A stretch of DNA of 64,000 bases, taken from Escherichia virus TH15. Below the pieces are notes generated by a model that was not told where the DNA came from, did no database searches, and saw only the letters and a list, made by a program, of their open reading frames with translations. The DNA is taken from sequence record MT446392.1. The stretch is one strand, 5' to 3'. Made by a program: the position numbers and the translations under genes. Shown piece by piece: positions 1 to 64,000 of this stretch (the first letter of the stretch is position 1; every line of letters begins with the position of its first letter).

Positions 1-43
1 ATAAAATAGATGAAGTAACCCATATTACAGAGACTGTATATAA

Positions 44-904
44 ATGAAAAATTATCAAGACTTGATTCAAACTGTATTTGACATTGGCTATCAGACTGAC
101 GACCGCACAGGGACTGGTACTATCGCGACATTTGGCACCAAAGTTGAGTGGGACATGTCTGAAGGCTTCCCTGCAACGACCGTTAAACGTTTGGCATACA
201 AATCTGTGGTTGGTGAGCTTCTGTGGTTCCTGGAAGGTTCTACGAACGTTGAACGTCTTCGTGAAATTACTCATGGCCCTGACTCTGATAAAAAGACTAT
301 CTGGGACCAGAACTTTGAAGCCCAAGGTCGTGCATTAGGTTATGTTGATGGCGAACTGGGTCCAGTATATGGTAAACAGTGGCGCGATTTTGGTGGGGTT
401 GACCAGCTGGTTGAGACCATCGAAAAGGTTAAGAAAGTTCCGACCGACCGTCGTCAGATTGTGTCCGCATGGAACCCGGCTGAACTGAAACAAATGGCTT
501 TGCCTCCTTGTCATCTGCTTTACCAGTTTAACGTACACGATGGTGAACTTGACCTGTTATGGTATCAACGTTCGGTTGATGTATTCCTGGGGCTTCCGTT
601 TGACATTGGTTCTTATGGTACGCTTTTACATATCGTTGCTAAAATGACTAGACTTAAGCCTGGTAAGTTGGTATTCATGGGTGGTAACACGCATATCTAT
701 CTTAACCATATCGAGCAATGCAAAGAAGTTCTTCGTCGTGAACCTAAGACTTTACCAACTCTGAAAATCAATTGGCCAGAGCAATTCCAGCAGTGGGACA
801 CGGAAATGCAGTTATATTGGGTGACTCGTCATATGTCTCCGGGTGATTTTGTTCTGGAAAACTATGAGCCACATCCGACAATCCCAGCACCGATGGCGGT
901 ATAA
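44..904 (+). CDS. td: thymidylate synthase, uninterrupted (no group I intron)
   Basis: 286-aa ORF, same length as T4 Td as recalled; ThyA-type sequence (PPCH..QFNV, DLLWYQRS); ATG at 44. Confidence 0.93.
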   Translation: MKNYQDLIQTVFDIGYQTDDRTGTGTIATFGTKVEWDMSEGFPATTVKRLAYKSVVGELLWFLEGSTNVERLREITHGPDSDKKTIWDQNFEAQGRALGYVDGELGPVYGKQWRDFGGVDQLVETIEKVKKVPTDRRQIVSAWNPAELKQMALPPCHLLYQFNVHDGELDLLWYQRSVDVFLGLPFDIGSYGTLLHIVAKMTRLKPGKLVFMGGNTHIYLNHIEQCKEVLRREPKTLPTLKINWPEQFQQWDTEMQLYWVTRHMSPGDFVLENYEPHPTIPAPMAV

Positions 905-1107
905 TGAATATTCGTATAGTAAACAATAGATACGGCACCCGTGAGGTGCTGTTTGAAAAAATGAATATAAGTCTCGATGAACTGCCTAAAGAGAAAACAA
1001 CGATTTTTGTTCAGGGTAAAGAACTTTATGTTATGCGTGTGATTAAATCATATGAATATCACGATTTAACCCAGCACCAGTCTATCTGGTTTATTGTCGA
1101 GGTCTAA
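904..1107 (+). CDS. hypothetical protein, 67 aa
   Basis: ORF whose ATG overlaps the td stop (TAATG), suggesting translational coupling. Confidence 0.45.
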   Translation: MNIRIVNNRYGTREVLFEKMNISLDELPKEKTTIFVQGKELYVMRVIKSYEYHDLTQHQSIWFIVEV

Positions 1108-1172
1108 TGAAAATTCAAATTGCCGGTATTTTATTTCTGGTCGTAATGGTCGGACTTAACTTCCTACTATGA
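1107..1172 (+). CDS. putative 21-aa hydrophobic micropeptide (MKIQIAGILFLVVMVGLNFLL)
   Basis: ATG overlaps the stop of the 904 ORF and its TGA overlaps the ATG of the 1169 ORF; single predicted TM helix; below the ORF-track cutoff. Confidence 0.3.
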   Translation: MKIQIAGILFLVVMVGLNFLL

Positions 1173-1468
1173 AAGCCTGTCGGGTTGTTAACAAATATCA
1201 ATCCGACTTTGATGTGAATATTCAACGGGGTACCATGTGGGGAAACCCATATAAAGATGGTACCCGAGAAGAAAACATAAAGAACTTTAAAGAATATTTC
1301 ATATCAAAGATTAAATCGGGTGAAATCAAAAGAGAACACCTTGAAACCCTACGCGGAATGCGATTGGCCTGTACATGCAAACCAAAAGCATGCCATGGCG
1401 ATGTTATCGCCCTGGTCGTTAACAAACTTTTCAAAGATACCTTTTCGCTCGAGGATTTGGGAGCATAA
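1169..1468 (+). CDS. DUF4326-like protein
   Basis: 99-aa ORF with GNPY...ACTCKPKACHGDVI motif typical of DUF4326. Confidence 0.55.
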   Translation: MKACRVVNKYQSDFDVNIQRGTMWGNPYKDGTREENIKNFKEYFISKIKSGEIKREHLETLRGMRLACTCKPKACHGDVIALVVNKLFKDTFSLEDLGA

Positions 1469-1527
1469 ATACGATTCCGCTTCAGGGCACTGTGATATAA
1501 TTATTTAAAATTTAATGAGAGGAAATT

Positions 1528-1773
1528 ATGAATTTACGATTTAAACGCCAGACTGGCGAAGTCATTTTTGAAATGCTGCAATTTACCGAACAGGATTTAC
1601 CGGCACCAAATTCTTATATCACTATTGACGGAATCAAATTTCTGGCCAAACGTCATGAACGTGTCTACTGTCATGATTCAGCCGGTGACGTCCAGTCATA
1701 TTTTGACATCACCATCCAGTCAGAAGAAGAATATAATGATGAAATGTCTTCGGAACTGCCAGAGTCAATTTAA
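1528..1773 (+). CDS. hypothetical protein, 81 aa
   Basis: ORF with GAGAGGA RBS 6 nt upstream of ATG. Confidence 0.55.
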   Translation: MNLRFKRQTGEVIFEMLQFTEQDLPAPNSYITIDGIKFLAKRHERVYCHDSAGDVQSYFDITIQSEEEYNDEMSSELPESI

Positions 1774-1806
1774 GGTTCCCAACCCTTTTGAACTATAGAG
1801 GAAAAC

Positions 1807-4062
1807 ATGCAAGTACAAAAAAGTAGTGGTGTCTCTCAAGATTTTGATGGCCAGAAAATTATTAAAGTTCTTTCCTGGTCATGTGAAGGAACTAATATCG
1901 ACCCGTATGAATTATACGAAACAATCAAACCACATCTGCGCGATGGTATGACTACCCGCGATATTCAGACGGTTATCATCAAAGTGTCTGCTGGGCTTAT
2001 TTCGGTCGAAGAACCGGATTATCAATATGTTGCAGCGAAGGCTACGATGTTTGCTCTGCGTAAAGATGTTTATGGGCAATTCGAGCCACGTTCTTTTATT
2101 GACCAGATTTCTTATTGTGTTAATGAAGGCAAATATGACCCGGAACTGTTGTCAAGCTACTCCGCCGAAGAGATTACTTATCTGGAATCTCGTATCAAGC
2201 ACGAACGCGATTTTGACCTGACTTATGCAGGCGCGATGCAGTTGAAAGAGAAATACCTGGTTAAAGATAAAACCACTGGTAAAATCTACGAGACTCCACA
2301 ATTCGCTATCATGGCTATCGGCATGGCACTGTACCAGGATGAACCAACGGACCGTCTGAAGCACATTTGCCGTTTTTATGATGCAGTATCCACAAGACAG
2401 GTTTCGTTGCCCACACCTATCATGGCGGGCGCCAGAACACCCACCAGGCAGTTCAGTTCCTGCGTGGTTATCGAAGCTGCAGACTCCCTGAAGTCAATCA
2501 ATAAGACTGCCAATTCAATCATCGAATATATCAGTAAGCGTGCGGGTATCGGCATCAACGTTGGTATGATTCGTGCTGAAGGTTCGAAAATCGGTATGGG
2601 TGAAGTTCGTCATACTGGTGTTATTCCGTTCTGGAAACATTTCCAAACGGCTGTTAAATCCTGTTCACAAGGTGGAATCCGTGGCGGCGCTGCTACTGCT
2701 TATTATCCTTTATGGCATTTGGAAGTTGAAAATTTACTCGTTCTGAAGAACAACAAGGGCGTTGAAGAAAACCGCATCAGACATATGGACTATGGTGTCC
2801 AGTTGAATAACATGATGATGGAACGTCTGGCTAAGAATGATTACATCACTCTGTTTAGTCCACATGAAGCTGGTGGTGAATTGTATTATTCATATTTTGA
2901 TAACCCGGATAAATTCCGCGAGTTATATGAAGCCTTAGAAAAAGACCCGACAGTTCGTAAGAAACGTATCAAAGCAAAAGACCTGTTCGAATTATTCATG
3001 ACCGAACGTTCCGGCACTGCCCGAGTTTATCCACAGTTCGTTGATAACGTGAATGACTATACTCCGTTCATCCGCGATAAGGCTCCGATTCGTCAATCAA
3101 ACCTTTGTTGTGAAATTGCAATCCCGACTACTGATGTAAACAGCGAAGATGCTGAAATCGGATTGTGCACATTGTCTGCATTTGTTCTGGATAGTTTTGA
3201 CTGGCAGGACCAAGATAAGATTAACGAGCTGGCTGAAGTTCAAGTTCGTGCTCTTGATAATCTGTTGGACTACCAAGGTTATCCGGTTAAAGAAGCTCTG
3301 AAAGCCAAAAAACGTCGCAACTTGGGCGTTGGTGTTACCAACTACGCTGCATGGCTGGCAAGCAATTTCGCTTCCTACGCCGATGCAAACGATTTAACCC
3401 ATGAATTATTTGAGAGATTACAATATGGCCTTATCCGAGCATCCATCAAGCTCGCCAAAGAAAAAGGACCTTGCGAATATTATTCAGACACTCGTTGGGC
3501 TCGAGGCGAATTACCTATCGACTGGTACAATAAAAAGATTGACCAAATCGCAGCTCCAAACTACGTTTGTGACTGGGCGCAGCTGCGGGAAGACCTGGTT
3601 GCACATGGCATCCGTAATAGCACCTTATCTGCGCTCATGCCTTGCGAGTCGAGCAGCCAAGTTTCAAATAGTACCAACGGTATCGAACCTCCGCGTGGTC
3701 CAGTAAGTATTAAGGAAAGTAAAGAAGGTTCCTTTAACCAGGTTGTTCCAAATATCGAGCATAATAAAGGATTGTACGATTACGCATGGGTACTGGCTAA
3801 ACAAGGTAATAAACCTTATCTGACTCAAGTCGCGATTATGTTGAAATGGATTTGTCAGTCAGCATCAGCAAACACTTATTATGACCCGCAGAATTATCCG
3901 AAAGGAAAAGTTCCGATGTCAGTTATGCTTGACGACTTGATGTACGGTTGGTATTATGGAATCAAGAATTTTTACTATCACAATACTCGTGATGGCTCGG
4001 GAACTGACGATTACGAATTGGAAATGCCAAAAGCTGATGATTGCTCGGCATGTAAACTGTAA
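1807..4062 (+). CDS. nrdA: ribonucleotide reductase large subunit
   Basis: 751-aa ORF (T4 NrdA is about 754 aa); RBS GAGGAAAA; position after td. Confidence 0.93.
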   Translation: MQVQKSSGVSQDFDGQKIIKVLSWSCEGTNIDPYELYETIKPHLRDGMTTRDIQTVIIKVSAGLISVEEPDYQYVAAKATMFALRKDVYGQFEPRSFIDQISYCVNEGKYDPELLSSYSAEEITYLESRIKHERDFDLTYAGAMQLKEKYLVKDKTTGKIYETPQFAIMAIGMALYQDEPTDRLKHICRFYDAVSTRQVSLPTPIMAGARTPTRQFSSCVVIEAADSLKSINKTANSIIEYISKRAGIGINVGMIRAEGSKIGMGEVRHTGVIPFWKHFQTAVKSCSQGGIRGGAATAYYPLWHLEVENLLVLKNNKGVEENRIRHMDYGVQLNNMMMERLAKNDYITLFSPHEAGGELYYSYFDNPDKFRELYEALEKDPTVRKKRIKAKDLFELFMTERSGTARVYPQFVDNVNDYTPFIRDKAPIRQSNLCCEIAIPTTDVNSEDAEIGLCTLSAFVLDSFDWQDQDKINELAEVQVRALDNLLDYQGYPVKEALKAKKRRNLGVGVTNYAAWLASNFASYADANDLTHELFERLQYGLIRASIKLAKEKGPCEYYSDTRWARGELPIDWYNKKIDQIAAPNYVCDWAQLREDLVAHGIRNSTLSALMPCESSSQVSNSTNGIEPPRGPVSIKESKEGSFNQVVPNIEHNKGLYDYAWVLAKQGNKPYLTQVAIMLKWICQSASANTYYDPQNYPKGKVPMSVMLDDLMYGWYYGIKNFYYHNTRDGSGTDDYELEMPKADDCSACKL

Positions 4063-4790
4063 TGAATTATCAAAACATTTATAATAATTTAATATCCCGG
4101 GGTAAAACCCGGGAACCTTTAGCCGAATATAAAGAGATTCATCATATTATCCCAAGATGTATGGGTGGTACTGATGAAAAGACAAACCTTGTCGAGTTAA
4201 CAGCTCGAGAACATTTTATTGCTCATTTACTTTTATGCAAAATAAATCCCGGTCATTTTGGATTAGTCTCGGCCCTAACTTTAATGGCAACAGATAAAGC
4301 TGGAAATCGTATTAATAATAAATTGTATAGTTTCCATCGAAAGCTATTTGCCAAAGCAAATTCCGAATTCTTTAAGGAACACTGGAAAAATAACCCACAC
4401 CCCCGCGGTATGTTGGGTAAGCATCACAGTGAAGAATCTAAACAAATTGTAAGCGAAAAGAATAAGTTAGCTGTTCCATCTACAGAAATTTATCAATTTA
4501 CTCTCGATGGTGAATTTGTTGAAAAATTTAGGTCATTACAAGAGGCGGCGAGGACTGTAAATGGAAACGCGTCAAACATCAAGTATTGTGCAAGTGGAAA
4601 ATTTCAATATGCGTATGGATTTAGATGGTCATATTCGCTTCAACCCACATTTGATAAAATAACTCCACGACAATATAAAGGTGCCCGTGGTAAAATCTGT
4701 ATTAATGACGGGTTTACAAATAAATTAATTGAATCCTCTGAAATTATCCCCGATGGATGGGTCAGAGGAAGGATAAAGGTTAATAAATGA
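4062..4790 (+). CDS. mobE: freestanding HNH homing endonuclease, MobE-like
   Basis: 242-aa ORF with HHIIPRCMGG...N...H HNH motif; sits between nrdA and nrdB as mobE does in T4; start and stop overlap neighbours (ATGA). Confidence 0.75.
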   Translation: MNYQNIYNNLISRGKTREPLAEYKEIHHIIPRCMGGTDEKTNLVELTAREHFIAHLLLCKINPGHFGLVSALTLMATDKAGNRINNKLYSFHRKLFAKANSEFFKEHWKNNPHPRGMLGKHHSEESKQIVSEKNKLAVPSTEIYQFTLDGEFVEKFRSLQEAARTVNGNASNIKYCASGKFQYAYGFRWSYSLQPTFDKITPRQYKGARGKICINDGFTNKLIESSEIIPDGWVRGRIKVNK

Positions 4791-5965
4791 GTACAGTTTT
4801 TAACACCAAACAAGTCGATGTTTTGGAGGAGCCGATGTTCTTCGGTTCCGGATTGGGCATCGCCCGTTATGATATCCAACGTCATAAGGTATTTGAAGAA
4901 CTTACTGAAAAATCCCTCTCATTTTTCTGGCGGCCAGAGGAAGTCAACCTGATGATGGATGGAGCCCAATTTAATAAGCTTCCTGAACATCAACAAAATA
5001 TTTTTACCAACAACCTGAAATACCAATCACTTCTGGATAGTATCCAGGGTCGTGCTCCAGCTGCAGCATTAGCCGCATTAGTTTCCGACCCAAGTCTTGA
5101 TACATGGATTCAGACCTGGACATTCAGCGAGACAATTCACTCTCGTTCTTATACGCACATAATGCGAAATCTCTATACGGACCCGGCGAAGGTATTCGAC
5201 GAAATCCTGTTAGATGATGCAATTATGAAGCGCGCAGAATCTATCGGTCATTACTATGATGATGTTCTGAATAAAACTCGTCAATGGCAAAACCAGATTG
5301 CTTTTGTTGAACTGGCCAAAGAAACTCCCGAAGCGGACGAACGTTTGGAACGAGCTATCAAACAAGAAGCTATTGCCAAACGAGCATTGATGAAGTCTCT
5401 TTATCTCTGTCTGCACGTTATTAACGCCCTGGAAGCTATTCGTTTTTATGTATCTTTTGCTTGTACTTTCAACTTCCATAAAAACATGGAAATCATGGAA
5501 GGTAATGCGAAGATAATGAAGTTCATCGCCCGTGATGAACAGCTCCACCTTAAGGGGACCCAATATATTCTTCGTCAGTTGCAGACTGGCACCGACGGTG
5601 ACGAATGGGTTAAAATTGCTCAAGAATGTGAAGCAGAAGCCGCAGCTATTTTCATGGAAGTTAATCGCCAGGAAAAAGAATGGGCCGTGCATCTGTTTAA
5701 AGATGGTGGACTCCCTGGGCTGAGCGTCGAGATTCTTAACCGGTTCATCGATTACCTGACAGTTTCTCGTATGAAGCAATGCGGTCTCCCTTGTGAAATC
5801 GTGTTAGAATCTACTAAGCACCCGATTCCATGGATTCGCGAATATCTCAATTCTGATAATGTGCAATCAGCACCACAAGAAGTTGAGTTGTCCGCTTACC
5901 TGGTAGCCCAGATTGACAATGACGTCGATGAGAATGTTCTTGCTGGTTTCCGTAAATATCTATAA
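4787..5965 (+). CDS. nrdB: ribonucleotide reductase small subunit, uninterrupted
   Basis: 392-aa ORF; diiron R2-type sequence; no intron or I-TevIII-like insert. Confidence 0.93.
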   Translation: MSTVFNTKQVDVLEEPMFFGSGLGIARYDIQRHKVFEELTEKSLSFFWRPEEVNLMMDGAQFNKLPEHQQNIFTNNLKYQSLLDSIQGRAPAAALAALVSDPSLDTWIQTWTFSETIHSRSYTHIMRNLYTDPAKVFDEILLDDAIMKRAESIGHYYDDVLNKTRQWQNQIAFVELAKETPEADERLERAIKQEAIAKRALMKSLYLCLHVINALEAIRFYVSFACTFNFHKNMEIMEGNAKIMKFIARDEQLHLKGTQYILRQLQTGTDGDEWVKIAQECEAEAAAIFMEVNRQEKEWAVHLFKDGGLPGLSVEILNRFIDYLTVSRMKQCGLPCEIVLESTKHPIPWIREYLNSDNVQSAPQEVELSAYLVAQIDNDVDENVLAGFRKYL

Positions 5966-5967
5966 GG

Positions 5968-5988
5968 AAAGGGCTTCGGCCCTTTTTG
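5968..5988 (+). terminator. rho-independent terminator (GGGCUUCGGCCC + U-run)
   Basis: GC stem with UUCG tetraloop followed by TTTTT directly after the nrdB stop. Confidence 0.7.
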
Positions 5989-5991
5989 TCT

Positions 5992-6402
5992 ATGAAACAA
6001 ATCGCTGACGAATACAGTTTTATAAAATATGCGGAGTTAGAGTTAGTCGATGGTAAAATCCCTATCCTTACTCTCGCAAACAAGAAAAATGTTATCTACG
6101 CTATTTCAGTTGACGACGAACTAGTGTATATTGGTAAGACGAACAACCTGAAGAAGCGAATCAATTATTACCGGACTGCAATCAATCGTATAGAACAAAC
6201 GAGTGATTCAAACAAATCCCGGATGATACATGAAGCTTTACAAGAAGGCAAAAAGGTGGTATTCTATGCACGACAATGTTTCAATCTGTCAATGACCAAT
6301 GAACTTGGTACGATGTCAGTCGAAACGATGTCTCTGGAAGAGCCGATGTTCATCAAGCTTTTTAATCCCCCGTGGAATTACCAACATAAGGTGAAGAAAT
6401 GA
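5992..6402 (+). CDS. denA: endonuclease II (GIY-YIG family)
   Basis: 136 aa from ATG at 5992 (track start 5986 is TTG inside the terminator); VIYAISVDDELVYIGKT GIY-YIG motif; T4 EndoII is 136 aa. Confidence 0.85.
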   Translation: MKQIADEYSFIKYAELELVDGKIPILTLANKKNVIYAISVDDELVYIGKTNNLKKRINYYRTAINRIEQTSDSNKSRMIHEALQEGKKVVFYARQCFNLSMTNELGTMSVETMSLEEPMFIKLFNPPWNYQHKVKK

Positions 6403-7535
6403 TTGAATTATATGATAACTTAATGAAGCTTTGCGCTGAATCCGATAAAGGTAAGTTTTTCTATACGGATTTTGTTTCTCCATTTGAAACTAAGTTCCGC
6501 ATCTTTAGCTATAACTATGCTTCCTATAGCGATTGGCTCCTTGATGATGCATTAGAGTGCCGCGGCATTATGTTTGAAATGGATGCAGATGGCCCAGTTC
6601 GTATTGCAGCTCGTCCTATGGAAAAGTTCTTTAACTTGGGCGAAAATCCGTTGACCATGGATATCAATATGGATGAAGTTGCGCTGGTCATGACCAAGGC
6701 TGATGGCTCTCTTGTCTCCACTTATATGGACCAGACCAACATTGCCTTTAAATCAAAGGGGTCAATCAAAAGCTCCCAGGCAGCAGAAGCACTACAGGTA
6801 TTCAAACAAGAACACCGTATAGCTTTCCGTGAGCGCGTAACTGAAATTACTGAAGCTGGTTATACATGCAATATGGAATATGTTGCACCAACCAACCGCA
6901 TTGTTTTGCCTTACCAGGAACGTGACCTGATTTTACTGAACGTTCGCCATAATGAAACTGGTGAATATATCCCTTATCAGGATTTGTTTAAAGATGCCGC
7001 GCTTCGCCCATTCCTGGTTGAAGCATATGACCCGGCTACAATTGAAAACGTCCGTGATATGAAAGAGATTGAAGGCTTTGTCTATGAGCTGGCTGACGGT
7101 CGCAAATTTAAAGTTAAGACAGAATGGTATTGTGCTTTACACCATACCAAGGATTCTGTTAACAATAACCAGCGTCTTTTTGAAGTTGTTGTTGCAGGCG
7201 GTGCAGATGATGTTATTGCCATGTTTACTGGCGATGATTATGCTCGTGAAAAAGTTAATGCCTTTACCATTGCACATCTGGATTATCTGTCCAATACCCT
7301 GGGACTGTTGCTTGATGCCCAGAAACAGTTGGCGGGAAAAGACCGACGCGAGTTTGCGATTAAAGGTCAAGAGTTGTGTAAACCATATCCGGGTTTGTTC
7401 TCCGTATTAATGAACACCTATCAACGTCCCCAGGAAACAGAGCAAACCATCGCTCAAATCAATAATGTTTTCCTTAAAAATCATAAACTTTACATCCCGG
7501 TGGACTACCAAGCGGATGTAATCCTGCCTGAATAA
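6399..7535 (+). CDS. rnlA: RNA ligase 1
   Basis: 378-aa ORF; nucleotidyltransferase KxDG motif (MTKADGSL); T4 gp63 is 374 aa. Confidence 0.9.
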   Translation: MIELYDNLMKLCAESDKGKFFYTDFVSPFETKFRIFSYNYASYSDWLLDDALECRGIMFEMDADGPVRIAARPMEKFFNLGENPLTMDINMDEVALVMTKADGSLVSTYMDQTNIAFKSKGSIKSSQAAEALQVFKQEHRIAFRERVTEITEAGYTCNMEYVAPTNRIVLPYQERDLILLNVRHNETGEYIPYQDLFKDAALRPFLVEAYDPATIENVRDMKEIEGFVYELADGRKFKVKTEWYCALHHTKDSVNNNQRLFEVVVAGGADDVIAMFTGDDYAREKVNAFTIAHLDYLSNTLGLLLDAQKQLAGKDRREFAIKGQELCKPYPGLFSVLMNTYQRPQETEQTIAQINNVFLKNHKLYIPVDYQADVILPE

Positions 7536-7539
7536 TAAA

Positions 7540-7562
7540 AAGGGGTGTACAAGCCCCTTCTT
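7540..7562 (+). terminator. putative terminator hairpin
   Basis: GGGG-TGTACAAG-CCCC hairpin then T-rich tract after rnlA stop. Confidence 0.5.
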
Positions 7563-7605
7563 TCTATACATAATGGTTCCATCAACTACTGATGAGGACC
7601 AAACC

Positions 7606-7839
7606 ATGTTAAACTTAATTACAAATGACAGAGTTACAAAGGCATATGGTGACAGAAATGATGGAATCTATGTCTACAAGGGAGACCGCCGGATTGGTTT
7701 CATTACTGACCTGAAGGCCAAATTGTTAAAAGAACTGAAAGACCAAACAGGTGATTCTGGGTTTAGAGCAAGAGCTAAAAAGAAAGATGAGCGCCTGGGT
7801 GCAAACTCTTTTGGTCCTAGAGGTTATAACCGCTATTGA
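7606..7839 (+). CDS. Alc N-terminal-domain paralog, 77 aa
   Basis: About 65% identity over 37 aa with the N-terminus of the downstream alc ORF (YGDR.DGIYVYKG...GF.TDL); GAGGAC RBS before ATG 7606 (alternative ATG at 7573). Confidence 0.5.
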   Translation: MLNLITNDRVTKAYGDRNDGIYVYKGDRRIGFITDLKAKLLKELKDQTGDSGFRARAKKKDERLGANSFGPRGYNRY

Positions 7840-7849
7840 GGAAAATATT

Positions 7850-8353
7850 ATGAATATGCAACTGATTTCAAATGATATGATTGTTGATGTATATGGTGAC
7901 CGCCATGACGGAATCTATGTTTATAAGGGTTCCAAAAATGTTGGGTTCCTTACTGACTTAAGAAAGAAACTGGCGTCTGATAATAAGTTGAAGACCAAAC
8001 AGAAGGAATATCGCAATAAGAAATCAGAAGAGCGGAAAGAAGCCCTTCATGAATCTGTTCCAGAAATGGTTGACTTCTTAAAGAACCATTTGGTTAAATA
8101 TGATGCAGAAGTGTTCATCAATCAGACCCAACCTAATGTGCATATCAATGGATGTGTTTGTTATGTTGTGGTTGAACCCCTGACACTTCAACACCGCCTG
8201 GGAATTAAACACCCAGTGTTAACCCAGGATGATATGGCGGATGAAGTTGGTAATCAGTTCCGCATTTCAGCATCTGACAGTACAAATCACATCCTCCTGA
8301 ATGGTTTATCCCAGGATGATATTGTTGAGGTAATCATCAAGTTATGCAAATAA
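7850..8353 (+). CDS. alc: Alc-like host transcription shut-off protein
   Basis: 167 aa from ATG 7850 with GAGG RBS (track start 7751 lies in the upstream gene); T4 Alc is 167 aa and lies between rnlA and pseT.3. Confidence 0.6.
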   Translation: MNMQLISNDMIVDVYGDRHDGIYVYKGSKNVGFLTDLRKKLASDNKLKTKQKEYRNKKSEERKEALHESVPEMVDFLKNHLVKYDAEVFINQTQPNVHINGCVCYVVVEPLTLQHRLGIKHPVLTQDDMADEVGNQFRISASDSTNHILLNGLSQDDIVEVIIKLCK

Positions 8354-8697
8354 GTAATCTAACTGCAGGGCTTATGCTCGCCCTGGTAGTAACTGCTGGT
8401 AGTGGTTTCTATCTAAAAGCAAAAGTGGATAATCTCAAGACAGAGGTGGCTGCGGTCACCAAAGTTGCAGAAGATAACGCGAAAAATCTACAATCAATAA
8501 AAGACCAGGTTAATCAAATTAATCTCCTTGACCAGGAGCGCCAGGAATATGTTGAACTTCTGCAAAAGGAAAATGATAAACTTCGTGCAGACGCAAAACG
8601 TGCTAAGGTTGTGGCGGCTAAGCCTAAATTAGTTGAAAAACAGATTAATCAGTCCTTTGATAAGTTTGCCCAGGACTTCCAGGAGCTCACCAAATGA
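8344..8697 (+). CDS. pseT.3: i-spanin (inner-membrane spanin, Rz-like)
   Basis: N-terminal TM helix (LTAGLMLALVVTAGSGFYL) followed by a charged coiled-coil domain; position matches T4 pseT.3. Confidence 0.65.
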   Translation: MQISNLTAGLMLALVVTAGSGFYLKAKVDNLKTEVAAVTKVAEDNAKNLQSIKDQVNQINLLDQERQEYVELLQKENDKLRADAKRAKVVAAKPKLVEKQINQSFDKFAQDFQELTK

Positions 8698-8984
8698 TGA
8701 AATCTATCATGGCAGTATGTTTGGCTATTGGACTTGTTTCATGCGCCCAGAAGCCTGTTGTGGAGCCCACAATTCAAGTTCATCCTAATTGGCCACAGAC
8801 ATTAATGGAATACCGTCAGCAATGGGAAGTGAAGGTAATTGACGGTCAACCATGGGTTGGTATGCCTTTTGAAGCATCGCAAGAATTCCGGATTTGGATG
8901 AATGATGTAAAAAGGTATGTACATGACCAAAAAGGTATGTTATGTTATTATCGTTCTGAACTAAAAGAGGAGCGTTGCAAATGA
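8694..8984 (+). CDS. pseT.2: o-spanin (outer-membrane lipoprotein, Rz1-like)
   Basis: Signal peptide with lipobox LVSC; small Pro-rich periplasmic protein with C-terminal Cys; position matches T4 pseT.2. Confidence 0.65.
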   Translation: MMKSIMAVCLAIGLVSCAQKPVVEPTIQVHPNWPQTLMEYRQQWEVKVIDGQPWVGMPFEASQEFRIWMNDVKRYVHDQKGMLCYYRSELKEERCK

Positions 8985-9148
8985 TAGAGACCTGTAGCCT
9001 TGGTTGGGATATTGTTAGATTTGGTGCATTCTGTTTTTGTTTTGGGATTGCGGCCACTTTATGTGTTCAAGGTCTTTTTGGAAAGTAGTGTACAAACTCA
9101 TGGGAGCAGAGTATAATGCTCCTACGGATAATAATTGAGGAAATAATT

Positions 9149-10364
<1,216 letters not shown>

Positions 10365-10365
<1 letters not shown>

Positions 10366-10565
10366 TGAACAATATCGAAAAGATTTTTCGCAAGATTGAA
10401 GAAATTGAAAAAGGTTATGAATACTTTTTCAGCGTATGGCCGCTAACTGATGGACGTATCGGTCTGGATGTGATGGACTATCAAGATGAAGACAAGGTTG
10501 ATGGCGGTATCTTTACCTCCGCCACGGCCCTCCTGGACTTCCTGGAAGAGCATTATGTACGATAA
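10365..10565 (+). CDS. hypothetical protein, 66 aa
   Basis: ORF with ATG overlapping pseT stop. Confidence 0.45.
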
Positions 10566-10770
10566 ACACGATGAAATTAAAGAGGAAGCATACGGCTTCC
10601 TTAACAAACTAGCTGGGCAAGGAATGTCACCTGCCCTGATTAATGAACTGGTAAAAATTCGTAATGATATGAACACAAGATATAAAGGTGAATATCATGT
10701 AGAGTTTGCACCGCTGGTCGAAATCACCGACCGATTCGTTGTTGATGTTCGGGTTCACACCGTTCATTAA
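10555..10770 (+). CDS. hypothetical protein, 71 aa
   Basis: ORF from ATG 10555 overlapping the previous stop by 11 nt. Confidence 0.45.
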   Translation: MYDKHDEIKEEAYGFLNKLAGQGMSPALINELVKIRNDMNTRYKGEYHVEFAPLVEITDRFVVDVRVHTVH

Positions 10771-10795
10771 CGCTTTAAAAATTTTATGTTATAAT
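10771..10795 (+). promoter_or_regulatory. putative middle-type promoter (GCTTTA box, 12-nt spacer, TATAAT)
   Basis: cGCTTTA at 10771-10777 and TATAAT at 10790-10795, followed by GGGTCTAGGTCC cassette. Confidence 0.4.
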
Positions 10796-10841
10796 GGGTC
10801 TAGGTCCTTTGGATAACCCCAATAACTAAGCGAGAAAAGAA

Positions 10842-11120
10842 ATGTTTCCTACATATTCTGAAATTGTTAAAGTAGTTTTTAGTCAGATTGTATCTGACTA
10901 TCTATACGAAAGCGTCGACGTGTCGACTGAACTAAAAGTGCACGGTCGTTTGTCTGCTATTCTGGAAATCATGTTCCCGGATGCAGTTGATGCAATCACT
11001 GTTCAACTCACGCCTGGTGCGGCATTTGCAATTGTTCCATTTAAAATCGATAACCACATTTTGGCTATTTCATGCAAAATGGACTTCCAGAAACAAACGG
11101 TAGTTGTCGAAGCAATTTAA
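10842..11120 (+). CDS. hypothetical protein, 92 aa
   Basis: ORF downstream of the promoter-like cassette. Confidence 0.5.
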   Translation: MFPTYSEIVKVVFSQIVSDYLYESVDVSTELKVHGRLSAILEIMFPDAVDAITVQLTPGAAFAIVPFKIDNHILAISCKMDFQKQTVVVEAI

Positions 11121-11122
11121 GT

Positions 11123-11151
11123 GTTTACTTTCACCATGGATGGTGTATAAT
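11123..11151 (+). promoter_or_regulatory. putative early promoter (GTTTAC -35, 17 nt, TATAAT -10)
   Basis: GTTTAC 11123-11128 and TATAAT 11146-11151; T4 early promoter -35 is GTTTAC-like. Confidence 0.5.
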
Positions 11152-11180
11152 GAATTTCATCAACACATGAGGAAAACAAA

Positions 11181-11723
11181 ATGAGTAATTTCTTTGAAGA
11201 AGGTAAGTTTTACAAATTTGTATCTGAAAATGCCAAAAAACAGTTTGTCGCTGGTGGATGGGCAGCTAATTACCAAATTGCTAGATACATCGGTATGACT
11301 CCGTTTGAAGTTAAGATTGTCCCTGATAATATTAGCGGCGGAAGAAAGGTTTGTGAGATTCGTTTGATTGATGAAAATAATTTTGTGGATTTGGCAAAAA
11401 TATCTGATGCACAAAACAGACATCATGGAGCAATATTTGTTTCCAATGGTCCTTTGTCAGATGAATTTGAATATTTCATCCAGGTAGAAGTTGGTATTAA
11501 GCCAGAAGTTGAGCCTGTACCAGCGAAACTTGCATCAGTTTGGAAATTGCTTGTGGTTAAAAATGGCAAGATTGAGATTAACTCTCGTCATACGTCAAAA
11601 GAATACGCGGAAGACGAAGCAGAGCGGCTGTTAAACCGTGGTACTGCAGAAGATTGCTATATTATCAAGGGCGATATCACAAAAGCTTCTATCGTTAAAC
11701 AAGTAAAACAGGAGACAATCTGA
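11181..11723 (+). CDS. hypothetical protein, 180 aa
   Basis: ORF with strong RBS GAGGAAAACAAA-ATG. Confidence 0.6.
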   Translation: MSNFFEEGKFYKFVSENAKKQFVAGGWAANYQIARYIGMTPFEVKIVPDNISGGRKVCEIRLIDENNFVDLAKISDAQNRHHGAIFVSNGPLSDEFEYFIQVEVGIKPEVEPVPAKLASVWKLLVVKNGKIEINSRHTSKEYAEDEAERLLNRGTAEDCYIIKGDITKASIVKQVKQETI

Positions 11724-11956
11724 TGCTTAGCGAAACCCCAATTACTGTTGAAGAGTTTCACGAAAAAGTGAAGGCATTTGCTCAAGCGATGATTAACCAC
11801 GTATCACAGCGATTTCCTGATGCGACTCTGAAAGTTATTCAGGAATCTGCACGCAGTTTTATGATTGTCATTAATCCAAAAGATGGTGACCAGTTTACTC
11901 AATTGAAATTGGGTTCTGACGGTCTGGTTGAAGCACAGCGAGTGTACATTCAATGA
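11723..11956 (+). CDS. hypothetical protein, 77 aa
   Basis: ORF translationally coupled (ATGA overlap). Confidence 0.5.
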   Translation: MLSETPITVEEFHEKVKAFAQAMINHVSQRFPDATLKVIQESARSFMIVINPKDGDQFTQLKLGSDGLVEAQRVYIQ

Positions 11957-12288
11957 TGAATTTGATGGATATTTTCCAGGAAGCACTTAAAAATGATTTA
12001 GGTGACCATCGTAAGTTGGACCCGGAGACAACTGCATTTATCAAAGTAACGCTTGCAAATGATGCTCTGTTTAAAAGTATTCACCCAAGTAATTATGATG
12101 CGGTTGTTATTACAGAAGCTCCTGTAGAAATTGGTGAGCGAATGTTTGGGGTGATTTTTGATGATAAGAAAAAACGCTTCAGTGATGGTGATAGTATAAT
12201 TACAACACATGTTAAGAGCATTACTAAATTGCGACATGAATTATATCGTGTTGAAACTATTAAAACCAATTATCTCGTGGTGATGTAA
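11953..12288 (+). CDS. hypothetical protein, 111 aa
   Basis: ORF translationally coupled to neighbours. Confidence 0.5.
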   Translation: MMNLMDIFQEALKNDLGDHRKLDPETTAFIKVTLANDALFKSIHPSNYDAVVITEAPVEIGERMFGVIFDDKKKRFSDGDSIITTHVKSITKLRHELYRVETIKTNYLVVM

Positions 12289-12870
12289 ATGAAACCAACT
12301 ACTGTTCTGCAAATCGCGTACCTTGTATCTCAAGAATCAAAATGCTGCTCCTGGAAAGTGGGAGCTGTTATTGAAAAGAATGGACGCATTATTTCTACAG
12401 GGTATAATGGTTCCCCTGCGGGTGGGGTCAACTGTTGCGAGCATGCGGAAGAGCAAGGTTGGTTACTGAATAAACCTAAACCTGTTCTCGTCCCCGGCCA
12501 CAAGCCAGAATGTGTGAGATTCAGTAAGGTTGACCGTTTTGTATTGGCGAAAGCCCATCGCGAAGAACATTCTGCATGGTCAAAGAACAATGAAATCCAC
12601 GCAGAACTTAATGCAATTTTGTTTGCGGCAAGGATGGGGTCGTCAATTGAGGGAGCGACTATGTACGTGACGCTTTCTCCTTGTCCTGATTGCGCAAAGG
12701 CAATTTCGCAATCAGGAATCAAGAAATTGGTTTACTGTGAAACGTATGACAAGAATATTCCTGGTTGGGATGATATCCTGAAGAATGCAGGAATTGAGGT
12801 GTTCAATGTGCCTAAGCGTAGTCTAGACAAATTGAACTGGGAAAACATTAACGAATTTTGTGGTGAATAA
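12289..12870 (+). CDS. cd: dCMP deaminase
   Basis: 193-aa ORF; cytidine/dCMP deaminase zinc motifs (HAE...SPCPDC); T4 Cd is 193 aa. Confidence 0.9.
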   Translation: MKPTTVLQIAYLVSQESKCCSWKVGAVIEKNGRIISTGYNGSPAGGVNCCEHAEEQGWLLNKPKPVLVPGHKPECVRFSKVDRFVLAKAHREEHSAWSKNNEIHAELNAILFAARMGSSIEGATMYVTLSPCPDCAKAISQSGIKKLVYCETYDKNIPGWDDILKNAGIEVFNVPKRSLDKLNWENINEFCGE

Positions 12871-13103
12871 TGAAATTTCGATTAGTTAAGTTTTCAGGTC
12901 TGAACTCAAAAGGCGAAAGCTTAGTAGCCTATTCAGTAGAATACAAAAAGTACTTTTTCTCTCGCTGGAAATCGTACTATAAATCCGAGTGGGTTCGCCC
13001 CGAAATGAACTATAAAACGGTGCCTATTCTTGAAAATTGTCATAGCCTATTAAGAGCTCTAAAAGAGCGTAATGCAACAACCATTAAAACTGTTTTGGAA
13101 TAA
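12870..13103 (+). CDS. hypothetical protein, 77 aa
   Basis: ORF, ATG overlapping cd stop. Confidence 0.45.
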   Translation: MKFRLVKFSGLNSKGESLVAYSVEYKKYFFSRWKSYYKSEWVRPEMNYKTVPILENCHSLLRALKERNATTIKTVLE

Positions 13104-13105
13104 TT

Positions 13106-13405
13106 ATGATTTTAACTGAACAAGAAACAATTCGTCTCCGTGAAAAAGTCAAGACTATCTTGTCTGTTGGCTTTCACGAAGTTCTGTTTGAAAAAGCAGA
13201 TGGCAGCATCCGTCGTATGACTTGTACTCGCGACCTGGACCTGCTGCCGTATAAAGAAATCCAGGCCCCTGGGCCAGAAGCTAGTAAAGAACCGGTTAGC
13301 TATATCCGGGTATTTGATACCAAGCTTAATGAGTGGCGTTCATTTTGTTTCAATAAATTGGTTTCTGTGAATGGATTACAGACCGAGACTCTGCTCGTCC
13401 TTTAA
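13106..13405 (+). CDS. hypothetical protein, 99 aa
   Basis: ORF between cd and gene 31. Confidence 0.5.
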   Translation: MILTEQETIRLREKVKTILSVGFHEVLFEKADGSIRRMTCTRDLDLLPYKEIQAPGPEASKEPVSYIRVFDTKLNEWRSFCFNKLVSVNGLQTETLLVL

Positions 13406-13430
13406 TGCTTCAAACAACGCGTGTTATTAT
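13404..13430 (+). promoter_or_regulatory. putative MotA-type middle promoter for gene 31
   Basis: aaTGCTTcA box 13404-13412, 12-nt spacer, TATTAT 13425-13430. Confidence 0.45.
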
Positions 13431-13460
13431 TAATACATGACCAAACAACATGGATTAAAT

Positions 13461-13784
13461 ATGGAATTACCAATTAAAGCAGTAGGTGAATATATTATTT
13501 TGGTTTCTGAGCCAAAGCAAGCTGGCGATGAAGAAACTACGGCATCAGGTATCGTTATCGGAAAACTCCATCAGGGTGAAATCCCAGAGATGTGTGAAGT
13601 ATTTTCGATTGGTCAAGATGTTCCTGAAGGCTTCTGTGAAGTAGGCGATTTGACTCCTCTTCCGGTTGGCAAGATTGCAAACGTTCCACATCCTCTGGTT
13701 GCTCTGGGGCTTAAGCAGGCTAAAGAAGTTAAGCAGAAATTTGTGACCTGCCATTATAAAGCTGTTCCTTGTCTTTATAAGTAA
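13461..13784 (+). CDS. 31: head assembly co-chaperonin (GroES-like)
   Basis: 107 aa from ATG 13461 (track ATG 13437 lies at the predicted transcript start); [13 protein letters not shown]...[13 protein letters not shown] resembles T4 gp31 (111 aa). Confidence 0.8.
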
Positions 13785-13941
13785 AATTAGCGTTATAAAT
13801 AATAATATGGATTGGCTGCCGGACCAGTTAGTTAACCGGAGAATCCTAAACGGTGGACTACAACTGAGAGACTTGCCGAAAGGAAGTGAAATTCAGAAGA
13901 ACGTGTCCACCAAATATTCACCTCATATTGAGGCTTCTAAA

Positions 13942-14196
13942 ATGTCTTTAAACAAACAATTACAACACGCTCTTGAACTGCAACGCACTGCATGGAATAA
14001 CGGTCACGAAAACTATGGCGCATCTATTGATGTTGAAGCCGAAGCACTGGAAATTCTGCAGTATTTCAAACATCTTAACCCGGTACAAACCGACCTTCGC
14101 GCTGTACTCGAAGCTAAAGATGAATTGAAATATGCTAAGCCGCTGGCATCTGCTGCGCGTAAAGCTGTTCGACATTTTGTCGTTACTCTGAAGTAA
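13942..14196 (+). CDS. rIII: lysis inhibition accessory protein rIII
   Basis: 84 aa from ATG 13942 with GAGG RBS; T4 rIII is 82 aa; the track's N-terminal extension from 13807 has no RBS and begins at a TATAAATA box. Confidence 0.7.
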   Translation: MSLNKQLQHALELQRTAWNNGHENYGASIDVEAEALEILQYFKHLNPVQTDLRAVLEAKDELKYAKPLASAARKAVRHFVVTLK

Positions 14197-14594
14197 GTTT
14201 TAGGTGATTCGCTACCTTAAGTGCGGCTAGAAAATCGAGGAGCCGTCGAACTGTCTGATTAATGATTTGCGAATCATTATAGTTTTAAGACCCCGGCAGT
14301 TTTACGGTGTACCTCTTGAATGTTATTTTATAGCGGCAAGTGCATGCTACCCCGAGGTGATGGCCAATCGGGAGTACGCCTCAAGGCCTATATATCCATC
14401 AGTATATATCTTATCCTCGAGTAATCGGACCCGGAACCTTTAAGCTAACGGTGTGCAACAGATAAGAGCTATAAAGTATGATGGCGAGGTTTATGGTTAT
14501 CCTGCCGTTAAATATCCGAAACCTAATGTTCCCTTCGAGGGCTTGCGCAGGCAATGTCAATAAGTCCTGCATTCTATTTTAAAGAGAATTTAAT
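14197..14594. other. ORF-free intergenic region with several hairpins (candidate structured RNA or leader)
   Basis: About 400 bp with no ORF of 60 aa or more on either strand; contains an 8-bp inverted repeat TAATGATT-tgcg-AATCATTA (14258-14277) and other GC-rich short stems. Confidence 0.35.
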
Positions 14595-14756
14595 ATGGCT
14601 AAGAAAGAAGTTAAAGTTGTTGATGGCTCCTCCAAACGCGCTGGTTACAAGCGTGCGTCCAACAAGCGAATCAATCAGGTGGCTGATAAACTTCAGGCTC
14701 GTGCTCGTGCGGTATTGCGTGCCGATGCAGCTTGCTTTGGTAAGCCGAAAGCGTAA
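14595..14756 (+). CDS. small basic protein, 53 aa (MAKKEVKVVDGSSKRAGYKRASNKRINQ...)
   Basis: ATG 14595 with AAAGAGA RBS; Lys/Arg-rich; immediately followed by a strong terminator; below the ORF-track cutoff. Confidence 0.45.
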   Translation: MAKKEVKVVDGSSKRAGYKRASNKRINQVADKLQARARAVLRADAACFGKPKA

Positions 14757-14760
14757 GTTC

Positions 14761-14788
14761 AGGGACTCTTCGGAGTCCCTTTTTTTTA
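14761..14788 (+). terminator. rho-independent terminator (GGGACUCUUCGGAGUCCC + U8)
   Basis: 18-nt perfect hairpin with UUCG loop followed by eight T. Confidence 0.8.
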
Positions 14789-14872
14789 TTTTCATAAAAG
14801 AGTGTACAACAGGATTTGCCCAGTGCATAATGATTCCATACTGAGTTACACAATAAAACACTGGAGAATAAA

Positions 14873-15241
14873 ATGAAAATCAATCTTAACTCATACATCA
14901 AAGGCAAAGACCACGACGGTTACAAAGCCATTGAAACTAAAGAGATGCAATGGCACTTGTATAAAGAACAGTTTGAATTTGTTGGTTGCATGACTCCTGA
15001 AGGTCCTTCTGATGACTTCTCTTGGAAAATTATGGTAACAAACTTTTTTACTGGTGATACCTACGAACTGAAAACTTTGATTTTGGGTAAGATTCGTTGT
15101 AAGACCTATGAAGATGAAGAAACTGGTTATTCTGAAGATGTTACATGGTATCAAAATGGTCGCACTACTGCTGATGATTTGATTGAAAAAATGAAAGCTA
15201 ATGGTGAATTAAATTTAGATAATTGGATTAAAGTCGCATAA
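14873..15241 (+). CDS. hypothetical protein, 122 aa
   Basis: ORF with RBS cassette CTGGAGAATAAA-ATG. Confidence 0.55.
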   Translation: MKINLNSYIKGKDHDGYKAIETKEMQWHLYKEQFEFVGCMTPEGPSDDFSWKIMVTNFFTGDTYELKTLILGKIRCKTYEDEETGYSEDVTWYQNGRTTADDLIEKMKANGELNLDNWIKVA

Positions 15242-15245
15242 AACA

Positions 15246-15287
15246 GTTTACTTTGGTACAGGTTATGATATTATAGACCTGTACCAA
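15246..15287 (+). promoter_or_regulatory. putative early promoter overlapped by an 11-bp perfect inverted repeat
   Basis: GTTTAC 15246-15251, TATTAT about 17 nt downstream; IR TTGGTACAGGT (15254-15264) / ACCTGTACCAA (15277-15287). Confidence 0.45.
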
Positions 15288-15312
15288 CAAATGAAAACAA
15301 CTGGAGAATAAA

Positions 15313-15678
15313 ATGAACTACATCAACTTTGAACGCAAATATGTTTCCAACTGCATCCCAGGTTCTTCTGAAGTTATTTGCTTGTGGAAACATCAAAACG
15401 GTTCAGTGTGTGAAATTGAACAATATATGACTCCTAACTACGTTTATATGCGATTTGAAAATGGTATCACTCTTTCAATTACTAAGGAAGGTTCCAACTT
15501 TAAAATCGCATTAGATGATGATTTCCGTGAACGTGATTTAGGGACTCATCCTTGCTGGAATGGTGTTAATCGCAAGCTCCTGGTTAAAACTTGGATTCGT
15601 CACATCCTGAGCAGCAAAGTAAAACCTGAACACCTGGAAGCAATCTTTGATGTAGTTCTTAATGAATTTGATATCTAA
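15313..15678 (+). CDS. hypothetical protein, 121 aa
   Basis: ORF with the same RBS cassette as the 14873 ORF. Confidence 0.55.
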   Translation: MNYINFERKYVSNCIPGSSEVICLWKHQNGSVCEIEQYMTPNYVYMRFENGITLSITKEGSNFKIALDDDFRERDLGTHPCWNGVNRKLLVKTWIRHILSSKVKPEHLEAIFDVVLNEFDI

Positions 15679-15715
15679 TCTTAAATGGGGCGAAAGCCCC
15701 CTTGAGGAAAATACT

Positions 15716-16003
15716 ATGTTTATGACTACTTACTTTGATACACGTAAAAATTTCTGTGAAGTTGTTTTCTCTAAAGCTGGTCCAGGTGTACCTGCTGATA
15801 AGCAACCAACTAAAGAATCTATTAAAAACTATGTGGATATAGTTTGCCCGGTAGAATTTCGTACTGTTAATGGACGTGATACCCTGGCAATCACCAAGCT
15901 CAACCATGATATCAATATCGACTCAAGTGTTGCCCGTGAAGTCAATACCTCTGATATTAATGGCGGTAATGTTAAATCACACGGTTTCCAGATGAGGTTT
16001 TAA
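15716..16003 (+). CDS. hypothetical protein, 95 aa
   Basis: ORF from ATG 15716 with GAGGA RBS (track start 15662 overlaps the upstream gene); preceded by hairpin GGGGCGAAAGCCCC. Confidence 0.5.
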   Translation: MFMTTYFDTRKNFCEVVFSKAGPGVPADKQPTKESIKNYVDIVCPVEFRTVNGRDTLAITKLNHDINIDSSVAREVNTSDINGGNVKSHGFQMRF

Positions 16004-16197
16004 TGCAACTATTCTTATCACAAACAGTTCAGTTAAAAGGTGTGGGTATTCCTGGAATGATTTCAAAGGTCCTGCCTGCGTTTAAATTAGACAATACCCA
16101 AATTAAAGAAGCATATGCAGTCTTGTGGGTTGACGGAACTGAAGACGTTCGCATGGGTGGTGAGTTGTCTGTAATCAAATGTTTAAAGCGAGGATAA
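16003..16197 (+). CDS. hypothetical protein, 64 aa
   Basis: ORF with ATGA overlap. Confidence 0.45.
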   Translation: MQLFLSQTVQLKGVGIPGMISKVLPAFKLDNTQIKEAYAVLWVDGTEDVRMGGELSVIKCLKRG

Positions 16198-16198
16198 T

Positions 16199-16411
16199 AT
16201 GTTTAAGAAACTGATTCAGAAAATTTTGGGAACAGAAATGGTTGAAGTGACTTATCGCGTGACTGACGTAAGTCCATGGGCCCGAAATACTGAACCATAT
16301 ACTAAAACAATTAAAATGCTGAAATCTGACGGCGGATTATCTATTAAAGACCGTCTACCTGGTTATGGTCATTGGGCTGATGTAGATATTATCAGTGTCA
16401 AAGATGTCTGA
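16199..16411 (+). CDS. hypothetical protein, 70 aa
   Basis: ORF. Confidence 0.45.
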   Translation: MFKKLIQKILGTEMVEVTYRVTDVSPWARNTEPYTKTIKMLKSDGGLSIKDRLPGYGHWADVDIISVKDV

Positions 16412-16862
16412 GTTAGAAATCAGAAGTAATTTTCCGTGGCCATCATGTGCATTAAGCAACTTTGCTAAATGGCCTTTTGTTATGGAGGGTATCCAGTTTG
16501 GAGGTCTTGAAGGCTTCTTACAAGGGTGCAAGGTGAGAAATCATGAACAACAAAAACGTATATTTGGGATGTCCGGATTGGCCGCCCAGCAAAGTGGAAG
16601 AGCTTATGCAAGAGCTGCGGACCGTGGGACGCTTTTCTGGCTTGGAATTCCCTTTTCAAGATACTCTGCAGCATGGAAAGAGTTGTATACAAATGCATAT
16701 TTTGAAGCAGCGCTCCAGAACCAAGGATTCCGCGATGCGTTACAATCCACAAAAGGCAAAGTTTTAAAGCATTCGATGGCGAGTCACCTTACTGTTCATG
16801 ATACAATATTGACTGAACAAGAATTTATTGACATACTTAACCAATTGAGAGATGCATTATGA
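16395..16862 (+). CDS. NADAR (YbiA/DUF1768)-family protein
   Basis: 155-aa ORF with LSNF...PF..EG..F...E.FLQ..K pattern typical of NADAR/YbiA domains. Confidence 0.6.
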   Translation: MSKMSELEIRSNFPWPSCALSNFAKWPFVMEGIQFGGLEGFLQGCKVRNHEQQKRIFGMSGLAAQQSGRAYARAADRGTLFWLGIPFSRYSAAWKELYTNAYFEAALQNQGFRDALQSTKGKVLKHSMASHLTVHDTILTEQEFIDILNQLRDAL

Positions 16863-17683
16863 AACCCGTTATTTTAACAGATATTGATGGCGTATGTTTG
16901 TCATGGCAGTCTGGCTTGCCTTATTTCGCTCAAAAATATAATTTACCCCTGGAACACATCCTTAAGATGATTCAGGATGAAAAATTTGTGACCCCTGGTA
17001 AACTCTTCAATTGTGATGAAGAGTTGGGCGCGCAGTTGATTGAAAAATATAACTGTTCGGACTTTATTCGCTATTTGTCTCCTTATGCGGATGCATTAAG
17101 GGTTATTAATAACATCAAAGAGCAATATGATTTTGTGGCTGTAACAGCCCTGGGTGATTCTATTGATGCTCGCCTGAATCGTCAATTCAACCTGAATGCT
17201 TTGTTCCCTGGGGCATTTAAAGAAGTGATGATGTGTGGTCATACAGCCTCTAAAGAGGAGTTATTTCAGAAGGCAAAAGACAAATATAATGTCATTTGTT
17301 ATATTGATGACCTTGCGCACCATTGCGACCATGCGAGTGAAATTCTTGAGGTTCCGGTTTATTGGATGGCCCGCGGTGAACGTGATGCTATTCCTAAAAC
17401 AGCTTCCAAAGTTTTTAATTGGGACGATGTTGCCGGACAGCTTAAACTGAAACACAAAGATGAACCGGTCAAACCAGAATTCACCCCAGATGAACTCCGT
17501 AAACTGGAAGAGCTGTTTCGTGAAACTCGCCGTCTTCAACAACAAATGCAACAAGGCTGGCAGCCAGGTCAACAATGGACTCCTGGATATAATCCAGCAT
17601 ATCCATATCAATATGGTCAGCGCGTAGGTACTGGCATTGAATACTGGTACAATCAACCAACTGGTGGACAAGGGGGTAATTGA
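16859..17683 (+). CDS. HAD-like hydrolase / nucleotidase-like protein with Q/P/G/Y-rich C-terminal tail
   Basis: 274-aa ORF; N-terminal ILTDIDGV (HAD motif I); C-terminus QQQMQQGWQPGQQWTPGYNPAYPYQYGQ low complexity. Confidence 0.55.
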   Translation: MKPVILTDIDGVCLSWQSGLPYFAQKYNLPLEHILKMIQDEKFVTPGKLFNCDEELGAQLIEKYNCSDFIRYLSPYADALRVINNIKEQYDFVAVTALGDSIDARLNRQFNLNALFPGAFKEVMMCGHTASKEELFQKAKDKYNVICYIDDLAHHCDHASEILEVPVYWMARGERDAIPKTASKVFNWDDVAGQLKLKHKDEPVKPEFTPDELRKLEELFRETRRLQQQMQQGWQPGQQWTPGYNPAYPYQYGQRVGTGIEYWYNQPTGGQGGN

Positions 17684-17961
17684 TGTTTGTCGTTCATACT
17701 ATTTCAGACCGTGGTCCTGTCACCACAATGGATTACGGTCATGTTAACCAGTTTATTCGTCATGTGAATCATAATTACTCGTTTGATATTAATCCGGCAA
17801 AAGATAATCCCGTTTGGCGTGAATGTGTTGAGCAAGGATTTATCTATGTTCACTTCATGACTAAAATGAAACCAGATGGTGCCACGAAATTTGTGTTCAC
17901 TTATCATAAGCGTCTGGATTTGCTTTTGGAAGACGTGGCATATAATAGAGCCAACGACTAA
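17680..17961 (+). CDS. hypothetical protein, 93 aa
   Basis: ORF, ATGA overlap with upstream gene. Confidence 0.5.
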   Translation: MMFVVHTISDRGPVTTMDYGHVNQFIRHVNHNYSFDINPAKDNPVWRECVEQGFIYVHFMTKMKPDGATKFVFTYHKRLDLLLEDVAYNRAND

Positions 17962-17971
17962 GAGGTGATTA

Positions 17972-19504
17972 ATGATTTTAGATATTTTAAATGAAATTGC
18001 TGCAACCGATTCTACGAAAGAGAAACAAGCTATCCTGGAATCGTATTCTGAAAATGAAACGCTTAAACGTGTGTATCGTTTGACATATTCCAAAGGTATT
18101 CAGTTTTATATCAAGAAATGGCCAAAACCTGGGACAACGACTCAAAGCTTTGGCATGTTGAATATAAGTGATATGCTTGACTTTATCGAATTCACATTAG
18201 CACCTCGTAAATTAACAGGTAATGCTGCAATCGAGGAATTATCGGGTTATATTGCTGATGGTAAAAAAGCAGATGTTGAAGTCCTGCGCCGTGTGATGAT
18301 GCGTGACCTGGAATGTGGTGCATCCGTATCGATTGCGAATAAAGTTTGGAAAGGCTTAATTCCTGAACAACCGCAGATGCTCGCTTCTTCCTATGATGAA
18401 GCTGGTATTGCCAAGAACATTAAGTTCCCGGCCTTTGCGCAATTGAAAGCCGACGGCGCTCGGTGCTTTGCAGAAGTTCGTGGCGATGAGTTGGATGATG
18501 TTCGATTGTTATCCCGAGCCGGTAACGAATACCTCAAGCTTGACCTTCTTAAAAAGGAATTGATTGAAGCCACCCGTGAAGCGCGTGAGAGACATCCTGA
18601 GGGCGTTTTGATTGATGGCGAGTTAGTATATCATGAACAGAAAACAGTTGCCCAGGATGATGGTTTGGCCTTTCTTTTTGACGATACAGAGCAAGCCGAG
18701 ACTCAAATTGAATCTGCGGAATCTCGTACTAAGTCAAACGGTCTAGCGAACAAATCATTAAAAGGAACTATCACTGCGGTTGAAGCAGCTGGCATGAAAT
18801 TCCAGGTCTGGGATTATGTTCCGTTGATTGAAGTGTATTCAGATGTTAAAATTCTTAACCCTCTGAAATATGATGTGCGGTTCGCGGTATTAGAGAAGAT
18901 GATTGCAGATAACGTGGTGCTTCATGGCTACGACCGTATGATTCTGATTGAAAACCACGTGGTTAATAACCTCGAAGAAGCCAAAGCCATCTATAAGAAA
19001 TATATTGCTTTAAAGCTCGAAGGTATTATTCTTAAAAACACTGCAGCTCCTTGGGAAAACAAGCGCTCTAAGAATATGTACAAGTTCAAAGAAGTTATTG
19101 ACATCGCTTTGGAAATTATCGGATTCTATGAGCACGAGAAAGACCCAAATAAAATTGGTGGTGTTGTGCTTCAATCTTCTTGCGGTAAAATTGTTACCAA
19201 TTGTGGGTCAGGCTTCAAAGATACAACACAAGTCAAAGACCCGAAGACTAAGAAATGGACTATTATCCCAATTGATGAGCGTCATGAAATGGACCGCGAA
19301 GCTCTTATGATTAAGGCTTGCAAAGGTGAATTAGTTGGAATGATTGCTGATTGTGAATGTAATGGTTGGTTAACTTCTGAAACTCGTAAAGATAATACTG
19401 TTAAACTGTTTCTTCCGATTATCAAAGGGTTCAGATTCGATAAAGATAAGGCAGATACTTTCGAAGAAGTATTTGGCGACTGGTCACAGACGGGGTTAAA
19501 ATAA
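17972..19504 (+). CDS. 30: ATP-dependent DNA ligase
   Basis: 510-aa ORF; MILDILNEIA...KADGAR (KxDG adenylation motif); closely resembles T4 gp30 (487 aa) as recalled. Confidence 0.93.
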   Translation: MILDILNEIAATDSTKEKQAILESYSENETLKRVYRLTYSKGIQFYIKKWPKPGTTTQSFGMLNISDMLDFIEFTLAPRKLTGNAAIEELSGYIADGKKADVEVLRRVMMRDLECGASVSIANKVWKGLIPEQPQMLASSYDEAGIAKNIKFPAFAQLKADGARCFAEVRGDELDDVRLLSRAGNEYLKLDLLKKELIEATREARERHPEGVLIDGELVYHEQKTVAQDDGLAFLFDDTEQAETQIESAESRTKSNGLANKSLKGTITAVEAAGMKFQVWDYVPLIEVYSDVKILNPLKYDVRFAVLEKMIADNVVLHGYDRMILIENHVVNNLEEAKAIYKKYIALKLEGIILKNTAAPWENKRSKNMYKFKEVIDIALEIIGFYEHEKDPNKIGGVVLQSSCGKIVTNCGSGFKDTTQVKDPKTKKWTIIPIDERHEMDREALMIKACKGELVGMIADCECNGWLTSETRKDNTVKLFLPIIKGFRFDKDKADTFEEVFGDWSQTGLK

Positions 19505-19505
19505 C

Positions 19506-19528
19506 AAAAGGGCTTCGGCCCTTTTTTA
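19506..19528 (+). terminator. rho-independent terminator (GGGCUUCGGCCC + U6)
   Basis: Same hairpin sequence as at 5971-5982. Confidence 0.8.
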
Positions 19529-19529
19529 G

Positions 19530-19537
19530 TATAAATA
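19530..19537 (+). promoter_or_regulatory. late promoter TATAAATA upstream of alt
   Basis: Exact TATAAATA 26 nt upstream of the alt ATG. Confidence 0.5.
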
Positions 19538-19562
19538 CATCATATTTTATAAGGAACCTATT

Positions 19563-21614
19563 ATGTCTGAACAATTAAATGAACTCTTTGACAAATATAT
19601 CGAAACCTTCGGTTATCCTGTCATTAATATGAATCCAAAATACAAGGTCCCACAGGTTTGGCAATTCGGTGTTCCTGGGACCAATTCTCTTATGGCCCGT
19701 TTGATGCAATTCACGGGCAAAGAAACAGTTAAACAATATAAACGTGGTGATGCAATTGCCGAGGTATTCCTGCTCTCCGGGACTTCACACGGTCATGCTG
19801 TTCCTCTGAAGGGTGGCCTAGGTGAAAAACCTCTTGATGCGATTAACCTGATTTTTACCACAGTCTGGGAAAGTATCAAACTAGGCAAACCTGATGTAGT
19901 CTTGTTCCGTTTCCCCTCCAAAAAGATGAAAGGTCAAGAGCAAGCTGTTATTCGTATTATGAATCGACTGATTCAAATGAAAACTTCCGGGCGTTATCAT
20001 GTTCTTCCGAATGCATCTGGTCTCGGTAAAAAGAACGCTTATGTAATTATGTACAAAAAGGGTGTTGACCTACTGTCGGTTGATGGTATGCCTCCAGTCC
20101 CTGAGAAATATCAAAAAGTCACAACAAAAGTTGGCGACGTATTCACCAATAAAGATAACGGTGCACAAGTCTCCAAACAAGAAATCGCAGCCGAAGTTCT
20201 GATTGATGCCGCAAACAAAAAGACCGATGCTTCTGTTGCACAGAAAACTAAAATCAGTCGCCGAGCTATTGCACAAGCCCAGTATGCACCAAATGAGAAT
20301 GTCCCAGAAGGTTGGGATGAAATTGATGCAGAAGCTGCTAAATTTAGTCGACCTGCGACTGCTGAATTAATTGATGATGCCGAAGAACTGGAAATTTTTG
20401 TTCGACCTTCTGAAACGAATACTATGGCACGTATGCGCGCAGCAGATATGGCTATGCGAGCAAATGGTGTTTGGAAAGAAGAAATTCGTGTTGAAGACAC
20501 TGACCCAATTTTTAACCGTATGCACCGTGAACTTAAACGTGCTCCAGTCGGCAGTATGAAGCAGATGCAGATTTTTGCCGAATCATGTGCAGAAATTCTT
20601 AACCTTCGTAAAGCTGCATTTATCGAAAGAAAAATGAATGATGCTCCCCCTAACCTGGATGCAGCCACTTATGCAGCCACGCTCTGGGAAGAAGAATACA
20701 CAAGCGCCATTCGTGTTGCAGTTAAAGACTTTGCCGAAGAAGCATCAGAAAATACTCTTAATTTCACAGCAGGGTATACTGACAACCGTTTCCATTATGG
20801 CCAGCGAGAAGCAATTGCAGATTATTGTGGAGCAAACTATGTCGATATTAATAATTATTTGATGGGTAATTATTATGAAGAAGATGCTGAATTCCTAAAT
20901 CTGGACAGAGTTGTCGAAACAATTAAGGAATTGGATTCGGCCTTTGAAATTGGACATAAGTTGCCACCCGATACAACTCTTTGGCGTGGTCAATATTTAA
21001 ATGTTCCTACATTTAATAAAATTAAGCAATCGAAATTATTTTATTTCAGGAACTATGTATCAACGTCGTTTAAACCGATTATCTTTGGTGGCTGGGTGGC
21101 GAACGTTGCTATGGCCGCAGTTCATCAGGACTATCGTGATGGGACATCTTTCCAGGCTGATGACGAAATTGTTTTACCAAATATTCCGGGTGCAAACCCA
21201 GATAACGCAATGATTCATGTTGGTTGGAAAATTTCTGGGGCGGACTTAATTAACGTAATTGTTCCCGGCGAATTGTCAGGAAACCCGACCGAGCAAGAAG
21301 TTATTCTTCCTCGTGGAACTATAGTTAAGATTACAAAGATTACGGATGCGTCGTATCAAGGAAATGCGAACGTCAAAATGCTGGAAGCGGATATCCAGAC
21401 CACTGACCAACTGGATGAAAATGCAGTTATCTATGATGGTGATGTGTTGATGGAAACTGGCGAGCTTGTCGTTTATAAAGGCGAGGAACCAGAAGAATCT
21501 GTTGACTTCGCATCGTTTGCATCCTCCAGGGTGACGAAGAAAGTCAACCAAGGCCTTGGTATTCTTGCTAGTTGTATTAATTTGGAAAGTATTCCTCCTA
21601 AATTCCTTTCATAG
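19563..21614 (+). CDS. alt: ADP-ribosyltransferase Alt (virion-packaged)
   Basis: 683-aa ORF (T4 Alt 682 aa); position next to gene 30; N-terminal sequence resembles T4 Alt as recalled. Confidence 0.85.
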   Translation: MSEQLNELFDKYIETFGYPVINMNPKYKVPQVWQFGVPGTNSLMARLMQFTGKETVKQYKRGDAIAEVFLLSGTSHGHAVPLKGGLGEKPLDAINLIFTTVWESIKLGKPDVVLFRFPSKKMKGQEQAVIRIMNRLIQMKTSGRYHVLPNASGLGKKNAYVIMYKKGVDLLSVDGMPPVPEKYQKVTTKVGDVFTNKDNGAQVSKQEIAAEVLIDAANKKTDASVAQKTKISRRAIAQAQYAPNENVPEGWDEIDAEAAKFSRPATAELIDDAEELEIFVRPSETNTMARMRAADMAMRANGVWKEEIRVEDTDPIFNRMHRELKRAPVGSMKQMQIFAESCAEILNLRKAAFIERKMNDAPPNLDAATYAATLWEEEYTSAIRVAVKDFAEEASENTLNFTAGYTDNRFHYGQREAIADYCGANYVDINNYLMGNYYEEDAEFLNLDRVVETIKELDSAFEIGHKLPPDTTLWRGQYLNVPTFNKIKQSKLFYFRNYVSTSFKPIIFGGWVANVAMAAVHQDYRDGTSFQADDEIVLPNIPGANPDNAMIHVGWKISGADLINVIVPGELSGNPTEQEVILPRGTIVKITKITDASYQGNANVKMLEADIQTTDQLDENAVIYDGDVLMETGELVVYKGEEPEESVDFASFASSRVTKKVNQGLGILASCINLESIPPKFLS

Positions 21615-21616
21615 GG

Positions 21617-21646
21617 GTTTACAAGCACAAGGAAGTGCGATACAAT
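21617..21646 (+). promoter_or_regulatory. putative early promoter (GTTTAC, 18 nt, TACAAT)
   Basis: GTTTAC 21617-21622, TACAAT 21641-21646. Confidence 0.45.
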
Positions 21647-21677
21647 GTTCATATCAATTGTACATGAGGAAAACAAA

Positions 21678-21968
21678 ATGAAATCATCTTTTCGCTTTAA
21701 TGGTCAGGAACTGGTAGTTGAGAATGTTATCCCAGCTTCAGAAGAGTTTGACAGCGCAGTGGGTAATGAATTACGCCGCGTGTTTGGTGAAGATAAGAAG
21801 TTTGACCTTCGCCCTGTTGAAAACTTTGTAAATTCTGAACAAACAGAAAATATTTTTAATGGTATAGTAACTGGGCAGCTTGAATCTGAAACGCCAATTG
21901 CGATTACAGTCTTTGTTAAGAAAGAAGCTGTAATGACTGTAGCAGGTTTCATTTCATTCCGCAAATAA
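21678..21968 (+). CDS. hypothetical protein, 96 aa (alt-adjacent)
   Basis: ATG 21678 with RBS cassette ACATGAGGAAAACAAA-ATG identical to that at 11165-11183. Confidence 0.55.
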   Translation: MKSSFRFNGQELVVENVIPASEEFDSAVGNELRRVFGEDKKFDLRPVENFVNSEQTENIFNGIVTGQLESETPIAITVFVKKEAVMTVAGFISFRK

Positions 21969-21997
21969 AAAAGGGACCTTCGGGTCCCTTTCTTTTT
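21967..21997. terminator. bidirectional terminator (GGGACCUUCGGGUCCC)
   Basis: Hairpin flanked by A-run and T-run between convergent + ORF and gene 54. Confidence 0.75.
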
Positions 21998-22955
21998 ATA
22001 ATATACGTTGACTTCCACCAGAGACTGCTCTCCCAGAACCAGTGAACGTATTGTACAGACTTGTTAATCCAGATTGGGCACCAGACAGGCGACTCAATTT
22101 GGCAACTTCTGCGTTCAAGTTGTTATCTGAACTAATACCAGATACACCCTTAATAACCTTATCTTCCAACCATTCTAATGCAGCATTTCTTCCCACCGCC
22201 CCAGTTGACATAACGCGATAAGCAAAAGTCACATCAAATGTAGCTATCTGATTATCCCCTTCATAGCTCAATTCAGGCGCAGATACACTTACAGGAACAC
22301 AACCAGTTAACATAACAACCGTGTGTGGCAATCCATTACGTGAGTGAAGGTTGACCTGAATATCTGCTTCAACATCTTCAGGCAAAGCTCTTAGCTGGGT
22401 AACTGGGTCCTGTACAGAGTTAACCCAATCGTTAAATGCTCTGAAGTTCCCTGCCTCTGAATCCATTCTAAAGCTTAATACCAACGGAGAATATTCTCTC
22501 CCTGTTATCTTGATATTTGGTGCGTTATGGTTAAGGTCCATTTCGTAGTTCAATGTGTTGTCCGGAAGCTTAACGGAGTGAACTAATAGCCCGGCCGTTG
22601 GATAAGCCATATTAAAGAAATCAAGCAGGTAAGTACCAACCTCAAATTCCCCTAATAATGATTGCACAACACGGTTACTCATTGCCCCAATAAGATATTT
22701 GCTTATACCGGATTTACGAATAAGCTTTTGAGTTCCTGCAGTAACAAGAGTTGTTATTCCCTGGGTTAAGTCGCCTTGTGTTAAACCAAACCAATCCGAG
22801 TTAACAGGAAGGTTGCTGAATAATGCACCACCGAACTGGTCCAGAAGATTCTGGGATTTAGAGGAAGGCGCGGTCGCGAAGACCACGCTAAAAAGGTTAT
22901 TCCTCTGCAAGTCGATATTAATCGCTTGTGTTTGAAATTCTTGTAAAGTAAACAT
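21996..22955 (-). CDS. 54: baseplate tail-tube initiator
   Basis: 319-aa ORF (T4 gp54 320 aa); tail-tube fold family; synteny. Confidence 0.88.
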   Translation of the reverse strand: MFTLQEFQTQAINIDLQRNNLFSVVFATAPSSKSQNLLDQFGGALFSNLPVNSDWFGLTQGDLTQGITTLVTAGTQKLIRKSGISKYLIGAMSNRVVQSLLGEFEVGTYLLDFFNMAYPTAGLLVHSVKLPDNTLNYEMDLNHNAPNIKITGREYSPLVLSFRMDSEAGNFRAFNDWVNSVQDPVTQLRALPEDVEADIQVNLHSRNGLPHTVVMLTGCVPVSVSAPELSYEGDNQIATFDVTFAYRVMSTGAVGRNAALEWLEDKVIKGVSGISSDNNLNAEVAKLSRLSGAQSGLTSLYNTFTGSGRAVSGGSQRIL

Positions 22956-24049
22956 TAGAAACCTTCCGCATATAATGAGCCACGGTTAAGCGTAATGATT
23001 TCACGGAAAGTGATTTCAAGTACAAAAGTCGATGGCAGGTTAGGAGCAATAGCTAATCCACCGAAATGACCATCCGGAGATTTATCGAATCTTATGCTCT
23101 GAATCTGACATGGCCCAAATAGCTCACCACGGCCATCGTATGAGCTTGTATCACCAAAGTTACGGATATACCAGATAGTAGGGTTAGAGACCACCAGAAC
23201 GTTCGTTAAGAAGCTTGTTATCTCTTCACCGAGCAACTTACCGTCAAAGTTATCGATTGCTTCCTTTTTGAAGGTGGATTTATACCACGTATCGATTTTA
23301 TCTTTCAGCTCGGAAGCAAACGAACTTTTACCGGTTTCCCCATATGAGTAATAGTTAAAAATCTCGTATATCTTCACTATCTGGATTAAGTCTTGCGCGC
23401 TACGTGGAGTCATTTCCCATGTGTAAACTTTTGTCCTGTTATCCGGACCAGCATACATGCTTCTTGCCGTTGTGTAAATCTGTTCGCCATGGTCGGCCAT
23501 TACACCGTTTGTAACTGATTCGAGTGCGCCAAAAACTGCAGTCGATGCGATGTTACTAAGAATACCAGTAGCTGAGCCGCCGCCTTTCGTAATAAGAGAT
23601 TCGCCAACATCATTGAATCGATGCGATACGGATTCTACATCAGACTTCGAACGAGGCAACAGGATATTTGCAACAGCGTTCGAATCAAAACTTTTACCTG
23701 TTGAACCGGAACCGGTTAATTTTGATTTAGCAAAAGATGTTAAACTTTTAACCGGGTTAAATGAAGCACCATTGGAAACTTTCTTTAATGAAGTCAATTG
23801 GCTTGACCGGTCTGAGCGTAATTCCGGAGATGTTCTTGAACTGAAATTGTATGCCGTGAATAACAGACCATTTTTATAAAGGTCATTAACTCGCATATCA
23901 TCTGAAGAATCATTACCGGAAGCTCGTTCTGCTGGATATTGTGCCACAATAGTAGCTTGAGTCTGGGCAGCTTTTGACTGCCCAGCGGAGGTCTTAGAAC
24001 CTCCGTTAAATAAACCCGCAATATCTAAATCGAGTTCTTTTACTTTCAT
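22955..24049 (-). CDS. 48: baseplate tail-tube cap / junction protein
   Basis: 364-aa ORF, same length as T4 gp48; synteny. Confidence 0.88.
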   Translation of the reverse strand: MKVKELDLDIAGLFNGGSKTSAGQSKAAQTQATIVAQYPAERASGNDSSDDMRVNDLYKNGLLFTAYNFSSRTSPELRSDRSSQLTSLKKVSNGASFNPVKSLTSFAKSKLTGSGSTGKSFDSNAVANILLPRSKSDVESVSHRFNDVGESLITKGGGSATGILSNIASTAVFGALESVTNGVMADHGEQIYTTARSMYAGPDNRTKVYTWEMTPRSAQDLIQIVKIYEIFNYYSYGETGKSSFASELKDKIDTWYKSTFKKEAIDNFDGKLLGEEITSFLTNVLVVSNPTIWYIRNFGDTSSYDGRGELFGPCQIQSIRFDKSPDGHFGGLAIAPNLPSTFVLEITFREIITLNRGSLYAEGF

Positions 24050-24057
24050 GTTATTCC

Positions 24058-25803
24058 TTAGTTAATTCTCGTGGCCTGTCTCATGCCAGGGGCAGGGGTT
24101 GAACTTTGAGGAGGCATATTGTATTGCGTCCTGGAAGTCTTCTGAATATTATTGACTGTGTTAATTTGGGCCTGAGCCGGTGCATCCTTGTATTTATTTT
24201 CTTTGGCCTTCATACCTTCGTCAACCTTCGCAGCTTGTTGTGCGTCCGGAGAAGTCTTAACATCTGGCGGTTTAACTTTCGGTTCGTCTTTGAACTTCTC
24301 AAGAGACTTATCGAGTTTTTCCAACAGGGCGCGCATATTCAGGTCTTTCGGAGCTCCACCTTTTGCCATAGCAGGGTCAGCTAATTGTTTTTCAATGTTA
24401 GCTCTCATTTCCAGCGCATTCTTTTTATCGGTTGCGTCTGGCTTCATTAGGTTGTCGGCAGTTTGGGTCAAACGAATAATATCAGCCTGCGCTTTGTCAC
24501 GCTTCTTGAAATAGTCCAGACGTTCTTCTTCCGGAAGGTCTCTGAAGCTTGTGTCAATACCACCCGCGCGAAGCTGGTCAGCTTGTTCCTTGGTAAGGTT
24601 ACCATATTTTTCGGCTTGATTAATTAGTTCAGGTTTATCCTTATACTTCTTATTCATCTTCTCTGCAGCTTCCATTGCTTCGGCCGAACGTTTGTCATGA
24701 TATTTTGCTATCTTGGTTTGGTCTTCATCATCCAGAGTTGCCCCTGTATTTTGCTGATAAGACATCAAAGCTGAGGCCTCCACATTATCTGCTAAATCGC
24801 CCATCCCAGGGATTTTACTTAAGATAGCCGAGATTAATTTTGAAATACCAAGCATAAGAAGTTGAGCCATATTCTTCGTTAAGTTAACCATCCCACGGAT
24901 AATAGCTTCTGCCAGCCCAAGCCAATTTCTTTCACTAAACATTGCTTCAGCATTCTTAGCCCAAGTCATTAATCCTTCGAGTAATGGCCCCCATTCTTTG
25001 AACTTATCATTAAATTCTTTCCAACCAGCTTCAAATTGCTTCATGAAATACTGGAAGTAAACTCGTATTGCATCGATGCCGAATACCAACAACAATAATC
25101 CGCCTATTAATTTAGCTGCTTCAGCTGCCGCAGTTATTGTGTATTTGAACAACATCCCTGAGATTCGGTCGGCTACAGAAACCGATGCCTTAAATCCTTT
25201 TTCGGTTATCTTCGAAAGAGTGTCAAGCTTATCGCCGAGAGACCAAGTATTAGTCTCTTTACCTTCTGCATCATTCTTTGGCTGCTCCGGTTCCGGTATG
25301 AAGTCTGCATCTGGCTTTTGTTCTTCGGGTGGTATAAGCGCTGGAACGCTCGCTGTGGGCTTATTCTCTTCAGGCTCTGGTAATGCATCCTCAACGGGTT
25401 TAAGGCTTTCAGAACCAGCCATAGGAGACGTGACGCCTATTTTACCGCTTATCATTGCGCTGAGTTTGTCGAGCTTATCCGAGAGAATATCCGTGAGGTT
25501 TTTAATCCCTTGTTGAGTCTTCTCGGTGGCTTCAGCCGTCAGTTCGACCCCAGCACTGATATCCTGGAGGACTCCATTATTGGTTTGGATATTCTCGATA
25601 ATCTGATTACCCTTATCCTCAATAGCTTCCGATACAAGTTCGGTCGCAGCCTGAGTATTTGTAAGAGTCGTATTCAGATTCGATAGTTCATCATTCTGTT
25701 CAGCAGAGAGGGCTTCCGCCCTCCTTTGTGGTGCTAATTCTTCGATAAGCTTTTTATTCGGTCCACCGCGTCTGAAGCTCGTTTGTTCGGAGTTCTTATT
25801 CAT
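24058..25803 (-). CDS. 29: tail tape-measure / baseplate hub protein
   Basis: 581-aa ORF (T4 gp29 590 aa); alpha-helical, Ala/Lys-rich; synteny. Confidence 0.88.
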   Translation of the reverse strand: MNKNSEQTSFRRGGPNKKLIEELAPQRRAEALSAEQNDELSNLNTTLTNTQAATELVSEAIEDKGNQIIENIQTNNGVLQDISAGVELTAEATEKTQQGIKNLTDILSDKLDKLSAMISGKIGVTSPMAGSESLKPVEDALPEPEENKPTASVPALIPPEEQKPDADFIPEPEQPKNDAEGKETNTWSLGDKLDTLSKITEKGFKASVSVADRISGMLFKYTITAAAEAAKLIGGLLLLVFGIDAIRVYFQYFMKQFEAGWKEFNDKFKEWGPLLEGLMTWAKNAEAMFSERNWLGLAEAIIRGMVNLTKNMAQLLMLGISKLISAILSKIPGMGDLADNVEASALMSYQQNTGATLDDEDQTKIAKYHDKRSAEAMEAAEKMNKKYKDKPELINQAEKYGNLTKEQADQLRAGGIDTSFRDLPEEERLDYFKKRDKAQADIIRLTQTADNLMKPDATDKKNALEMRANIEKQLADPAMAKGGAPKDLNMRALLEKLDKSLEKFKDEPKVKPPDVKTSPDAQQAAKVDEGMKAKENKYKDAPAQAQINTVNNIQKTSRTQYNMPPQSSTPAPGMRQATRIN

Positions 25804-26314
25804 TTAGGAGTTCCATTATTTTCAGTAACCCCTTAACAGGACCATTCGGGCCCGGGATTGCTAATGTGCTTGTGATATCGTCTGCCCACTTAGCAACAAA
25901 AGCAGGCATATCCAGAAAGTCTGGAACATCTTCCCCGAGATAAAGAGTCTCCAGAAGATTGTCAACTGGTCCGAATTCTTCATACGGTTTATTCGAGCGG
26001 AATTTAAATGTCTTTCCTTGATAAGAGAATTCAAGACGCTGGCAGATATAAACATCATCCAGCTTATATGTAAATCCATTAATCTCGCGTTTGTCTTTTA
26101 GCTTACCATTGAATTCCAGAAGATGTAAGGATACAAAGTCGGATTCGGCTGCTGTAAGATTAGGGAATATCGATTGCATAACCTTTCTTAATGCAGCGTA
26201 AGGGTTGGCCTCGTTTTTAATCAGATTGTGATGCTTGAGTCCAAGCTTAGGAACGTGAATCTCTTTATCACCCAGCTGTATTTTCTTCGTCGGCAGAATC
26301 AGTTTTAAGTTCAT
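25796..26314 (-). CDS. 28: baseplate distal hub subunit
   Basis: 172 aa from ATG at 26314 with GAAGG RBS (track start 26356 has no RBS); T4 gp28 177 aa. Confidence 0.75.
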
Positions 26315-27437
26315 TTTTAACCTTCGGTGGTTCTTCAACTTCGATAGGCTTACCATTGGTAAACATATAGAGGTTTGTAATTGATGTATTGTTACTCACT
26401 TCATGAATAACTTCGTCTACGTAAAAATCATATTTGAATTGGTTCTTAGGGTCAAAGAAATTTATCTTATCACCCGGGGTTAATTCAAAGTTCCCGTACG
26501 TTTTGCAATGTGCGTAACCGTCATACTGAGACATGGTTATTAATCGTTGTGCTTCCTCGAAACCATTTCGGTACGTGTAATCCGAATAGCCTCCGGAACG
26601 AGATACCAGAATACTGTTTTGACCTTCCCCAAAAGTTATTCTGGTTGCATTCTTGTCAAGGAATGAATGTGCATACACGGTTGCGTTTTCGTATGGTTTT
26701 CTTGTGTGTTGGTTTGCCTTTGTTAACCATTCAAAATCGAAGGCTAACGGAGCATCGAGGTTTTGCACGAATTGGCCAATCAATCGAGGTTCACCCACCA
26801 CAAAATTAATTGGCTCTTGGGCGGTTAACCATTCATAATCCTGGATACTTATGCCATCGATATCTTCCCATACAAAAACAAATTTATCGGTTTCTACGGC
26901 CAGGCCAACTTCCCTTATGAATTCCATATATTGGTTCATCGAATCACACCATGGAACATTAGGAGCATAAACGTTTATGCCGTTTATCGGAGGAGCAAGT
27001 AATGGTCGGTCCTGATAAATTACCCCGGTCATTTCGACTAATGTTTCTTGTACACTCGGGTAAAACATACGACTAAATTTCAGGTCTTCAATTTCGTGAA
27101 TCGGCGCCAGTTGAATTGTAATTATGTTATCACCCTTTGAATCCACAGAAACCGCAAAGTGCTTGCTTCCGTATATCCTGGATTGGGTTCGGTCAGAGTT
27201 GGCATTCTTAACAGAAATCTGAATAATTTGTTCACCATTCATTTTTGTATGTAAATTCTTTGTGTCGTAGAATTGCAACAGCCCTTCGTTTCTTCCATAA
27301 AGGGAATCACGCATGGTTAACGTTGTAAATGTTGCAGCCAGTTCTACAAAACGGTGTTCAAGCCAGGCATCATAATCTTCATAAAGGCGTATGCTGATAT
27401 TAGGAAAGCCTTCGCGCTGCATAGATTTAGCTGTCAT
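26268..27437 (-). CDS. 27: baseplate hub subunit
   Basis: 389-aa ORF (T4 gp27 391 aa); synteny. Confidence 0.88.
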
Positions 27438-28186
27438 TTCTTCAAGTCCTTCTCAACTAACGATAAAGCGATACCTCGCTCGATAGGAATCATGTGCATG
27501 ATGCTATCCAGTGAATATTGATTCTTTACCAGCAAGTGGTTAATTTGATAAAATACAAAGACTTCATCCGGGTTAAGGATAAGCTTAAAGACATCAATCA
27601 AGTCTGTATATTCGGTTTTGTGCTTTTCGCAACAACCATATGTAAATGGAAGATAAATCGAGTGCATTTTCTTAAGGAGCTCTTCGAGACTCTCTATATC
27701 AATTGCATCGATAACTTGCATCTTCGTTTCTTCAGGAAGGTCTTCCCAATTGTACTTTTGTTCTGAGTCTTCGACAGTCTGGATGGTGTTTAGAACAAGC
27801 TCCGACTTATCTTTATATTCCACTTCAGGGAACTTAAATTGTATTTTTATCCCTGCGGTTTCCATCGTTGGATTTATCAATGGACCTTGACTCATGTTAA
27901 ACAAAGTCTGCTTTGTCTTTTTACATTTTTGACATTCGAACGCTACCGGGACTTTTGTCTTGCCGATAGAGGAAGTGAATACCTTCAGGAATATGTAAGG
28001 TCTCCATGCTTTCGGATACTCTCCAAAATAATCTTCTAACAGTTCGTCTAATAATTGTTTTTGTTCTTCGACGGGTTTGTTGTTCATGTCGTTTCGCACA
28101 AGCAGTAAATCACGGTAATCAGCGACTGTAAACGGTTTGAAACGATGAACTCCGTCTGGCATTTCACATCTTACGATATTGGCCAT
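27434..28186 (-). CDS. 51: baseplate hub assembly protein
   Basis: 250-aa ORF (T4 gp51 249 aa); Cys-rich; synteny. Confidence 0.85.
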
Positions 28187-28210
28187 AGAATCCCCTTTTA
28201 TCTTTATTGA

Positions 28211-28222
28211 TATTTATAAATA
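28211..28222. promoter_or_regulatory. palindromic late-promoter element TATTTATAAATA (TATAAATA on both strands)
   Basis: Perfect 12-bp palindrome between divergent genes 51 and 26. Confidence 0.45.
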
Positions 28223-28239
28223 CAGTAAAGGAGCAAATT

Positions 28240-28863
28240 ATGACTTATGAATTTATTGTCCAAATTAAAAATAAAACTATAAATTGTAGGGCTTTTACCT
28301 TGCGCGAATATAAAGATTTGCTTCAGGCAAAATTAGAAAAGCGTATGGAACCTGCAATAATTGAACTGCTTAATAAATGCACTGATGCTAAAGGGTTAAA
28401 CAAACAGGAAGCCGAGCTGCTTCTTATTAATCTCTGGGCAAATAGTCTCGGAGCTGTCAACGTCGAGCATACATGGGTATGTGAGTGTGGAAAGGAACAA
28501 GATATTCCGGTAACGATTAGCCGTGCGAGCATCGTGGACGAGTCTGAAGTTATTCGTGATTTTGGGTCGTTTAAAATTAAATTCCGTTATCCTGGACTGT
28601 TTGAAGACGGTGATAAAGGAAAAATGATTGCTTGTTGCATTGAATATATTATCACGGAAGGTGGCGAGCGCATCGTGGTTGATGACTTAAATGAAGCCGA
28701 AATCGAGGACCTGTACAACGCAATTACCCTCGATGATATCAATGCACTAACGGAAGAACTTCTCAAGCCACAGGTCCAAATGGCTATTCCTATCTCTTGT
28801 GAGTGTGGAGCGCATTCTGTCCATGTAATTAAGGGGCTTAAAGAATTCTTTAAGTTTATGTAA
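28240..28863 (+). CDS. 26: baseplate hub subunit
   Basis: 207 aa from ATG 28240 with AAGGAG RBS (T4 gp26 208 aa). Confidence 0.82.
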   Translation: MTYEFIVQIKNKTINCRAFTLREYKDLLQAKLEKRMEPAIIELLNKCTDAKGLNKQEAELLLINLWANSLGAVNVEHTWVCECGKEQDIPVTISRASIVDESEVIRDFGSFKIKFRYPGLFEDGDKGKMIACCIEYIITEGGERIVVDDLNEAEIEDLYNAITLDDINALTEELLKPQVQMAIPISCECGAHSVHVIKGLKEFFKFM

Positions 28864-29253
28864 ATGAATATAAACAAAATGTATAGCGATGTGTCTCCTG
28901 ACTTGTCAATGAGTTGGGATAAAGACGTTGCTAAAGTAACTGGTGCAAGGTCTGTTAAGAACAGTCTTCTGGGAATAATCACCACAAGAAAAGGGTCAAG
29001 GCCTTTTATGCCTGAATTTGGATGTGATATAAGTAATCAGCTTTTTGAGAATATCACTCCATTAATCACAGATACCATTAAACGCAACATCGTCTCCGCT
29101 GTGCGGAACTTCGAACCAAGGATAAGCAATTTGCAGGTTGCAGTTGTCCCTATGTATGATGATAACTCCATCATCGTAACGGTTCAGTTCAGCATTGTTG
29201 ATGACCCTGACACCCTCGAACAAATCAGGATTCAGTTAAGTCAAAACGGTTAA
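28864..29253 (+). CDS. 25: baseplate wedge subunit
   Basis: 129-aa ORF (T4 gp25 132 aa); synteny. Confidence 0.88.
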   Translation: MNINKMYSDVSPDLSMSWDKDVAKVTGARSVKNSLLGIITTRKGSRPFMPEFGCDISNQLFENITPLITDTIKRNIVSAVRNFEPRISNLQVAVVPMYDDNSIIVTVQFSIVDDPDTLEQIRIQLSQNG

Positions 29254-29278
29254 TGCTTTAATTTTATGGCTGTATAAT
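29252..29278 (+). promoter_or_regulatory. MotA-type middle promoter for uvsY
   Basis: aaTGCTTTA 29252-29260, 12-nt spacer, TATAAT 29273-29278, then GGTTCTAGACCC cassette. Confidence 0.55.
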
Positions 29279-29306
29279 GGTTCTAGACCCTTACATTGGA
29301 TACATT

Positions 29307-29741
29307 ATGAAAACAGAGATTGAATATAAGTTGGAAGTATTTCAGGATGAGTTGGATGCAGATTTAAAAATTGATGGTACACAAATTCAATATGAAACAC
29401 AAAACAACGTTTTGTTGCATAGCAAATGGTTGAGATTGTATACCAACTGCAAGAAAGAAATAATGCGTCTTGAGATTCAGAAGAAAACTGCACTGAAAAA
29501 ACGACTAGACCATTATACAGGAAGGGGTGACCCAGGGGAAGAAGTATGCATGGATGTGTACGAGAAGTCAGAATTGAAAACAGTCATGGCCGCAGATTCA
29601 AGCGTGCTTAAGATTGATACTTCAATTCAATATTGGGCACTGCTCCAGGACTTCTGTAGCGCTGCATTAGATGGTGTTAAGTCGCGAAGTTTCGCACTTA
29701 AACATATGTTAGAAATAAGACAATTCGAGGCAGGTAAATGA
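29307..29741 (+). CDS. uvsY: recombination mediator UvsY
   Basis: 144 aa from ATG 29307 (track ATG 29277 lies inside the -10 box); resembles T4 UvsY (137 aa) as recalled. Confidence 0.85.
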   Translation: MKTEIEYKLEVFQDELDADLKIDGTQIQYETQNNVLLHSKWLRLYTNCKKEIMRLEIQKKTALKKRLDHYTGRGDPGEEVCMDVYEKSELKTVMAADSSVLKIDTSIQYWALLQDFCSAALDGVKSRSFALKHMLEIRQFEAGK

Positions 29742-29842
29742 TTGGTTGTCGTAAAGCAAATATTAGAAAACCATTAAAACCTTCTGAAGAGAAGATGCGT
29801 AAATTTCAACAGTTTATTAATGCCGCATTAAAGAAGCACTAA
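29738..29842 (+). CDS. small basic ORF, 34 aa (uvsY.-1 position)
   Basis: ATG overlapping uvsY stop; below track cutoff. Confidence 0.3.
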   Translation: MIGCRKANIRKPLKPSEEKMRKFQQFINAALKKH

Positions 29843-29874
29843 ATAGATATGTAAGTTTAACTGAGGAGACAATC

Positions 29875-30042
29875 ATGTCAGATAAGATTTGTGTTGTCTG
29901 TAAAACTCCAATCGATTCTGCATTGGTTGTGGATACAGACCAAGGTCCGGTGCATCCGGGCGCCTGTTATAATTATGTTCAGAGTTTGCCAGTTACGGAA
30001 AATACAGAAGAGCAACTGAACGAGACCCAACTTTTAATTTAG
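29875..30042 (+). CDS. small Cys-containing ORF, 55 aa (uvsY.-2 position)
   Basis: GAGGAG RBS; CVVC...PGAC motif suggests a mini zinc-binding fold. Confidence 0.4.
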   Translation: MSDKICVVCKTPIDSALVVDTDQGPVHPGACYNYVQSLPVTENTEEQLNETQLLI

Positions 30043-30099
30043 CTAGTGTTGTTAACCATTTTGGTTTTGCCCCTTCCTTTTTGGTTGGGGCCTTTTTAT

Positions 30100-30327
30100 T
30101 TAGAAATCTTCGTCTTCTTCGTCGTCCATATCCTCAAGCTCGGCACGTTTACCTGCTAGAGCATCGCGAACACTGATATCATCGGAATCTTTCAATTCAG
30201 CTTCTTTGCTGCGCTTTTTATAATAACTTTCCAGCTCCTTCAGACCGTCCATAGTCTGACAAGAACCTATCTTAGACATGAAGCTTTCAATTGTCGCTTC
30301 ATACATAATTTCTTCAAATGACTTCAT
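30100..30327 (-). CDS. uvsW.1: hypothetical acidic protein, 75 aa (uvsW.1 position)
   Basis: ORF with AGGTGGA RBS; ATG overlaps uvsW stop. Confidence 0.6.
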   Translation of the reverse strand: MKSFEEIMYEATIESFMSKIGSCQTMDGLKELESYYKKRSKEAELKDSDDISVRDALAGKRAELEDMDDEEDEDF

Positions 30328-31826
30328 TATATTTCCACCTGTTTAATGATATAATTGAATTTTTCGTCTGCATACCGCTGAATACGTTCTAATGCATGTT
30401 TCAGTGCAAAGTTCAAGTGAACATATTTCTTTTTAGCGTTTGCTGTTTTAGGTTTGACCCCCATGTCGTCCACGATGTCCCACACGTTTGCGGTCGATTT
30501 GGATTCATGTTTTCGAAGTACACGACCAATTGTCTGGAGTACAATTACCTTTGACTTGACCGGGTGAGCGAAAATAATATGATGGAGGTTTTTAACGGAA
30601 ATCCCCGTCGAGAATACACCATATGAAGCTACAACGATAATTCCCTTTCCATTCTCTGCCATGACCTTTAATGCGTTACGTGTTTCTGTATCAACTTCCC
30701 CGGAAACATAATACACTTTCTCATGACCTGCTTCCTTAAGCATTTCAAACATCGATTTACCGTGCTCGATATTCTTAAACATCAAAAAGACGTTTTCATC
30801 TTTTTTAGCAAGCTTGAGCGCAAGGTTTGTTACCCATTTATTTCGGCGTGTAGCTTTTGTAATTACCTTGATTTCATCTTGGTAAGATTTGCCTTTCATT
30901 TTAACGGTGAATTCATCAGGGTAACGAAGGAAAATACTATTTATCTTAAGGTCAGTAACTTGGCCTTCATCCATTAATTGGGATGTGGATACTGGTTTAA
31001 AGATATCACCAAACAGACCCATATATTGCATAAGGTTTGCTTTGCCGTCACGGAGAGAACCAGAGAGACCAAATTTAAACATACAATTAGTCAGGCCTTC
31101 GATAACAGTCGAAATGGATTTACCAGTAGCCATATGGCATTCATCATTCATAAACTGACCGAACTGTGAAAACCATTCTTTAGGTTGTTTTACTGCCGTC
31201 TGATAAGTAGACACATAAATCATTGCATCCGAATCACGTTTAGTTCCGGAACGGATACCGAGACAAGCTTCTCGAGGGAACAATCTATAATCAACAAAGT
31301 CATTAATCATCTGGTCAACGAGCGCAGTTGTAGGTACAAGGATAAGAACCTTGCCTTCATAGTTCTCAAGATAATATCGCGCCAGAAGCGCCTGGATGAG
31401 GCTTTTACCTGCAGACGTAGGTAAGTTCAATATTTTTCTTCTGTTGACCAGACCGTCGTATACGGCGTCTGTTTGGTACCAATGGGGAGTAATCTTGGTA
31501 TGGCCTGAATAGATTTCTTTTGACTCGACCCATTTATCAAAATCCGCACGAGAGATTTCCTCTTTCTCGGTGATTTGAGGGTCAATCCAAAATGAATAAC
31601 CAAACTGGTCAGCGAATTTTTTAATCTGGTTAACTAAGCCGTACGGTAATTTACGGTTATAATCCAGGAGACGGATACGTCCGTCCCAAACTCCCGCTTT
31701 GAATTTAGGGTTAAACCGATAGTTTTCGGCTTCAAAACTGAAATAGTCACGGAGTTCATAGAAGATACTATCTTCACATTCAACATGTACATGACTAAAA
31801 TTTAAAAAGTTGATTTTGATATCCAT
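30327..31826 (-). CDS. uvsW: DNA/RNA helicase UvsW (SF2)
   Basis: 499 aa from ATG at 31826 (track start 31865 is a TTG); Walker A LPTSAGKS, DECH box; resembles T4 UvsW as recalled. Confidence 0.88.
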   Translation of the reverse strand: MDIKINFLNFSHVHVECEDSIFYELRDYFSFEAENYRFNPKFKAGVWDGRIRLLDYNRKLPYGLVNQIKKFADQFGYSFWIDPQITEKEEISRADFDKWVESKEIYSGHTKITPHWYQTDAVYDGLVNRRKILNLPTSAGKSLIQALLARYYLENYEGKVLILVPTTALVDQMINDFVDYRLFPREACLGIRSGTKRDSDAMIYVSTYQTAVKQPKEWFSQFGQFMNDECHMATGKSISTVIEGLTNCMFKFGLSGSLRDGKANLMQYMGLFGDIFKPVSTSQLMDEGQVTDLKINSIFLRYPDEFTVKMKGKSYQDEIKVITKATRRNKWVTNLALKLAKKDENVFLMFKNIEHGKSMFEMLKEAGHEKVYYVSGEVDTETRNALKVMAENGKGIIVVASYGVFSTGISVKNLHHIIFAHPVKSKVIVLQTIGRVLRKHESKSTANVWDIVDDMGVKPKTANAKKKYVHLNFALKHALERIQRYADEKFNYIIKQVEI

Positions 31827-31880
31827 GATGATTCCAAGGTAATAAATATATCTATATTTATACAATAACCGAGGTTCATT

Positions 31881-32561
31881 ATGATTGATAAGAACTATAT
31901 TGAGGAAATTCGTGTCCTCGAGAAAAAAGAAGCCAAAGAAAAATTAGCTGAATATGCATCATCGCTTGGTGTTGATGTTAAGAAAACAAAAACTTTCGAT
32001 AATATGTTGATTGACCTGGAAGCAGGCCTTAAGGCGTTTGCTGACATGCCTATGCCAGATGATAATGAAGGCCTGAGCATTACAGACCTTATCGATGCCG
32101 ATGATGAATTGTCTGGTGCTAAATTTGATGGTGATGATTCAGCCAAAGAAGAAGCCAAGCTCTTATTTGATGCTCCAGAAGCACCGGTTGAAGTAGTCGA
32201 AGTTACCCAGGAAGTTGTTCCTGAACCAGAAGTTAAACTCGTTGAAATTGAAGTACCATTTGTCTCCAAAGACTTTGAAGAAGCTGTTGCTCAAATCATC
32301 GAAGCTGAAACTCTTAAATTTACACTACCTAAAAACTTTAGCCCTAACCTGCTTATGTTGGGCAAAGCTCCTGGATACTGCACTCTCCCTTGGTGGATTT
32401 ACCAGTGGATTAAAGAGACTCCAGATTGGAAAGAACGTCCTACCTCTTTTGCTCATGCAAGCGCGCATCAAACTCTGTTTAGTCTGATTTATTATATCAA
32501 TCGCGATGGTTCGATTCTTATTCGCGAAACTCGCAACTCTTCTTTTGTTCGTTTAAATTAA
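31881..32561 (+). CDS. inh: Inh-like protein (inhibitor of prohead protease), acidic
   Basis: 226-aa ORF located between uvsW and hoc as inh is in T4; no motif verification. Confidence 0.55.
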   Translation: MIDKNYIEEIRVLEKKEAKEKLAEYASSLGVDVKKTKTFDNMLIDLEAGLKAFADMPMPDDNEGLSITDLIDADDELSGAKFDGDDSAKEEAKLLFDAPEAPVEVVEVTQEVVPEPEVKLVEIEVPFVSKDFEEAVAQIIEAETLKFTLPKNFSPNLLMLGKAPGYCTLPWWIYQWIKETPDWKERPTSFAHASAHQTLFSLIYYINRDGSILIRETRNSSFVRLN

Positions 32562-32563
32562 TA

Positions 32564-32586
32564 AGGGACCCTTCTGGTCCTTTTTA
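32564..32586 (+). terminator. putative terminator hairpin + U5
   Basis: GGGACC-cttct-GGTCCT followed by TTTTT. Confidence 0.5.
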
Positions 32587-32595
32587 GGAGATAAT

Positions 32596-33723
32596 ATGGC
32601 TTTTATTGTATCTATTGCAGGTTCAGCCTCAATGAAAATTGGCGATAGCGCCAACTATACCGCTACTGCATCAGGAGCAGCGGTGGAAGGAACTGTCACA
32701 TATGTATGGACTATTGATGGCGCCTCAAATCCAGAATCAACTAACGTTCTTCGTTATACGGGTACTGCTCCCGCGGGAAAGAAAATTTTAAAAGTAGTCG
32801 CGACTTCCACACCGGCTGAAGGTGAGCCTGAAGTAGCCGAAAATACTTTTGAAGTAAATGTATCTAATAAAACTATGAGTATTTCTTTAGCTTTGGACCC
32901 AGTTTCTGTATCTAAAGAAATTGGCCAATCTCAAGTTGTTACTGCTAACGTAACAGGTGCTCCTTCTGGAGCCACGATTGCTTATGTTTGGAAACGCAAT
33001 TCTAATGTAATCGCAGGTCAAACTGGTAAAACTATTACCGTAACCGAAGCAGCAGAAGCAAATTATACTTTGAACTGTGAAGTTACGGTTACTGCTCCTG
33101 AATATGATTCAGCTACTGCTACTAAAGGCGCGACGGTAACTTTTGCCAAGAAAACAATGTCAGGTGTTTCTGTTGTTTTAACACCGGAATCAATTAATGT
33201 TCCTAAAGATACACCAGCATCATTTAAGGCCGATGTAGTCGGTGCACCGAGTGAAGCATCCGGTGTTTATACATGGAAAAAAGATGGTTCTCCTGTTGAA
33301 GGTTCAACTTCCACTTTGACAATTGATACAAGTACCGAAGGTTCTCAAGTCATTGAAGTTTCGGTTGTTGTTTCTGCGCCCGATTATAAATCAGTAACAG
33401 TGACAACAACAGGTAATGTTACTATAACAGCTAAAGTTGCGCCGGAACCAGAAGGGGAACTTCCATATATTCATCCATTACCAGTTCGCAATTCAGCATA
33501 TATTTGGGCCGGTTGGTGGGTTATGGATGAGATTCAGAAGATGACTCTTGCTGGTAAAGACTGGAAAACCGATGAACCTGATAGTAATTATTATCTTCAT
33601 CGATACACTCTTGCCAAAATGCTTAATGATTATCCAGAGGTTGATGTACAAGAATCTCGCAATGGTCGAATTATTCATCGCACCGCGCTTGACGCTGGTA
33701 TTATCTACGACTACGTATATTAA
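32596..33723 (+). CDS. hoc: highly immunogenic outer capsid protein Hoc
   Basis: 375-aa ORF (T4 Hoc 376 aa); Ig-like repeats and conserved C-terminal capsid-binding region (GWWVMDEIQK...EVDVQESRNG). Confidence 0.85.
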   Translation: MAFIVSIAGSASMKIGDSANYTATASGAAVEGTVTYVWTIDGASNPESTNVLRYTGTAPAGKKILKVVATSTPAEGEPEVAENTFEVNVSNKTMSISLALDPVSVSKEIGQSQVVTANVTGAPSGATIAYVWKRNSNVIAGQTGKTITVTEAAEANYTLNCEVTVTAPEYDSATATKGATVTFAKKTMSGVSVVLTPESINVPKDTPASFKADVVGAPSEASGVYTWKKDGSPVEGSTSTLTIDTSTEGSQVIEVSVVVSAPDYKSVTVTTTGNVTITAKVAPEPEGELPYIHPLPVRNSAYIWAGWWVMDEIQKMTLAGKDWKTDEPDSNYYLHRYTLAKMLNDYPEVDVQESRNGRIIHRTALDAGIIYDYVY

Positions 33724-33752
33724 AAAAGAAAGGGCCTTGCGGCCCTTTTTTA
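33724..33752. terminator. bidirectional terminator (GGGCCUUGCGGCCC)
   Basis: Hairpin flanked by A6 and T6 between convergent hoc and hoc-like gene. Confidence 0.8.
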
Positions 33753-33753
33753 T

Positions 33754-34620
33754 TTACCAAACTAAATCCTTTTTACCTAAAATATATCCGTTTCTTGATT
33801 CCTGTACTTCAATATCAGGATATTTCTCAAGCATTTCTGCTATCTTAGCAAGCTCACATTTGTATTTAAATCTATCGTGCATAGGATTCTTATGCCATTC
33901 AAAGCCTTCTATCAAAGCCTCTAAAATCTCATCATGAACCCACCAGCCAATCCACATATAAACTTTATTTCGACCACCACTTAAATGACTAAGATGCTCA
34001 TACTGATTAAGGTCATGAACATAGATATCTTTACATTCTATAGTAGTAGAAGGAGGAACTAATTGAATGTCAATTAGAGCTGTTGTTTCTTTATATCCAC
34101 CATGACTAAATGCTGTAGTAGATAATGTATAAGTTCCGTAATAAGAATCATCTTCAACAGTAAGACTAAATTGTTCATCAGTTCCTATTTGAATGCCATT
34201 ACGAAGCCAAACACACTTTCTATGAACCCATGTTGGCTCTACTATACACTGAGGAGCAAAATGGACCTGGCCGCCTATAGGAACTTCTATATAAAGTCTA
34301 GTTTTAAACTGTATTGTCGGTTCTCTAAGTTCTTCGCCTATTTCTAATTGAATTCTATTAGTTCTATACATCTCCCCTGTTGACTTAACGCCTAAAAGAG
34401 CGTAATATTCTCCTTCGGCTGGATAACCGACATCCCATAAATTTAGAGTCCATGGGTTTTCAGAATCCAACTTAGGTATAAGAACTACATCTTTATACCA
34501 TGCTACGTGAATATCATCAGGATGTATATTTACAGGCAAAGAAATCTCGGATAAATCAAATGTAATATCTTGACCTATCTGAGCATAATGAGGACCATGC
34601 ATAACGGCATATAATTTCAT
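33754..34620 (-). CDS. Hoc paralog: novel N-terminal region fused to Hoc-type C-terminal capsid-binding domain
   Basis: 288-aa ORF; C-terminal ~65 aa share YMWIGWWVHDEI...YPDIEVQESRNGYI with Hoc; RBS GGAGA overlaps stop of upstream collagen-like gene. Confidence 0.7.
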   Translation of the reverse strand: MKLYAVMHGPHYAQIGQDITFDLSEISLPVNIHPDDIHVAWYKDVVLIPKLDSENPWTLNLWDVGYPAEGEYYALLGVKSTGEMYRTNRIQLEIGEELREPTIQFKTRLYIEVPIGGQVHFAPQCIVEPTWVHRKCVWLRNGIQIGTDEQFSLTVEDDSYYGTYTLSTTAFSHGGYKETTALIDIQLVPPSTTIECKDIYVHDLNQYEHLSHLSGGRNKVYMWIGWWVHDEILEALIEGFEWHKNPMHDRFKYKCELAKIAEMLEKYPDIEVQESRNGYILGKKDLVW

Positions 34621-34629
34621 GGGTTCTCC

Positions 34630-35949
34630 TTAAGATGCAAATATTATAGGTATACGCCCATGATTATTATTTTTAATAACCTGAATATAGATGTCAGAAT
34701 CAACATAATCATTTAAAGACCCGGTTGGAAGCATTTTTAAAGTATACCAAAAACCTGTGGCTTTATCTATAATTTCTGCAGTTGAACCTTCTCGACACTT
34801 ATCAAAAGAAATGTTATCCCATGTTACCCATGAGCTAGTCAGGTTTAAATTATTATCTGACTTGTTTTCTAAGCCAACCGCGTCATAGTTTGTGGTTCTA
34901 CGATAAGAATATGAAGCTGGCAAAGAGTCATTAAATCTTTTGACACTGATATCAAATGTGTTTTTAGTTGTGACTTTATATTTCATAGAAATATTAGTAT
35001 CAGCTAGTTTGACCGTGGCTTCAGCATTAGGAGAAGACATTGAATTAAAGCTTAAAATAATTTCCCAATATTTCTTAGGTTCAAATGGTTTAAGCTTGTC
35101 ATATAATTCCTCTAATTGAGATTCTGTCAAGCTGCCAATATCAAGAGCAGGGCCTTGAGGGCCTTGTGCACCGTCTATACCATTTTTACCAGGGTCGCCT
35201 TTTAATCCTTGCAGGCCTTGTGGTCCTTGAGGGCCATCTGTTCCAGCAGGACCTTGGTCACCTTTATCTCCTTTATCACCCTTGTCTCCTTTTGCGCCAG
35301 CCGATGCCATTATGGCCCAATCGTCATTTGACGGCAACGGCGGAATACCGGTATGAGTCGTAAGACTAAAATAGGTAGCTCCTTGGTACGCTACGGCGTC
35401 ATTTGGTACATACTCAATAGATATATCATATTCACCTTTCCATATTAATCCTGTTGCTCCTGCGGGGCCCGGGTCGCCTTTAGGACCATCTAGACCATTT
35501 TTACCCGGGTCGCCTTTAGGACCTTGAATACCTTGAATACCTTGAGGGCCGGTAGCCCCATCAATGCCGTTAGTTCCATCAGCCCCTTTAGGACCTTGAA
35601 TACCAGGTGCACCATCCATCCCGTGTACACCTGCCAGGCCTTGGGGACCTTGTAGACCATCTATTCCAGCAGGACCTTGTGGTCCTGGGTCACCTTTTAA
35701 TCCTTGTGGGCCTTGAATGCCCTGGATACCTTGGTCGCCTTTTGGGCCTACTGCGCCATCAGAAATTCCTATAAATGTCTTTGCTTCTTCTGAAGTAGCT
35801 TTAGTTAAAAATTCTAAACTCCAATCGGTAGTTGAACTTGTCGTAATAAGGTCTTCTACTTGTTTTGTATTACCTGCCTCTGGATTTCTAATGGTTTTGC
35901 CAGAAAAGTTACCTCTACCATCATGCCCAAACAATCTTTCGTCAGCCAT
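34630..35949 (-). CDS. collagen-like repeat protein with C-terminal globular domain
   Basis: 439-aa ORF; two uninterrupted Gly-X-Y runs (33 and 16 triplets); late promoter and RBS upstream. Confidence 0.75.
35149..35298 (-). repeat. collagen Gly-X-Y coding repeat, block 2 (16 triplets incl. GDKGDKGDK)
   Basis: Same periodicity; encodes [19 protein letters not shown]... Confidence 0.8.
35449..35748 (-). repeat. collagen Gly-X-Y coding repeat, block 1 (33 triplets)
   Basis: Periodic GGN-NNN-NNN codons visible as CCNNNNNNN periodicity on + strand. Confidence 0.8.
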
Positions 35950-35984
35950 TGTATCTTCTCCAATTTATTTGAATAACACAATTG

Positions 35985-35992
35985 TATTTATA
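35985..35992 (-). promoter_or_regulatory. late promoter TATAAATA for collagen-like/Hoc-like operon
   Basis: Exact TATAAATA on - strand about 35 nt upstream of the collagen-like ATG. Confidence 0.5.
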
Positions 35993-36041
35993 CTGTTTAC
36001 AAGTTAAAAATTCTATGTTAGGATAGCTTCACTAACTCAAC

Positions 36042-36245
36042 ATGAGAATCATTATGGATAAGGTTAAAGTACATTTTTTACATGAATCGGGTATGACATT
36101 TATTGAAATCGCCAAGGTATTGGGCGGGACTGCTAAAGAAATGGCAAAGGCATGGGTTGATGTAGAACACGCCAAAACCAAATTTAAAGCCAAAGAGAAA
36201 GTTGTGTATCGTAAACGTTTGAATAACAAAAAGGTGAAGAAATGA
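36042..36245 (+). CDS. hypothetical basic protein, 67 aa (24.3 position)
   Basis: ORF; possible helix-turn-helix segment (MTFIEIAKVLGGTAKEMAK). Confidence 0.45.
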   Translation: MRIIMDKVKVHFLHESGMTFIEIAKVLGGTAKEMAKAWVDVEHAKTKFKAKEKVVYRKRLNNKKVKK

Positions 36246-36505
36246 CATTCGCAGAAGAACTACGCCAAATGGCCAAAGAGTCACAAGATAAAGTTGCAAA
36301 TGACTTTATTGCTATATTTCGCAAAGTGGCTATTGCCGCCGCCGAGAATGGCAAAGATGCTGTTAATATGGCAGTTTCTGAAAAAGAGTATGAAGAAGGA
36401 AACCGCGCAAAGATATCTGAATTTCTGCGAGCAGAAAAATTTACATCTTTTACCTGGAATTATGACTGGCAAGATAACAAACCAATGCTGTATGTAAAAT
36501 TCTGA
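36242..36505 (+). CDS. hypothetical protein, 87 aa (24.2 position)
   Basis: ORF with ATGA overlap. Confidence 0.5.
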   Translation: MTFAEELRQMAKESQDKVANDFIAIFRKVAIAAAENGKDAVNMAVSEKEYEEGNRAKISEFLRAEKFTSFTWNYDWQDNKPMLYVKF

Positions 36506-36508
36506 CCT

Positions 36509-36537
36509 TTTTGCTTCAAATAAAATTGTGGTATAAT
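36509..36537 (+). promoter_or_regulatory. MotA-type middle promoter for rnlB
   Basis: tTTGCTTcA 36509-36517, 14-nt spacer, TATAAT 36532-36537, then GGTTCTAGACCC cassette. Confidence 0.5.
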
Positions 36538-36634
36538 GGTTCTAGACCCTTTGAGACTATTAATTCCTTTCAGAGAAAGAAAGTATAGTGGGTCTAATTT
36601 ATAATGATATTTATAACATCAAAAGTGAGAGAAT

Positions 36635-37639
36635 ATGTTTAAGAAATATAACAGCCTTGAAAATCACTATAACAACAAGTTCATTGAAAAGATTCGCCTG
36701 CAAGGCTTCACCAGCGGTGAATGGGTAGCTCGTGAGAAAATTCATGGTACCAACTTTTCATTAATTATTGAACAAAATAATGTGACATGTGCGAAACGCA
36801 CTGGACCTATCCTACCTGCAGAAGATTTCTATGGCTACGAAATTGTACTCAAGAACTATGCAGATTCCATTAAAACTGTGCAGAGACTTTTACAGGATAT
36901 TAATTACCAATCATACCAAATTTATGGTGAGTTTGCTGGTACAGGTATCCAGAAGAATGTGGATTATGGCGACAAAGATTTCTATGTGTTTGATATCCGC
37001 GTTACTAAGGAAGATGGCTCTGAATCTGTTTTGACTGATTCATTGATGGAAGCCTTCTGTATTATCCATAAATTTAAGGTTGCCCCACGCCTGGCTACGG
37101 GTAGTTTTGAAGACTTGATTAAGCTCCCTAACGACCTGGATTCTGTGGTTCCTGATTACAATTTTACAGTAGATAATGCGGGTTTGACTACCGCGAATAC
37201 CACCGATTTTGACGCAAAGGTTGAAGGTAAAGTATTCACTGCAGAAGGGTATGTTCTTAAACCTGATACTCCTGCCTGGTTACCTAATGGTGAGCGCGTA
37301 GCGATTAAATGTAAGAACTCTAAATTCAGCGAAAAGAAAAAGTCTGATAAGCCTATCAAGGCTGCTGTTGTGTTGTCCCAGGAAGACCTGGACATTTTAT
37401 GGAAGTTTACCGATTATGTGACTGTTAACCGTATCAATAATGTTATCAGTAAAATTGGGGAAGTAACGCCAAAGGATTTTGGAAAGGTAATGGGTTTGAC
37501 TGTTCAAGATATTTTGGAAGAAGCGGGTCGGGAAGGCCTTGAATTAACCCAAACGGAAAATCCTGTTGAAGTTAAAAAGCAACTCATTGCAAATGTAAGA
37601 GATACATTAAGACATGTTTGGATTGCATTAATTAGTTAA
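36635..37639 (+). CDS. rnlB: RNA ligase 2
   Basis: 334-aa ORF, same length as T4 Rnl2; KIHGTN adenylation motif; near-identical N-terminus to T4 Rnl2 as recalled. Confidence 0.9.
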
Positions 37640-37640
37640 T

Positions 37641-37668
37641 AAAAAAGGGCCGCAAGGCCCTTATTCTT
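37641..37668. terminator. bidirectional terminator (GGGCCGCAAGGCCC)
   Basis: Hairpin flanked by A-run and T-run between convergent rnlB and the gene 24 paralog. Confidence 0.7.
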
Positions 37669-38944
37669 TTTCCAGTGGTGGAAGTTTAACACCAAGATAA
37701 GAACTCAATTGGCTTTGGTTAGCCATCTTATCCATATCAGCCCCATCAATAATGCGAGCTTCTTTATCGTCTTTAGCAACGGTATAAGGGTTCGCAGTCA
37801 GTGCATAACGAGCTAACAGTGCAACTGTAGGCTGTAAACTTTCAGGGTCAACGATAACCTTGAATTCCCCAACCGAGGTGTCACCCTCATCATCAACTTC
37901 ACTAAGACCTTCCGTATAAGGCGCATAATACAAAGATGCGACCGTCTGACCTTCACCCATATCGGCATTTACGCCAACAATAACATAATCGCATGGGCTA
38001 TTCATATCTGCATAAAGCGGCAAACCGTTCTTCAGAACGCCATAGGCCAATTCATCCTGGTCGTCCTTTTTCTCAACCCAACCAGAAGCTGCTAAAATAG
38101 CTGCACACCGGGAAGAGGCAACTGCATATGTACCAGCGAACGAAGTCTGACGTTGAACTGCGGAATTCATTTCGCACATATAATAATACAGGGTTCGAGC
38201 CCGGTCTTGCGCATTATCATATCTCGGGTCGGTAAGATTCAATACACCTTTTTCAGAAACACCTTGTACCTTGAAGCGGGAACTAACAGTAATAAGGGAT
38301 TGCAGTACGTCCTTATTAATTTCCTCTGCCATTTGAATGCCAAGGATATTATCAATAAAATCTGTTGCGTCGAAACCATTTGCTTCCAGGTCCTGAGCAA
38401 GCTCAACAGTTAAAGAGGTTTTCAGTTTTCTGGATTTGACTTCGGTCTGCCATTTATCGATACGGAAACCGGCTTCAGCAATTTCAGGATGACCCTGTTC
38501 AAATTTATTAGTGAAAGCTGCATCCGACATCATTCTTATATGGCCAGCAGCAATGGCTTCAGAAATAACTTCACCCAAATCAGTTTCAAGGGTCCCAGCA
38601 AAAGGAGAAGCTTCCAAAACTTTGAATACAACGCTTTCGAACTGGAACATATCGCCGACTGCATAAGCTTCGTCTTTATTTGTAAATTCTGGGATATTCT
38701 TACGCTCGAACATGCCAATCTGGCCTGCAAATGTTGCTCCACCAAGATATGTCATTTTATCATCTGGGTTCAGAACACGAACACCATACAACGCTGCAAC
38801 AGGCTGGGTAGTTTTCTGTTCGGCAACGAGTGCTTTAAAAATTCGTTTATTCGTAGCCTGGGTATAAGAAAGCAAATTAGGACGGGCGACCTGGTTGGCC
38901 GCCGTTAATGTTGATTCGTGAATTAGTGCGTTAATCTTTTGCAT
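37661..38944 (-). CDS. capsid vertex protein paralog (gp24-like, divergent copy)
   Basis: 427-aa ORF, roughly 55% identical by eye to the adjacent gp24; starts immediately after gp24 stop (TAAATG) with GAGG RBS inside the upstream gene. Confidence 0.8.
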   Translation of the reverse strand: MQKINALIHESTLTAANQVARPNLLSYTQATNKRIFKALVAEQKTTQPVAALYGVRVLNPDDKMTYLGGATFAGQIGMFERKNIPEFTNKDEAYAVGDMFQFESVVFKVLEASPFAGTLETDLGEVISEAIAAGHIRMMSDAAFTNKFEQGHPEIAEAGFRIDKWQTEVKSRKLKTSLTVELAQDLEANGFDATDFIDNILGIQMAEEINKDVLQSLITVSSRFKVQGVSEKGVLNLTDPRYDNAQDRARTLYYYMCEMNSAVQRQTSFAGTYAVASSRCAAILAASGWVEKKDDQDELAYGVLKNGLPLYADMNSPCDYVIVGVNADMGEGQTVASLYYAPYTEGLSEVDDEGDTSVGEFKVIVDPESLQPTVALLARYALTANPYTVAKDDKEARIIDGADMDKMANQSQLSSYLGVKLPPLEKE

Positions 38945-40225
38945 TTACGCCTCATAAATGATTGGCGGAAGTTTAACACCGAGCAGATAAGACATATTGC
39001 TCTGGCCGGCCATTAAATCCATATTAGTTGCATCGATAATACGAGCTTCTTTGTCGTCTTTAGCAACGGTGTAAGGGTTAGCTGAAAGTGCATATCGAAC
39101 CATCAGGGAGATAGATGGCTGCAAGCTGTCTGGGTCCACAATGACCTTAAATGCACCTACGTGTTCTTCATCATCTAAGTCCAGGCCTTCGGTATAAGGA
39201 GCATAGAAGATTGAGCCTACGACTTCGTTTCCGCCATAATTTTCTTTAACGCCAACGGTTACATAATCTAATGGACTGTTAACATCACAGAATACAGGAA
39301 GACCATTAATCAAATAACCATACGCGGTTTCCGGGAGCCATTGTTCATCTTCAGGTTTATGTTTCAACCAACCGGAACCGGCGAGCATCGCGGCCACACG
39401 ACTTGAGGCAACAACGAATGTACCAGAGTAAGATGTAGTTTTCTGAATTTCAGAGTTCATTTCGCACACCAGTTCGTACAGTTTACGTGCGCCTTCTGGA
39501 GCTGAATCATATGTCAAATCGATGAAACCTTTATCAGAAACGCCAGTGACTTTATAACGCTTGGAAACGGTAATCAGAGACTGAAGAACATCTTTGTTAA
39601 TTTCATCTGCCATAGTAGTTGCAAGCAGGTCTTCCAGGAAAGCAGGAGCATTAAAACCGTTTGCTTCCATATCCTGTGCAAGTTCAACAGTCAGTGCAGT
39701 TTTCAATTTACGGGATTTAACAGGAGCATTCCATTTATTAACCTGGAATACAGCGTTACTAATTTCAACATCACCAGCTTCAAATTTCTCGGTGTGTGCA
39801 GCATCAGGAACTAAACGAATAGTCGATGCAATAAGACCTTCTTGCAGAACATCAGATAATACTGTTTCTGTAGTCGTTGCAAATGGATTATCCACCAGAG
39901 CTTTGTAAACGATATTTTGATATTTTACATATTCGCCTTTAGCAACAGGTTGAGTAGCTGTAGCTAATTCTGGAATAGTTGTACGGTCTTTAGAACCGAC
40001 TTCACCACCATAAGTAGCACCAGTCTGGAAACTGAATTCATTATCAGGAGTAAGATATTTAACACCGTACAGCGCAGCAACAGGCTGGTTAGTACGTTGT
40101 TCAGCGATGATATCGCGGTAAATCAATTTAGTTGTAGCGCGGGTCAAAGCAACAAGATTCGGGCGGCCTAATGAGTTGCTGGATGTAGTAGTTGACTCGC
40201 GCAGCAGTTCGTTAATCTTTGCCAT
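38945..40225 (-). CDS. 24: capsid vertex protein gp24
   Basis: 426-aa ORF (T4 gp24 427 aa); N-terminus MAKINELLRESTTT matches T4 gp24 as recalled. Confidence 0.9.
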   Translation of the reverse strand: MAKINELLRESTTTSSNSLGRPNLVALTRATTKLIYRDIIAEQRTNQPVAALYGVKYLTPDNEFSFQTGATYGGEVGSKDRTTIPELATATQPVAKGEYVKYQNIVYKALVDNPFATTTETVLSDVLQEGLIASTIRLVPDAAHTEKFEAGDVEISNAVFQVNKWNAPVKSRKLKTALTVELAQDMEANGFNAPAFLEDLLATTMADEINKDVLQSLITVSKRYKVTGVSDKGFIDLTYDSAPEGARKLYELVCEMNSEIQKTTSYSGTFVVASSRVAAMLAGSGWLKHKPEDEQWLPETAYGYLINGLPVFCDVNSPLDYVTVGVKENYGGNEVVGSIFYAPYTEGLDLDDEEHVGAFKVIVDPDSLQPSISLMVRYALSANPYTVAKDDKEARIIDATNMDLMAGQSNMSYLLGVKLPPIIYEA

Positions 40226-40250
40226 TGCGCTTTCCTTTTGTGATATACTT

Positions 40251-40258
40251 TATTTATA
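40251..40258 (-). promoter_or_regulatory. late promoter TATAAATA for gene 24
   Basis: Exact TATAAATA on - strand 26 nt upstream of ATG. Confidence 0.5.
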
Positions 40259-40264
40259 AAAGTT

Positions 40265-40294
40265 GTTTACACTCTAGTTGAACTGAGTTATAAT
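40265..40294 (+). promoter_or_regulatory. putative early promoter for segD-like gene
   Basis: GTTTAC 40265-40270, 18-nt spacer, TATAAT 40289-40294, then GAGGAG RBS. Confidence 0.45.
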
Positions 40295-40318
40295 TTTGAT
40301 ATTAGAGGAGACTAAATT

Positions 40319-40978
40319 ATGCATTATTTAATTTACAAAATAACTAACTTGATAAATCATAAAATTTATATTGGGGCGCACGCCACAGAAAACGTGTATG
40401 ACTCCTATATGGGGTCGGGAGTCAACATTGTCAAATCCATCAAAAAACATGGTATTAAGAACTTTAAAAAAGAAATTTTGTTTGTTTTTGATACTTCATA
40501 TGAAATGTATGAGAAAGAAGCTGAACTTGTTAATGAACAATTTGTGCTTAGAGCTGATACATACAATGCAGCTATTGGCGGCAAGGGAAATCCAATTATT
40601 GTTAAACTACAAGACCCTTCATACAGAAAAATGATTTCAGAAAAGACAAAAGCAGGTATGACCGTAGAAGTAAAGCGGAAAATATCAATAGCAAAAACAG
40701 GAGTCAAACAGTCACAAGAGCTTATTGATAAACGTACGGCGGGTGTCAAAAAATATTTAGAAACACACCAGCATCACAACAAAAATAAACCAATAAGCGA
40801 TAGCCACCGCAAAGCAATTTCAGAAAAATTAAAAGGGATTAAAAAACTTATTAAGATTTCAATCAAAGGTAAGACTTTTGATAACCCAGATTTTGCTGCT
40901 GAACATTTTGGCGTTTCTCCAAAAACAATACGCAATTGGATAAATTCAGATAAACACCCAGACTGCTTCAAACAATAA
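40319..40978 (+). CDS. segD: GIY-YIG homing endonuclease, SegD-like
   Basis: 219-aa ORF; [25 protein letters not shown] motif, repeated K..G...S.E linker modules, C-terminal HTH-like; between genes 23 and 24 like T4 segD. Confidence 0.78.
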
Positions 40979-41000
40979 AAAAGGGACTCCGAAGAGTCCC
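40977..41000 (-). terminator. rho-independent terminator for gene 23 (GGGACUCUUCGGAGUCCC + U6)
   Basis: Reverse complement of the 14762-14779 hairpin; U-run on - strand overlaps the segD-like stop codon. Confidence 0.75.
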
Positions 41001-41016
41001 TGAAATTTATTAAGGA

Positions 41017-42576
41017 TTAAATTCCCTTAACATATACACGTCTAAAGTAACCGTTCAAGCCGAGGCTGTTAACGATGTCCGGCATACCGTTTTGAATACG
41101 CTTGGTCGGAGCCTGAGCTGCCGGGTCAGCGAACGGGTTAATACCGATACCGTAACGGGTTTTGAAGCCCATAACCGGCTGGAAGTTTTTCGGGTCAGAG
41201 CCACGCAGCGGTGTCAGTGCAACATATGGTGCGTAGTAGATACCAGCATCCATTTCGTTAGCACCTTTGTAACCGATGGTGAAGTAATCTGCGCGAGCAT
41301 ACTGGTCGATATAGACACGGTATTTGCCACCCAGAACACCAGCGAACACAGCTTTAGTGGTGTCAACGTTGAAACCTTTACCCAGACCCTGAGCAGCATA
41401 AGATACGGAGGTATCAACTGCAGCCAGTACGTTAACTACGTTACGGGAAGCGATGATGAAGTTACCTGCACCACGACCGGTCTGACGAGCGATTTCAGCA
41501 GCTTCTTTGTCAATCTGGAACAGTAAAGCTTTGAAGCTTTCACCAGCCCAACGAGCGCCACGGATATCAATCGGGTCCTGGAAGTCAAACACACCAGCTT
41601 TAGCGCCAACGGTGTTGGTCATACCAGATTTACCAACCTGTGCGGAGTAGTTAATCCAATCGATAACTTCGCGGTTGATTTCCAGCATAATTTCAGTAGC
41701 CAGAATACCACTCAATTCAGCATCAGCGTCCATACCGTGAACAGCGCGCAGGTCCTGTGCCAGTTCGATAGAGTAGCTTGCTTTCAGCTGACGGGATTTA
41801 GCTTCGATAACTTGTTTATCGATGCGGAAGCCCATTTCGTTCCACGGGTTATCCTGAGAACCGTTGAAACCTTCCTGCAGTTCGGCGATAGAGGTAGCCA
41901 TACCTTCAGCGATTTCTGCCAGTTTACCAGCTTCGAGCAGTTTGGTAACTTCAGCGTCAAGTTTAGCAGCATCAGTAGCGGCGGCATCAACGGTTACAGC
42001 TTCAACAGCCTGGTAGTGTGCGGAACCGGTTGCTTCGAAGAAGTGAGAATAAATTTTACCAACGGTAAGAACTTTGCTTGCAGCCAGAGCTTCGAAAGCT
42101 TCAGCAGCGCCCTGACCGGAGAACATAGCGTTCGGAGCATACATCGGGTGGAAAGCTTCTTTAGCACCAGCAGCTACAGGGTCTTTACCGTAAACTGCAC
42201 GCAGGGCAAATACCTGGCCAGTCGGGTTGTTCAGAGGCTGGACGCCACAAATATCAAACGCAATCAGATGCGGGATAGCACGACGAACCATACCCATAAC
42301 TGCCGGCCCAATCTGAGTTACTGCACCAGAGGTCTGGCCAGCAGCGATATTGGTAGCATCATAACCATGGTCACCACCGATTTCAGCTTCGGTCAGGAAA
42401 GAACCAAATGCTTCGGAGATTTTTTCGTCACGGTATTCTGGAGCGGTCAGGATATCTTGTTCCTGGTTTTCAAAGATTTTAGCGATGATAGCTTGTTTAG
42501 AAGCACCAACGATTTCAGGAAGAGCTTCATTTTCCAGCAGAGCGGACCATTTTTGTACTAATGCATTCTTTTTCAT
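41017..42576 (-). CDS. 23: major capsid protein
   Basis: 519-aa ORF (T4 gp23 521 aa); synteny and sequence resemblance as recalled. Confidence 0.92.
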   Translation of the reverse strand: MKKNALVQKWSALLENEALPEIVGASKQAIIAKIFENQEQDILTAPEYRDEKISEAFGSFLTEAEIGGDHGYDATNIAAGQTSGAVTQIGPAVMGMVRRAIPHLIAFDICGVQPLNNPTGQVFALRAVYGKDPVAAGAKEAFHPMYAPNAMFSGQGAAEAFEALAASKVLTVGKIYSHFFEATGSAHYQAVEAVTVDAAATDAAKLDAEVTKLLEAGKLAEIAEGMATSIAELQEGFNGSQDNPWNEMGFRIDKQVIEAKSRQLKASYSIELAQDLRAVHGMDADAELSGILATEIMLEINREVIDWINYSAQVGKSGMTNTVGAKAGVFDFQDPIDIRGARWAGESFKALLFQIDKEAAEIARQTGRGAGNFIIASRNVVNVLAAVDTSVSYAAQGLGKGFNVDTTKAVFAGVLGGKYRVYIDQYARADYFTIGYKGANEMDAGIYYAPYVALTPLRGSDPKNFQPVMGFKTRYGIGINPFADPAAQAPTKRIQNGMPDIVNSLGLNGYFRRVYVKGI

Positions 42577-42597
42577 GTGTTGTATAACCTTATTAAA

Positions 42598-43416
42598 TTA
42601 AGAAATTCGTGATGCTGCGAGAGCAGACAAGTCCGCGAAGGACAGGGTAGGCTTGGCGCCTTTTTCTTCAACTGCTTCTGAAATGTAATTCAGTGCCGCA
42701 GCATCGTCTACATTTTTATTTATAGCGGCTTCGGTGATTGGTTTTTCGGTGGGTTCTACCTGACCTTTAACCATTTCAACAATAGCGCCAATTTTGGTAC
42801 CGAATGCATCAGAGTAATCCATGCCTTCTACCAGAGAACCAACTTTTTCTTTCTGAGATTCAGTCAGGTCTTTGGTTGCTTCAGTCAACGCAACTTCACG
42901 TTGGACATAATTGATATAAGCATCACGCTTAGAAACTTCTTCGAACAGACTAGCGGTTTCTTCTTTCTGTTCAGCCAGTTCTTCCTGCATTTCTGCAACA
43001 ACATCAACAGATTCTTCTGGAACAACAACGTTGTGCTCAACGAACAGTTCTTTCATGCCGGTAAACATGGATTCGAACAGGTCAGCTTTAATGCCACGGT
43101 CGACAGCCAGTTTGTTTTCAGCAAGCCATTCTTTAGCAACGTGGTCCAGGAATTTAGCTGCAGATTCTTTCAGTTTTTTCTCTGCTTTTTCGTCGGATTC
43201 TTCTTTATTCTTTTCGACTTCTTCTTCAGCTTTTTCAGCGATGGCGTGAATGTGAGATTCTGCCAGTTTGATGGCGTGTTGCTTGACGGTAGCTTCGAAT
43301 ACAGTGCCGAAGGTAGCTTTCGCTTCCGGGGACAAATTAACTGATTCGAAAATACTATCAAGAGCAACGGAAGCATCGATATTCTGAGCTTCAGAAATGA
43401 GTTGTTCTTTAAGCAT
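42598..43416 (-). CDS. 22: prohead core scaffold protein
   Basis: 272-aa acidic alpha-helical ORF (T4 gp22 269 aa). Confidence 0.88.
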   Translation of the reverse strand: MLKEQLISEAQNIDASVALDSIFESVNLSPEAKATFGTVFEATVKQHAIKLAESHIHAIAEKAEEEVEKNKEESDEKAEKKLKESAAKFLDHVAKEWLAENKLAVDRGIKADLFESMFTGMKELFVEHNVVVPEESVDVVAEMQEELAEQKEETASLFEEVSKRDAYINYVQREVALTEATKDLTESQKEKVGSLVEGMDYSDAFGTKIGAIVEMVKGQVEPTEKPITEAAINKNVDDAAALNYISEAVEEKGAKPTLSFADLSALAASRIS

Positions 43417-43448
43417 TTTGTAGTCCTGTTGTTAAGATATACATTTAT

Positions 43449-44087
43449 TTATAACGTCTTTAAAGCCTCTGCGAGAGCCATAAAGGCGTCATCGGCACTG
43501 GTATCGGCTTCCGCCGTTTGTGATTCTGTAATCTGCTTCGGTTTGACCCAAGCGTCCGGAGCACTCGGCCCCCATACTGCATCCACTCCAACCGTCAATT
43601 TAAAACCTTCGTTGACGATACTATAACCTTTGGCTGATTTAGTCAAGGAACCAAGTCCACGACTAGATACACCCGGAATCCAACCTGCTCTTATATTTGC
43701 GGCAAGTTTATCACCTGGGCCATGGTCGCCTTCAATAATTCGTGCACGTCCATATACATCATTTCCTTTCCACCACATTTCTTCAATAATAATTGCGGCT
43801 TGCATAGGGTCGACGTTCGCACGGGGTGGATGGTTTAATTCTCCAAGTGACTGCTTGGTTTCAACCTGTTCGGCGATATAATCCGCAACGGCTTTTTCCA
43901 AAATATGTTTAGGATAAAGTCGTTTATTACGGTTGACAACTTCAGCTTGTAGGAAAATCCCTTCAATATAAAGTCCAGGTTTTAAACCGCTGCCAGAACC
44001 ATCATGTGATTCCAGCATCGGTACACCATCTTTAATTTCGCCCGGTTGACCCCAGTGTTCGATTAGTAACTCTGGTTTCTGTTCCAT
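43449..44087 (-). CDS. 21: prohead protease
   Basis: 212-aa ORF, same length as T4 gp21. Confidence 0.9.
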   Translation of the reverse strand: MEQKPELLIEHWGQPGEIKDGVPMLESHDGSGSGLKPGLYIEGIFLQAEVVNRNKRLYPKHILEKAVADYIAEQVETKQSLGELNHPPRANVDPMQAAIIIEEMWWKGNDVYGRARIIEGDHGPGDKLAANIRAGWIPGVSSRGLGSLTKSAKGYSIVNEGFKLTVGVDAVWGPSAPDAWVKPKQITESQTAEADTSADDAFMALAEALKTL

Positions 44088-44515
44088 TAATTCAGTCCGA
44101 ATGCTTTACGCTTAGCTCGAGCTTTTTTGCGCTTGCGCTCTGCTCTGATTTGCGTTGATGGGTTTGCACGTTTGGTTTTAGTAGCTTTACGGGCAATTTG
44201 ACGACGTTTTGCTTTAGAAAGACCGGTTGTCTGGAAAGCGTTACGGCTACGAGTAGCACGGTCTTTTGTGCGGGTTAATTCACCGCGGGACGATACATGT
44301 TTAACGATAAATTCGTCAAGCTGAATATCTTCATTCAGTGCACCGATAACGATTGCTTTTTCAATCTCACCGTTGGCAAACATGTTTTCTACAATAATAT
44401 TTATATCGTCCGTTTCTAAGGCTTCGGATAATGAGTCAAATTGTCCCTGAGCTGCTTCTGAAATACTTTCGATATTTTCAAGAGTTAATTCGTAACCTTC
44501 AGGGAGAATAAGCAT
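44087..44515 (-). CDS. 68: prohead core protein
   Basis: 142-aa ORF (T4 gp68 141 aa); basic C-terminus. Confidence 0.8.
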
Positions 44516-44778
44516 TATTCGTCGTCCTCATCGTCTTCATCATCGTCGTCGCCTTCATCGGCATCGTCAGAATCTTTTTTATCTTTCTTCTCGTCCTTGG
44601 TATCTTTATCGTCTTCATCATCTTCTTTAGGCTCTTCGCCTTCAATCATGATGGAACGTGCAATTTCAATCTTACGTTCTTGAATCAAACTACCGCATAC
44701 TGGGCCAATGTTTTCAGCAAAATATTTGCGAACGGCTACGAGGTCGTTTGATTTAATGGCTTCAAATAAATCATCCAT
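44515..44778 (-). CDS. 67: prohead core protein
   Basis: 87-aa ORF with poly-acidic C-terminus (T4 gp67 80 aa). Confidence 0.8.
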
Positions 44779-46352
44779 TAGAAATCCTCTTCTTCTTCTT
44801 CAGGGTTTTGGAAACGAGCCTCTTTGGACTCCAACTCAATTTGCTTAGCTTCTTGGTTGATTTCTTCATCAGACATTTGGAGGAAATCCTTCATTGCAGT
44901 TTGATGCGAAATATATTTACCGATAAACGGTTCAGCCATTGTTAGCATATTGATTCTGCGTTCCATGATTTCTGCGTCTTTCATTTCGGTGAAATAGCTA
45001 TCACGGTTGAACGTAACTTTAATATTATTTAGTTCCTTGTCCCACTCATCCTCTGTGATAACTTTCTTAAGGATAAGGTTTGTTTTCAATGGGTCAAGGA
45101 AAACTTCTTCAAATTTATTCTGGAGCTGACGAATCCACTTAGCAAAATTCAACTCATCACGAGTAATTGTTGCCCCGGCATCAAACATAACACCACTGTT
45201 TTGGTCGTTAGGGATACGAGATAATGGAATTCTCAAGGCTTGATATAGGTTGTTCTTAAACCAGCGAACATCGTCCATATCCGACATACCTTGCGCACCT
45301 GGCAATGTATCAACTTCGGTGACTGCTTTACCATCACGACGTTGTAACCAATAGTCTTCTGTCATAGACATGTTATGTTGTTGGTTTTTGATTTTACCTG
45401 TGGTTGCATCATATACGACACGGTTTTTCATCGTGTTCATAATATGTTGCATGTGTGCTGCTGCCTTACGAGACGGCATGTTTCCTGTGTCGATATAAAA
45501 TACACGACGGTCTGGAGCACGAGTAATACGGTAGATAACTAATGCATCTTCTAATAGTTTTAATTGGTTTGCAGGTTTGATTGCTCGTTGCAGGTATCCG
45601 ATGATATTCTTACCGCAACGATCAAGTAATCCGGAATGCGCATATACAATTGCCGCACGAGGAATTTTTATTTTTGTACCTGCTTCATATATACGACCAT
45701 CGGCACAATAACTTTCATGACCTGTATCGTATACAAAATATTCTCTGTAACCGTCAACAATTTTCGTACCATTTTCCATGCGTGTAACGATTTCACGGAT
45801 GAACTGGATTTGTCTTGGGTCAAGGCGACGAAGTTCTTGAACGCCTTCTTTAATTTTTGAAGGGTTGATAATTTTGTGGAAGAAAATTCGAGAATCCACA
45901 TACCAACGTTTAAAATGGTCAGAGCCTTTACGTTCGAAATTAAGGAGGTTATTCACTTCCAAAAATTCTTCAAGGATTCTATCTTTAATATTCTGACTAA
46001 ATTCAGTAGCATCAAGGTTAAGAGCTACAACATCTTTACCGTCTTCAAATACGATGGCATCAGACACAATCTCTTGAACCGCGTTATCAACTTCATAATT
46101 ATTTAGTAGGTTGCGGTATGTGTCAATTAATTCCCTGGTGTTTTTTACTTCCGGTTCGTTGCTCCCGAACATCTGTTGCATCAATGCATTATACGGGACG
46201 TTTTGTTCTTGTGACTCAATTTCGCGAGCCCCATCATCAAACTTCGGCCCGGTCATTGACTCTAAATTATTTTTTTCTTGTTGCTTATATTCTTGTTCAT
46301 CTTCTTTAGCCCAAGGCTTAAGAAAATTTAGTATTGTATTAAAACCTGCCAT
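44778..46352 (-). CDS. 20: portal vertex protein
   Basis: 524-aa ORF, same length as T4 gp20. Confidence 0.92.
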
Positions 46353-46409
46353 TAGAGTCTCCGAAGTTTGGGAAATGAGGCCGAAGCCTCATAATAACTT
46401 TATTTATAC

Positions 46410-46901
46410 TTATTCCCACCAGTCAATTGCAAACGTAGTTTCGAATGTCTCAATCTCATTATTCGAATCCCAATCCATCTGAACTTCCCCAACGTTAGTT
46501 GGCCACATGCCGGTGATAACAACTTCTTTAGTAACGGTCTTGCCATCACGATGGAACTGGCGAACAGTAGCGGTTTTCTTATAATCAGCAGGAGCTGCAC
46601 CGGTAATTTCGTTGGTCATACCGTGACACATATTTTGCCAATCAACAATTGCTTGACGAACTTTATGAGCATCGTCGTTATAAATCGTAATAGTCCAGTC
46701 ATCAAATGTACGGTCTCCCGCAACGTTGATTTTACGGTTCATGTAACCAACTGGTACTTTTTCTACAATGCCTGCTGGCATCGGGGCTGCTTTACAATGG
46801 AAAGCAAAGTTTTTACCCAGGAATGGGATTTCGACTTCGAACAGGTTAGGGCGAGCAAAGTCACCGGATTCGAAAGCGCGTGTGATATCGGTCAACTCCA
46901 T
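46410..46901 (-). CDS. 19: tail tube protein
   Basis: 163 aa from ATG at 46901 with GAGGA RBS (same length as T4 gp19); track start 46952 lies beyond the late promoter. Confidence 0.85.
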   Translation of the reverse strand: MELTDITRAFESGDFARPNLFEVEIPFLGKNFAFHCKAAPMPAGIVEKVPVGYMNRKINVAGDRTFDDWTITIYNDDAHKVRQAIVDWQNMCHGMTNEITGAAPADYKKTATVRQFHRDGKTVTKEVVITGMWPTNVGEVQMDWDSNNEIETFETTFAIDWWE

Positions 46902-47019
46902 TAAGGAATCCTCTTTATAGACACAGGTCGCGCGTACGCGTCCCTGATGCATGTATTTATACTAGGTAATATGATTCATCATCTCAAGATAATGGCTTCC
47001 CAGAATCAACCACAGGAGC

Positions 47020-47070
47020 CCGTAGAACCGATTATGCTTTTATTTATAACACTGTATAATGGTTCTACGG
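47020..47070 (+). promoter_or_regulatory. promoter-like cassette flanked by 10-bp perfect inverted repeat
   Basis: CCGTAGAACC (47020-47029) ... atGCTTTt ... TATAAT (47055-47060) ... GGTTCTACGG (47061-47070); TATAAATA on - strand at 47041-47048. Confidence 0.4.
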
Positions 47071-47106
47071 TTTTACTGCTAATTAATTCTTTCTAAGCGA
47101 TGATAA

Positions 47107-49086
47107 TTATTGTGGCCCAATCAGCTCATCAAAATCAGCACCAGTGCTTGTGGCTACGAAATTAAGCGTGATGTAGTTGATGCTGCGCGCAGGTTTAAAA
47201 TAAATGCTAGCAACAAACTCATTTCGGTCTATGACCGACGGGGTGTTGTTAGTAGTATCACAAACCACACGACCTTCATAAATGCCACCAAGCGCGCGAA
47301 TACCATCCAAGTATTGAGAAGTTTCCATACGGAATGATGCACGAGTGAAGTTATCGTTAAGCTCAAACAGTTTATATTTGGATGCGTCACCGATATTTTT
47401 CTTCAGCATATTCGTAAGACGGCGAACGTTAATATGGTCCATCGGAGATGGAACTTTAGTTGCAGTCTTATCACCATACAGAACAAAACCATCACCACCT
47501 GCGAAACCAACAACCGGGTTGATAGCTTCTTGATACATGCGGTCACGCTGGGTCTGACGAGGTTCAACAGCCAATTTCAGAACGTTCAAAATCTGACCAC
47601 GGTTATAACCAGCCGGAGACATCCAAGGCTGAGAAACATCATCAGTACGAGCACACAGACCAGCCATATCAGCTGCCAGAGGAACCCAACGGTTAACGTC
47701 GTTATATTTATCATACTGATATTTATAGTTGCCATCAATCGCTGCATAAGTCGTGCTGATATTCATGTTATCAGTATCGAATGTACCACCGCCTGTACGC
47801 CAGTCAATCAGGTTATCCACTGCACGGGTCAGAGGAACATTAACCAACAGCCCTTTCGGAGGAGAAATGAATGCCAGACAATCCTGACGTTCGTCAGCAA
47901 TAGAAACTACGTGCTTCTGAACAGTGGAAGCAGTTGCATCACCTTCACCAGCTACTGCACCAGCAATAAGCAGGTTAATATGCAGAGCTTCACGGTCAGC
48001 GAACAGGTCCCAACCTTGCATCAAATCACCAGCAGTAATCTTATCGTTTGCAGAAATACCACCCGACAGATTGATAATACCGCTGAAGCCTACAGGCCAG
48101 TTACGAGATGTTGCATAGATGTAGTTGGAAGTACCTTTTGCAAAGTAGTCATCCAGGTAAATATTATTACCGTAAACATCTTTTTCGCCCTGCTTAGTAG
48201 ATAGAACAACGTTTTCGACGATTGCACCATCACGGCGAACGATAATTGCATATTGGTTTTCGGACTGGGGTCCATAGTTAAACAATGCACGAGCTACAGA
48301 AGCACGCGTACCACCACCAGGGAAAATATCCAGATTTGTAGTTGCACCTTTTTCGAATTCAGCTTTAGATACGATTTCAACTTCCAGAGTCGAACCAATT
48401 TCACCAGGATAAAGAGCAACAACACCTGGCATTGCATATTTGGCTAAAGATGCCTGGAATTCCAGAGAAGTAATTACTTCTTCACTGTTTTCTGCTTCGG
48501 TCAACAGAATACCTGAATCGGTAACAATTTTACCTACAGTGATTGTACCGGATACACCAGAAGAAGTGGTCGTAACTTCTGCAGTCCACGCACTACCCAA
48601 ATTAGGATACTGATTAATAGTTTTAGCAAATGCAATAATCTTATTGGTAGGAATAAAGATTGCCAGAATTTTACCATCAACATCAACCTTGGTCACACGG
48701 CCAGCTGGTTCAACGACCGTCTGGTTATGCTTAACCTGGATAACATCACCAACGGCATAGTTTGTACCCGCAGTAACGATGGTAGTTTCAATATTGCCGG
48801 CAACAGGGGATGCGTTTTTAGCTTCGTCGCGGTTAACAACACGTACAGTACGAAGGTCGTTACCATATTGCAGGAAGTTCATCCCACTCATAAAGTAATC
48901 TGCTGTTTCATTATTCGGACCACCAAACAAATCAACAAGTTCAACTTCGTTTGTAATCTGAGTTACCTGGAAAGCTGGGCCCCACTGGAATTTACCAACC
49001 AGCGCCGCACGACCCGTCGCGTTACGAACAACAGTGCTTTGGACCGTTGTTTCTTTGAGCTCAATGCCCGGGGATAATAAAGCCAT
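47107..49086 (-). CDS. 18: tail sheath protein
   Basis: 659-aa ORF, same length as T4 gp18; N-terminus ALLSPGIELKETTVQSTVV matches as recalled. Confidence 0.93.
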   Translation of the reverse strand: MALLSPGIELKETTVQSTVVRNATGRAALVGKFQWGPAFQVTQITNEVELVDLFGGPNNETADYFMSGMNFLQYGNDLRTVRVVNRDEAKNASPVAGNIETTIVTAGTNYAVGDVIQVKHNQTVVEPAGRVTKVDVDGKILAIFIPTNKIIAFAKTINQYPNLGSAWTAEVTTTSSGVSGTITVGKIVTDSGILLTEAENSEEVITSLEFQASLAKYAMPGVVALYPGEIGSTLEVEIVSKAEFEKGATTNLDIFPGGGTRASVARALFNYGPQSENQYAIIVRRDGAIVENVVLSTKQGEKDVYGNNIYLDDYFAKGTSNYIYATSRNWPVGFSGIINLSGGISANDKITAGDLMQGWDLFADREALHINLLIAGAVAGEGDATASTVQKHVVSIADERQDCLAFISPPKGLLVNVPLTRAVDNLIDWRTGGGTFDTDNMNISTTYAAIDGNYKYQYDKYNDVNRWVPLAADMAGLCARTDDVSQPWMSPAGYNRGQILNVLKLAVEPRQTQRDRMYQEAINPVVGFAGGDGFVLYGDKTATKVPSPMDHINVRRLTNMLKKNIGDASKYKLFELNDNFTRASFRMETSQYLDGIRALGGIYEGRVVCDTTNNTPSVIDRNEFVASIYFKPARSINYITLNFVATSTGADFDELIGPQ

Positions 49087-49118
49087 TTTGAGTCCTCTAA
49101 TAGTTTGCTTTACTTTAT

Positions 49119-51422
<2,304 letters not shown>

Positions 51423-51426
<4 letters not shown>

Positions 51427-52298
51427 AATGGTACCTTATTTTGTCGCGGTGCTGGGGGTGCCGGGTCAACCGGTACAGGAATATCCTGCGAATATGTTTG
51501 AATGGATTCACCTTGCCAGTCTTCTTGGTCAACGCCTCGTGGAACGGCTTCCGAGTCAACAGATTCGAAATTACCTTCCGGAGCAAGCTCTCTGGAATTT
51601 GCAAAGAAGTCAAGATAGATAGTACGGATTTCTCCGGCCACTTCTTTAACCGGTGGATATAACCAGCCGTTAACTTCGAACATAATAGACCATTCGAGTC
51701 TACGACGAGTCATTGCATCACCTTCAATTTGCTCATCCATAGCAATGGACTGAAGCACGATTCTTATATCACGTTCGAATGTAATTTCATTCGTGTAAAG
51801 TTCGGTGATAGTTGTATTAAAATGTGGCTGGAAGTATGGCATGATTTGTTCGATAATCTGGAACATATCATCTTGGTGCCTTGTATATATCCCAAGCTCA
51901 AAAATCATTTTGACCGGTACAGGAGAATATTGAGATATCTGCTTGCGAGGGTCGTTATTAGCAAATCGCGCCTGTGTGTGATTCTGGAGAGCCGTTTTAT
52001 ATTGCCCGTTATACATCAAGTCAACAAGATGTAAGTTCATACGGGGCAATACGGTCTCGATTTTAGCCTTCTGAGCAGCACGTTCTTGTGGTGACATGTC
52101 AGGAGTCGGTGTATTCTGAATTGCGGTCCATTTTCCAAGCTGCATCATGAATTTTTCTTTTGATGCATAGGAAATAGGGACCTTAATATATTTAAGTCCA
52201 GTGTCTTCTCTGGTTCTGGCCACTTGTACATGGGAAAATAAATCGCCCATTAAAACGATATAGCGACGCAGAGACGAATTATAAAAATGCCCAAACAA
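51423..52298 (-). CDS. 15: tail sheath stabiliser / tail terminator
   Basis: 291-aa ORF; N-terminus [13 protein letters not shown] resembles T4 gp15. Confidence 0.85.
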
Positions 52299-52341
52299 AG
52301 TAACCTCCAGGCGCCCAGTTCGGGCGCATTAATAAATGTAT

Positions 52342-53127
52342 TTATTCATCAAAGAAACTATCGTCAAAGCTATCCTGTTTTGCCTTAGGCGGTGACTCGA
52401 GCCCTCGTCCATTCTGCACAAAATATGGTTTAACATATTCAGCTGCTTCTGCATTAATCTCATCAGATTCTGCATAAGGGATATCACTGATATCTGTAAG
52501 GCCATCGATATTGTGGATTGGTTGCAAATCGAGCTCACTGAATTCTGGAATATTAATACCTTCATTTCGTTGCAATTCAGGTTTAAGCTCTTCTCCGGAG
52601 TAAATGTATTTGCTCGCGGTGATTTTACGGATGGCGTTTTGACCTACCTGATAGAACGGGTCATAAGGCTGTACCCAGGTTATTTCGAACAGACTGTTAT
52701 CGAGAGGGAAATAAATCAAATCCCCTGCAATAGGTTCGGTGCCGTTGCATTGATGTTTAAACAGATTAGGGTTAATCGACACTGTGATTTCATCATTCAC
52801 AGTCATACCAAATTTACTGAAGATGGAACCATCACCCTGATAAGCATCGAACGTATCCAGATAACCAGCAAATTTCCATGCTTTATCAAATTTGCTCTGG
52901 AGGTCTTCGCCGAATAACAAATCTGGTTTAACGAATTGTCTTGGGATGTAATAGAGAGACATTCCGCGCATCTGAATACTTTCAGCAACAATAGCATCGG
53001 CTAAAGTCTGGGTATTTTCATGATGCATAAAGTTTACATAAGGGTTCAATATCTCTGTGGCATTGGTATTGTCATACCCGGTCCCGTCTTCGAGCCGGGC
53101 GAATAAGTTCGCGTCATATGTAGCCAT
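52342..53127 (-). CDS. 14: neck protein
   Basis: 261-aa ORF (T4 gp14 256 aa); synteny. Confidence 0.85.
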
Positions 53128-54065
53128 TAGCCCACCAATATAGGAGTCGGTGCATCCAGCAGGTCAAGTTCTTCGCGGAGACGTTCTTTTTCCATACGAG
53201 CTTCTTCGATTAAACGAACACCATCGACCGTAACTCCACCTGGCATCATCATCCCTTGGTGTTTAGCCAATACGTTGCCGTTAACTTCCTTAACAAGCGC
53301 CGTGGCATAGTCTTTCACCCAACGGTTGTTATATGCACCATCTTGAAGCCCAAGGTCCTCGCCAGCTCTCATACCGCTTATTCTGCGTGCCGGGTTATCC
53401 CACTGTGCACCGGCATTCCACGGATTATCACAATCAGCCGAGGTAAAACCATAACCAGCTGTATTGCCAACCATTGAATCCACACCGTTATATGATTTGG
53501 TATAAACTTCAATTACAATCACATCCCCTTGACGGAAGTTGCCCATAATTTTAAGTTGTTCGGTATCATCGTTATACCAGTAATCCGGAAGCGGAACCAT
53601 CAGGTCTTGCATCATCGAACGATATTGCATAAGCTGTGTAAAATAACCAAGGTCTGCACCAAAGGCATTTGGACCAAAGCTATTACATGAGCTACCCATC
53701 CCACCGTTAATCCCGGCAAGTCCCAGAACGAAATCTGTAAACCATGGATATGTGGCTTGCCCGTCCATTGAAGTTAATGAACCGACGTTAGTACGAATAA
53801 TCTGCGTTACTGCAAAAATATTACGTCCTTTTAAATCGAAAACACCATCGCGGAATTTCTGTTGTGAAACTTCATCATGACCGATATAAAAAGCCTGATA
53901 ACCTTTGTTATATCCATTATAATGATATTCACCGTATAATTCTAATGCACGCTGGATGCAATCATAGACTTGGTCGGTCGTAACTTCGATATTCGTGATT
54001 GGAGCACCAAGACGACGAAGGATTGCATCTTTTAATTGTTTCGGGTTGTATGATTCAGTTGCCAT
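53127..54065 (-). CDS. 13: neck protein
   Basis: 312-aa ORF (T4 gp13 309 aa); late promoter TATAAATA on - strand at 54085-54092. Confidence 0.85.
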
Positions 54066-54093
54066 ATGTTTTCCTCTTTACTGTATTTATACG

Positions 54094-54116
54094 AAAAAAG
54101 GGCCGAAGCCCTTTTG
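54094..54116 (-). terminator. rho-independent terminator after wac (GGGCUUCGGCCC on - strand)
   Basis: Same hairpin as at 5971-5982 and 19510-19521, here in reverse orientation with U-run on - strand. Confidence 0.7.
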
Positions 54117-56141
54117 TTATGGTCCAACAGTCACGAATGTAGACAAAAGAACCCATGCATTATCAACAAGCACGTAAGGGAGACCATCAGCCGCAGGAGC
54201 GACAGGAGGCCTTTTGGTGAGCTCTGTTTCCAAGGCTGATACTTTACCTTCCAAAGTAGTTATCTTCGTCTCGGCTGCATCCAGGCGACCAGGGAGCGGA
54301 GTTACTGTACCTTCAAGAGTTGTCACACGATCAGTTAACGGTGTAATTTTTGCAGTATCGAGTTTAATTGCAGTGATTTCCCCTTCCGCCGAAGTCATTC
54401 GACCGGTCAAGGTTACCAAACCGCCTTTGTTTGTTTCGATATTTGCTTTAATGGTAACCAGCTCACCTTCAACATTGCTAACGTCTAAAGCTAAAGCAGT
54501 GACATCATCATCGGTCGTAGATGTTTTAGTTTCCAATGCGGTTATTTTACCATCAACAGTCGTATCCTTCGTTTCTAATGCAGTAATTCGACCATCTTGT
54601 TCCGTATCTTTATTTTGCAGAGCGAGAACATCTGCCTTAATATTCGTAACGGAAGTGTTCAATGCACCATAACGAGTATCTAACGAACTGATTGCCGTAT
54701 CATTATCATCGACACGACCAGTTAATGTTGTTACGCGTCCATCAGTTGTTACCAATGAAGCTTTAACTGCATCAACTTCGGTTGTGGAATCGATAATTTC
54801 AGACCAGGCACCTTGCTTGCGACCGTATAACTTGTTGTCCAATGGCGCATCGTTCAACTTGGATGCCATCAACATATCCAAGTTAATTACGACTGGAAGA
54901 ACACCACGTTCAGCCACAGTAGCACCGTTAGGGTTAGTCCCGTTCATCTGGCTAGTTAAAGTCAAAATAGAACCTTTCATACCAGTGCTATTTGTACCAA
55001 TTTCAGCCTGCACATCCTGAAGACCTGATGCAGTTTCATTAGCCAGCGTAGTGGTTGCATTCAACTTATACGTGATGGTGTTTGGCTCCGGAGATTGCTC
55101 TGTACCGATTCTCTGAGAAAGCCATGCAGTGGTCCCGCGTAAACCGGAGCTTGAATCCTGACCAACAACAGCCTGCAATCCATTAACATCCGAGCGCAAA
55201 GCACTGATTCGACCATTAATTGTTAATGGTTCCAGAGCGGTGCCGATATCAGCTTCGACCTTAGTAAGTCTTGGTTTGATATTCGCAATATCTGTTTCAT
55301 TGACCGAAACACGCCCACCAAGATTTTCAACGCGAGTTGTAATTGCAAGCCCGGTACCAAAACCGATAGCTTCTTGAATATTGGTAATATCTTCGTCAAT
55401 TTCGACTACTTTGTCATCAAGAGTATTCAGTCGAACAAATACAGCCGGTTTACCTACTGCTAAAGTCGACTCACCCAATTCTTCGCGAATTTTAATTACT
55501 TTTACGTTAAGAGAACCAACATCAGAATCATGGTAATTATCCTCAAGAGTCTTAATACGAACTCCATGGGCAACAATAGCCGAACTGTTATCGAGGATAC
55601 GACGTTTCATGCCTTTTGACGGATTACCAATAACCTGTAGACCATTTATATCCTGGTCAACATACTGACCCAATTCATTTTTAATCCATACAAGGTCATT
55701 ACGAACTGTGCGATAATACGAATCGGTTAACGGGTCATAAACACCAACATCTTCTTTTAACTTTGTAAGACCTTCGGATGTTTCGCTTGACAGCAATTCG
55801 GTATTAAATTGACGTTCATCAAGGTCAAGAATATCCGTACGGTTTTTTTCAATTTGCTTAACAACTTCCGTGTTAGTTGTTATATCCAAAGCTTCCTGGA
55901 TATTATTGACGTTATCAATAATTTCATTGATTTTTTCTTTAGATGTATTTGAGTTGTCGTCGAGTGTATCTACGTTTATTTGAACGCCAACCGCGGCGGC
56001 GTTCAAATTACCATCATGACCATATTTGGTACTGGCCGCAGTCATACAATCGCCGTTTTGTATCCAACGAATTCTCTGTTGACCTTCGTCTGGAATACCG
56101 ATGCTATACGGCAGTTCTTTGAGACTGAGTTTATTAATCAT
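54117..56141 (-). CDS. wac: fibritin (whisker / neck fibre), extended coiled coil
   Basis: 674-aa ORF; heptad-repeat-rich; C-terminal foldon-like ...PYVLVDNAWVLLSTFV; T4 fibritin is 487 aa. Confidence 0.85.
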   Translation of the reverse strand: MINKLSLKELPYSIGIPDEGQQRIRWIQNGDCMTAASTKYGHDGNLNAAAVGVQINVDTLDDNSNTSKEKINEIIDNVNNIQEALDITTNTEVVKQIEKNRTDILDLDERQFNTELLSSETSEGLTKLKEDVGVYDPLTDSYYRTVRNDLVWIKNELGQYVDQDINGLQVIGNPSKGMKRRILDNSSAIVAHGVRIKTLEDNYHDSDVGSLNVKVIKIREELGESTLAVGKPAVFVRLNTLDDKVVEIDEDITNIQEAIGFGTGLAITTRVENLGGRVSVNETDIANIKPRLTKVEADIGTALEPLTINGRISALRSDVNGLQAVVGQDSSSGLRGTTAWLSQRIGTEQSPEPNTITYKLNATTTLANETASGLQDVQAEIGTNSTGMKGSILTLTSQMNGTNPNGATVAERGVLPVVINLDMLMASKLNDAPLDNKLYGRKQGAWSEIIDSTTEVDAVKASLVTTDGRVTTLTGRVDDNDTAISSLDTRYGALNTSVTNIKADVLALQNKDTEQDGRITALETKDTTVDGKITALETKTSTTDDDVTALALDVSNVEGELVTIKANIETNKGGLVTLTGRMTSAEGEITAIKLDTAKITPLTDRVTTLEGTVTPLPGRLDAAETKITTLEGKVSALETELTKRPPVAPAADGLPYVLVDNAWVLLSTFVTVGP

Positions 56142-56149
56142 TTTGGTCC

Positions 56150-57700
56150 TTAATAGTGAACTTTAATAATATAGTTTAAAGACATATTCCAAGGTCTTGT
56201 TTCATATCCGATAAGGCCTTCACGGTTTAACGTTCCGAGAGAATCACGACCACCACCTAATTCAAATCCATCATTTGTGAAATACGAAGCATTATCCCAG
56301 TCTGAATATTTTCTGGTACCAAGATAACCTTGATAAACTGACGCACCAAATGGAGCTTCATTGCGTTGATATTCGCCCCAACCTCCGGCGTGTTTGTGAT
56401 AAGACATCTGCTGAGCTTGTACACCACCGACCCAAGAACCATCACAACCAACACCCAAGCGGTCTTTACCATAACCATCTTGACCCCGGTTATTCAGAAT
56501 ATGACCGCCTGTACCTGCGCCACGAACGAATAAGCCGCGCATATCAGGAACGCCAGGGTTATTCCAGTCACCACCAAAACGAGCCCCAACAGTATTTCGA
56601 TAGTCAGGGAATTGGTCGCCATTAACAGTACCACCATGACACATAATCCAACCAGGAGGAGCGCTATCACCTGCAAACATCATCACGGTTCCGACAGGAA
56701 CACGTTCGGAAGCATAACGCTGTGTAGAAAGTAATTGACCGCCCATATGAGCCGTAGTGGAGTCAAAATTGCCAGTGGAAATATAATCTAAAGAAAGACT
56801 TCCATTAATTCGTTGACCACCTCGAGTGTTAATTACATCTGCGTTCCAAGCCAGGGCTCCAGCTCCATCACCACCAGGAGCAATCCCAGCCTGAGTAGTT
56901 AATCTAACGACGCCACGAATATCGGTTGTAGCACCACGACCATTAAGAGTTGCACCAGTTACCGCAACACCATCAGCACTGTTATTGATTTCTGACTGAT
57001 TACCCAGACGAATAATCCCTGCGCGGTCTTGTGTTGCTGTACGAGCATTTAAACCAGCCGGAGAAATCGCCACGCCGTCACCCAGAGTTCCTGCTTGTAC
57101 TTCAGCATTTGTAGCAATTCGCACTAAACCGGAAACAGTTTGTGTAGCAGTTGAATAAGTCGGAAGAGCGGCGGTTGCTTTACCAATTGCCAGAGCAACT
57201 TTCAACGGAGACATGGCGGTTGTGTCGTCTGTACCAGCTAAAGCTGCATCTTCGGTGCTAATACGAAGAACACCCAGATTATTTTCGGTACCGACACGAA
57301 CAGTAAAAACATCATCAATTGTTGCTTTTAATGAAGATGGAACAATAGCTGCATCGGTTACTGTCCCTGCTATTGCTTCGGCATTAGTTGCATAACGGGT
57401 AATACCTACATAAGTTTCGGTAGCTTGTGTAGGGATGTCTAAACGAGCTTTTAAGGTCGCCGGAGTAACAGCAGAGTCTGGACTAATACCATCAATAACT
57501 TCTTGTGTGGTGGCTAGTCTGATGAGTCCTGCGGTCGTTTCGGAAGAGGCTGGGATATATCCATCTAACGCAATTTTATTAAGAGACCCCAAAGCCTCTT
57601 GTACGTTGGTAACAGTCGACGGGAAAGCTGTTCCCGTCGGGTCGAATGTTTTATATTCGGATTTATCGCTAATGTGTTTTAGCGTGTTAGTCGTTGTCAT
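56150..57700 (-). CDS. 12: short tail fibre
   Basis: 516-aa ORF (T4 gp12 527 aa); C-terminal receptor-binding region resembles gp12. Confidence 0.88.
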   Translation of the reverse strand: MTTTNTLKHISDKSEYKTFDPTGTAFPSTVTNVQEALGSLNKIALDGYIPASSETTAGLIRLATTQEVIDGISPDSAVTPATLKARLDIPTQATETYVGITRYATNAEAIAGTVTDAAIVPSSLKATIDDVFTVRVGTENNLGVLRISTEDAALAGTDDTTAMSPLKVALAIGKATAALPTYSTATQTVSGLVRIATNAEVQAGTLGDGVAISPAGLNARTATQDRAGIIRLGNQSEINNSADGVAVTGATLNGRGATTDIRGVVRLTTQAGIAPGGDGAGALAWNADVINTRGGQRINGSLSLDYISTGNFDSTTAHMGGQLLSTQRYASERVPVGTVMMFAGDSAPPGWIMCHGGTVNGDQFPDYRNTVGARFGGDWNNPGVPDMRGLFVRGAGTGGHILNNRGQDGYGKDRLGVGCDGSWVGGVQAQQMSYHKHAGGWGEYQRNEAPFGASVYQGYLGTRKYSDWDNASYFTNDGFELGGGRDSLGTLNREGLIGYETRPWNMSLNYIIKVHY

Positions 57701-58365
57701 TACGATACTCGCTTATAATGGTAAAGTGAAATTGCGCCATTTGCTGTGCCACCGGATAATGTCTGGGTTGAAGTTCCAAGATATTCCCAGGAACCATAAC
57801 CACCACGCGGTTGCTGTGTAATAGTCTGGCTAAGCGTACAACCATATTGAGCGAAAGGCGCAAAATTATGGTTTTGATAGTCGTTATATGTAATATTTAA
57901 TATAGACTGGTCCACACTATCAATTGCAGAGCTTGACACGATTAAACTATCAGCAACAGCCGTCAACAAAGCATCGTTAACCTTGGAAGCGACCAATACA
58001 GCTGAATCCCCAACAATAACCTCAACAGGAATACCAAAAATGAAAAATAAAACAGTATCACCGACCCCGGCACCAGAAATAGACCCGGTGAATTTAATTT
58101 TATCCGACTGGCTGATTGCTGCCGGAGAAAGGTTATTTGTATTAGTAATTACACTACCAACCGGAAGCTCATATCGAAACGCAATATCATCTATTGCGCT
58201 CTGAACTGTTGGGTAAAAAATACCTTCGGTTGTCTGTGTTGCGGATGGCCCACCGATTGCTCGTTGGCCCATCACAGCCGTAATATTTTTTGATGTATTT
58301 TGAAATTCTAAGTAACTAGCATGGCGGGAAATTACTCCAGCCTTTTTATTCGTTAATGTTTTCAT
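57700..58365 (-). CDS. 11: baseplate wedge / short-fibre attachment protein
   Basis: 221-aa ORF (T4 gp11 219 aa); synteny. Confidence 0.85.
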   Translation of the reverse strand: MKTLTNKKAGVISRHASYLEFQNTSKNITAVMGQRAIGGPSATQTTEGIFYPTVQSAIDDIAFRYELPVGSVITNTNNLSPAAISQSDKIKFTGSISGAGVGDTVLFFIFGIPVEVIVGDSAVLVASKVNDALLTAVADSLIVSSSAIDSVDQSILNITYNDYQNHNFAPFAQYGCTLSQTITQQPRGGYGSWEYLGTSTQTLSGGTANGAISLYHYKRVS

Positions 58366-60176
58366 TAAGCAATCCTTACCCAGCGATGAGCAATCAAATA
58401 TGGAGGCATTGTATAAACCGGTTGAGCTTGAGGGTCTTGTGCCTGATTAATGGTGGCTTTATCTTCTCTGTATTTGGTATAAGCTGGACCTTGTGCATCT
58501 GGGTCTACCTGACAACCACCGACGACAATTGGACCATTATCATCAACAACCAAAACTTTCTCATCAGTTTCAAGTTTAGGTACATTTATATCTTTAATAT
58601 GAACTTCAACGCTACCGCCTGTGCCACCTGCCGTCGCTTGTGGGTTACCACCAGAATCCAGGTCGTTATTGTTTGTATGGAAGTTTGAGGCAGGGTCATC
58701 CGACCAGGCAACAATTACGCGTTCTTTAAGACGTTTCCATGAACCAAACCCCATATAAGTAACCGGGTTATTTGGGTTAACCGTATTTTCGTAAATTGTA
58801 CCAACAGGGTAGAATAATTCAAAGATAGCACCAACAGAAGATGGAACAACTTCTTGAAGACCAACTGGCTCAACGTTCGGTGCAAATGGATTATCAAAAT
58901 CTGTAATACGTACACGACCGGTTAGGCTCAATGTATTTCCCTGAGAAACATAAAGAGTATCAGTCTCATCACGGATTTCATCCATGGTCATAGTTGTGCC
59001 GATATCGTTATTGTACCAAATGACCGACAGAATATCACCGTCTTCAAATTCACGATAAATGCTAATACCTTCAATACGGTTGTCATCATCAAATTGTAGC
59101 AAATAATCCTGGGTTGATTCGGACCAACTACCACCATTCGCACTACATTCCGCAGCAGTAGAACCTTGTGCACCTTCACAATAAAATACTGGAGTTCCTG
59201 CAGTACCGGCTTGATGTTGTAAAATACTGTTAATGAATACCTGACATGCGTTTGGGTTAATTGGACTACCTGGAGAAATACCAAGTTCTTCAATTGTAAA
59301 TGTGTGTTTGGATGTCAAATCTGTAACAATCAAAGAACCATTAATTGTTGTTTCTTTAGTCCTGTCCTGGCTACGAACAAGTACATCACGGCGGTTATAT
59401 GAACTACGCCATTGAGCAATACCATCATTAAATGTTCGGATGATAACCGTATCACCTTCAGCACATGGCATTTTTAGACGGATACTTTTACCGTCAAGCG
59501 CAACAATTTCACCGGGGTTTGCACCCGGGGAACCGAATTCAGCATTCGCCGGGTCAAAAATATCGTCTTTACCATAAAACAAGTCGTTACCACGATGTTT
59601 GACTTCTAAGTTCGATACACTATACGGAATAGCACCAAAAACGTTGATAAAGTCAGTTTGACCTTCAGTTGCAATAAACTGTTGGGATGCAACTGTGGCA
59701 ACGTCGTTATTTGAAATTTTATCGACTTGTTTATTATCAATATATTCCCAGCGACCTGGTGAACAATATACAAGTTCGAGGTCAGCCAAGTTGCGTTTAA
59801 TTTCTACTGGGTTTGGTGAGCCTTTAATTGTATCCCCGACTGCAGGAACAATTGTCACTGGGTTGATTTGCCATGTAGCAAACACATCACGCAAACGAAT
59901 TACATAATTGTATTCTTGAGTTGTCCCTTTCGGAAGGACAACTCGAACTGCGCCAGCTGATGTATCGATGGTATAGCTTCGACCCATAACAGCAGACAAC
60001 TCGGTGCCTTCTTGCGTAGTCCAGGTTTTCCATGCCCCGGCCGCGTGAGGATTTTCACCGTCACCCAGCTGATAATAAAGGTCATCAAAGTTATTGTTTA
60101 TTTTTTGACCACCGAGACGAAGGTAATCACCAGTACCATCATCAACCATATTGCCAATTTTTAAATTCTGTTTCAT
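58365..60176 (-). CDS. 10: baseplate wedge protein
   Basis: 603-aa ORF (T4 gp10 602 aa); synteny. Confidence 0.88.
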   Translation of the reverse strand: MKQNLKIGNMVDDGTGDYLRLGGQKINNNFDDLYYQLGDGENPHAAGAWKTWTTQEGTELSAVMGRSYTIDTSAGAVRVVLPKGTTQEYNYVIRLRDVFATWQINPVTIVPAVGDTIKGSPNPVEIKRNLADLELVYCSPGRWEYIDNKQVDKISNNDVATVASQQFIATEGQTDFINVFGAIPYSVSNLEVKHRGNDLFYGKDDIFDPANAEFGSPGANPGEIVALDGKSIRLKMPCAEGDTVIIRTFNDGIAQWRSSYNRRDVLVRSQDRTKETTINGSLIVTDLTSKHTFTIEELGISPGSPINPNACQVFINSILQHQAGTAGTPVFYCEGAQGSTAAECSANGGSWSESTQDYLLQFDDDNRIEGISIYREFEDGDILSVIWYNNDIGTTMTMDEIRDETDTLYVSQGNTLSLTGRVRITDFDNPFAPNVEPVGLQEVVPSSVGAIFELFYPVGTIYENTVNPNNPVTYMGFGSWKRLKERVIVAWSDDPASNFHTNNNDLDSGGNPQATAGGTGGSVEVHIKDINVPKLETDEKVLVVDDNGPIVVGGCQVDPDAQGPAYTKYREDKATINQAQDPQAQPVYTMPPYLIAHRWVRIA

Positions 60177-61045
60177 TATACCGGTACTCCGATTGTTTGG
60201 GCGGAAATTACTTTAATAGCGAGCTTCATGGCAGTGGGTGAGCTTATAGCCGCCTGGATGATGTCCTGATTATCAATTCTAAAATCGATGGCGTATATCT
60301 CATCTTCTTCACTAGCTTGTCCACGTCTGATTACAGCGTATTCTGTGCTATATACCTTGCGGTCTTTAAGGTCGATATAAAGTAATATTTCTGATGCTTT
60401 GTATTTAGTTTCGTCTGTTGAAATAGCTGTCAGCATCAATTTTATAGTTTTATAATCTGCACGGAAAGCGATTGGAATATCACGAACAACCGAGCTCATA
60501 TTATATGTTTTGTCGAGCAATACAGATTGGTTGCCAAACATACTTTCGATTTTGTAGTCCCAGGTCCCTACGCCGTTGGCATCGTCAATACACCACAATG
60601 TAATTTTTGTATAAGGTTGGGTAAATTTCATTTTGTTTGTTGCAGCGGTCAGGAACGAATCTGTGCCTTGCAGTTCAACTTCCAGTGGCATCGAGGTAGA
60701 TAATGAACCGTTGGAGTTAATAAAGATAATGCCTTCACCCGCTTTACCTTTTGCAATTCTTGCAGTAACAACTCCTTCTGCAGTATTGACATCACGCATA
60801 GAGCCGAGAGCAACAGTTGAGTTCCATTCGATGATATTTGTAGCTTTTTGATAGTAGCCAGTCGCATGAAGTACCTGGGAGTTTTCTCCATTGTTCACAG
60901 AGTACAGACGCTGGTCACCGAATGTATTATACAAACTGTCTAAATCCACGTTCAGTTTACGACCGCCTTCATATAGAATATCACCGGTGCTGGCGTTACC
61001 AATCTCGCCGATGTCTACTAATAATTTTGGGGTTTGATTAATCAT
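60176..61045 (-). CDS. 9: baseplate wedge / long tail fibre socket
   Basis: 289-aa ORF (T4 gp9 288 aa); late promoter TATAAATA on - strand at 61073-61080. Confidence 0.88.
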   Translation of the reverse strand: MINQTPKLLVDIGEIGNASTGDILYEGGRKLNVDLDSLYNTFGDQRLYSVNNGENSQVLHATGYYQKATNIIEWNSTVALGSMRDVNTAEGVVTARIAKGKAGEGIIFINSNGSLSTSMPLEVELQGTDSFLTAATNKMKFTQPYTKITLWCIDDANGVGTWDYKIESMFGNQSVLLDKTYNMSSVVRDIPIAFRADYKTIKLMLTAISTDETKYKASEILLYIDLKDRKVYSTEYAVIRRGQASEEDEIYAIDFRIDNQDIIQAAISSPTAMKLAIKVISAQTIGVPV

Positions 61046-61083
61046 AGGTAAGCCTCGTTATTGATATAGCTATATTTATAAAA

Positions 61084-61108
61084 TAAAAAAGGGACCCGAA
61101 GGTCCCTT
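61084..61108 (-). terminator. rho-independent terminator after gene 8 (GGGACCUUCGGGUCCC on - strand)
   Basis: Reverse complement of the 21973-21988 hairpin, U-run on - strand. Confidence 0.7.
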
Positions 61109-61109
61109 G

Positions 61110-62114
61110 TTAGAATTCAAAAATAATATTAACTTCTTCTGTCTGGTCCATTGCACGGATAATCGGCGGACGGTTTTCCATGTAAATCATTTCCCCAGAA
61201 TGACGGTCCAAATCAATCGCATCATAGTATTCTTTGATTGCTTTGATATTTGGGTCATTAGGGTGAACTTTTACTTCCAATGGGTTAGCAATAATCGACA
61301 GCTGACGGAAACCTTTGTTACCTGGTAAACTAAATTCCGGGAAGTAAATGGAATCCATGAATGCTTTAAATCGAATCGTATAACCTTTAATTCGATAAAT
61401 CAATCCATAATCATTTTGCTGCCAGCTGATATTGTCTGCATATCCCCAACGAACAGGGTCTTCCTCAATTTCTTCCGGCCATGGAACAACGATATATTCG
61501 TTTGTGCATCGGTTGATAGACACATCCGGTGGAATCTCATACAAATATTCCCACAGATAACCATCGCCCATATCAACTCTTCCTTCGGTATCACCTGTAC
61601 CTGCGGGGGCACGGGTTGAGTTAAATTCTGCAGTCCAGCGACCACCGAGTTTTAAGCATTCTTCTTTATTGATAATTGAATAAATGGAGCAAGTACCAAC
61701 ATCCGGAACATCAACACAACGATAAACCATCCAACCTTTACCAACATCTGTTCGGTTATATGGTGCGCTGTTAGCTACAACAATTTCACCGACTTGGAAG
61801 TTCAACGGATTAGGATATCTTATATCACCCCAGTCTTTGCGAGGGACAACACAGTCAAGCATTGATTTGTAAACCTTAACGGCGCCCATCATATTTGTCC
61901 ATGTATCTTCAACACCTTGCGCTGTATCAACAGGATAAGGAGGGGCGAACCCCGGGTCATTCTCATTCGATGCCCAGGGTTCAGCGCGACCGAACGTCAC
62001 ATACATAGTGTTTTCGTCCGGTTCGTTGCCAATCATTTTATAGAAATTATACATTTTTTCCGTTCGAAATTTGGAGGTAATTATCGAACGGTAAACTACA
62101 GTTGAATTATTCAT
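61110..62114 (-). CDS. 8: baseplate wedge protein
   Basis: 334-aa ORF, same length as T4 gp8. Confidence 0.88.
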   Translation of the reverse strand: MNNSTVVYRSIITSKFRTEKMYNFYKMIGNEPDENTMYVTFGRAEPWASNENDPGFAPPYPVDTAQGVEDTWTNMMGAVKVYKSMLDCVVPRKDWGDIRYPNPLNFQVGEIVVANSAPYNRTDVGKGWMVYRCVDVPDVGTCSIYSIINKEECLKLGGRWTAEFNSTRAPAGTGDTEGRVDMGDGYLWEYLYEIPPDVSINRCTNEYIVVPWPEEIEEDPVRWGYADNISWQQNDYGLIYRIKGYTIRFKAFMDSIYFPEFSLPGNKGFRQLSIIANPLEVKVHPNDPNIKAIKEYYDAIDLDRHSGEMIYMENRPPIIRAMDQTEEVNIIFEF

Positions 62115-64000
62115 TTACTTTTACCTGTGTCGGGTCTCTAGGGTCACGTGGATTTCCAATATCATCCTTAAGACGTTGATTAACCAAATTGCGCCAGTTA
62201 GAAAATGTAACCGCAGACTGGTCAAACAATGGACTGTACTTTTTACGACGTTCAGAAGGAAGAGTTCCATGGAAATCCGAGAAATCGTTTTCTGCATCGT
62301 AATCGGCCGGTAATGGGAACGGCAATCCAGCATTAGGAGCAATATTATATACTGCTTCACCAGTGACTGGGTTTTTCTCAATATTACCATCAACACCGAT
62401 AACTGCGATACGGTCGCACCATTCAGACGGAATACCAGACGACCAACGATAGTTGTTCAATTTGTTGATGATTGTCTCAGTGTGTTTTAATGACAAACCC
62501 GCGTTAACAAACATCGTCAATAATGTAATTCCAACAAATCCAAATCCAACCGGATGCACAAAACGCAAAACGTCATTGCGATAACGGGAGGTAGGCAGAC
62601 TTGATTTAATAGTCATCACATAATAAGAACGATTTCGGTTGATATAGTCAATATTGTTGCTTAACAATTCTTTACCGCGAACACCCTGAACAATCATACC
62701 TTCGAAAGAAGTTCGTTCGGATTTAATTTCTTGACCGACAATAAAGCGTCCAAGCAAGTTATGGATTGTTATACGCCATCTCAATTTACCCTGTTTATAG
62801 TCACGCTCCATATAAGTTACGTTACTACGGCCAGTTGGGGTGTAAATGGTTTGCCCTACGATATCTTCACTGATATTATCAGATTCAACAATTATGTCGT
62901 ATTCGGTTCCATTCTTGGATTCGATATCAATTTCAACGTCTTCATTGTACAACAATTTAAACAAGAATTTGTAAGACGCTTCAGTCCCCTTGGTTGCCCA
63001 GAAATCTGATTGACGGGCTTCGAAAAACCTTACAACTTCATCACGCTTGGTTTTTGACAAATAAATGTTTCTTTTGTACATCTCACTCCACAAGTATTCC
63101 CATGCATCTTCTTCACGAGGATATTGGTTGCGGATAAGATTTAAAAGGTTGTTGTAATACGTACCAGAGCCATCACTGATAAACTGCAAATAGTATTCAC
63201 AGAATTTTTCAAAGTTGGAATCTTGTAGCAAGTAACTATCCGGTACCATTTTAGTTAACAACGGGCGCAAGTCCGGGTCTTTTTCCTGATTATCATTATC
63301 AGGAGTCCATGGAATATCGTGTTCCTGGTTTTGTAATTCAGCAGTGAACATAATTTCTTTTGGTTTCCAGATAAGGCGAACTTCATCACGCATACGATAG
63401 TCGAATTCAAAATAACCAATAAGTTCCCCTGTATTTTTATGTAACATAATACCGGAAGCATATTTTTTAAAGCCATTAAATTCGATGTTAGGCGCTGTTA
63501 CTGTTACTTGACCTTTGTTCCAATATTCATGCACAATACGTTCCGGGGATGAACCGCCGAATGTATCGATAATTTTTTGATACAACATATCGTTGTACAC
63601 AACCAGAGCTCGGTCAGAAGTCGTAATCCAACAACGAGTATCATCGCGTCTTGACCAGTTGAAAAATGGTTCAGCGTAATAAGTCATTCGACCTGGTTTA
63701 AATTCTTCCCAGCCTGAATCTTTATTTGACCTAAAACTCATCATCAAATAATGCTTGTCATGTATCCATTGTTCGTCGTACACATATTTGACTGCGCTAT
63801 TAACTTCATCAGGGTATTTTTCAGGTAATGCAGTATCTGGTTCCACGGAATAATGGAAGTTACTTGAACTGATAAAAAGTTCAATTCCATCAGTTGACAT
63901 GCTTGTGTAACCATGTTCAATACGGCGACGTTCGTCTTCTGTGTTACCAAAAACTCGTGTCCATGTATCGGTATCAGTATTTAATTTATAAACGCCCTTC
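62107..64000 (-). CDS. 7: baseplate wedge initiator, partial (N-terminus beyond window end)
   Basis: Reading frame stays open from 63900 to the window edge (no stop in frame); T4 gp7 is 1032 aa; synteny. Confidence 0.85.
   Translation of the reverse strand, partial: KGVYKLNTDTDTWTRVFGNTEDERRRIEHGYTSMSTDGIELFISSSNFHYSVEPDTALPEKYPDEVNSAVKYVYDEQWIHDKHYLMMSFRSNKDSGWEEFKPGRMTYYAEPFFNWSRRDDTRCWITTSDRALVVYNDMLYQKIIDTFGGSSPERIVHEYWNKGQVTVTAPNIEFNGFKKYASGIMLHKNTGELIGYFEFDYRMRDEVRLIWKPKEIMFTAELQNQEHDIPWTPDNDNQEKDPDLRPLLTKMVPDSYLLQDSNFEKFCEYYLQFISDGSGTYYNNLLNLIRNQYPREEDAWEYLWSEMYKRNIYLSKTKRDEVVRFFEARQSDFWATKGTEASYKFLFKLLYNEDVEIDIESKNGTEYDIIVESDNISEDIVGQTIYTPTGRSNVTYMERDYKQGKLRWRITIHNLLGRFIVGQEIKSERTSFEGMIVQGVRGKELLSNNIDYINRNRSYYVMTIKSSLPTSRYRNDVLRFVHPVGFGFVGITLLTMFVNAGLSLKHTETIINKLNNYRWSSGIPSEWCDRIAVIGVDGNIEKNPVTGEAVYNIAPNAGLPFPLPADYDAENDFSDFHGTLPSERRKKYSPLFDQSAVTFSNWRNLVNQRLKDDIGNPRDPRDPTQVKVNE

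What the first reader, a model, noticed from the sequence alone, without database searches (positions are those of the whole stretch)
29271..29290. Reused promoter cassette TGTATAATGGTTCTAGACCC at several loci
Nearly identical 18-20-nt cassettes occur at 29271-29290 (before uvsY) and 36529-36548 (before rnlB), with variants at 10787-10808 and 47052-47070. Each is a TATAAT box fused to a conserved GGTTCTAGACC initial-transcribed sequence, and most are preceded 12-14 nt upstream by a MotA-box-like GCTT(T/C)A. Short identical promoter cassettes scattered through the genome could act as portable regulatory units or as homology patches for module exchange. This resembles what I recall of promoter-early stem-loop elements in T4-type phages, but that link is a hypothesis.
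Basis: partly seen in the sequence, partly recalled or inferred. Interest (0 to 1): 0.45.

Follow-up and report, generated by a model that had tools for sequence, protein, structure and literature searches.

The report
Repeated MotA-type middle promoter core
Four near-identical promoter units of about 45 bases in this T4-like coliphage are MotA-type "middle" promoters of a conserved subclass that T4 itself also carries, so the repeat is real but is a well-known kind of phage gene switch.

Summary
GTATAATGGTTCTAGACCCTT (21 nt) occurs exactly at 29272-29292 and 36531-36551, with variants at 10790 and 47055. The core TATAATG[AG][ATG]TCT[AG] occurs 4 times against about 0.01 expected. Every copy has GCTT 14-15 nt upstream.

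These are T4-type MotA/AsiA-dependent middle promoters: a MotA box, a 12-13 bp spacer, a perfect -10, and no -35. GGTTCT is the untranscribed discriminator. By homology with mapped T4 starts (PuvsY, PnrdC.7, P34i), +1 is the A after TCT. Three copies drive uvsY, rnlB and cd.3. The fourth lies between late genes 19 and 18 and fires antisense into gene 18.

The same extended core sits at orthologous loci in T4, RB69 and VR7 and at PuvsY in three more genera. These loci include PuvsY (T4 oriF) and two antisense sites absent from the 2010 T4 promoter table. Copies within a genome resemble each other more than their orthologues, which suggests gene conversion or a shared constraint.

The PeSL link is not supported: there is no -35 and no upstream stem-loop, and the sites lie mostly in core regions. 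Only one of four sites abuts an indel. These are new members of a known kind, with modest interest.

The parts
29251..29260 (+). MotA box TAATGCTTTA of PuvsY; its first three bases are the stop codon of gene 25
   Evidence: It matches the T4 consensus (a/t)(a/t)(a/t)TGCTTtA quoted in PMC2988021.
29273..29285 (+). PuvsY core: -10 TATAAT (29273-29278), discriminator GGTTCT (29279-29284), predicted +1 A (29285). uvsY ATG is at 29307.
   Evidence: The +1 is inferred from the mapped T4 PuvsY start at 115371, the A after TCT.
36509..36518 (+). MotA box TTTTGCTTCA of PrnlB, 4 nt after the stop codon of the 24.2-like ORF (36242-36505)
36532..36544 (+). PrnlB core: TATAAT, GGTTCT, predicted +1 A at 36544. 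rnlB ATG is at 36635.
   Evidence: It is 21 nt identical to the PuvsY copy.
36544..36595 (+). rnlB 5' leader hairpin that starts at +1. AGACCC pairs with GGGUCU, and the 3' arm TATAGTGGGTCTA is a degenerate second cassette copy.
   Evidence: dG -13.3 kcal/mol, z -1.8. VR7 and RB69 keep a hairpin with different arm sequences.
10768..10777 (+). MotA box TAACGCTTTA of Pcd.3; it overlaps the stop codon of the upstream ORF (10486-10770)
10790..10802 (+). Pcd.3 core: TATAAT, GGGTCT, predicted +1 A at 10802. ATG of the cd.3 homologue is at 10842.
   Evidence: The orthologue is VR7 cd.3.
47032..47041 (+). MotA-box variant TTATGCTTTT of the antisense copy in the gene 19/gene 18 intergenic region
47055..47067 (+). 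Antisense copy core: TATAAT, GGTTCT, predicted +1 A at 47067. It points into the 3' end of late gene 18 (47107-49086, minus strand).
   Evidence: It is conserved in VR7 at 97030 and absent from T4 and RB69.
47041..47048 (-). TATAAATA (late-promoter consensus, from my own knowledge of T4) on the opposite strand, inside the spacer of the antisense copy and upstream of gene 19
   Evidence: Read directly. Function was not tested.

Best explanation
The four sites are T4-type middle promoters that work by sigma appropriation. AsiA remodels sigma70 region 4, MotA binds the box centred near -30, and sigma70 region 2 reads the perfect TATAAT. Transcription starts at the A that follows GGTTCT, at 29285, 36544, 10802 and 47067. 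Three sites give middle-period expression of uvsY, rnlB and cd.3. The fourth makes a transcript antisense to the 3' end of late gene 18 and is placed back to back with a late-promoter-like TATAAATA for gene 19. All four belong to an old subclass of middle promoters whose conservation runs from about -15 to about +18: (TGn)TATAAT-G(G/A)n-TCT-A-RR-yCC-yTT. The -10 hexamer, the G at -6, the pyrimidine at -1 and the purine at +1 form the part I take to be selected for strong, precisely positioned initiation. This is an inference from known sigma region 1.2/discriminator and start-site preferences. The longer identities between copies are best explained by common descent of the whole unit plus occasional gene conversion between copies. 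PuvsY is the positional orthologue of the T4 promoter that also primes replication at oriF, and it is followed by an unusually A+T-rich stretch. It probably has the same second role here. Shown: the sequence architecture, its enrichment, its orthology and its conservation. Inferred: MotA dependence, the +1 positions, the antisense RNA and the origin role.
For: Architecture: GCTT lies 14-15 nt upstream of TATAAT in 4 of 4 sites, with a 12-13 bp gap. This matches the published rule of a MotA box 12 +/- 1 bp from TAtaaT (PMC2988021). None of the four appears in the -35/-10 scan.

Specificity: every genomic occurrence of the core is attached to a GCTT box: T4 5/5, VR7 8/8, window 4/4, against a Markov expectation of 0.03-0.2.

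Start site: the mapped T4 starts PuvsY 115371, PnrdC.7 53325, P34i 153011 and PnrdD+ 46440 fall on the base after TCT/CCC in the T4 sequence.

Conservation: the same core lies at orthologous loci in T4, RB69 and VR7. It is also at PuvsY in Dhakavirus, Kanagawavirus and Jiaodavirus, while an RB49-like Krischvirus and a Slopekvirus have -35/-10 promoters there instead. The 66-nt PuvsY segment is 100% identical in 30 records, and records such as VR20 are only about 91% identical over the surrounding 10 kb. VR7 encodes motA and asiA.

The window's PuvsY is followed by 28% G+C at +20 to +120, the 1.2th percentile of the window.

Shared descent or conversion: paralogue similarity exceeds orthologue similarity, and there are cross-locus leader identities.
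Against: There are no transcript data for this phage, and motA and asiA lie outside the 64-kb window. Several copies carry TGn or TG next to a perfect -10, so they could fire without MotA. The conservation from +2 to +18 and the weak dyad symmetry across +1 are not explained by known RNA polymerase contacts. The antisense copies have no demonstrated product. Gene conversion is inferred from a handful of short sequences and cannot be separated from co-evolution with a shared trans-acting factor.
Confidence: 0.8

Rival explanations
1. The units are PeSL/PmSL-type mobile regulatory cassettes: composite terminator-promoter elements whose recombination shuffles genes between T4-type phages.
For: The unit is reused, and it carries a Mot box like the PmSLs of vibriophage nt-1. 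VR7 has an extra gene, 19.1, starting about 20-40 nt downstream of the 19/18 copy. A MobB-like gene sits next to VR7's gene 3/2 copy. T4 lacks the whole rnlB promoter and leader segment.
Against: There is no -35. There is no upstream stem-loop at 3 of 4 sites, and the fourth (cd.3) folds only within coding sequence. The sites are at core genes (25/uvsY, 18/19), not in hyperplastic ORFan arrays. Only 1 of 4 window copies is near one of about 9 window/VR7 breakpoints, which I roughly estimate has about an 11% chance of happening at random. The loci are positionally stable across three or more genera.
Confidence: 0.08
2. The conserved -6 to +7 segment (GGnnCT/AGnnCC) is a dyad-symmetric operator for an additional, unidentified dimeric phage or host protein that controls this subset of middle promoters. 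The lineage-specific versions reflect co-evolution with that protein.
For: Dyad symmetry across +1 averages 3.18 of 6 complementary positions against 2.20 +/- 0.19 after shuffling. The window has GG(T/G)TCT/AGACCC and JD18 has GGGACT/AGTCC, an apparently compensatory T:A to A:T swap. Paralogues co-vary within each genome. Conservation extends beyond known polymerase contacts.
Against: Symmetry is poor in many copies: 1/6 in win_19as, VR7_nrdC6 and Q7622, and 3/6 in T4 PuvsY. The copies are not independent, so the shuffle test overstates significance. No candidate protein is known. Gene conversion explains the co-variation equally well.
Confidence: 0.12
3. The subclass marks promoters whose transcripts are not primarily mRNAs but primers or R-loop formers for replication origins, or regulatory antisense RNAs.
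For: Both biochemically defined T4 R-loop origins use such promoters. PuvsY/oriF has TATAATGAATCTA. P34i/oriG has TATAATGGTCCCA, which matches at -10, the G at -6 and the +1 purine (PMC3016281). The window's PuvsY and PrnlB are followed by very A+T-rich DNA. Three VR7 copies, two T4 copies and one window copy face into the 3' end of the upstream gene with no ORF to express.
Against: The other T4 copies do not coincide with annotated origins: oriA is at 16763 and oriE at 79355, against copies at 11885, 53337 and 75988. The review states that no motif is shared among T4 origins. uvsY, rnlB, cd.3 and nrdC.7 copies sit at normal mRNA-promoter positions with ribosome-binding sites. P34i fails the strict core pattern.
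Confidence: 0.1
4. They are MotA-independent extended -10 (TGn/-10) sigma70 promoters, and the upstream GCTT is incidental.
For: PrnlB (TGGTATAAT) and Pcd.3 (TGTTATAAT) have a canonical TGn. TGn/-10 promoters are immune to AsiA (PMC2988021).
Against: GCTT at the right distance is present in 17 of 17 core occurrences in three genomes. T4 PuvsY, PnrdC.7 and P34i are listed as experimentally identified MotA-dependent promoters. About half of known middle promoters also carry TGn, so TGn does not argue against MotA dependence.
Confidence: 0.07

Closest known systems
T4 PuvsY, the MotA-dependent middle promoter of uvsY that also primes replication origin oriF/ori(uvsY)
   Same: It has the same position (directly after gene 25, before uvsY) and the same architecture: TAATGCTT(C/T)A, a 12-13 nt gap, TATAAT, G at -6, TCT, +1 A, then yCC. 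An A+T-rich stretch follows downstream.
   Different: The spacer and positions -5, -4 and +2 to +10 differ: T4 has GAATCTAAGTCCATCC and the window has GGTTCTAGACCCTTAC, 10 of 18 identical. The leader is 22 nt here against 44 nt in T4. Origin activity is untested here.
T4 middle promoters in general (sigma appropriation by AsiA and MotA; 58 promoters in Hinton 2010)
   Same: MotA box, 12 +/- 1 bp spacing, excellent -10, no -35, TGn in about half.
   Different: Most T4 middle promoters have A/T-rich sequence after TATAAT and no conserved start region. The subclass here adds G(G/A)nTCT-A-RRyCCyTT. It makes up 5 of 18 (T4), 8 of 26 (VR7) and 4 of 8 (window) of the perfect-TATAAT MotA-type sites.
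PeSL and PmSL elements of T4-type phages (Arbiol 2010; Comeau 2014)
   Same: Short, repeated, promoter-containing units in T4-type genomes. PmSLs also use a Mot box plus a -10.
   Different: PeSL/PmSL are defined by a stem-loop just upstream of the promoter, and they cluster in hyperplastic regions next to indels. Here there is no upstream stem-loop, no -35, mostly core-gene locations, and positional stability across genera.
T4 P34i, the promoter of ori(34)/oriG inside late gene 34
   Same: It is a MotA-type promoter pointing antisense to a late gene, with TATAATGG at the -10 and discriminator. It is comparable to the window's 19/18 antisense copy.
   Different: P34i lies inside a coding region and has GGTCCC rather than GGTTCT. 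The window copy is intergenic, is not followed by A+T-rich DNA, and is absent from T4 and RB69.

Membership tests
T4-type MotA/AsiA-dependent middle promoter | MotA box (a/t)(a/t)(a/t)TGCTT(t/c)A centred near -30 | tested here: met
   The boxes are TAATGCTTTA, TTTTGCTTCA, TAACGCTTTA and TTATGCTTTT. GCTT is invariant, and the last site deviates at the final base.
T4-type MotA/AsiA-dependent middle promoter | Box positioned 12 +/- 1 bp upstream of the -10 element | tested here: met
   The gaps are 12, 13, 12 and 13 bp. The rule is quoted from PMC2988021.
T4-type MotA/AsiA-dependent middle promoter | Excellent sigma70 -10 element (TAtaaT) and no sigma70 -35 element | tested here: met
   TATAAT is present in 4 of 4 sites. 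None of the four sites is listed by the -35/-10 scan.
T4-type MotA/AsiA-dependent middle promoter | The phage encodes MotA and AsiA | not testable with these tools
   The motA/asiA region lies outside the window. The close relative VR7 (89-97% nucleotide identity over most of the window, lower at its 3' end) encodes both.
T4-type MotA/AsiA-dependent middle promoter | MotA/AsiA-dependent initiation at a defined +1 in vivo or in vitro | not testable with these tools
   This rests only on orthology. The T4 PuvsY, PnrdC.7 and P34i starts were mapped experimentally and fall on the equivalent base.
PeSL (promoter-early stem-loop) | Sigma70-like early promoter with -35 and -10 boxes | tested here: not met
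   There is no -35, and a MotA box occupies that position.
PeSL (promoter-early stem-loop) | Stem-loop (terminator-like) located just upstream of the promoter | tested here: not met
   The upstream 60 nt fold no better than shuffles at uvsY (z -0.1), rnlB (z +1.2) and 19/18 (z +0.2). Only cd.3 reaches z -2.0, and that is within coding sequence. No terminator-like hit lies upstream of the uvsY or rnlB copy. The one next to the 19/18 copy (47025-47010) is on the minus strand.
PeSL (promoter-early stem-loop) | Location in hyperplastic regions, close to insertions, deletions or replacements between close relatives | tested here: not met
   Three of four copies lie inside long collinear blocks shared with VR7. 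Only the 19/18 copy abuts an indel. The loci are conserved in T4 and RB69.
PmSL (promoter-middle stem-loop, vibriophage nt-1) | Mot box plus -10 box preceded by a stem-loop | tested here: not met
   The Mot box and -10 are present, but the stem-loop is absent.
T4 R-loop replication origin of the oriF/oriG type (PuvsY copy only) | Middle-mode promoter followed by an A+T-rich DNA unwinding element within about 100 bp | tested here: inconclusive
   The promoter is present. G+C is 28% at +20 to +120, the 1.2th percentile of the window. Position is orthologous to T4 oriF. Unwinding, R-loop formation and origin firing cannot be tested here.

The most novel reading that the evidence does not exclude
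The extended core (TGnTATAAT-G(G/A)nTCT-A-RRyCCyTT, weakly dyad-symmetric about +1) defines a separate regulon within middle transcription that is conserved across at least six Tevenvirinae genera. It includes PuvsY/oriF and, loosely, P34i/oriG, the promoters of the two T4 R-loop origins. It also includes conserved promoters that fire antisense into the 3' ends of modA, gene 2 and, in this lineage, gene 18. These antisense promoters are not in the 2010 table of 58 T4 middle promoters. On this reading the start-site element is read by something beyond MotA, AsiA and sigma70, either a protein or a property of the nascent RNA or displaced strand. It would give these promoters a distinct job such as priming replication or making antisense RNA. 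The within-genome homogenisation of copies would then reflect co-evolution with that factor.
Probability: 0.15. Interest if true: 0.6.

Novelty: new member of a known kind. Interest (0 to 1): 0.3.

Why it matters
This assigns four regulatory sites in an unannotated T4-like genome, with predicted start points, to the well-understood sigma-appropriation mechanism. It identifies the likely counterpart of T4 origin oriF. It also corrects a tempting but wrong link to PeSL shuffling elements. Beyond annotation, it gives three concrete targets for experiments in T4 itself, where the same sites exist. First, a subset of middle promoters shares a start-region motif. Second, that subset shows concerted evolution between copies. 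Third, conserved antisense copies sit at srd/modA and gene 3/2.

Tried and rejected
1. A general 5' stem-loop as the reason for the conserved leader. I folded +1 to +60/+100 of 16 copies from the window, VR7 and T4 and four window leaders with shuffles. Only the rnlB leaders and the T4 gene 3/2 antisense copy form a 5' hairpin, so this was rejected as a family feature.

2. Cassette copies as replication origins. Positions were compared with T4's rep_origin annotations: oriA 16763, oriE 79355, oriF 115321, oriG 152947. Only PuvsY and, loosely, P34i coincide.

3. An IMG/VR scan with GTATAATGNNTCTANNNCC. Only 20 hits had a GCTT box, nearly all from T4-like contigs duplicating T4 loci. It did not help with diversity.

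4. A literal-sequence literature search for TATAATGGTTCT, TATAATGAATCT, TATAATGGGTCT and GGTTCTAGACC. No phage paper was found. The Miller 2003 T4 genome review is not held. The two 2010 reviews mention antisense transcription only in reference lists.

5. Rfam search of the whole window. No family reached threshold.

6. Breakpoint association, from window-versus-VR7 and window-versus-T4 BLAST. Only the 19/18 copy is adjacent to an indel.

7. Sigma70-dependent pausing, NAD-capping consensus and anti-Shine-Dalgarno mimicry of the leader. I considered these from memory and dropped them because the required positions are not conserved across copies. None was formally tested.

Full report
**What is there.** The window comes from a T4-like coliphage of the Gaprivervirus/Dhakavirus group. 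Its best matches are VR20, VR25 and VR7, at 90-96% identity over 65-73% of a 10-kb probe. The window's + strand is the early/middle transcription direction, which is the minus strand of the VR7 and T4 records.

The longest exact repeat is 21 nt, GTATAATGGTTCTAGACCCTT, at 29272-29292 and 36531-36551. Variants are TATAATGGGTCTAGGTCC at 10790 and TATAATGGTTCTACGG at 47055.

The motif is far from chance:
- TATAATGGTTCTAGACC with up to 3 mismatches gives 3 hits against 0.13 expected.
- TATAATGRDTCTR gives 4 hits against 0.01 expected.
- GCTT-N14/15-TATAATGRDTCTR gives 4 hits against 0.00 expected.

**Context.** Genes were assigned by synteny with annotated VR7.
- The first copy follows the stop codon of gene 25 and precedes uvsY (ATG 29307).
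- The second follows a 24.2-like ORF and precedes rnlB (ATG 36635).
- The third precedes the cd.3 homologue (ATG 10842).
- The fourth lies between gene 19 (46410-46901) and gene 18 (47107-49086). Both are on the minus strand, so this copy points antisense into the end of gene 18. Its spacer contains TATAAATA on the opposite strand, upstream of gene 19. From my own knowledge of T4, that is the late-promoter consensus.

**What they are.** All four have GCTT(T/C)(A/T) 12-13 bp upstream of a perfect TATAAT. None appears in a sigma70 -35/-10 scan. This is the defining layout of T4 middle promoters: a MotA box (a/t)(a/t)(a/t)TGCTTtA, 12 +/- 1 bp from TAtaaT, replacing the -35 (Hinton 2010, PMC2988021).

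I assembled the VR7 and T4 genomes from the annotated records and scanned them. Every occurrence of the core TATAATG[AG][ATG]TCT[AG] is preceded by GCTT at the right distance: T4 5/5, VR7 8/8, window 4/4. First-order Markov simulations expect 0.03-0.2 core occurrences per genome. The motif is therefore a property of a subset of MotA-type promoters and is not a free-standing element. The subset makes up 5 of 18 (T4), 8 of 26 (VR7) and 4 of 8 (window) of all GCTT-N14/15-TATAAT sites. The other known T4 middle promoters mostly have A/T-rich sequence after the -10.

**Start site.** Hinton's Table 1 gives experimentally identified T4 starts at PuvsY 115371, PnrdC.7 53325, PnrdD+ 46440 and P34i 153011. 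In the T4 sequence these are the base directly after TCT (CCC for P34i), 12 nt after the first T of TATAAT. By homology, +1 in the window is 29285, 36544, 10802 and 47067. GGTTCT is therefore the untranscribed discriminator (-6 to -1), and only AGACC... is transcribed.

**Conservation.** T4 carries the same extended core at several loci:
- PuvsY: TATAATGAATCTAAGTCCATCC.
- PnrdC.7: TATAATGGTTCTAAGCCC.
- PnrdD+.
- The srd/modA intergenic region, on the + strand at 11885: TATAATGAATCTAAGTCCTTCC.
- The gene 3/gene 2 intergenic region, at 75988: TATAATGGGTCTAAGTCCCTTCC.

The last two point antisense into the upstream gene and are not in the 2010 table of 58 middle promoters.

VR7 has copies at the orthologous srd/modA, gene 3/2, nrdC.6, gene 49 and uvsY positions, plus rnlB, cd.3 and 19/18. 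RB69 has them at srd/modA, gene 3/2, uvsY and rnlB, but not at 18/19.

At PuvsY the pattern TATAATG, then mostly G, then (C/T)T, then A also holds in JS10 (Dhakavirus), Q7622 (Kanagawavirus) and JD18 (Jiaodavirus). An RB49-like Krischvirus and a Slopekvirus have ordinary -35/-10 promoters there.

T4 has no intergenic promoter or leader before rnlB, no copy at cd.4/cd.3 and none at 18/19. The family has therefore gained or lost members over time.

**Why the copies are so alike.** Across 13 aligned copies the invariant columns are GCTT, TATAATG and the C at -2. That much fits selection on the core promoter: -10, a G next to it, a pyrimidine at -1 and a purine at +1. The link to sigma region 1.2 and start-site preferences is my inference from general knowledge, not a test.

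Similarity goes further, however. Within a genome, paralogous copies are more alike than orthologues. T4 PuvsY against T4 srd/modA-antisense scores 16 of 18 over -6 to +12, but only 10 of 18 against the window's PuvsY. The window's PuvsY against its PrnlB scores 15 of 18. RB69's PuvsY and gene 3/2 copies share the private variant GGTTTTAGGTC.

Non-orthologous copies in different genera also share leader stretches. VR7 PrnlB and RB69 PuvsY share CCTTCCGATAC. T4 gene 3/2-antisense and RB69 PrnlB share TCCATTCAA.

This is the signature of a common ancestral unit running from the MotA box to about +18, with occasional gene conversion between copies. Alternatively, it could reflect co-evolution with a shared trans-acting factor. 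I cannot separate the two with these data.

There is a modest dyad symmetry across +1 (GGnnCT/AGnnCC). It averages 3.18 of 6 complementary positions against 2.20 +/- 0.19 after shuffling. There is also an apparently compensatory pair: the window has GGKTCT/AGACC and JD18 has GGGACT/AGTCC. Many copies are asymmetric, though, and the copies are not independent.

**Replication origin.** T4's record annotates oriF at PuvsY, with the uvsY transcript as primer. It annotates oriG at the antisense promoter inside gene 34. The Kreuzer and Brister review describes both origins as a middle-mode promoter plus an A+T-rich unwinding element (PMC3016281). The window's PuvsY is the positional orthologue, and it is followed by 28% G+C at +20 to +120, the 1.2th percentile of the window. 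An oriF-like role is plausible for that copy. The other T4 copies do not coincide with annotated origins, so this does not explain the family.

**PeSL comparison.** PeSLs are a stem-loop just upstream of a sigma70 -35/-10 early promoter, followed by a Shine-Dalgarno sequence and start codon. They sit in hyperplastic regions next to indels. PmSLs are the Mot-box version found in vibriophage nt-1 (PMC4122927).

Here there is no -35 and no upstream stem-loop at three of four sites. The sites are at core genes, and the loci are stable across genera. Against VR7, only the 19/18 copy abuts an indel: VR7 gene 19.1 (683 nt) begins about 20-40 nt downstream of +1. With about nine breakpoints in 64 kb, I roughly estimate an 11% chance of one such coincidence among four sites. 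VR7's gene 3/2 copy also abuts a MobB-like insertion. This is suggestive but weak.

**Verdict.** The promoter reading is right in substance: these are MotA-box middle promoters. The "initial transcribed sequence" label is partly wrong. The PeSL link fails two defining features. The sites are new members of the well-known middle-promoter class and belong to an extended-core subclass. I could not find that subclass described in the searchable literature, but the older T4 literature is not held.

No transcript data exist for this phage. MotA dependence, the start sites, the antisense RNA and the origin role all rest on orthology and inference.

Noticed in passing
window 29497-29511, minus strand (inside uvsY): TGTATAATGGTCTAG is a near-copy of the cassette core with one T missing. 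It lies antisense within the uvsY coding region, about 225 nt downstream of PuvsY +1, and points back toward it. It has no MotA box upstream. It could be a coding coincidence or an MotA-independent antisense promoter.
   Followed up: partly
window 36544-36596: The rnlB 5' leader folds into a roughly 50-nt hairpin that starts at +1 (dG -13.3 kcal/mol, z -1.8). VR7 (ACCUUC/GAGGGU) and RB69 (UCUAUC/GAUAGA) keep a hairpin with different arm sequences. T4 lacks the whole leader. The 3' arm, TATAGTGGGTCTA, looks like a degenerate second cassette copy.
   Followed up: partly
window 47041-47048 and 46954-46961, minus strand: Two TATAAATA sequences (late-promoter consensus, from my own knowledge of T4) lie upstream of gene 19. 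The first sits inside the spacer of the antisense middle promoter, so the two promoters overlap back to back and could compete.
   Followed up: no
T4 AF158101 + strand 11885-11920 and 75988-76025; RB69 + strand about 12088-12135 and 79266-79310; VR7 + strand 11688 and 71496: Conserved MotA-type promoters point antisense into the 3' ends of modA and gene 2 (in VR7, into a MobB-like gene). They are absent from the 2010 table of 58 T4 middle promoters. The T4 and RB69 gene 3/2 copies are followed by a hairpin with co-varying arms.
   Followed up: partly
window 4062-4790 (+), and 913-1797: These are inserts absent from VR7. A 242-aa ORF with a NUMOD1 domain (homing-endonuclease type) sits between nrdA and nrdB, where T4 has mobE. 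Two small ORFs (DUF4326, DUF5496) sit between td and nrdA, the second preceded by a MotA-type promoter at about 1479.
   Followed up: partly
window 32618-35993: This is a variable hoc region, poorly matched in VR7 and T4. It includes a 439-aa minus-strand ORF with collagen triple-helix repeats (34630-35949) and a 288-aa ORF with no Pfam hit (33754-34620).
   Followed up: partly
window 37661-40225, minus strand: Two tandem paralogous capsid-vertex genes of 427 and 426 aa correspond to VR7 24(1) and 24(2). T4 has a single gene 24.
   Followed up: no

What the first reader, a model, noticed from the sequence alone, without database searches (positions are those of the whole stretch)
33754..34620. 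Second Hoc-type gene: Hoc C-terminal capsid-binding motif on a different N-terminal body
The last ~65 residues (YMWIGWWVHDEILEALIEGFEWH...YPDIEVQESRNGYILGK) align with the C-terminus of the canonical hoc gene in this window (YIWAGWWVMDEIQKMTLAGKDWK...YPEVDVQESRNGRIIHR). The N-terminal ~220 residues are unrelated in sequence and look beta-rich. Two proteins sharing one capsid-anchoring domain would compete for, or partition between, the same hexon sites. This looks like domain shuffling of a display module.
Basis: seen in the sequence. Interest (0 to 1): 0.65.

Follow-up and report, generated by a model that had tools for sequence, protein, structure and literature searches.

The report
Second, shorter Hoc capsid-decoration gene
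This T4-like phage carries a second, shorter copy of the Hoc head-decoration gene, with two antibody-like domains on the usual capsid anchor; second Hoc genes are already annotated and published in related phages, so the finding is correct but ordinary.

Summary
ORF 33754-34620 (-) encodes a 288-aa protein. Its C-terminal ~93 residues are homologous to the capsid-binding domain of the window's canonical Hoc (BLASTP E 6e-16) and of T4 Hoc (E 1.6e-12). A model of this domain matches only the solved T4 Hoc C-domain bound to gp23 (TM 0.72). Nearly all published gp23-contact residues are kept.

The N-terminal body is not a foreign fold. It is two Ig-like domains, and its best structural match is RB49 Hoc. 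The whole protein fits the PHROG "Hoc-like head decoration" profile (E 1e-43).

The gene is under strong purifying selection (dN/dS 0.095). It lies in a late-promoter operon behind a collagen-like gene.

This is a member of an old Hoc paralogue lineage, not a recent domain shuffle. Orthologues are already annotated as Hoc (ABTNLsp5 "Hoc I", JS10, IME08, CGG4-1, phage 65 "hoc-2"). Fokine et al. 2023 describe second short Hocs.

Competition with Hoc for the single site per hexamer is the likeliest mechanism, but it is untested.

One possibly new lead is the conserved pairing of a collagen-like gene with this Hoc2 type.

The parts
33754..34620 (-). hoc2: 288-aa Hoc paralogue of the 'Hoc2-A' type, including its stop codon
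   Evidence: ORF listed. PHROG 1149 Hoc-like head decoration, E 1.3e-43. 84% identical to ABTNLsp5 'outer capsid protein Hoc I'. dN/dS 0.095 against that orthologue.
34333..34620 (-). Ig-like domain 1 (residues 1-96), distal from the capsid
   Evidence: AlphaFold model with overall pLDDT 88 and beta-sandwich strands. Foldseek best hit is RB49 Hoc 3shs, followed by tandem-Ig proteins. Conserved W41-Y42-K and D63-x-G-Y-P-A-x-G-x-Y motifs. dN/dS 0.047.
34036..34332 (-). Ig-like domain 2 (residues 97-195)
   Evidence: It is the most variable domain of the family, with mean pairwise identity 40%.
33757..34035 (-). Hoc C-terminal capsid-binding domain (residues 196-288)
   Evidence: BLASTP E 6e-16 against the window's Hoc. 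phmmer E 1.6e-12 against T4 Hoc. The domain model (pLDDT 91, pTM 0.81) matches only PDB 8t1x_X, the T4 Hoc C-domain on a gp23* capsomer: TM 0.72, rmsd 2.3 A, E 4e-6, with the next hit at E 1.6.
33973..34011 (-). Lineage-specific insertion (residues 204-216, NQYEHLSHLSGG-type) in the beta1-beta2 loop, just before the conserved Arg217 (= T4 Arg300)
   Evidence: Alignment of C-domains. The segment has low pLDDT. It is present in the window, ABTNLsp5, IME08 and CGG4-1 Hoc2-A proteins and absent from FBB1, Cronus, phage 65 and canonical Hocs.
34626..34631 (-). Shine-Dalgarno AAGGAG of hoc2, overlapping the TAA stop of the upstream collagen-like gene
   Evidence: Sequence read.
34630..35949 (-). Collagen-like fibre gene (439 aa), co-transcribed upstream of hoc2. 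It has an N-terminal ~64-aa module ([10 protein letters not shown]...), two Gly-X-Y blocks around a CBM5/12-like insert, and a C-terminal ~175-aa globular domain
   Evidence: Pfam Collagen E 3e-26. PHROG 5073 E 1.4e-56. The gene pair is conserved in other phages.
35985..35992 (-). T4-type late promoter motif TATAAATA, 36 nt upstream of the collagen-like gene's ATG
   Evidence: There are 19 exact motifs in the window against 4.6 expected, and most lie upstream of structural genes on the minus strand.
33729..33748 (.). G+C-rich hairpin flanked by A-run and T-run. It reads as a bidirectional intrinsic terminator shared by the convergent hoc and hoc2 genes
32596..33723 (+). Canonical hoc (375 aa; 3 Ig-like domains plus C-domain)
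   Evidence: phmmer against T4 Hoc E 5e-117 over the full length. PHROG 1149 E 2.5e-109.
41551..41607 (-). gp23 segment equivalent to T4 gp23 Gly326-Arg344, the published Hoc docking patch. It is 18/19 identical to T4, with Asp336 and Arg344 kept
   Evidence: Alignment to T4 gp23. The patch is defined in PMC10385173.

Best explanation
The gene encodes a second, shorter head-decoration protein of the Hoc family. It has two Ig-like domains carried on a Hoc-type C-terminal capsid-binding domain.

It is transcribed late, from a TATAAATA promoter, as the second gene of a two-gene operon behind a collagen-like fibre gene.

After head expansion, its C-domain most likely docks into the centre of gp23* hexamers in the way T4 Hoc does, using the same aromatic and ESRNG-loop contacts. 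Each hexamer offers one such site. Hoc and Hoc2 would therefore be mutually exclusive at any given hexamer, and the virion would carry a mixture of long (3-Ig) and short (2-Ig) acidic fibres. The ratio would be set by expression and affinity. This would broaden the set of surfaces the capsid can weakly adhere to.

Shown here: homology, fold, conserved contact residues, a conserved gp23 patch, purifying selection, and the late-operon sequence signals.

Inferred: presence in the virion, the binding site, competition with Hoc, and the adhesive role.
For: - C-domain homology: E 6e-16 to the window's Hoc and 1.6e-12 to T4 Hoc.
- Fold: the C-domain model uniquely matches capsid-bound T4 Hoc, 8t1x_X, at TM 0.72.
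- Contact residues: the residues that PMC10385173 lists as gp23 contacts or structural keys are conserved. T4 Y293/H295/R300/Y304/W306/W309/W310/D313/Q354/E355-S-R-N-G359/Y360 correspond to Y200/H202/R217/Y221/W223/W226/W227/D230/Q273/E274-S-R-N-G278/Y279. Only His299 is not kept.
- Docking site: the gp23 patch is 18/19 identical to T4.
- N-terminal body: two Ig-like domains, best PDB hit RB49 Hoc.
- Charge: pI 5.1, acidic like other Hocs.
- Selection: dN/dS 0.095 overall and below 0.2 in each domain.
- Expression signals: late promoter, overlapping stop/SD, and terminator.
- Annotation and literature: orthologues are annotated as Hoc in several genera. Second short Hocs are described in PMC10385173.
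Against: - No experimental evidence was found that any second Hoc is in a virion or binds capsids.
- The C-domain is only about 36-42% identical to the canonical one.
- It carries a 10-13 residue insertion in the beta1-beta2 loop. In T4 that loop contacts gp23 Asp336.
- It lacks T4's last ~10 residues.
- Affinity, orientation or site preference could therefore differ.
- Promoter and terminator calls are consensus matches only.
Confidence: 0.75

Rival explanations
1. Hoc2 is the capsid adaptor, or a partner, of the co-transcribed collagen-like protein. The collagen trimer's conserved N-terminal module would bind the conserved distal Ig domain of Hoc2. The pair would then form a two-component head fibre with an exchangeable distal tip.
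For: - The two genes share one late operon, and the stop codon of the first overlaps the SD of the second.
- In 19 of 19 phage records that hold the collagen protein's C-domain, it lies directly upstream of a Hoc2-A gene on the same strand. These records span phages of Escherichia, Salmonella, Erwinia, Pantoea and Aeromonas, and sequence identity falls to 23-30%.
- The type of the collagen N-terminal module tracks the Hoc2 body type in all 10 phages inspected (7 A-A, 3 B-B). This holds even where the collagen C-domain was swapped, as in JS10 and VR5.
- The distal Ig1 of Hoc2 is more conserved than Ig2 (49.5 vs 40.4% mean identity; dN/dS 0.047 vs 0.17). In canonical Hoc, Ig1 is the most variable domain among the close relatives compared (ABTNLsp5, IME08, VR20), though not against T4-like or VR25.
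- In the unrelated siphovirus AugustePiccard, a collagen protein of the same PHROG sits between a head-decoration gene and the major capsid gene.
Against: - Adjacent genes co-vary through linkage alone.
- IME08 has Hoc2-A with its collagen gene about 1.5 kb away.
- MN01 has a Hoc2-A-like C-terminal part inside a 944-aa Hoc and no collagen gene.
- Second Hocs in Muldoon-type phages have no collagen partner.
- Collagen proteins with the same C-domain occur in phages that lack a Hoc C-domain.
- A trimeric fibre on a monomeric adaptor is geometrically awkward.
- No interaction was modelled or measured.
Confidence: 0.15
2. Hoc2 decorates a different or restricted set of capsid positions than Hoc, for example the vertex-proximal, less symmetric hexamers. 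The two proteins would then partition rather than compete.
For: - T4 Hoc already behaves differently on vertex-proximal hexamers (PMC10385173).
- Hoc2 has a lineage-specific insertion exactly in the loop that contacts gp23 subunit A, and a truncated C-terminal tail.
- Its C-domain forms a separate deep clade.
Against: - All core contact residues are conserved, so the default expectation is the same site.
- The idea that the second gp24 paralogue provides a special site is not supported. Phages with two gp24 genes and one Hoc exist (VR20, L030-L034), and so do phages with one gp24 and two Hocs (L009, L014, L042).
Confidence: 0.07
3. The ORF is a decaying duplicate or an unexpressed remnant of hoc with no role in the virion.
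For: No Pfam hit. No named entry for the exact protein.
Against: - dN/dS 0.095 over dS about 1.1.
- 43 invariant columns across 15 family members down to 40% identity.
- Intact start codon, SD, late promoter and terminator.
- Confident fold prediction.
Confidence: 0.02

Closest known systems
T4 Hoc (highly immunogenic outer capsid protein; PDB 5vf3_Z, 8t1x_X)
   Same: It has a homologous C-terminal capsid-binding domain, with the published gp23-contact residues and the ESRNG loop conserved. It also has an N-terminal string of Ig-like domains, an acidic pI, late-gene sequence signals, and a location in the 24-hoc-inh-uvsW region.
   Different: - Two Ig-like domains instead of three.
- The Ig domains have no pairwise-detectable similarity to T4's.
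- The C-domain is only about 38-42% identical.
- A 10-13 residue insertion sits before Arg217.
- About 10 residues are missing from the C-terminal tail.
- A Cys196/Cys255 pair is absent from T4-type Hocs.
- It is encoded in addition to a canonical hoc, on the opposite strand.
Salmonella phage vB_SalM_ABTNLsp5 'outer capsid protein Hoc I' (QPI13309.1). The same family is in Dhakavirus JS10, IME08, dhaeg and CLB_P2, in Gelderlandvirus CGG4-1, and in Aeromonas phage 65 'hoc-2'
   Same: These are orthologues: 84% identity for ABTNLsp5 and 30-43% for the others, over the full length and with the same three-domain layout. In nearly all of them the position is the same: convergent with hoc and immediately downstream of a collagen-like gene. 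IME08 is the exception, with its collagen-like gene about 1.5 kb away.
   Different: Here the cassette sits in a Gaprivervirus-like backbone. The 23/24 region is 96-97% identical to VR7 and VR25, and the relatives in that genus carry other alleles at this locus.
VR7 gp197 / VR25 gp247 'Hoc-like head decoration' (Gaprivervirus)
   Same: It occupies the same locus and has the same length (287 aa) and the same operon with a collagen-like gene. The C-domain is 48% identical over the BLAST alignment, with the shared YKC(D/E)L signature.
   Different: The N-terminal body shows no detectable similarity. The collagen partner has a different, shorter N-terminal module and a different C-domain. It is a different allele (type B) of the same module.
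Second short Hoc of Serratia phage Muldoon (314 aa), and the Hoc-like pair of Enterobacter phage PG7, as described by Fokine et al. 2023 (PMC10385173)
   Same: The concept and architecture are the same: an additional, shorter protein with Ig-like domains on the Hoc capsid-binding domain, proposed to functionalise the capsid surface.
   Different: Muldoon's short Hoc has a canonical-clade C-domain, 61% identical to the window's Hoc and 38% to its Hoc2. It lies in tandem on the same strand as the giant Hoc and has no collagen-like partner.
T5 pb10 decoration protein
   Same: It is an analogous solution: a decoration protein that binds at the centre of major-capsid-protein hexamers (abstract of PMC5292684). 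That it carries an exposed Ig-like domain rests on my own knowledge; the paper was not read here.
   Different: No sequence relationship was tested or claimed here. It is a different phage family with a single gene.

Membership tests
Hoc (T4-type highly immunogenic outer capsid protein) family | C-terminal capsid-binding domain homologous to T4 Hoc residues 281-376 | tested here: met
   BLASTP E 6e-16. phmmer against PDB T4 Hoc E 1.6e-12. The model's only significant PDB match is 8t1x_X, TM 0.72, rmsd 2.3 A.
Hoc (T4-type highly immunogenic outer capsid protein) family | Conserved capsid-contact and structural residues (T4 Y293, H295, R300, W309, W310, D313, and loop E355-S-R-N-G359) | tested here: met
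   All are present as Y200, H202, R217, W226, W227, D230 and E274-G278. Y304, W306, Q354 and Y360 also have equivalents. Only H299 is not conserved.
Hoc (T4-type highly immunogenic outer capsid protein) family | N-terminal linear string of Ig-like domains | tested here: met
   The AlphaFold model (pLDDT 88) shows two beta-sandwich domains. The best Foldseek hit is RB49 Hoc Ig domains, 3shs, E 1.6e-11. The PHROG 1149 match covers residues 5-286. There are two domains, not three.
Hoc (T4-type highly immunogenic outer capsid protein) family | Acidic protein (pI about 4-5) | tested here: met
   pI 5.13, net charge -16 at pH 7. The criterion comes from PMC10385173.
Hoc (T4-type highly immunogenic outer capsid protein) family | Late expression as a virion component | tested here: inconclusive
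   An exact TATAAATA late-promoter motif heads the two-gene operon, and a terminator follows. These are sequence signals only. There are no transcript or proteome data.
Hoc (T4-type highly immunogenic outer capsid protein) family | Binds the centre of expanded gp23* hexamers, one copy per hexamer; dispensable for assembly | not testable with these tools
   Only indirect support is available. The gp23 docking patch is 18/19 identical to T4. The close relative VR20 lacks the gene, which is consistent with dispensability.
Hoc2-A subfamily (ABTNLsp5 'Hoc I' / JS10 / CGG4-1 / phage 65 hoc-2 type), as defined here | About 200-290 aa; Ig1 motifs WYK and D-x-G-Y-P-A-x-G-x-Y; C-domain signature (F/Y)KY(K/P)C(E/D); usually directly downstream of a collagen-like gene | tested here: met
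   Alignment A1 has 43 invariant columns. All full-length hits to the body in 1.84e9 representative proteins carry the Hoc C-domain. The gene pair is documented.
Pfam Ig families (Ig_2, Ig_3, I-set, PKD) | A score above the Pfam gathering threshold | tested here: not met
   There is no Pfam family at E <= 1 for Hoc2. The Ig assignment rests on structure prediction and the PHROG profile.

The most novel reading that the evidence does not exclude
The collagen-like gene and hoc2 form a conserved two-component head-fibre module. Hoc2 would anchor to hexamer centres, and its conserved distal Ig domain would hold the N-terminal module of a collagen-like trimer. The trimer's distal globular domain is swapped between phages. 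On this reading the Hoc anchor would display a long, exchangeable fibre rather than just Ig domains, and the 'tail fiber protein' annotation of PHROG 5073 collagen proteins would be wrong for these phages.
Probability: 0.17. Interest if true: 0.6.

Novelty: already known. Interest (0 to 1): 0.25.

Why it matters
The stated finding adds little. Second Hoc genes are annotated in several T4-like genera, and Fokine et al. 2023 pointed out second, shorter Hoc-like proteins on the same capsid-binding domain in Muldoon and PG7.

Some things remain open. Nobody appears to have shown how two Hocs share the roughly 155 single-occupancy hexamer sites. It is also unknown whether the tightly coupled collagen-like protein is a head fibre.

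Both questions bear on how phage capsids adhere to mucus and cell surfaces. They also bear on T4-type display platforms, where two orthogonal or competing anchors would be useful. The locus is also a clear example of a surface-protein hot spot, with at least four alleles within one genus.

Tried and rejected
1. Second gp24 paralogue as a special docking partner for Hoc2. Rejected. The numbers of gp24-like and Hoc-C genes do not co-vary across 45 loci.
2. Recent domain shuffling of a foreign N-terminal module. Rejected. The body is never found without the Hoc C-domain, and the C-domain is itself a deep paralogue.
3. Recent transfer of the cassette from ABTNLsp5. Rejected. Cassette identity (72-79% nt) is no higher than backbone identity to that phage.
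4. Homologues of the collagen protein's C-terminal domain for structure prediction.
   - The word-indexed protein search returned nothing, and the exact protein is not in that collection.
   - A profile against PDB and a Pfam scan of six homologues gave only chance-level hits.
   - The fold of that domain therefore remains unknown.
5. A third Hoc C-domain in the window. There is only a weak hit at 61680-61862 (E 0.003), taken as chance.
6. Literature.
   - The JS98 genome paper and Sathaliyawala et al. 2010 are not held.
   - Searches for 'Hoc1/Hoc2', for VR7 with Hoc, and for collagen with Hoc gave nothing on virion proteomics of second Hocs.
   - The PNJ-9 'variant Hoc' paper concerns a shortened canonical Hoc, not a second gene.
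The Cys196-Cys255 distance and clashes of the loop insertion with gp23 could not be measured.

Full report
**What is there.** The window is from a T4-type phage. The reported ORF (33754-34620, minus strand, 288 aa) is real. Its neighbourhood is uvsW (-), inh (+), canonical hoc (32596-33723, +), the reported ORF (-), a collagen-like gene (34630-35949, -), two small ORFs, rnlB (+), two gp24 paralogues (-) and gp23 (-). The 23/24 region is 96-97% identical in DNA to Gaprivervirus phages VR7, VR25 and VR26. The exact protein exists in NCBI and Logan on a 171,591-bp contig.

**The observation.** BLASTP of the ORF against the window's Hoc aligns residues 217-286 with 298-365 at 42% identity, E 6e-16. 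No other segment is significant. Against all PDB sequences the only real hit is T4 Hoc, E 1.6e-12. The similarity is therefore real.

The homologous domain is about 93 residues (196-288). An upstream strand, Y200-V-H202, corresponds to T4 Y293-V-H295. It is separated from the rest by a 10-13 residue insertion found only in the clade made up of the window, ABTNLsp5, IME08 and CGG4-1.

**Is the anchor a capsid-binding domain?** Fokine et al. 2023 (PMC10385173) solved the T4 Hoc C-domain on gp23* hexamers and listed the contacts:
- Y293, H295, R300, Y304, W306, W309, W310, Q354 and Y360.
- The loop E355-S-R-N-G359.
- The D313-R357 salt bridge.

Every one of these has its equivalent in the ORF: Y200, H202, R217, Y221, W223, W226, W227, Q273, Y279, E274-G278 and D230. 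Only His299 is lost.

An AlphaFold model of residues 191-288 (pLDDT 91, pTM 0.81) has exactly one significant match in the PDB. That match is 8t1x_X, the T4 Hoc C-domain bound to a capsomer (TM 0.72, rmsd 2.3 A, 38% identity). The next hit has E 1.6.

The docking patch on the partner, T4 gp23 G326-R344, is 18/19 identical in this phage's gp23, and D336 and R344 are kept.

**The N-terminal body.** Pairwise that is true, and Pfam finds nothing. However:
- The PHROG 1149 'Hoc-like head decoration' profile matches residues 5-286 at E 1.3e-43.
- The full-length model (pLDDT 88) shows two beta-sandwich domains, roughly 1-96 and 97-195.
- The best PDB match is the Ig string of RB49 Hoc (3shs, E 1.6e-11), followed by many tandem-Ig proteins.

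So this is the standard Hoc architecture with two Ig-like domains instead of three.

**A real, constrained gene.**
- Fifteen family members, down to 40% identity, share 43 invariant columns spread over all three domains.
- Against the ABTNLsp5 orthologue, dN/dS is 0.095. By domain it is 0.047 for Ig1, 0.17 for Ig2 and 0.084 for the C-domain, at dS about 1.
- The protein is acidic, pI 5.1, as described for Hocs.

**Expression signals.**
- An exact T4 late-promoter motif, TATAAATA, lies at 35985-35992 (-), 36 nt before the collagen-like gene. The window has 19 such motifs against 4.6 expected.
- That gene's TAA stop overlaps the AAGGAG Shine-Dalgarno sequence of hoc2.
- A G+C-rich hairpin flanked by A- and T-runs (33729-33748) separates the convergent hoc and hoc2 genes.

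The reading is one late operon: promoter, collagen-like gene, hoc2, terminator. These are sequence signals, not expression data.

**Shuffled module or old paralogue?** The evidence favours an old paralogue.
- A HMMER search of the 195-residue body against 1.84 billion representative proteins gave only 16 hits.
- All nine other proteins that match over the full length (198-288 aa) also carry the Hoc C-domain.
- The remaining hits are giant Ig-repeat proteins that match single repeats only.
- In a tree of C-domains, Hoc2-type anchors group apart from the canonical anchors.
- Within one phage the two anchors are about 36% identical. Canonical anchors of different phages are 81-91% identical.

This is an old paralogue lineage, which I call Hoc2-A. 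It is not a recent fusion.

**The locus is a hot spot.** Identity to VR25 is about 95% up to 32618 and again from 35993, which is right at the late promoter. In between, hoc, hoc2 and the collagen gene are all replaced or diverged. Within Gaprivervirus I saw four states:
- hoc alone (VR20).
- hoc plus a type-B short Hoc plus a type-B collagen gene (VR25, VR26, VR5, VR7).
- hoc plus a 944-aa Hoc (MN01).
- The window's state: hoc plus Hoc2-A plus a type-A collagen gene.

**Already known.** Orthologues and analogues are annotated as Hoc:
- ABTNLsp5 'outer capsid protein Hoc I', 84% identical.
- JS10 and IME08, each with two 'Hoc' genes.
- CGG4-1, with three.
- Aeromonas phage 65 'hoc-2'.
- VR25 gp247, 'similar to VR7 gp197 and T4 Hoc'.

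Fokine et al. 2023 state that Muldoon encodes a second, shorter Hoc (314 aa, two Ig-like domains plus the capsid-binding domain) and that PG7 encodes two Hoc-like proteins. They propose that the anchor is used to functionalise the capsid.

In the phage collection, 1150 records match this protein at 1187 places. At most about 3% of Hoc-bearing records therefore show more than one match. The feature is uncommon but documented.

**Mechanism.** T4 Hoc binds one copy per hexamer and contacts all six subunits. Hoc2 keeps the contact set and the gp23 patch is conserved. The most likely outcome is mutually exclusive occupation of hexamer centres by Hoc and Hoc2, giving a mixed coat of 3-Ig and 2-Ig fibres. 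Partitioning is possible, for example onto the less symmetric vertex-proximal hexamers. The loop insertion and the truncated tail make it conceivable, but nothing here supports it directly. The idea that the second gp24 paralogue offers a special site fails the co-occurrence test.

**A lead beyond the finding.** The collagen-like gene and hoc2 look like a unit.
- tblastn with the collagen protein's C-terminal domain finds 19 phage records. In all 19 it ends within 100 nt upstream of a Hoc2-A gene on the same strand. The hosts are Escherichia, Salmonella, Erwinia, Pantoea and Aeromonas.
- The collagen proteins have a conserved N-terminal module. Its type tracks the Hoc2 body type in all ten phages inspected.
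- That tracking holds even where the distal C-domain was exchanged. JS10 has an A-type N-terminus and a B-type C-domain with Hoc2-A. VR5 differs from VR25 only in the C-domain.
- In Hoc2-A the distal Ig1 is better conserved than Ig2.
- In the unrelated siphovirus AugustePiccard, a collagen protein of the same PHROG lies between a head-decoration gene and the major capsid gene.

This suggests a head-associated fibre that may use Hoc2 as its adaptor. There are clear caveats:
- Linkage alone could explain the co-variation.
- IME08 separates the two genes.
- Other second Hocs have no collagen partner.
- The same collagen C-domain occurs in phages without Hoc.

I rate this reading at roughly one in six.

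**Verdict.** The feature is a correctly recognised but already known kind of gene. Interest is low to moderate. Its residual value lies in the untested sharing of sites between two Hocs and in the collagen-Hoc2 pairing.

Noticed in passing
window 34630-35949 (-), with promoter 35985-35992; also L001, L002, L004, L006, L008, L012, L013, L049: A collagen-like 'tail fiber' gene (PHROG 5073) forms a late operon with hoc2. In 19 of 19 phage records holding its C-domain, it lies directly upstream of a Hoc2-A gene. Its N-terminal module type tracks the Hoc2 body type even where its distal domain was swapped. It may be a head fibre rather than a tail fibre.
   Followed up: partly
window 32618-35993: Identity to the closest relative VR25 drops from about 95% to nearly undetectable (only short ~70% patches) across hoc, hoc2 and the collagen gene. 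It resumes exactly at the late promoter. Gapriverviruses show at least four different gene contents at this locus (VR20, VR25/VR7, MN01 and this window), so it is a surface-protein hot spot.
   Followed up: partly
Hoc2 residues C196 and C255 (window ~34033-34035 and ~33856-33858, minus strand); alignment: Two cysteines in the Hoc C-domain occur together or are absent together. All Hoc2-type and VR25/Muldoon-type anchors have both (15 of 22 aligned). T4-type anchors and phage 65's 264-aa Hoc have neither. Cronus is the one exception. This may be a disulfide or a packed pair. The distance could not be measured.
   Followed up: no
window 37661-38944 (-) and 38945-40225 (-): Two tandem gp24 (vertex protein) paralogues, 55% identical to each other, as in VR25, IME08 and CGG4-1. 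Their presence does not correlate with the number of Hoc genes.
   Followed up: partly
window 40319-40978 (+): A 219-aa ORF between gp23 and gp24 with a SegE-type GIY-YIG domain (Pfam E 1.5e-5, just above the cut-off) and a weak C-terminal HTH. It is probably a homing endonuclease. VR25 has only a 93-aa ORF at this position.
   Followed up: no
window 32566-32585 (+), between inh and hoc: The hairpin GGGACC-CTTCT-GGTCC followed by TTTTT sits 10 nt before the hoc Shine-Dalgarno sequence. It could attenuate or stabilise the inh-hoc transcript. No exact late-promoter motif was seen directly upstream of hoc.
   Followed up: no
L048 1594-4399 (Escherichia phage AugustePiccard, Drexlerviridae): The 'putative head outer capsid protein' (PHROG 9703, head decoration) contains GDS and DxxH motifs typical of SGNH/GDSL hydrolases. 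It is followed by a collagen repeat protein whose C-domain is 52% identical to that of VR25's collagen protein. This echoes the GDSL-Hoc fusion reported for phage PG7.
   Followed up: no
L050 3006-5840 (phage MN01) and L006 6874-9708 (CGG4-1): These are 944-aa Hoc-like proteins. Their C-terminal ~280 residues resemble Hoc2-A at about 30% identity. Their C-domain groups with Hoc2-type anchors rather than canonical ones.
   Followed up: no

Follow-up and report, generated by a model that had tools for sequence, protein, structure and literature searches.

A collagen-like fibre encoded with a Hoc paralogue in T4-like phages: a candidate two-part head fibre

The Hoc protein of phage T4 is a monomeric fibre of 18 nm built of Ig-like domains only, which underlies the 'phage adherence to mucus' idea as well as T4 capsid display technology. 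Second, shorter Hocs are present in some T4-like phages (Muldoon, PG7), and the Hoc capsid-binding domain has found further use as a carrier of other displayed modules (Fokine et al. 2023, PMC10385173). The DNA analysed here, 64,000 nucleotides of Escherichia virus TH15 (MT446392.1; hereafter the window), belongs to a T4-like phage and has at the same locus a Hoc paralogue, Hoc-2, whose capsid-binding domain (WIGWWV..DEI...ESRNGYI) follows Ig-like domains. Unlike in T4, a separate collagen-like protein is co-encoded with it. The fibre plus Hoc-2 cassette was not found in the literature searched, nor was any paper linking a collagen-like protein to Hoc, and the words 'collagen' and 'fiber protein' do not occur in the text of PMC10385173.

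In layout the fibre resembles BclA, the Bacillus exosporium glycoprotein, and C1q: a short anchoring motif at the N-terminus is followed by a collagen stalk and then by a beta-rich C-terminal head that presumably nucleates the trimer. The N-terminus of BclA docks onto a separate basal-layer protein. Among tailed phages, SPP1 has gp12, which is very small, has only a short run of collagen sequence and lacks a distal head. This collagen-like capsid decoration protein is listed at hexamer (quasi-six-fold) sites, with no adaptor mentioned (PMC7602432), and compared by description it is like the present fibre in that both are proposed to be collagen-like trimers that sit on the hexamers of a tailed-phage capsid and serve in adhesion. 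EPclA-type side tail fibres of E. coli O157 prophages, in which a trimeric collagen has been shown by experiment (PMC3368898) whereas our fibre is known from its sequence, combine an N-terminal virion-attachment domain with a C-terminal trimerising, receptor-binding cap; they are lambdoid side tail fibres, unlike the protein described here, in which a Pfam scan detected none of their PfN (PF08400), Pf2 (PF03406) and PfC (PF06820) domains. The tail fibres of CR3/CR8-type and rV5-like phages share the collagen-CBM-collagen segment at 45–50% identity, but these phages lie outside the T4-like group, and the listed matches span residues 89–214 only, without the GHDGRG N-terminus.

Architecture of the fibre

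A preliminary description of this DNA had proposed an open reading frame for a collagen-like protein with a stalk-plus-head layout at 34630–35949. The frame is real and its ends are exact; the description had included neither its strand (minus), nor its genomic context, nor the nature of the roughly 50 residues separating the two collagen blocks. The gene and its parts are as follows.

34630..35949, minus strand: collagen-like fibre gene, 439 aa plus stop codon
35758..35949, minus strand: N-terminal conserved domain (residues 1–64) with the motif FGHDGRGNF, the proposed virion-attachment end
35443..35757, minus strand: collagen block 1 (residues 65–169), 35 Gly-X-Y triplets, ~30 nm if triple-helical
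35299..35442, minus strand: CBM5/12-like beta knob (residues 170–217; PF02839, E 0.0017, 18.8 bits)
35146..35298, minus strand: collagen block 2 (residues 218–268), 17 triplets including GDKGDKGDK, ~15 nm
34633..35145, minus strand: neck helix (~276–289) and ten-strand beta-sandwich head (residues 269–439; AlphaFold model m746d9e7a06d4)

The fibre is a real collagen-like protein, with long repeats and a score of 91.3 bits against Pfam Collagen, PF01391 (gathering cut-off 27.2, E 3.2e-26), the only family matched in a Pfam scan at E<=0.01. At a typical Gly frequency the probability of Gly at 35 consecutive third positions is ~10^-39, which together with the PF01391 score excludes chance as the source of the repeat. 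Both Gly-X-Y blocks had been recognised before, as residues 68–167 (33 triplets) and 218–267 (16 triplets), and our slightly higher counts of uninterrupted triplets differ because flanking GAV, GLI and GPA triplets may be counted or not; the prokaryotic character ascribed to their composition holds as well (Pro 29% in X, Gln 16–18%, charged residues 21–38% of X and Y positions). NCBIfam matches (Lcl, Scl1/2) covered the collagen part only and fell far under their cut-offs. We infer from the repeats that the protein forms a trimer with triple-helical rods.

The stretch between the blocks is a CBM5/12-like module. The knob of this fibre does not reach the gathering threshold of PF02839 (26.2 bits), but 11 of the 16 orthologous mid-domains match the family (best E 6.8e-6) and the match is precomputed on many homologues. 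A mid-domain profile searched against PDB sequences found the chitin-binding domain of chitinase A1 first (1ED7, E 0.005), followed by further chitinase and deacetylase CBMs. These profile matches support homology of the knob to CBM5/12 at the family level. Conserved aromatic residues (W173, Y177, Y183, Y191, Y196, W214) mark it as a putative glycan binder, possibly for chitin, cellulose or another glycan. A sub-domain Pfam scan at E<=10 added to the collagen family only this weak CBM_5_12 match and a marginal one to Reovirus_L2_8th (E 0.078).

The earlier characterisation of the first 67 residues as Ser/Thr-rich is weakly true (S or T in 15 of 67) and misses their main feature, a conserved motif domain in which G8-H-D-G-R-G13 is invariant across the family alignment (general motif FGHDGRGxF). 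An AlphaFold monomer of this domain has low confidence (pLDDT 57); it contains three short helices and leaves the motif disordered. A profile of the domain retrieved nothing from PDB sequences.

The non-repetitive C-terminal domain, given before as ~170 aa, comprises 172 residues (268–439) and folds in the AlphaFold model into a globular unit of one helix and ten beta-strands (pLDDT 79.9, pTM 0.72), so the collagen stalk of the fibre is capped by a globular head, as in C1q/TNF/BclA-type proteins. The head is proposed to be the distal, ligand-binding and trimerising domain. Its profile found nothing among PDB sequences and no solved structural relative was found; nor did it match a known tail-fibre receptor-binding domain, the outcome that had been named in advance as arguing against the preliminary interpretation. 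A k-mer-indexed protein search with this domain alone gave no match, and its homologues were obtained by a full HMMER scan with a profile, which recovered only 33 cluster representatives among 1.84 billion proteins. The same rare head is found behind unrelated N-termini in other phages.

This architecture invites the reading that the fibre is a strict BclA/C1q-type protein, a collagen stalk capped by a homologous TNF/C1q-like jelly-roll trimer, since a short N-terminal anchor, collagen and a ~140-aa ten-strand head are laid out as in BclA and C1q, but a TNF/C1q jelly-roll fold was looked for in the head and not found, and we consider such homology very improbable.

The fibre and Hoc-2 as a unit

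The fibre locus is the T4 head-decoration locus, with the gene order gp23, two copies of gp24, rnlB, 24.2/24.3, fibre, Hoc-2, hoc, inh and uvsW. The features surrounding the fibre gene are listed below.

35985..35992, minus strand: T4-type late promoter consensus TATAAATA, a consensus match ending 35 nt upstream of the fibre ATG
35958..35961, minus strand: Shine-Dalgarno GGAG, 8 nt upstream of the ATG at 35949
33754..34620, minus strand: Hoc-2, short Hoc paralogue of 288 aa (PHROG 1149)
33729..33748, minus strand: intrinsic terminator hairpin AAAGGGCC-GCAA-GGCCCTTT followed by a T run, 3' of hoc-2
32596..33723, plus strand: canonical hoc, 375 aa (PHROG 1149, E 2.5e-109), convergent with the cassette

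In the window, 4.6 copies of the late-promoter motif are expected and 19 are present, most of them ahead of structural genes. There is no promoter between the fibre gene and hoc-2; the fibre stop codon and the hoc-2 ATG are 9 nt apart, with the hoc-2 ribosome-binding site overlapping the stop codon, and the terminator sits in the 30-nt gap between hoc-2 and the end of the convergent hoc. Hoc-2 consists of two Ig-like domains and a Hoc-type C-terminal capsid-binding domain; it matches PHROG 1149 ('Hoc-like head decoration') with E 1.3e-43 and is 42% identical over 71 aa to the C-terminal domain of canonical Hoc (E 6e-16). By domain homology, Hoc-2 would bind at the centres of gp23 hexamers on expanded capsids (PMC10385173). 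Lying in the hoc locus, in translational coupling with a Hoc paralogue, the fibre gene has a context that points to the phage head.

The pair recurs in 15 further loci, covering six named Straboviridae genera and unclassified phages. The gap between the genes is -11 to +11 nt in ABTNLsp5, CLB_P2, CGG4-1, JS10, Cronus, FBB1, Phynn, Aeromonas 65, AS4, GomatiRiver_11 and metagenome contigs L016–L019, while VR7 has a divergent pair with a gap of 127 nt. A Hoc paralogue adjoins the fibre in the window and in all 15 loci, and gp24, rnlB, hoc or inh is near in most. The pair has been relocated directly after gp24 in Cronus and FBB1, forms two cassettes in tandem in L016 and is decayed in both genes in PspYZU05; both genes are absent from UPEC07, whose locus is among the nearest relatives at the nucleotide level, and AP1 has a fibre remnant without an adjoining Hoc-2. 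Used as tblastn queries, the Hoc-2 Ig domains returned 22 phage records and the fibre N-terminus 25, from essentially the same phages, and with the first Ig-like domain of Hoc-2 (D1) a scan of IMG/VR found two known isolates only and a scan of JGI metagenomes nothing. The two genes have thus been inherited, moved, duplicated, decayed and lost as a unit.

Within this unit the N-terminus of the fibre is constant and its C-terminal head exchangeable. Identity to ABTNLsp5 is 91% for the fibre N-terminus, 90% for the CBM and 91% for Hoc-2 D1, against 44% for the head, the most divergent segment of the fibre. In JS10 the N-terminus and the Hoc-2 D1 type are kept with a different head, in VR7 the fibre N-terminus and the Hoc-2 Ig domains are both divergent, and the Hoc-2 of Cronus has only D1 and the capsid-binding domain. 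Pairwise identities of the fibre N-terminus correlate with those of Hoc-2 D1 at r 0.74 and with those of the capsid-binding domain at r 0.39 (partial r with D1 0.70, permutation p 2e-4), a mirror-tree signal that is confounded by shared ancestry and genetic linkage.

Placement of the fibre on the virion

The co-inheritance with Hoc-2 suggests, short of proof, that the fibre is mounted on the head, against the tail label that it has in databases. Our main reading, to which we give a probability of about one half, is a two-part head fibre: Hoc-2 would be held by the capsid and would in turn receive the N-terminus of the fibre. The fibre would be a late-expressed, trimeric, collagen-like protein, its gene standing first in a two-gene cassette conserved among T4-like phages. 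Hoc-2 would be seated at the gp23 hexamer centre via its Hoc-type capsid-binding domain and would grip the FGHDGRGxF domain with its tip Ig-like domain, D1, so that the fibre would reach ~45–50 nm out from the head. A collagen rod of 30 nm would be followed outward by the CBM5/12-like knob, a 15-nm collagen rod, a short helical neck and the trimeric beta-sandwich head. The distal head, possibly helped by the knob, would bind a variable ligand on a surface, with glycans of host cells, mucus or biofilm as the likeliest candidates, making the whole a reversible adhesion organelle on the virion head. Presence in the virion, location on the capsid, contact between fibre and Hoc-2, and the ligand are all predicted here from sequence and locus. 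The fuller form of the proposal, an undescribed two-component head organelle whose Hoc-2 adaptor captures the FGHDGRGxF motif of a modular trimeric fibre with its tip Ig domain while the fibre's own head is freely exchanged, is put forward tentatively and falls somewhat short of even odds.

Some observations sit uneasily with the two-part head fibre. The stoichiometry is awkward, as Hoc is a monomer at a six-fold site and a collagen fibre is a trimer. The family carries the database label 'tail fiber protein', itself based on similarity alone. A Rosetta-stone search found no fibre-Hoc fusion protein among 17 Hoc-2 homologues, and the exact late-promoter consensus is missing upstream of the fibre in some relatives.

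The fibre could instead be an accessory tail, neck or baseplate fibre whose N-terminus plugs into a tail or neck protein, its adjacency to hoc-2 reflecting no more than the use of one hypervariable site into which accessory late genes are inserted. The PHROG 5073 'tail fiber protein' HMM matches residues 2–268 (E 1.4e-56), and ~20 more 'tail fiber' PHROGs also match, but most of these matches lie within the collagen and CBM segments and PHROG 5073 alone also spans the N-terminal domain. The succession of collagen, CBM5/12 and collagen is common to annotated tail fibres of CR3/CR8-type, rV5-like and other phages, and collagen in known phage fibres is mostly a tail-fibre element (PMC3368898, PMC4621102). 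The C-terminal head, too, occurs behind other N-termini, one of them of the 'TPLNADNLN' type. We take that type to be typical of tail fibres. On the other side, no tail gene adjoins the fibre in any of the 16 loci (the window and the 15 others); canonical wac and gp12 are encoded elsewhere in the window, so that this set is already complete in the phage; and a relation of the fibre N-terminus to Wac was considered and dropped, no similarity being found. A mere shared insertion site does not predict that the pair stays together through movement, duplication, decay and loss. We regard a tail placement as unlikely.

The fibre might also bind the capsid directly through its own N-terminus, at quasi-three-fold sites as does phi29 gp8.5 or at hexamer centres as does SPP1 gp12, with Hoc-2 an independent decoration protein that is merely co-regulated. 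The evidence from locus and operon applies equally to this arrangement, direct binding by a collagen-like trimer has a precedent in SPP1 gp12 (PMC7602432), and three-fold capsid sites suit a trimer more naturally than does a monomeric Hoc adaptor. It leaves unexplained, however, the conservation and retention of Hoc-2 D1 (the only Ig-like domain kept in Cronus), the joint change of fibre N-terminus type and Hoc-2 Ig type between VR7 and the rest, and the joint decay of both genes, and we hold it to be improbable.

That the fibre is no virion protein at all, being late-expressed but secreted or cell-associated (for example in modification of the infected-cell surface or superinfection exclusion), would agree with the literature searched, in which we found neither proteomic nor EM evidence of virion incorporation for any family member, yet it seems most unlikely given the late-promoter consensus, the fibre architecture, the coupling to a capsid-binding protein, an N-terminus with no signal peptide or membrane segment apparent by eye, and homologues that all lie in phage genomes, inside structural regions.

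Relevance and minor observations

If the two-part head fibre is correct, some T4-like phages, including therapy candidates (CLB_P2, Dhakavirus and Gelderlandvirus phages), bear a head-borne adhesion organelle that could influence host finding, gut retention and immunogenicity. Such phages would have a second system for binding a receptor or substrate, mounted on the head, T4-type capsids would have a natural 'plug-in' display, and Hoc-2 D1 with the N-terminal motif could serve as a non-covalent tag-and-dock system in capsid engineering. A head mounting would also correct the widespread automatic label 'tail fiber protein', and a rare beta-sandwich head domain is defined in the process.

Two further ideas were rejected. 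Read-through of the fibre stop codon could in principle fuse the fibre to Hoc-2, as the two genes are in frame here, but among GHDGRG-type relatives the gap is variable and often out of frame. A tie to the duplicated gp24 fails, as the duplication is also present in relatives that lack the cassette.

DNA tandem repeats of 9/18 bp lie at 35258–35292, within the region coding for collagen block 2, and an identical fibre gene is carried by the Logan contig SRR11772944_42.

A gene pair beside the canonical hoc

The window is from a T4-like phage (Straboviridae). The collagen-like protein that the preliminary description placed at 34630-35949 corresponds exactly to one ORF with an ATG start on the minus strand, here called the fibre.

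Features around the fibre gene
41017-42576: gp23, a neighbour of the fibre locus
40319-40978 (+): homing-endonuclease-like ORF (PHROG 314, E 8.7e-50), inserted between gp24 and gp23
37661-38944 and 38945-40225 (-): a tandem pair of gp24 (capsid vertex) paralogues, each matching PF07068 strongly
36635-37639: RNA ligase 2, between the gp24 paralogues and the fibre
35992-35985: T4 late-promoter consensus TATAAATA, ending 35 nt before the fibre ATG
34630-35949 (-): fibre, 439 aa, with GGAG 8 nt upstream of the ATG
33754-34620 (-): hoc-2, encoding Hoc-2, 288 aa, 'Hoc-like head decoration'
33748-33729: strong hairpin terminator 3' of hoc-2, facing the end of the convergent hoc
32596-33723: canonical hoc, convergent with the pair, then inh and uvsW

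By their consensus features the fibre gene and hoc-2 form a putative late bicistronic unit, since the promoter consensus precedes the fibre, the hoc-2 ribosome-binding site overlaps the fibre stop codon (TAAGGAGAACCCATG), the window sequence holds no late-promoter motif between the two genes and the terminator follows hoc-2. The window contains 19 copies of the late-promoter motif where 4.6 would be expected, and its exact consensus is not kept upstream in every relative. The fibre stop and hoc-2 ATG lie in frame, 9 nt apart (34621-34632, TAA GGA GAA CCC ATG), as they do in ABTNLsp5, CLB_P2, CGG4-1 and metagenome contig L019; read-through to a fibre-Hoc-2 fusion is nevertheless unlikely, since this spacing is absent from other relatives.

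The nearest nucleotide relatives of the locus are Gaprivervirus and Dhakavirus phages; an identical region is present on a Logan contig, and a 171.6-kb NCBI contig encodes the Hoc-2 protein. The exact 439-aa fibre sequence (34633-35949) is listed as absent from a 15-billion-protein collection and did not itself come up in the homology search, though contig L015 of that collection encodes the identical protein, which looks like an indexing gap rather than biology. Fibritin and gp12 are both encoded elsewhere in the window. The fibritin (wac) homologue (54117-56141, minus strand) has 674 aa, T4 fibritin being shorter at roughly 487 aa, and its extra C-terminal part weakly matches 'tail needle'-type PHROGs.

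Anatomy of the fibre and of Hoc-2

A regular-expression scan confirmed two Gly-X-Y blocks, of 35 (residues 65-169) and 17 (218-268) uninterrupted triplets; the 33 and 16 counted previously differ only in whether edge triplets are included. These runs did not arise by chance, since the probability for the first alone is ~10^-39, and the Pfam Collagen match scores 91.3 bits (cut-off 27.2). Pro occupies 29% of X positions, Gln makes up 16-18% of X and Y positions combined, and charged residues 21-38%. If triple-helical, the rods would be ~30 nm and ~15 nm long. Collagen length varies widely among homologues; tandem DNA repeats of 9 bp and 18 bp (35258-35292 and 35521-35545, minus strand) encode GDKGDKGDK and GIQGIQ, and slippage there could change length.

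The N-terminus, described earlier as Ser/Thr-rich, is not merely that: residues 1-64 are a domain that is conserved from genus to genus, and in 9 homologues its G-H-D-G-R-G motif is invariant. Its AlphaFold monomer is poor (pLDDT 57), the motif being unstructured and followed by three short helices, as might be expected if this segment folds only on a partner or within the trimer. Between the collagen blocks, residues 170-217 resemble CBM5/12. The window's own mid-domain scores 18.8 bits against PF02839, under the Pfam threshold of 26.2; 11 of 16 orthologous mid-domains match (best E 6.8e-6). Among PDB sequences the mid-domain profile best matches the chitinase A1 chitin-binding domain (1ED7, E 0.005), and further CBMs from chitinases and deacetylases rank next.

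The non-repetitive C-terminal part has 172 aa, in agreement with the preliminary description. AlphaFold models residues 268-439 (9-sequence alignment; pLDDT 79.9, pTM 0.72) as one helix (domain residues 9-22) and ten beta-strands. In a full HMMER scan only 33 of 1.84 billion cluster representatives matched this head at E<=1e-3, and it is therefore a rare domain; in some of the 33 the same head follows unrelated N-termini ('TPLNADNLN..QG' type, long coiled coils), and thus behaves as an exchangeable distal module. In BFVD the head model finds only its own family and, weakly, other collagen-tipped phage proteins; these matches include A0A7U3SQD9 (609 aa, 44% identity, as long as the ABTNLsp5 fibre), the Aeromonas phage 65.2 'tail fiber protein', the JS10 'tail fiber-like protein' and the BECP10 'collagen-like protein'.

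In Hoc-2, two Ig-like domains (D1, at the tip, and D2) precede the capsid-binding domain, which seats T4 Hoc at the centre of gp23 hexamers (PMC10385173). Across 16 orthologues mean column identity is ~0.38 for D1 versus ~0.29 for D2; D1 carries the conserved motifs WYK and LWDVGYPAxGxY, and the Hoc-2 of Erwinia phage Cronus consists of D1 and the capsid-binding domain only.

The cassette across relatives

Two tblastn searches, one with the Ig domains of Hoc-2 (22 records) and one with the fibre N-terminus (25 records), return essentially the same phages. In the relatives listed here other than VR7, the fibre precedes hoc-2 on one strand and the gap ranges from -11 to +11 nt.

Relatives carrying the cassette
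Dhakavirus: ABTNLsp5, CLB_P2, JS10
Gelderlandvirus: CGG4-1
Roskildevirus: Cronus, FBB1 (pair relocated directly after gp24)
Pantoea phage Phynn
Aeromonas phages 65 (Emmerichvirinae), AS4, GomatiRiver_11
Four metagenomic contigs (reached via Hoc-2 homologues; in L017 the fibre N-terminus is cut off by the end of the contig)
VR7 (Gaprivervirus): divergent cassette, 127-nt gap

In Phynn the homologue (locus L014, 3489-5061; 239 aa) comprises N-terminus, neck and head with zero collagen repeats, next to a Hoc-2 mis-annotated as 'capsid vertex protein'. In PspYZU05 (L013, 3489-4153) both genes are truncated, the fibre N-terminus being interrupted and Hoc-2 lacking its first domain or domains; AP1 (L012, 3495-3731) retains only a 78-aa N-terminal fibre remnant and no adjoining Hoc-2. 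IME08 has the body of its fibre between gp24b and rnlB (L009, 785-1972; annotated start doubtful), and an N-terminal remnant, LYGHDGRGVSLELTSEST* with LYGHDGRG, abuts hoc-2 directly upstream (3420-3485); a rearrangement could account for this, as could an artefact of assembly. UPEC07, whose locus is one of the closest at nucleotide level, has neither gene, hoc leading directly to 24.3; it also has two gp24 copies, and we reject a tie between that duplication and the cassette. That fibre and hoc-2 form one cassette is solid, as is the anatomy set out above.

Identity to ABTNLsp5
Fibre N-terminus: 91%
CBM-like knob: 90%
Fibre C-terminal head: 44%
Hoc-2 D1: 91%
Hoc-2 D2: 77%
Hoc-2 capsid-binding domain: 86%

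The constant N-terminus and exchangeable C-terminus seen here follow the usual pattern of phage fibres that attach by the former and bind ligand by the latter. In JS10 the head differs and the N-terminus and D1 type are unchanged; in VR7 the Hoc-2 Ig domains have changed and so has the fibre N-terminus, which lacks GHDGRG. Over 15 pairs, N-terminus identity correlates with that of D1 (r 0.74; partial r 0.70; permutation p 2e-4) versus r 0.39 for the capsid-binding domain, a difference that is no more than suggestive given the common ancestry and linkage of the genes.

A proposed two-part head fibre and its alternatives

Collagen is a familiar element of phage fibres (PMC3368898; PMC4621102), and gp12 of SPP1 is a capsid decoration protein of collagen-like type (PMC7602432). 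One paper points to second, short Hocs and to reuse of Hoc's capsid-binding domain (PMC10385173), in a text containing neither 'collagen' nor 'fiber protein', and a full-text literature search found no link between a collagen-like protein and Hoc. We thus regard the fibre itself as a phage collagen-like fibre of known kind, and the cassette as a new form of known head-decoration systems.

The best-supported reading, with a probability of about 0.5, is a two-part head fibre: Hoc-2 would attach to the capsid, its tip domain would grip the fibre's N-terminal motif, and the collagen-CBM-collagen stalk would carry a trimeric head that binds a variable ligand. We infer the place of the fibre in the virion, its contact with Hoc-2 and its ligand; the literature searched yielded no proteomic or EM data on the fibre. 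How a trimeric fibre would sit on a Hoc-type adaptor that is monomeric also needs explaining; a speculative answer is that three neighbouring Hoc-2 molecules support it as a tripod.

An accessory tail or neck fibre is a less probable account, in keeping with database labels. Less probable again is a head fibre attached directly to the capsid, with Hoc-2 merely co-regulated. True homology to BclA or C1q is very improbable: the likeness proposed earlier holds for the layout, but when tested the head did not fall into that fold family. A non-virion protein is equally improbable.

Cognate pairing has a natural test case in L016, a Logan contig (SRR10097265, 118.9 kb) with two complete tandem cassettes at 2026-6995 (488+278 aa and 586+286 aa) that differ in fibre N-termini, heads and Hoc-2 D1 sequences.

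What the first reader, a model, noticed from the sequence alone, without database searches (positions are those of the whole stretch)
37661..40225. Tandem duplication of the capsid vertex gene 24
Two adjacent - strand ORFs (426 and 427 aa) are both gp24-like and collinear over their full length, at very roughly 55% identity by eye. The second starts on the stop of the first (TAAATG) with its RBS inside the upstream gene. T4, as I recall it, carries a single gene 24, so this looks like an old duplication with both copies kept. Two vertex paralogs could give mixed or alternative pentamers.
Basis: partly seen in the sequence, partly recalled or inferred. Interest (0 to 1): 0.5.

Follow-up and report, generated by a model that had tools for sequence, protein, structure and literature searches.

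The report
Known pair of capsid vertex genes
This T4-like phage carries two adjacent, intact and co-expressed copies of the capsid corner (vertex) protein gene, an old gene pair already annotated and published for its relatives, though what the second copy does has not been tested.

Summary
Window 38945-40225(-) encodes 426 aa and 37661-38944(-) encodes 427 aa. Both are full-length gp24-type vertex proteins, 55% identical, joined by TAAATG with a GAGG ribosome-binding site inside the upstream gene.

The window is a Gaprivervirus, 95.9% nt identical to phage VR7. Public records already annotate the pair: VR7 24(1)/24(2), JS98 and IME08 24a/24b, VR5/20/25/26 and CGG4-1 "vertex protein I/II". [quoted passage not shown]

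What I add:
- Copy 1 is the T4 gp24 orthologue (71% identity).
- Copy 2 belongs to a separate clade (bootstrap 92-96) that branches outside the conventional Tevenvirinae gp24s, so the split is ancient.
- In 25 of 25 further loci, copy 2 sits directly downstream of a conventional gp24 and never occurs alone.
- The two copies co-diverge (Mantel r=0.80).
- Both are under strong purifying selection (dN/dS about 0.03-0.08) and keep the prohead-protease site.
- One late promoter motif and one terminator frame both genes.

Most likely both are processed vertex subunits, with copy 2 an accessory partner. How they share the 11 vertices is unknown. This is ordinary as a discovery, with a modest open structural question.

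The parts
38945..40225 (-). gene 24(1): conventional capsid vertex protein, orthologue of T4 gp24 (426 aa)
   Evidence: 71% identity to T4 gp24. 660 bits to PDB 1YUE/7VS5 gp24. PF07068 at 333 bits. Falls in the clade with T4, Mosigvirus, CC31 and others. dN/dS 0.03-0.08. N-terminus MAKINELLRE|S keeps the gp21 cleavage motif.
37661..38944 (-). gene 24(2): second vertex-protein paralogue, member of a distinct ancient clade (427 aa)
   Evidence: 55% identity to 24(1) and 56% to T4 gp24. 498 bits to 1YUE. The AF2 model matches mature T4 gp24* (5vf3_a) at TM 0.82/0.85, against 0.57-0.61 for gp23*. The clade has bootstrap 92-96. dN/dS 0.04-0.06. N-terminus MQKINALIHE|S keeps the [LI]-x-E motif.
38945..38953 (-). 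translational-coupling junction: GAGG ribosome-binding site (38953-38950) inside 24(1), then TAA stop directly followed by the ATG of 24(2)
   Evidence: Sequence read. Abutting or overlapping stop/start is also conserved in distant pair-bearing genomes.
40251..40258 (-). T4-type late promoter motif TATAAATA, 25 nt upstream of the 24(1) ATG; the only such motif serving both genes
   Evidence: 19 matches in the window against 4.6 expected. None lies on the - strand between 40225 and 37661.
37645..37662 (.). GC-rich hairpin with T-runs on both strands (bidirectional terminator-like site) directly after the 24(2) stop, shared with convergent rnlB
   Evidence: This is a consensus scan only.

Best explanation
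The locus is a conserved two-gene late operon encoding two paralogous capsid vertex (penton) proteins.

Shown:
- 24(1) is the orthologue of T4 gp24.
- 24(2) belongs to a separate, old paralogue clade found in Gaprivervirus, Dhakavirus, Gelderlandvirus, Roskildevirus, Marfavirus and related uncultured phages.
- 24(2) always lies immediately downstream of a conventional gene 24, abutting it.
- In this window one late promoter motif precedes the pair and one terminator-like hairpin follows it.
- Both copies are intact, evolve under strong purifying selection, keep the family's invariant residues and the N-terminal [L/I]-x-E|S prohead-protease site, and show no gene conversion between them.
- The copy-2 model has the gp24 fold.

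Inferred:
- Both proteins are made late in similar amounts.
- Both are built into the prohead shell as gp24-type subunits at the non-portal fivefold vertices and are trimmed by gp21.
- Copy 1 is the indispensable penton protein. It is never lost, whereas copy 2 is absent from T4 and many other lineages.
- Copy 2 is an accessory, non-redundant partner that needs copy 1, since it is never found alone.

Whether the two form separate homopentamers at different vertex classes of the prolate head or mixed pentamers cannot be decided from sequence.
For: - Identity and collinearity.
- Family and fold.
- Operon signals.
- Orthology of copy 1 and the separate copy-2 clade.
- Rare-change support that copy 2 lies outside conventional gp24. 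It keeps the short ancestral loop at T4 positions 288-300. It shares outgroup residues at T4 positions 26, 32, 56 and 267, where all conventional Tevenvirinae gp24s are derived.
- Co-divergence over 13 genome pairs: Mantel r=0.80, p=1e-4. The within-genome c1-c2 distance is constant at 0.62-0.73 and exceeds the largest c1-c1 distance of 0.51.
- Purifying selection: dN/dS for c1 0.03-0.08, c2 0.04-0.06, gp23 0.03. Copy 2 dN is below copy 1 dN in all comparisons beyond the near-identical window-VR7 pair.
- Synteny: 25 of 25 further loci with a copy-2-type gene have a conventional gp24 directly upstream. The 8 conventional-only loci are single copy.
- Protease motif: conserved in all copy-2 sequences inspected. 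T4 gp24 is cut after residue 10 (PMC9958956; mature chains start at residue 11).
- No gene conversion: 60% nt identity, 41% at third positions, longest exact run 17 nt.
Against: - I found no virion proteomics, genetics or structure for any phage with the pair, so incorporation of copy 2 into vertices is inferred only.
- The PDB holds only T4 gp24.
- The basal placement of the copy-2 clade has weak bootstrap (29-48%). It rests on neighbour-joining trees plus a few indel and residue characters, not on maximum-likelihood analysis.
- Two genomes (L013, L015) have discordant c1 and c2 distances, showing some recombination.
- Promoter and terminator are motif matches only.
- The AF2 model has moderate confidence (mean pLDDT 70.6).
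Confidence: 0.7

Rival explanations
1. Copy 2 is a xenologue rather than the product of an in-situ duplication. A diverged gp24 gene from an unsampled T4-like lineage, sister to Tevenvirinae, was inserted next to the resident gene 24 by recombination. It then spread as a cassette among enterobacterial T4-like phages.
For: - Copy 2 branches outside the conventional Tevenvirinae gp24s and shares outgroup character states.
- The distribution is patchy, with single-copy T4, Mosigvirus, Karamvirus and others nested among pair-bearing lineages.
- c1 and c2 distances are discordant in L013 and L015.
Against: - No genome with a copy-2-type gene as its only gp24 was found (0 of 25 further loci).
- Order, orientation and abutment are identical everywhere.
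- The c1 and c2 distance matrices correlate strongly (r=0.80), as expected for long joint vertical descent.
- GC and GC3 of the two copies are alike.
Confidence: 0.25
2. Copy 2 has left the vertex role. It would act as a non-virion or minor-site protein. Examples are an assembly or nucleation factor, a trigger of gp21 activation, a subunit at special shell positions, or a decoy for host systems that sense capsid proteins.
For: - The fixed differences between the clades cluster in the N-arm. Six of the 12 type-II sites lie in residues 26-57.
- Copy 2 is dispensable in many lineages.
- gp24 attachment is reported to trigger protease activation in T4 (PMC9958956), so a split of roles is conceivable.
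Against: - 130 family-conserved positions are shared with conventional gp24.
- The full gp24* fold is predicted.
- The protease site and the length are conserved.
- Late co-expression with copy 1 is indicated by the shared promoter motif.
- No domain has been gained or lost.
Confidence: 0.12
3. Copy 2 is a redundant or decaying duplicate with no function of its own.
For: T4 and most relatives manage with one gp24. In T4, gp23 bypass mutations can even replace gp24 (PMC9958956).
Against: - dN/dS is 0.04-0.06, and copy 2 evolves slightly more slowly than copy 1.
- The gene is intact in every genome examined, across at least five genera.
- The divergence is ancient and shows no decay.
Confidence: 0.03

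Closest known systems
Bacteriophage T4 gp24 capsid vertex protein (PDB 1YUE, 5VF3, 7VRT/7VS5, 8GMO)
   Same: - Same Pfam family, length (about 427 aa), HK97-type fold with insertion domain, and 10-residue N-terminal propeptide motif.
- Same position after gene 23 in the late head cluster.
- Copy 1 is 71% identical and copy 2 is 56% identical.
   Different: T4 has one such gene. Here a second, anciently diverged paralogue follows it in the same operon. Nothing is known about where copy 2 sits in the shell.
[quoted passage not shown]
   Same: This is the same feature. The window region is 95.9% nt identical to VR7 across both genes. The same order and abutment are seen in all of these phages.
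   Different: Only strain-level differences. The window has a SegD-like homing endonuclease between genes 23 and 24(1), which VR7 lacks.
The gp23 to gp24 duplication itself (vertex protein derived from the major capsid protein)
   Same: A second round of the same process: duplication or divergence of an HK97-fold shell protein followed by retention (PMC9958956 and PMC10580926).
   Different: gp23 and gp24 are about 21-25% identical and have proven distinct positions, hexamers versus pentamers. 24(1) and 24(2) are 55% identical, and a division of labour has not been shown.

Membership tests
gp24-type capsid vertex protein (Pfam PF07068, T4 gp23/gp24 family) | Full-length match to PF07068 above the gathering score | tested here: met
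   333.2 and 328.5 bits against a cut-off of 24.4, covering model positions 3-376 of 376. PHROG 138 matches at 443 and 413 bits.
gp24-type capsid vertex protein (Pfam PF07068, T4 gp23/gp24 family) | Closer to gp24 than to gp23, with gp24 length and no 65-residue gp23 propeptide | tested here: met
   Identity to T4 gp24 is 71% for copy 1 and 56% for copy 2, against 25-26% to gp23. PDB gp24 scores 660 and 498 bits, against 48-52 bits for gp23.
gp24-type capsid vertex protein (Pfam PF07068, T4 gp23/gp24 family) | HK97-type fold as in mature gp24* | tested here: met
   The copy-2 AF2 model (pLDDT 70.6) matches 5vf3_a gp24* at TM 0.82/0.85, E=7e-49. gp23* chains give TM 0.57-0.61. Copy 1 was not modelled; its fold is inferred from 71% identity.
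gp24-type capsid vertex protein (Pfam PF07068, T4 gp23/gp24 family) | N-terminal 10-residue propeptide removed by prohead protease gp21 at [L/I]-x-E| | tested here: inconclusive
   The motif is present at residues 8-10 in both copies and in all copy-2 homologues aligned. E10 and S11 are invariant in a 63-sequence alignment. Actual cleavage cannot be tested here.
gp24-type capsid vertex protein (Pfam PF07068, T4 gp23/gp24 family) | Late gene directly after gene 23 in the head morphogenesis cluster | tested here: met
   The gene order is 20-67-68-21-22-23-(segD)-24(1)-24(2). The TATAAATA motif lies at 40258-40251.
gp24-type capsid vertex protein (Pfam PF07068, T4 gp23/gp24 family) | Forms the pentamers of the 11 non-portal vertices in the virion | not testable with these tools
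   Needs virion proteomics or cryo-EM. No solved structure of a copy-2-type protein exists.
Recent in-situ tandem duplication | The two copies are each other's closest relatives | tested here: not met
   Copy 1 is closer to T4 gp24 (71%) than to copy 2 (56%). Copy 2 forms its own clade outside the bs-78 clade that holds every copy-1 partner and T4. Indel and residue characters agree.
Recent in-situ tandem duplication | Adjacent, same strand, collinear, no intervening gene | tested here: met
   The same holds in 25 of 25 other loci.

The most novel reading that the evidence does not exclude
gp24(2) may be a second, specialised penton protein rather than a spare copy. The prolate head of these phages would then have two chemically distinct classes of non-portal vertices. 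One possible split is the six vertices of the distal cap against the five of the portal-proximal ring, about 30 and 25 subunits. That ratio would fit roughly equal coupled expression. One vertex class could serve as a docking site for extra head decorations. In several lineages a collagen-like fibre gene and a short Hoc-like gene lie directly downstream of 24(2). To my knowledge this would be the first HK97-fold phage capsid shown to use two different penton proteins at ordinary vertices.
Probability: 0.25. Interest if true: 0.6.

Novelty: already known. Interest (0 to 1): 0.3.

Why it matters
As a discovery it does not matter much. The gene pair has been in GenBank since the JS98 record and is described in print for S16 and Melville.

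What remains open is biological. A second vertex protein has been kept under strong selection across at least five genera, always behind the canonical gene and never alone, yet nobody appears to have shown where it goes in the capsid. T4 is the reference system for prolate-head assembly and a platform for vaccine display. Finding position-specific pentons would therefore bear on how vertex identity, protease triggering and head stability are set. The question could be addressed with existing phages such as VR7, JS98 and S16.

Tried and rejected
- **Literature.** Nine full-text searches found no paper in the held library on the function, proteomics or structure of the second copy. Only the Melville announcement mentions the duplication. 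The JS98 genome paper (PMC2168658) is not held. My recollection that it notes the duplication is unverified. Two transposon-mutagenesis preprints that matched 'gp24' and 'paralog' concern jumbo phages and are irrelevant.
- **Jiaodavirus as source of copy 2.** Klebsiella phage JD18 has a single gp24 that is 63% identical to copy 2, more than copy 1 is. I rejected it as the source. JD18 is simply a short-branch conventional gp24 (65-69% to copy 1 and T4). It groups with conventional sequences and sides with copy 1 at 15 of 23 diagnostic sites.
- **Obligate link to the neighbouring genes.** I tested whether copy 2 always comes with the collagen-like fibre and short Hoc-like genes. This was rejected as a rule. 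The link is present in the window, VR7, JS10, Cronus, L011, L012 and L016. It is absent in S16, PWKp16/L017, L013 and L015. The fibre also occurs in Aeromonas phages.
- **Recent gene conversion between the copies.** None was found.
- **Decay of one copy.** Rejected by dN/dS.
- **Methods not available.** No maximum-likelihood tree program and no multimer structure prediction were available. I used neighbour-joining with bootstrap plus character analysis.

Full report
**Observation.** BLASTP aligns them end to end at 55% identity and 75% positives, E=2e-174. The junction reads GAGGCGTAAATG, so the stop codon of the first gene is followed directly by the ATG of the second. The GAGG ribosome-binding site lies inside the upstream gene. 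Both proteins match Pfam PF07068 over the whole model at 333 and 328 bits, and PHROG 138. They are only 28-29% identical to the window's gp23 over partial alignments.

**What the window is.** The 2.6-kb region is 95.9% identical at nucleotide level to Escherichia phage vB_EcoM_VR7 (Gaprivervirus). It is 82-94% identical to other Gaprivervirus and Dhakavirus genomes. The surrounding order on the minus strand is 20, 67, 68, 21, 22, 23, then 24(1) and 24(2). Convergent rnlB, 24.2 and 24.3 follow, then a collagen-like gene, a short Hoc-like gene, hoc and inh.

**Is it known?** Yes.
- VR7's GenBank record names the genes 24(1) and 24(2), "capsid vertex protein".
- VR5/20/25/26 use "capsid vertex protein I/II". 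IME08 and the original JS98 record use 24a/24b. CGG4-1 uses "head vertex protein I/II". S16 lists gp108 and gp109.
- A tblastn of copy 2 against 50,697 phage records found 1,417 records with a gp24 and 1,535 places. So roughly 118 records carry two copies, while T4, T6, RB69 and most others carry one.
- Pair-bearing genera confirmed here are Gaprivervirus, Dhakavirus, Gelderlandvirus, Roskildevirus (Erwinia phage Cronus) and Marfavirus (Klebsiella phage PWKp16).

**Which copy is which.**
- Copy 1 is the orthologue of T4 gp24: 71% identity and 660 bits to PDB 1YUE.
- Copy 2 is equally distant from copy 1, T4 and almost every other conventional gp24 (54-59% identity, 498 bits to 1YUE).
- I built neighbour-joining trees with bootstrap from 120 database homologues plus reference sequences. 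The copy-2-type proteins form one clade (bootstrap 92-96).
- All copy-1 partners fall with T4, Mosigvirus, CC31, Merlin and PEi20 in another clade (bootstrap 78).
- With Krischvirus, Tulanevirus, Pseudotevenvirus, Slopekvirus and Aeh1 gp24 as nearer outgroups, the copy-2 clade branches at the base of the Tevenvirinae gp24 radiation. That exact position has weak support (29-48%).

**Rare characters agree with the tree.**
- Copy 2 keeps the short loop at T4 positions 288-300 that Acinetobacter phages and the outgroups have. The T4/copy-1 clade has a derived insertion there.
- At T4 positions 26, 32, 56 and 267, copy 2 shares the outgroup residue while the conventional Tevenvirinae clades carry a derived one (100% conserved at 32 and 267, 84-100% at 26 and 56).
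- Of 23 fixed differences between the clades, the outgroups side with copy 2 at 7, with copy 1 at 9, and with neither at 7. That pattern fits a deep split. It does not fit a recently duplicated, fast-evolving copy.

**Co-inheritance.**
- For 13 genomes where both copies could be paired, the copy-1 and copy-2 distance matrices correlate strongly (Mantel r=0.80, p=1e-4). Several of these pairs were verified on the same contig.
- The within-genome c1-c2 distance is constant (0.62-0.73) and larger than any c1-c1 distance (0.51 at most).
- Two genomes, L013 and L015, are discordant, indicating some recombination.
- In 25 of 25 further loci with a copy-2-type gene, a conventional gp24 lies immediately upstream on the same strand. 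Eight conventional-only loci are single copy (with 39-42, 62, 63, 82-84).
- Copy 2 is therefore never seen alone, and copy 1 is never the one lost.
- Single-copy lineages such as T4 nest among pair-bearing ones. So either copy 2 was lost repeatedly, or the pair or cassette moved between lineages. I cannot separate these two scenarios.

**Are both functional?**
- Nei-Gojobori estimates on unsaturated orthologous pairs give dN/dS of 0.03-0.08 for copy 1 and 0.04-0.06 for copy 2. gp23 gives 0.03 in the one unsaturated comparison (window-VR7).
- Copy 2 dN is lower than copy 1 dN in all comparisons beyond the near-identical window-VR7 pair.
- 130 positions are at least 90% conserved and identical in both clades.
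- The two window genes are 60% identical in nucleotides, 41% at third positions, with a longest exact run of 17 nt. There is thus no recent gene conversion. Their GC and GC3 values are alike.
- Both copies, and all copy-2 homologues inspected, keep [L/I]-x-E followed by S at residues 8-11. This is where T4 gp24 is cut by the prohead protease (PMC9958956). Mature PDB chains start at residue 11.
- An AlphaFold2 model of copy 2 (mean pLDDT 70.6) matches mature T4 gp24* in the capsid (5vf3_a) at TM 0.82/0.85. gp23* chains give only 0.57-0.61.

**Expression signals.** A T4-type late promoter motif, TATAAATA, lies at 40258-40251, 25 nt before the 24(1) start. No other such motif occurs on that strand before the end of 24(2). 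A GC-rich hairpin with T-runs on both strands lies at 37645-37662, right after the 24(2) stop. Together with the stop-start junction, this suggests one bicistronic late mRNA with translational coupling. These are motif-level inferences only.

**Mechanism.** I commit, at about 0.7 confidence, to the following.
- Both proteins are late, protease-processed gp24-type shell subunits that occupy non-portal fivefold vertices.
- Copy 1 is the indispensable penton protein.
- Copy 2 is an accessory, non-redundant partner that cannot stand alone.

The 12 clade-defining substitutions are concentrated in the N-arm, six of them in residues 26-57. In T4 this segment moves to the outer surface on expansion and contacts neighbouring subunits (PMC9958956). 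That hints at altered inter-subunit contacts but proves nothing. Sequence alone cannot tell whether the copies form class-specific homopentamers or mixed pentamers.

**Rivals.**
- Ancient acquisition instead of in-situ duplication (about 0.25). This concerns the origin and is compatible with the functional model.
- A non-vertex role for copy 2 (about 0.12).
- A redundant or decaying copy (about 0.03, contradicted by the selection data).

**Verdict.** My additions are the depth of the split, the strict c1-then-c2 arrangement, the asymmetric loss pattern, the selection data and the operon signals. These sharpen an open but modest structural question. Interest 0.3; novelty: already known.

Noticed in passing
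window 33754-34620 (-), compared with hoc at 32596-33723 (+): A second, short Hoc-like protein (288 aa). Its C-terminal ~70 residues are 42% identical to the capsid-binding C-terminal domain of the canonical Hoc encoded next to it. VR7 annotates its counterpart as 'similar to Hoc'. Second Hoc-like proteins have been described for phages Muldoon and PG7 (PMC10385173).
   Followed up: partly
window 34630-35949 (-); late promoter motif at 35992-35985 (-): A collagen-like (GXY repeat) 439-aa protein with a conserved N-terminus ([13 protein letters not shown]) and its own TATAAATA motif. It is hypervariable: only 31% identity over 70% of its length to VR7 ORF196w, although the adjacent gene 24 region is 95.9% nt identical to VR7. 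The best partial hit is 74% over the N-terminal half, to Salmonella phage ABTNLsp5. It is often annotated 'tail fiber protein'; its location in the virion is unknown.
   Followed up: partly
L011 2676-4506, L012 6326-7841, L016 4890-6427, L018 4827-6342: In Erwinia phage Cronus and related uncultured phages, homologues of the collagen-like or fibre protein and of the short Hoc-like protein lie directly downstream of 24(2) and are co-oriented. This gives a four-gene block: 24(1), 24(2), fibre, Hoc-like. The association is not obligate. It is absent in S16, PWKp16, L013 and L015.
   Followed up: partly
window 40319-40978 (+): A GIY-YIG homing endonuclease between genes 23 and 24(1). It is 72% identical to T4 SegD, which sits at the same site in T4. 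VR7 lacks it and has a small ORF (ORF190c) there instead.
   Followed up: yes
window 37661-40225 compared with L022 (contig length 170822, as VR25) and L036 (contig length 170336, as VR20): The window's copy 1 protein is about 100% identical to the VR25-length contig but 96% to the VR20-length one. Its copy 2 is 99% identical to the VR20-length contig and 98% to the VR25-length one. This suggests recent recombination among Gapriverviruses with a breakpoint in or near the gene pair.
   Followed up: no
window 36608-36615 (-): Another TATAAATA late-promoter motif on the minus strand, just before the start of the plus-strand rnlB gene. It points into the antisense of the 24.2/24.3 block, toward the collagen-like gene. 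Its function, if any, is unknown.
   Followed up: no
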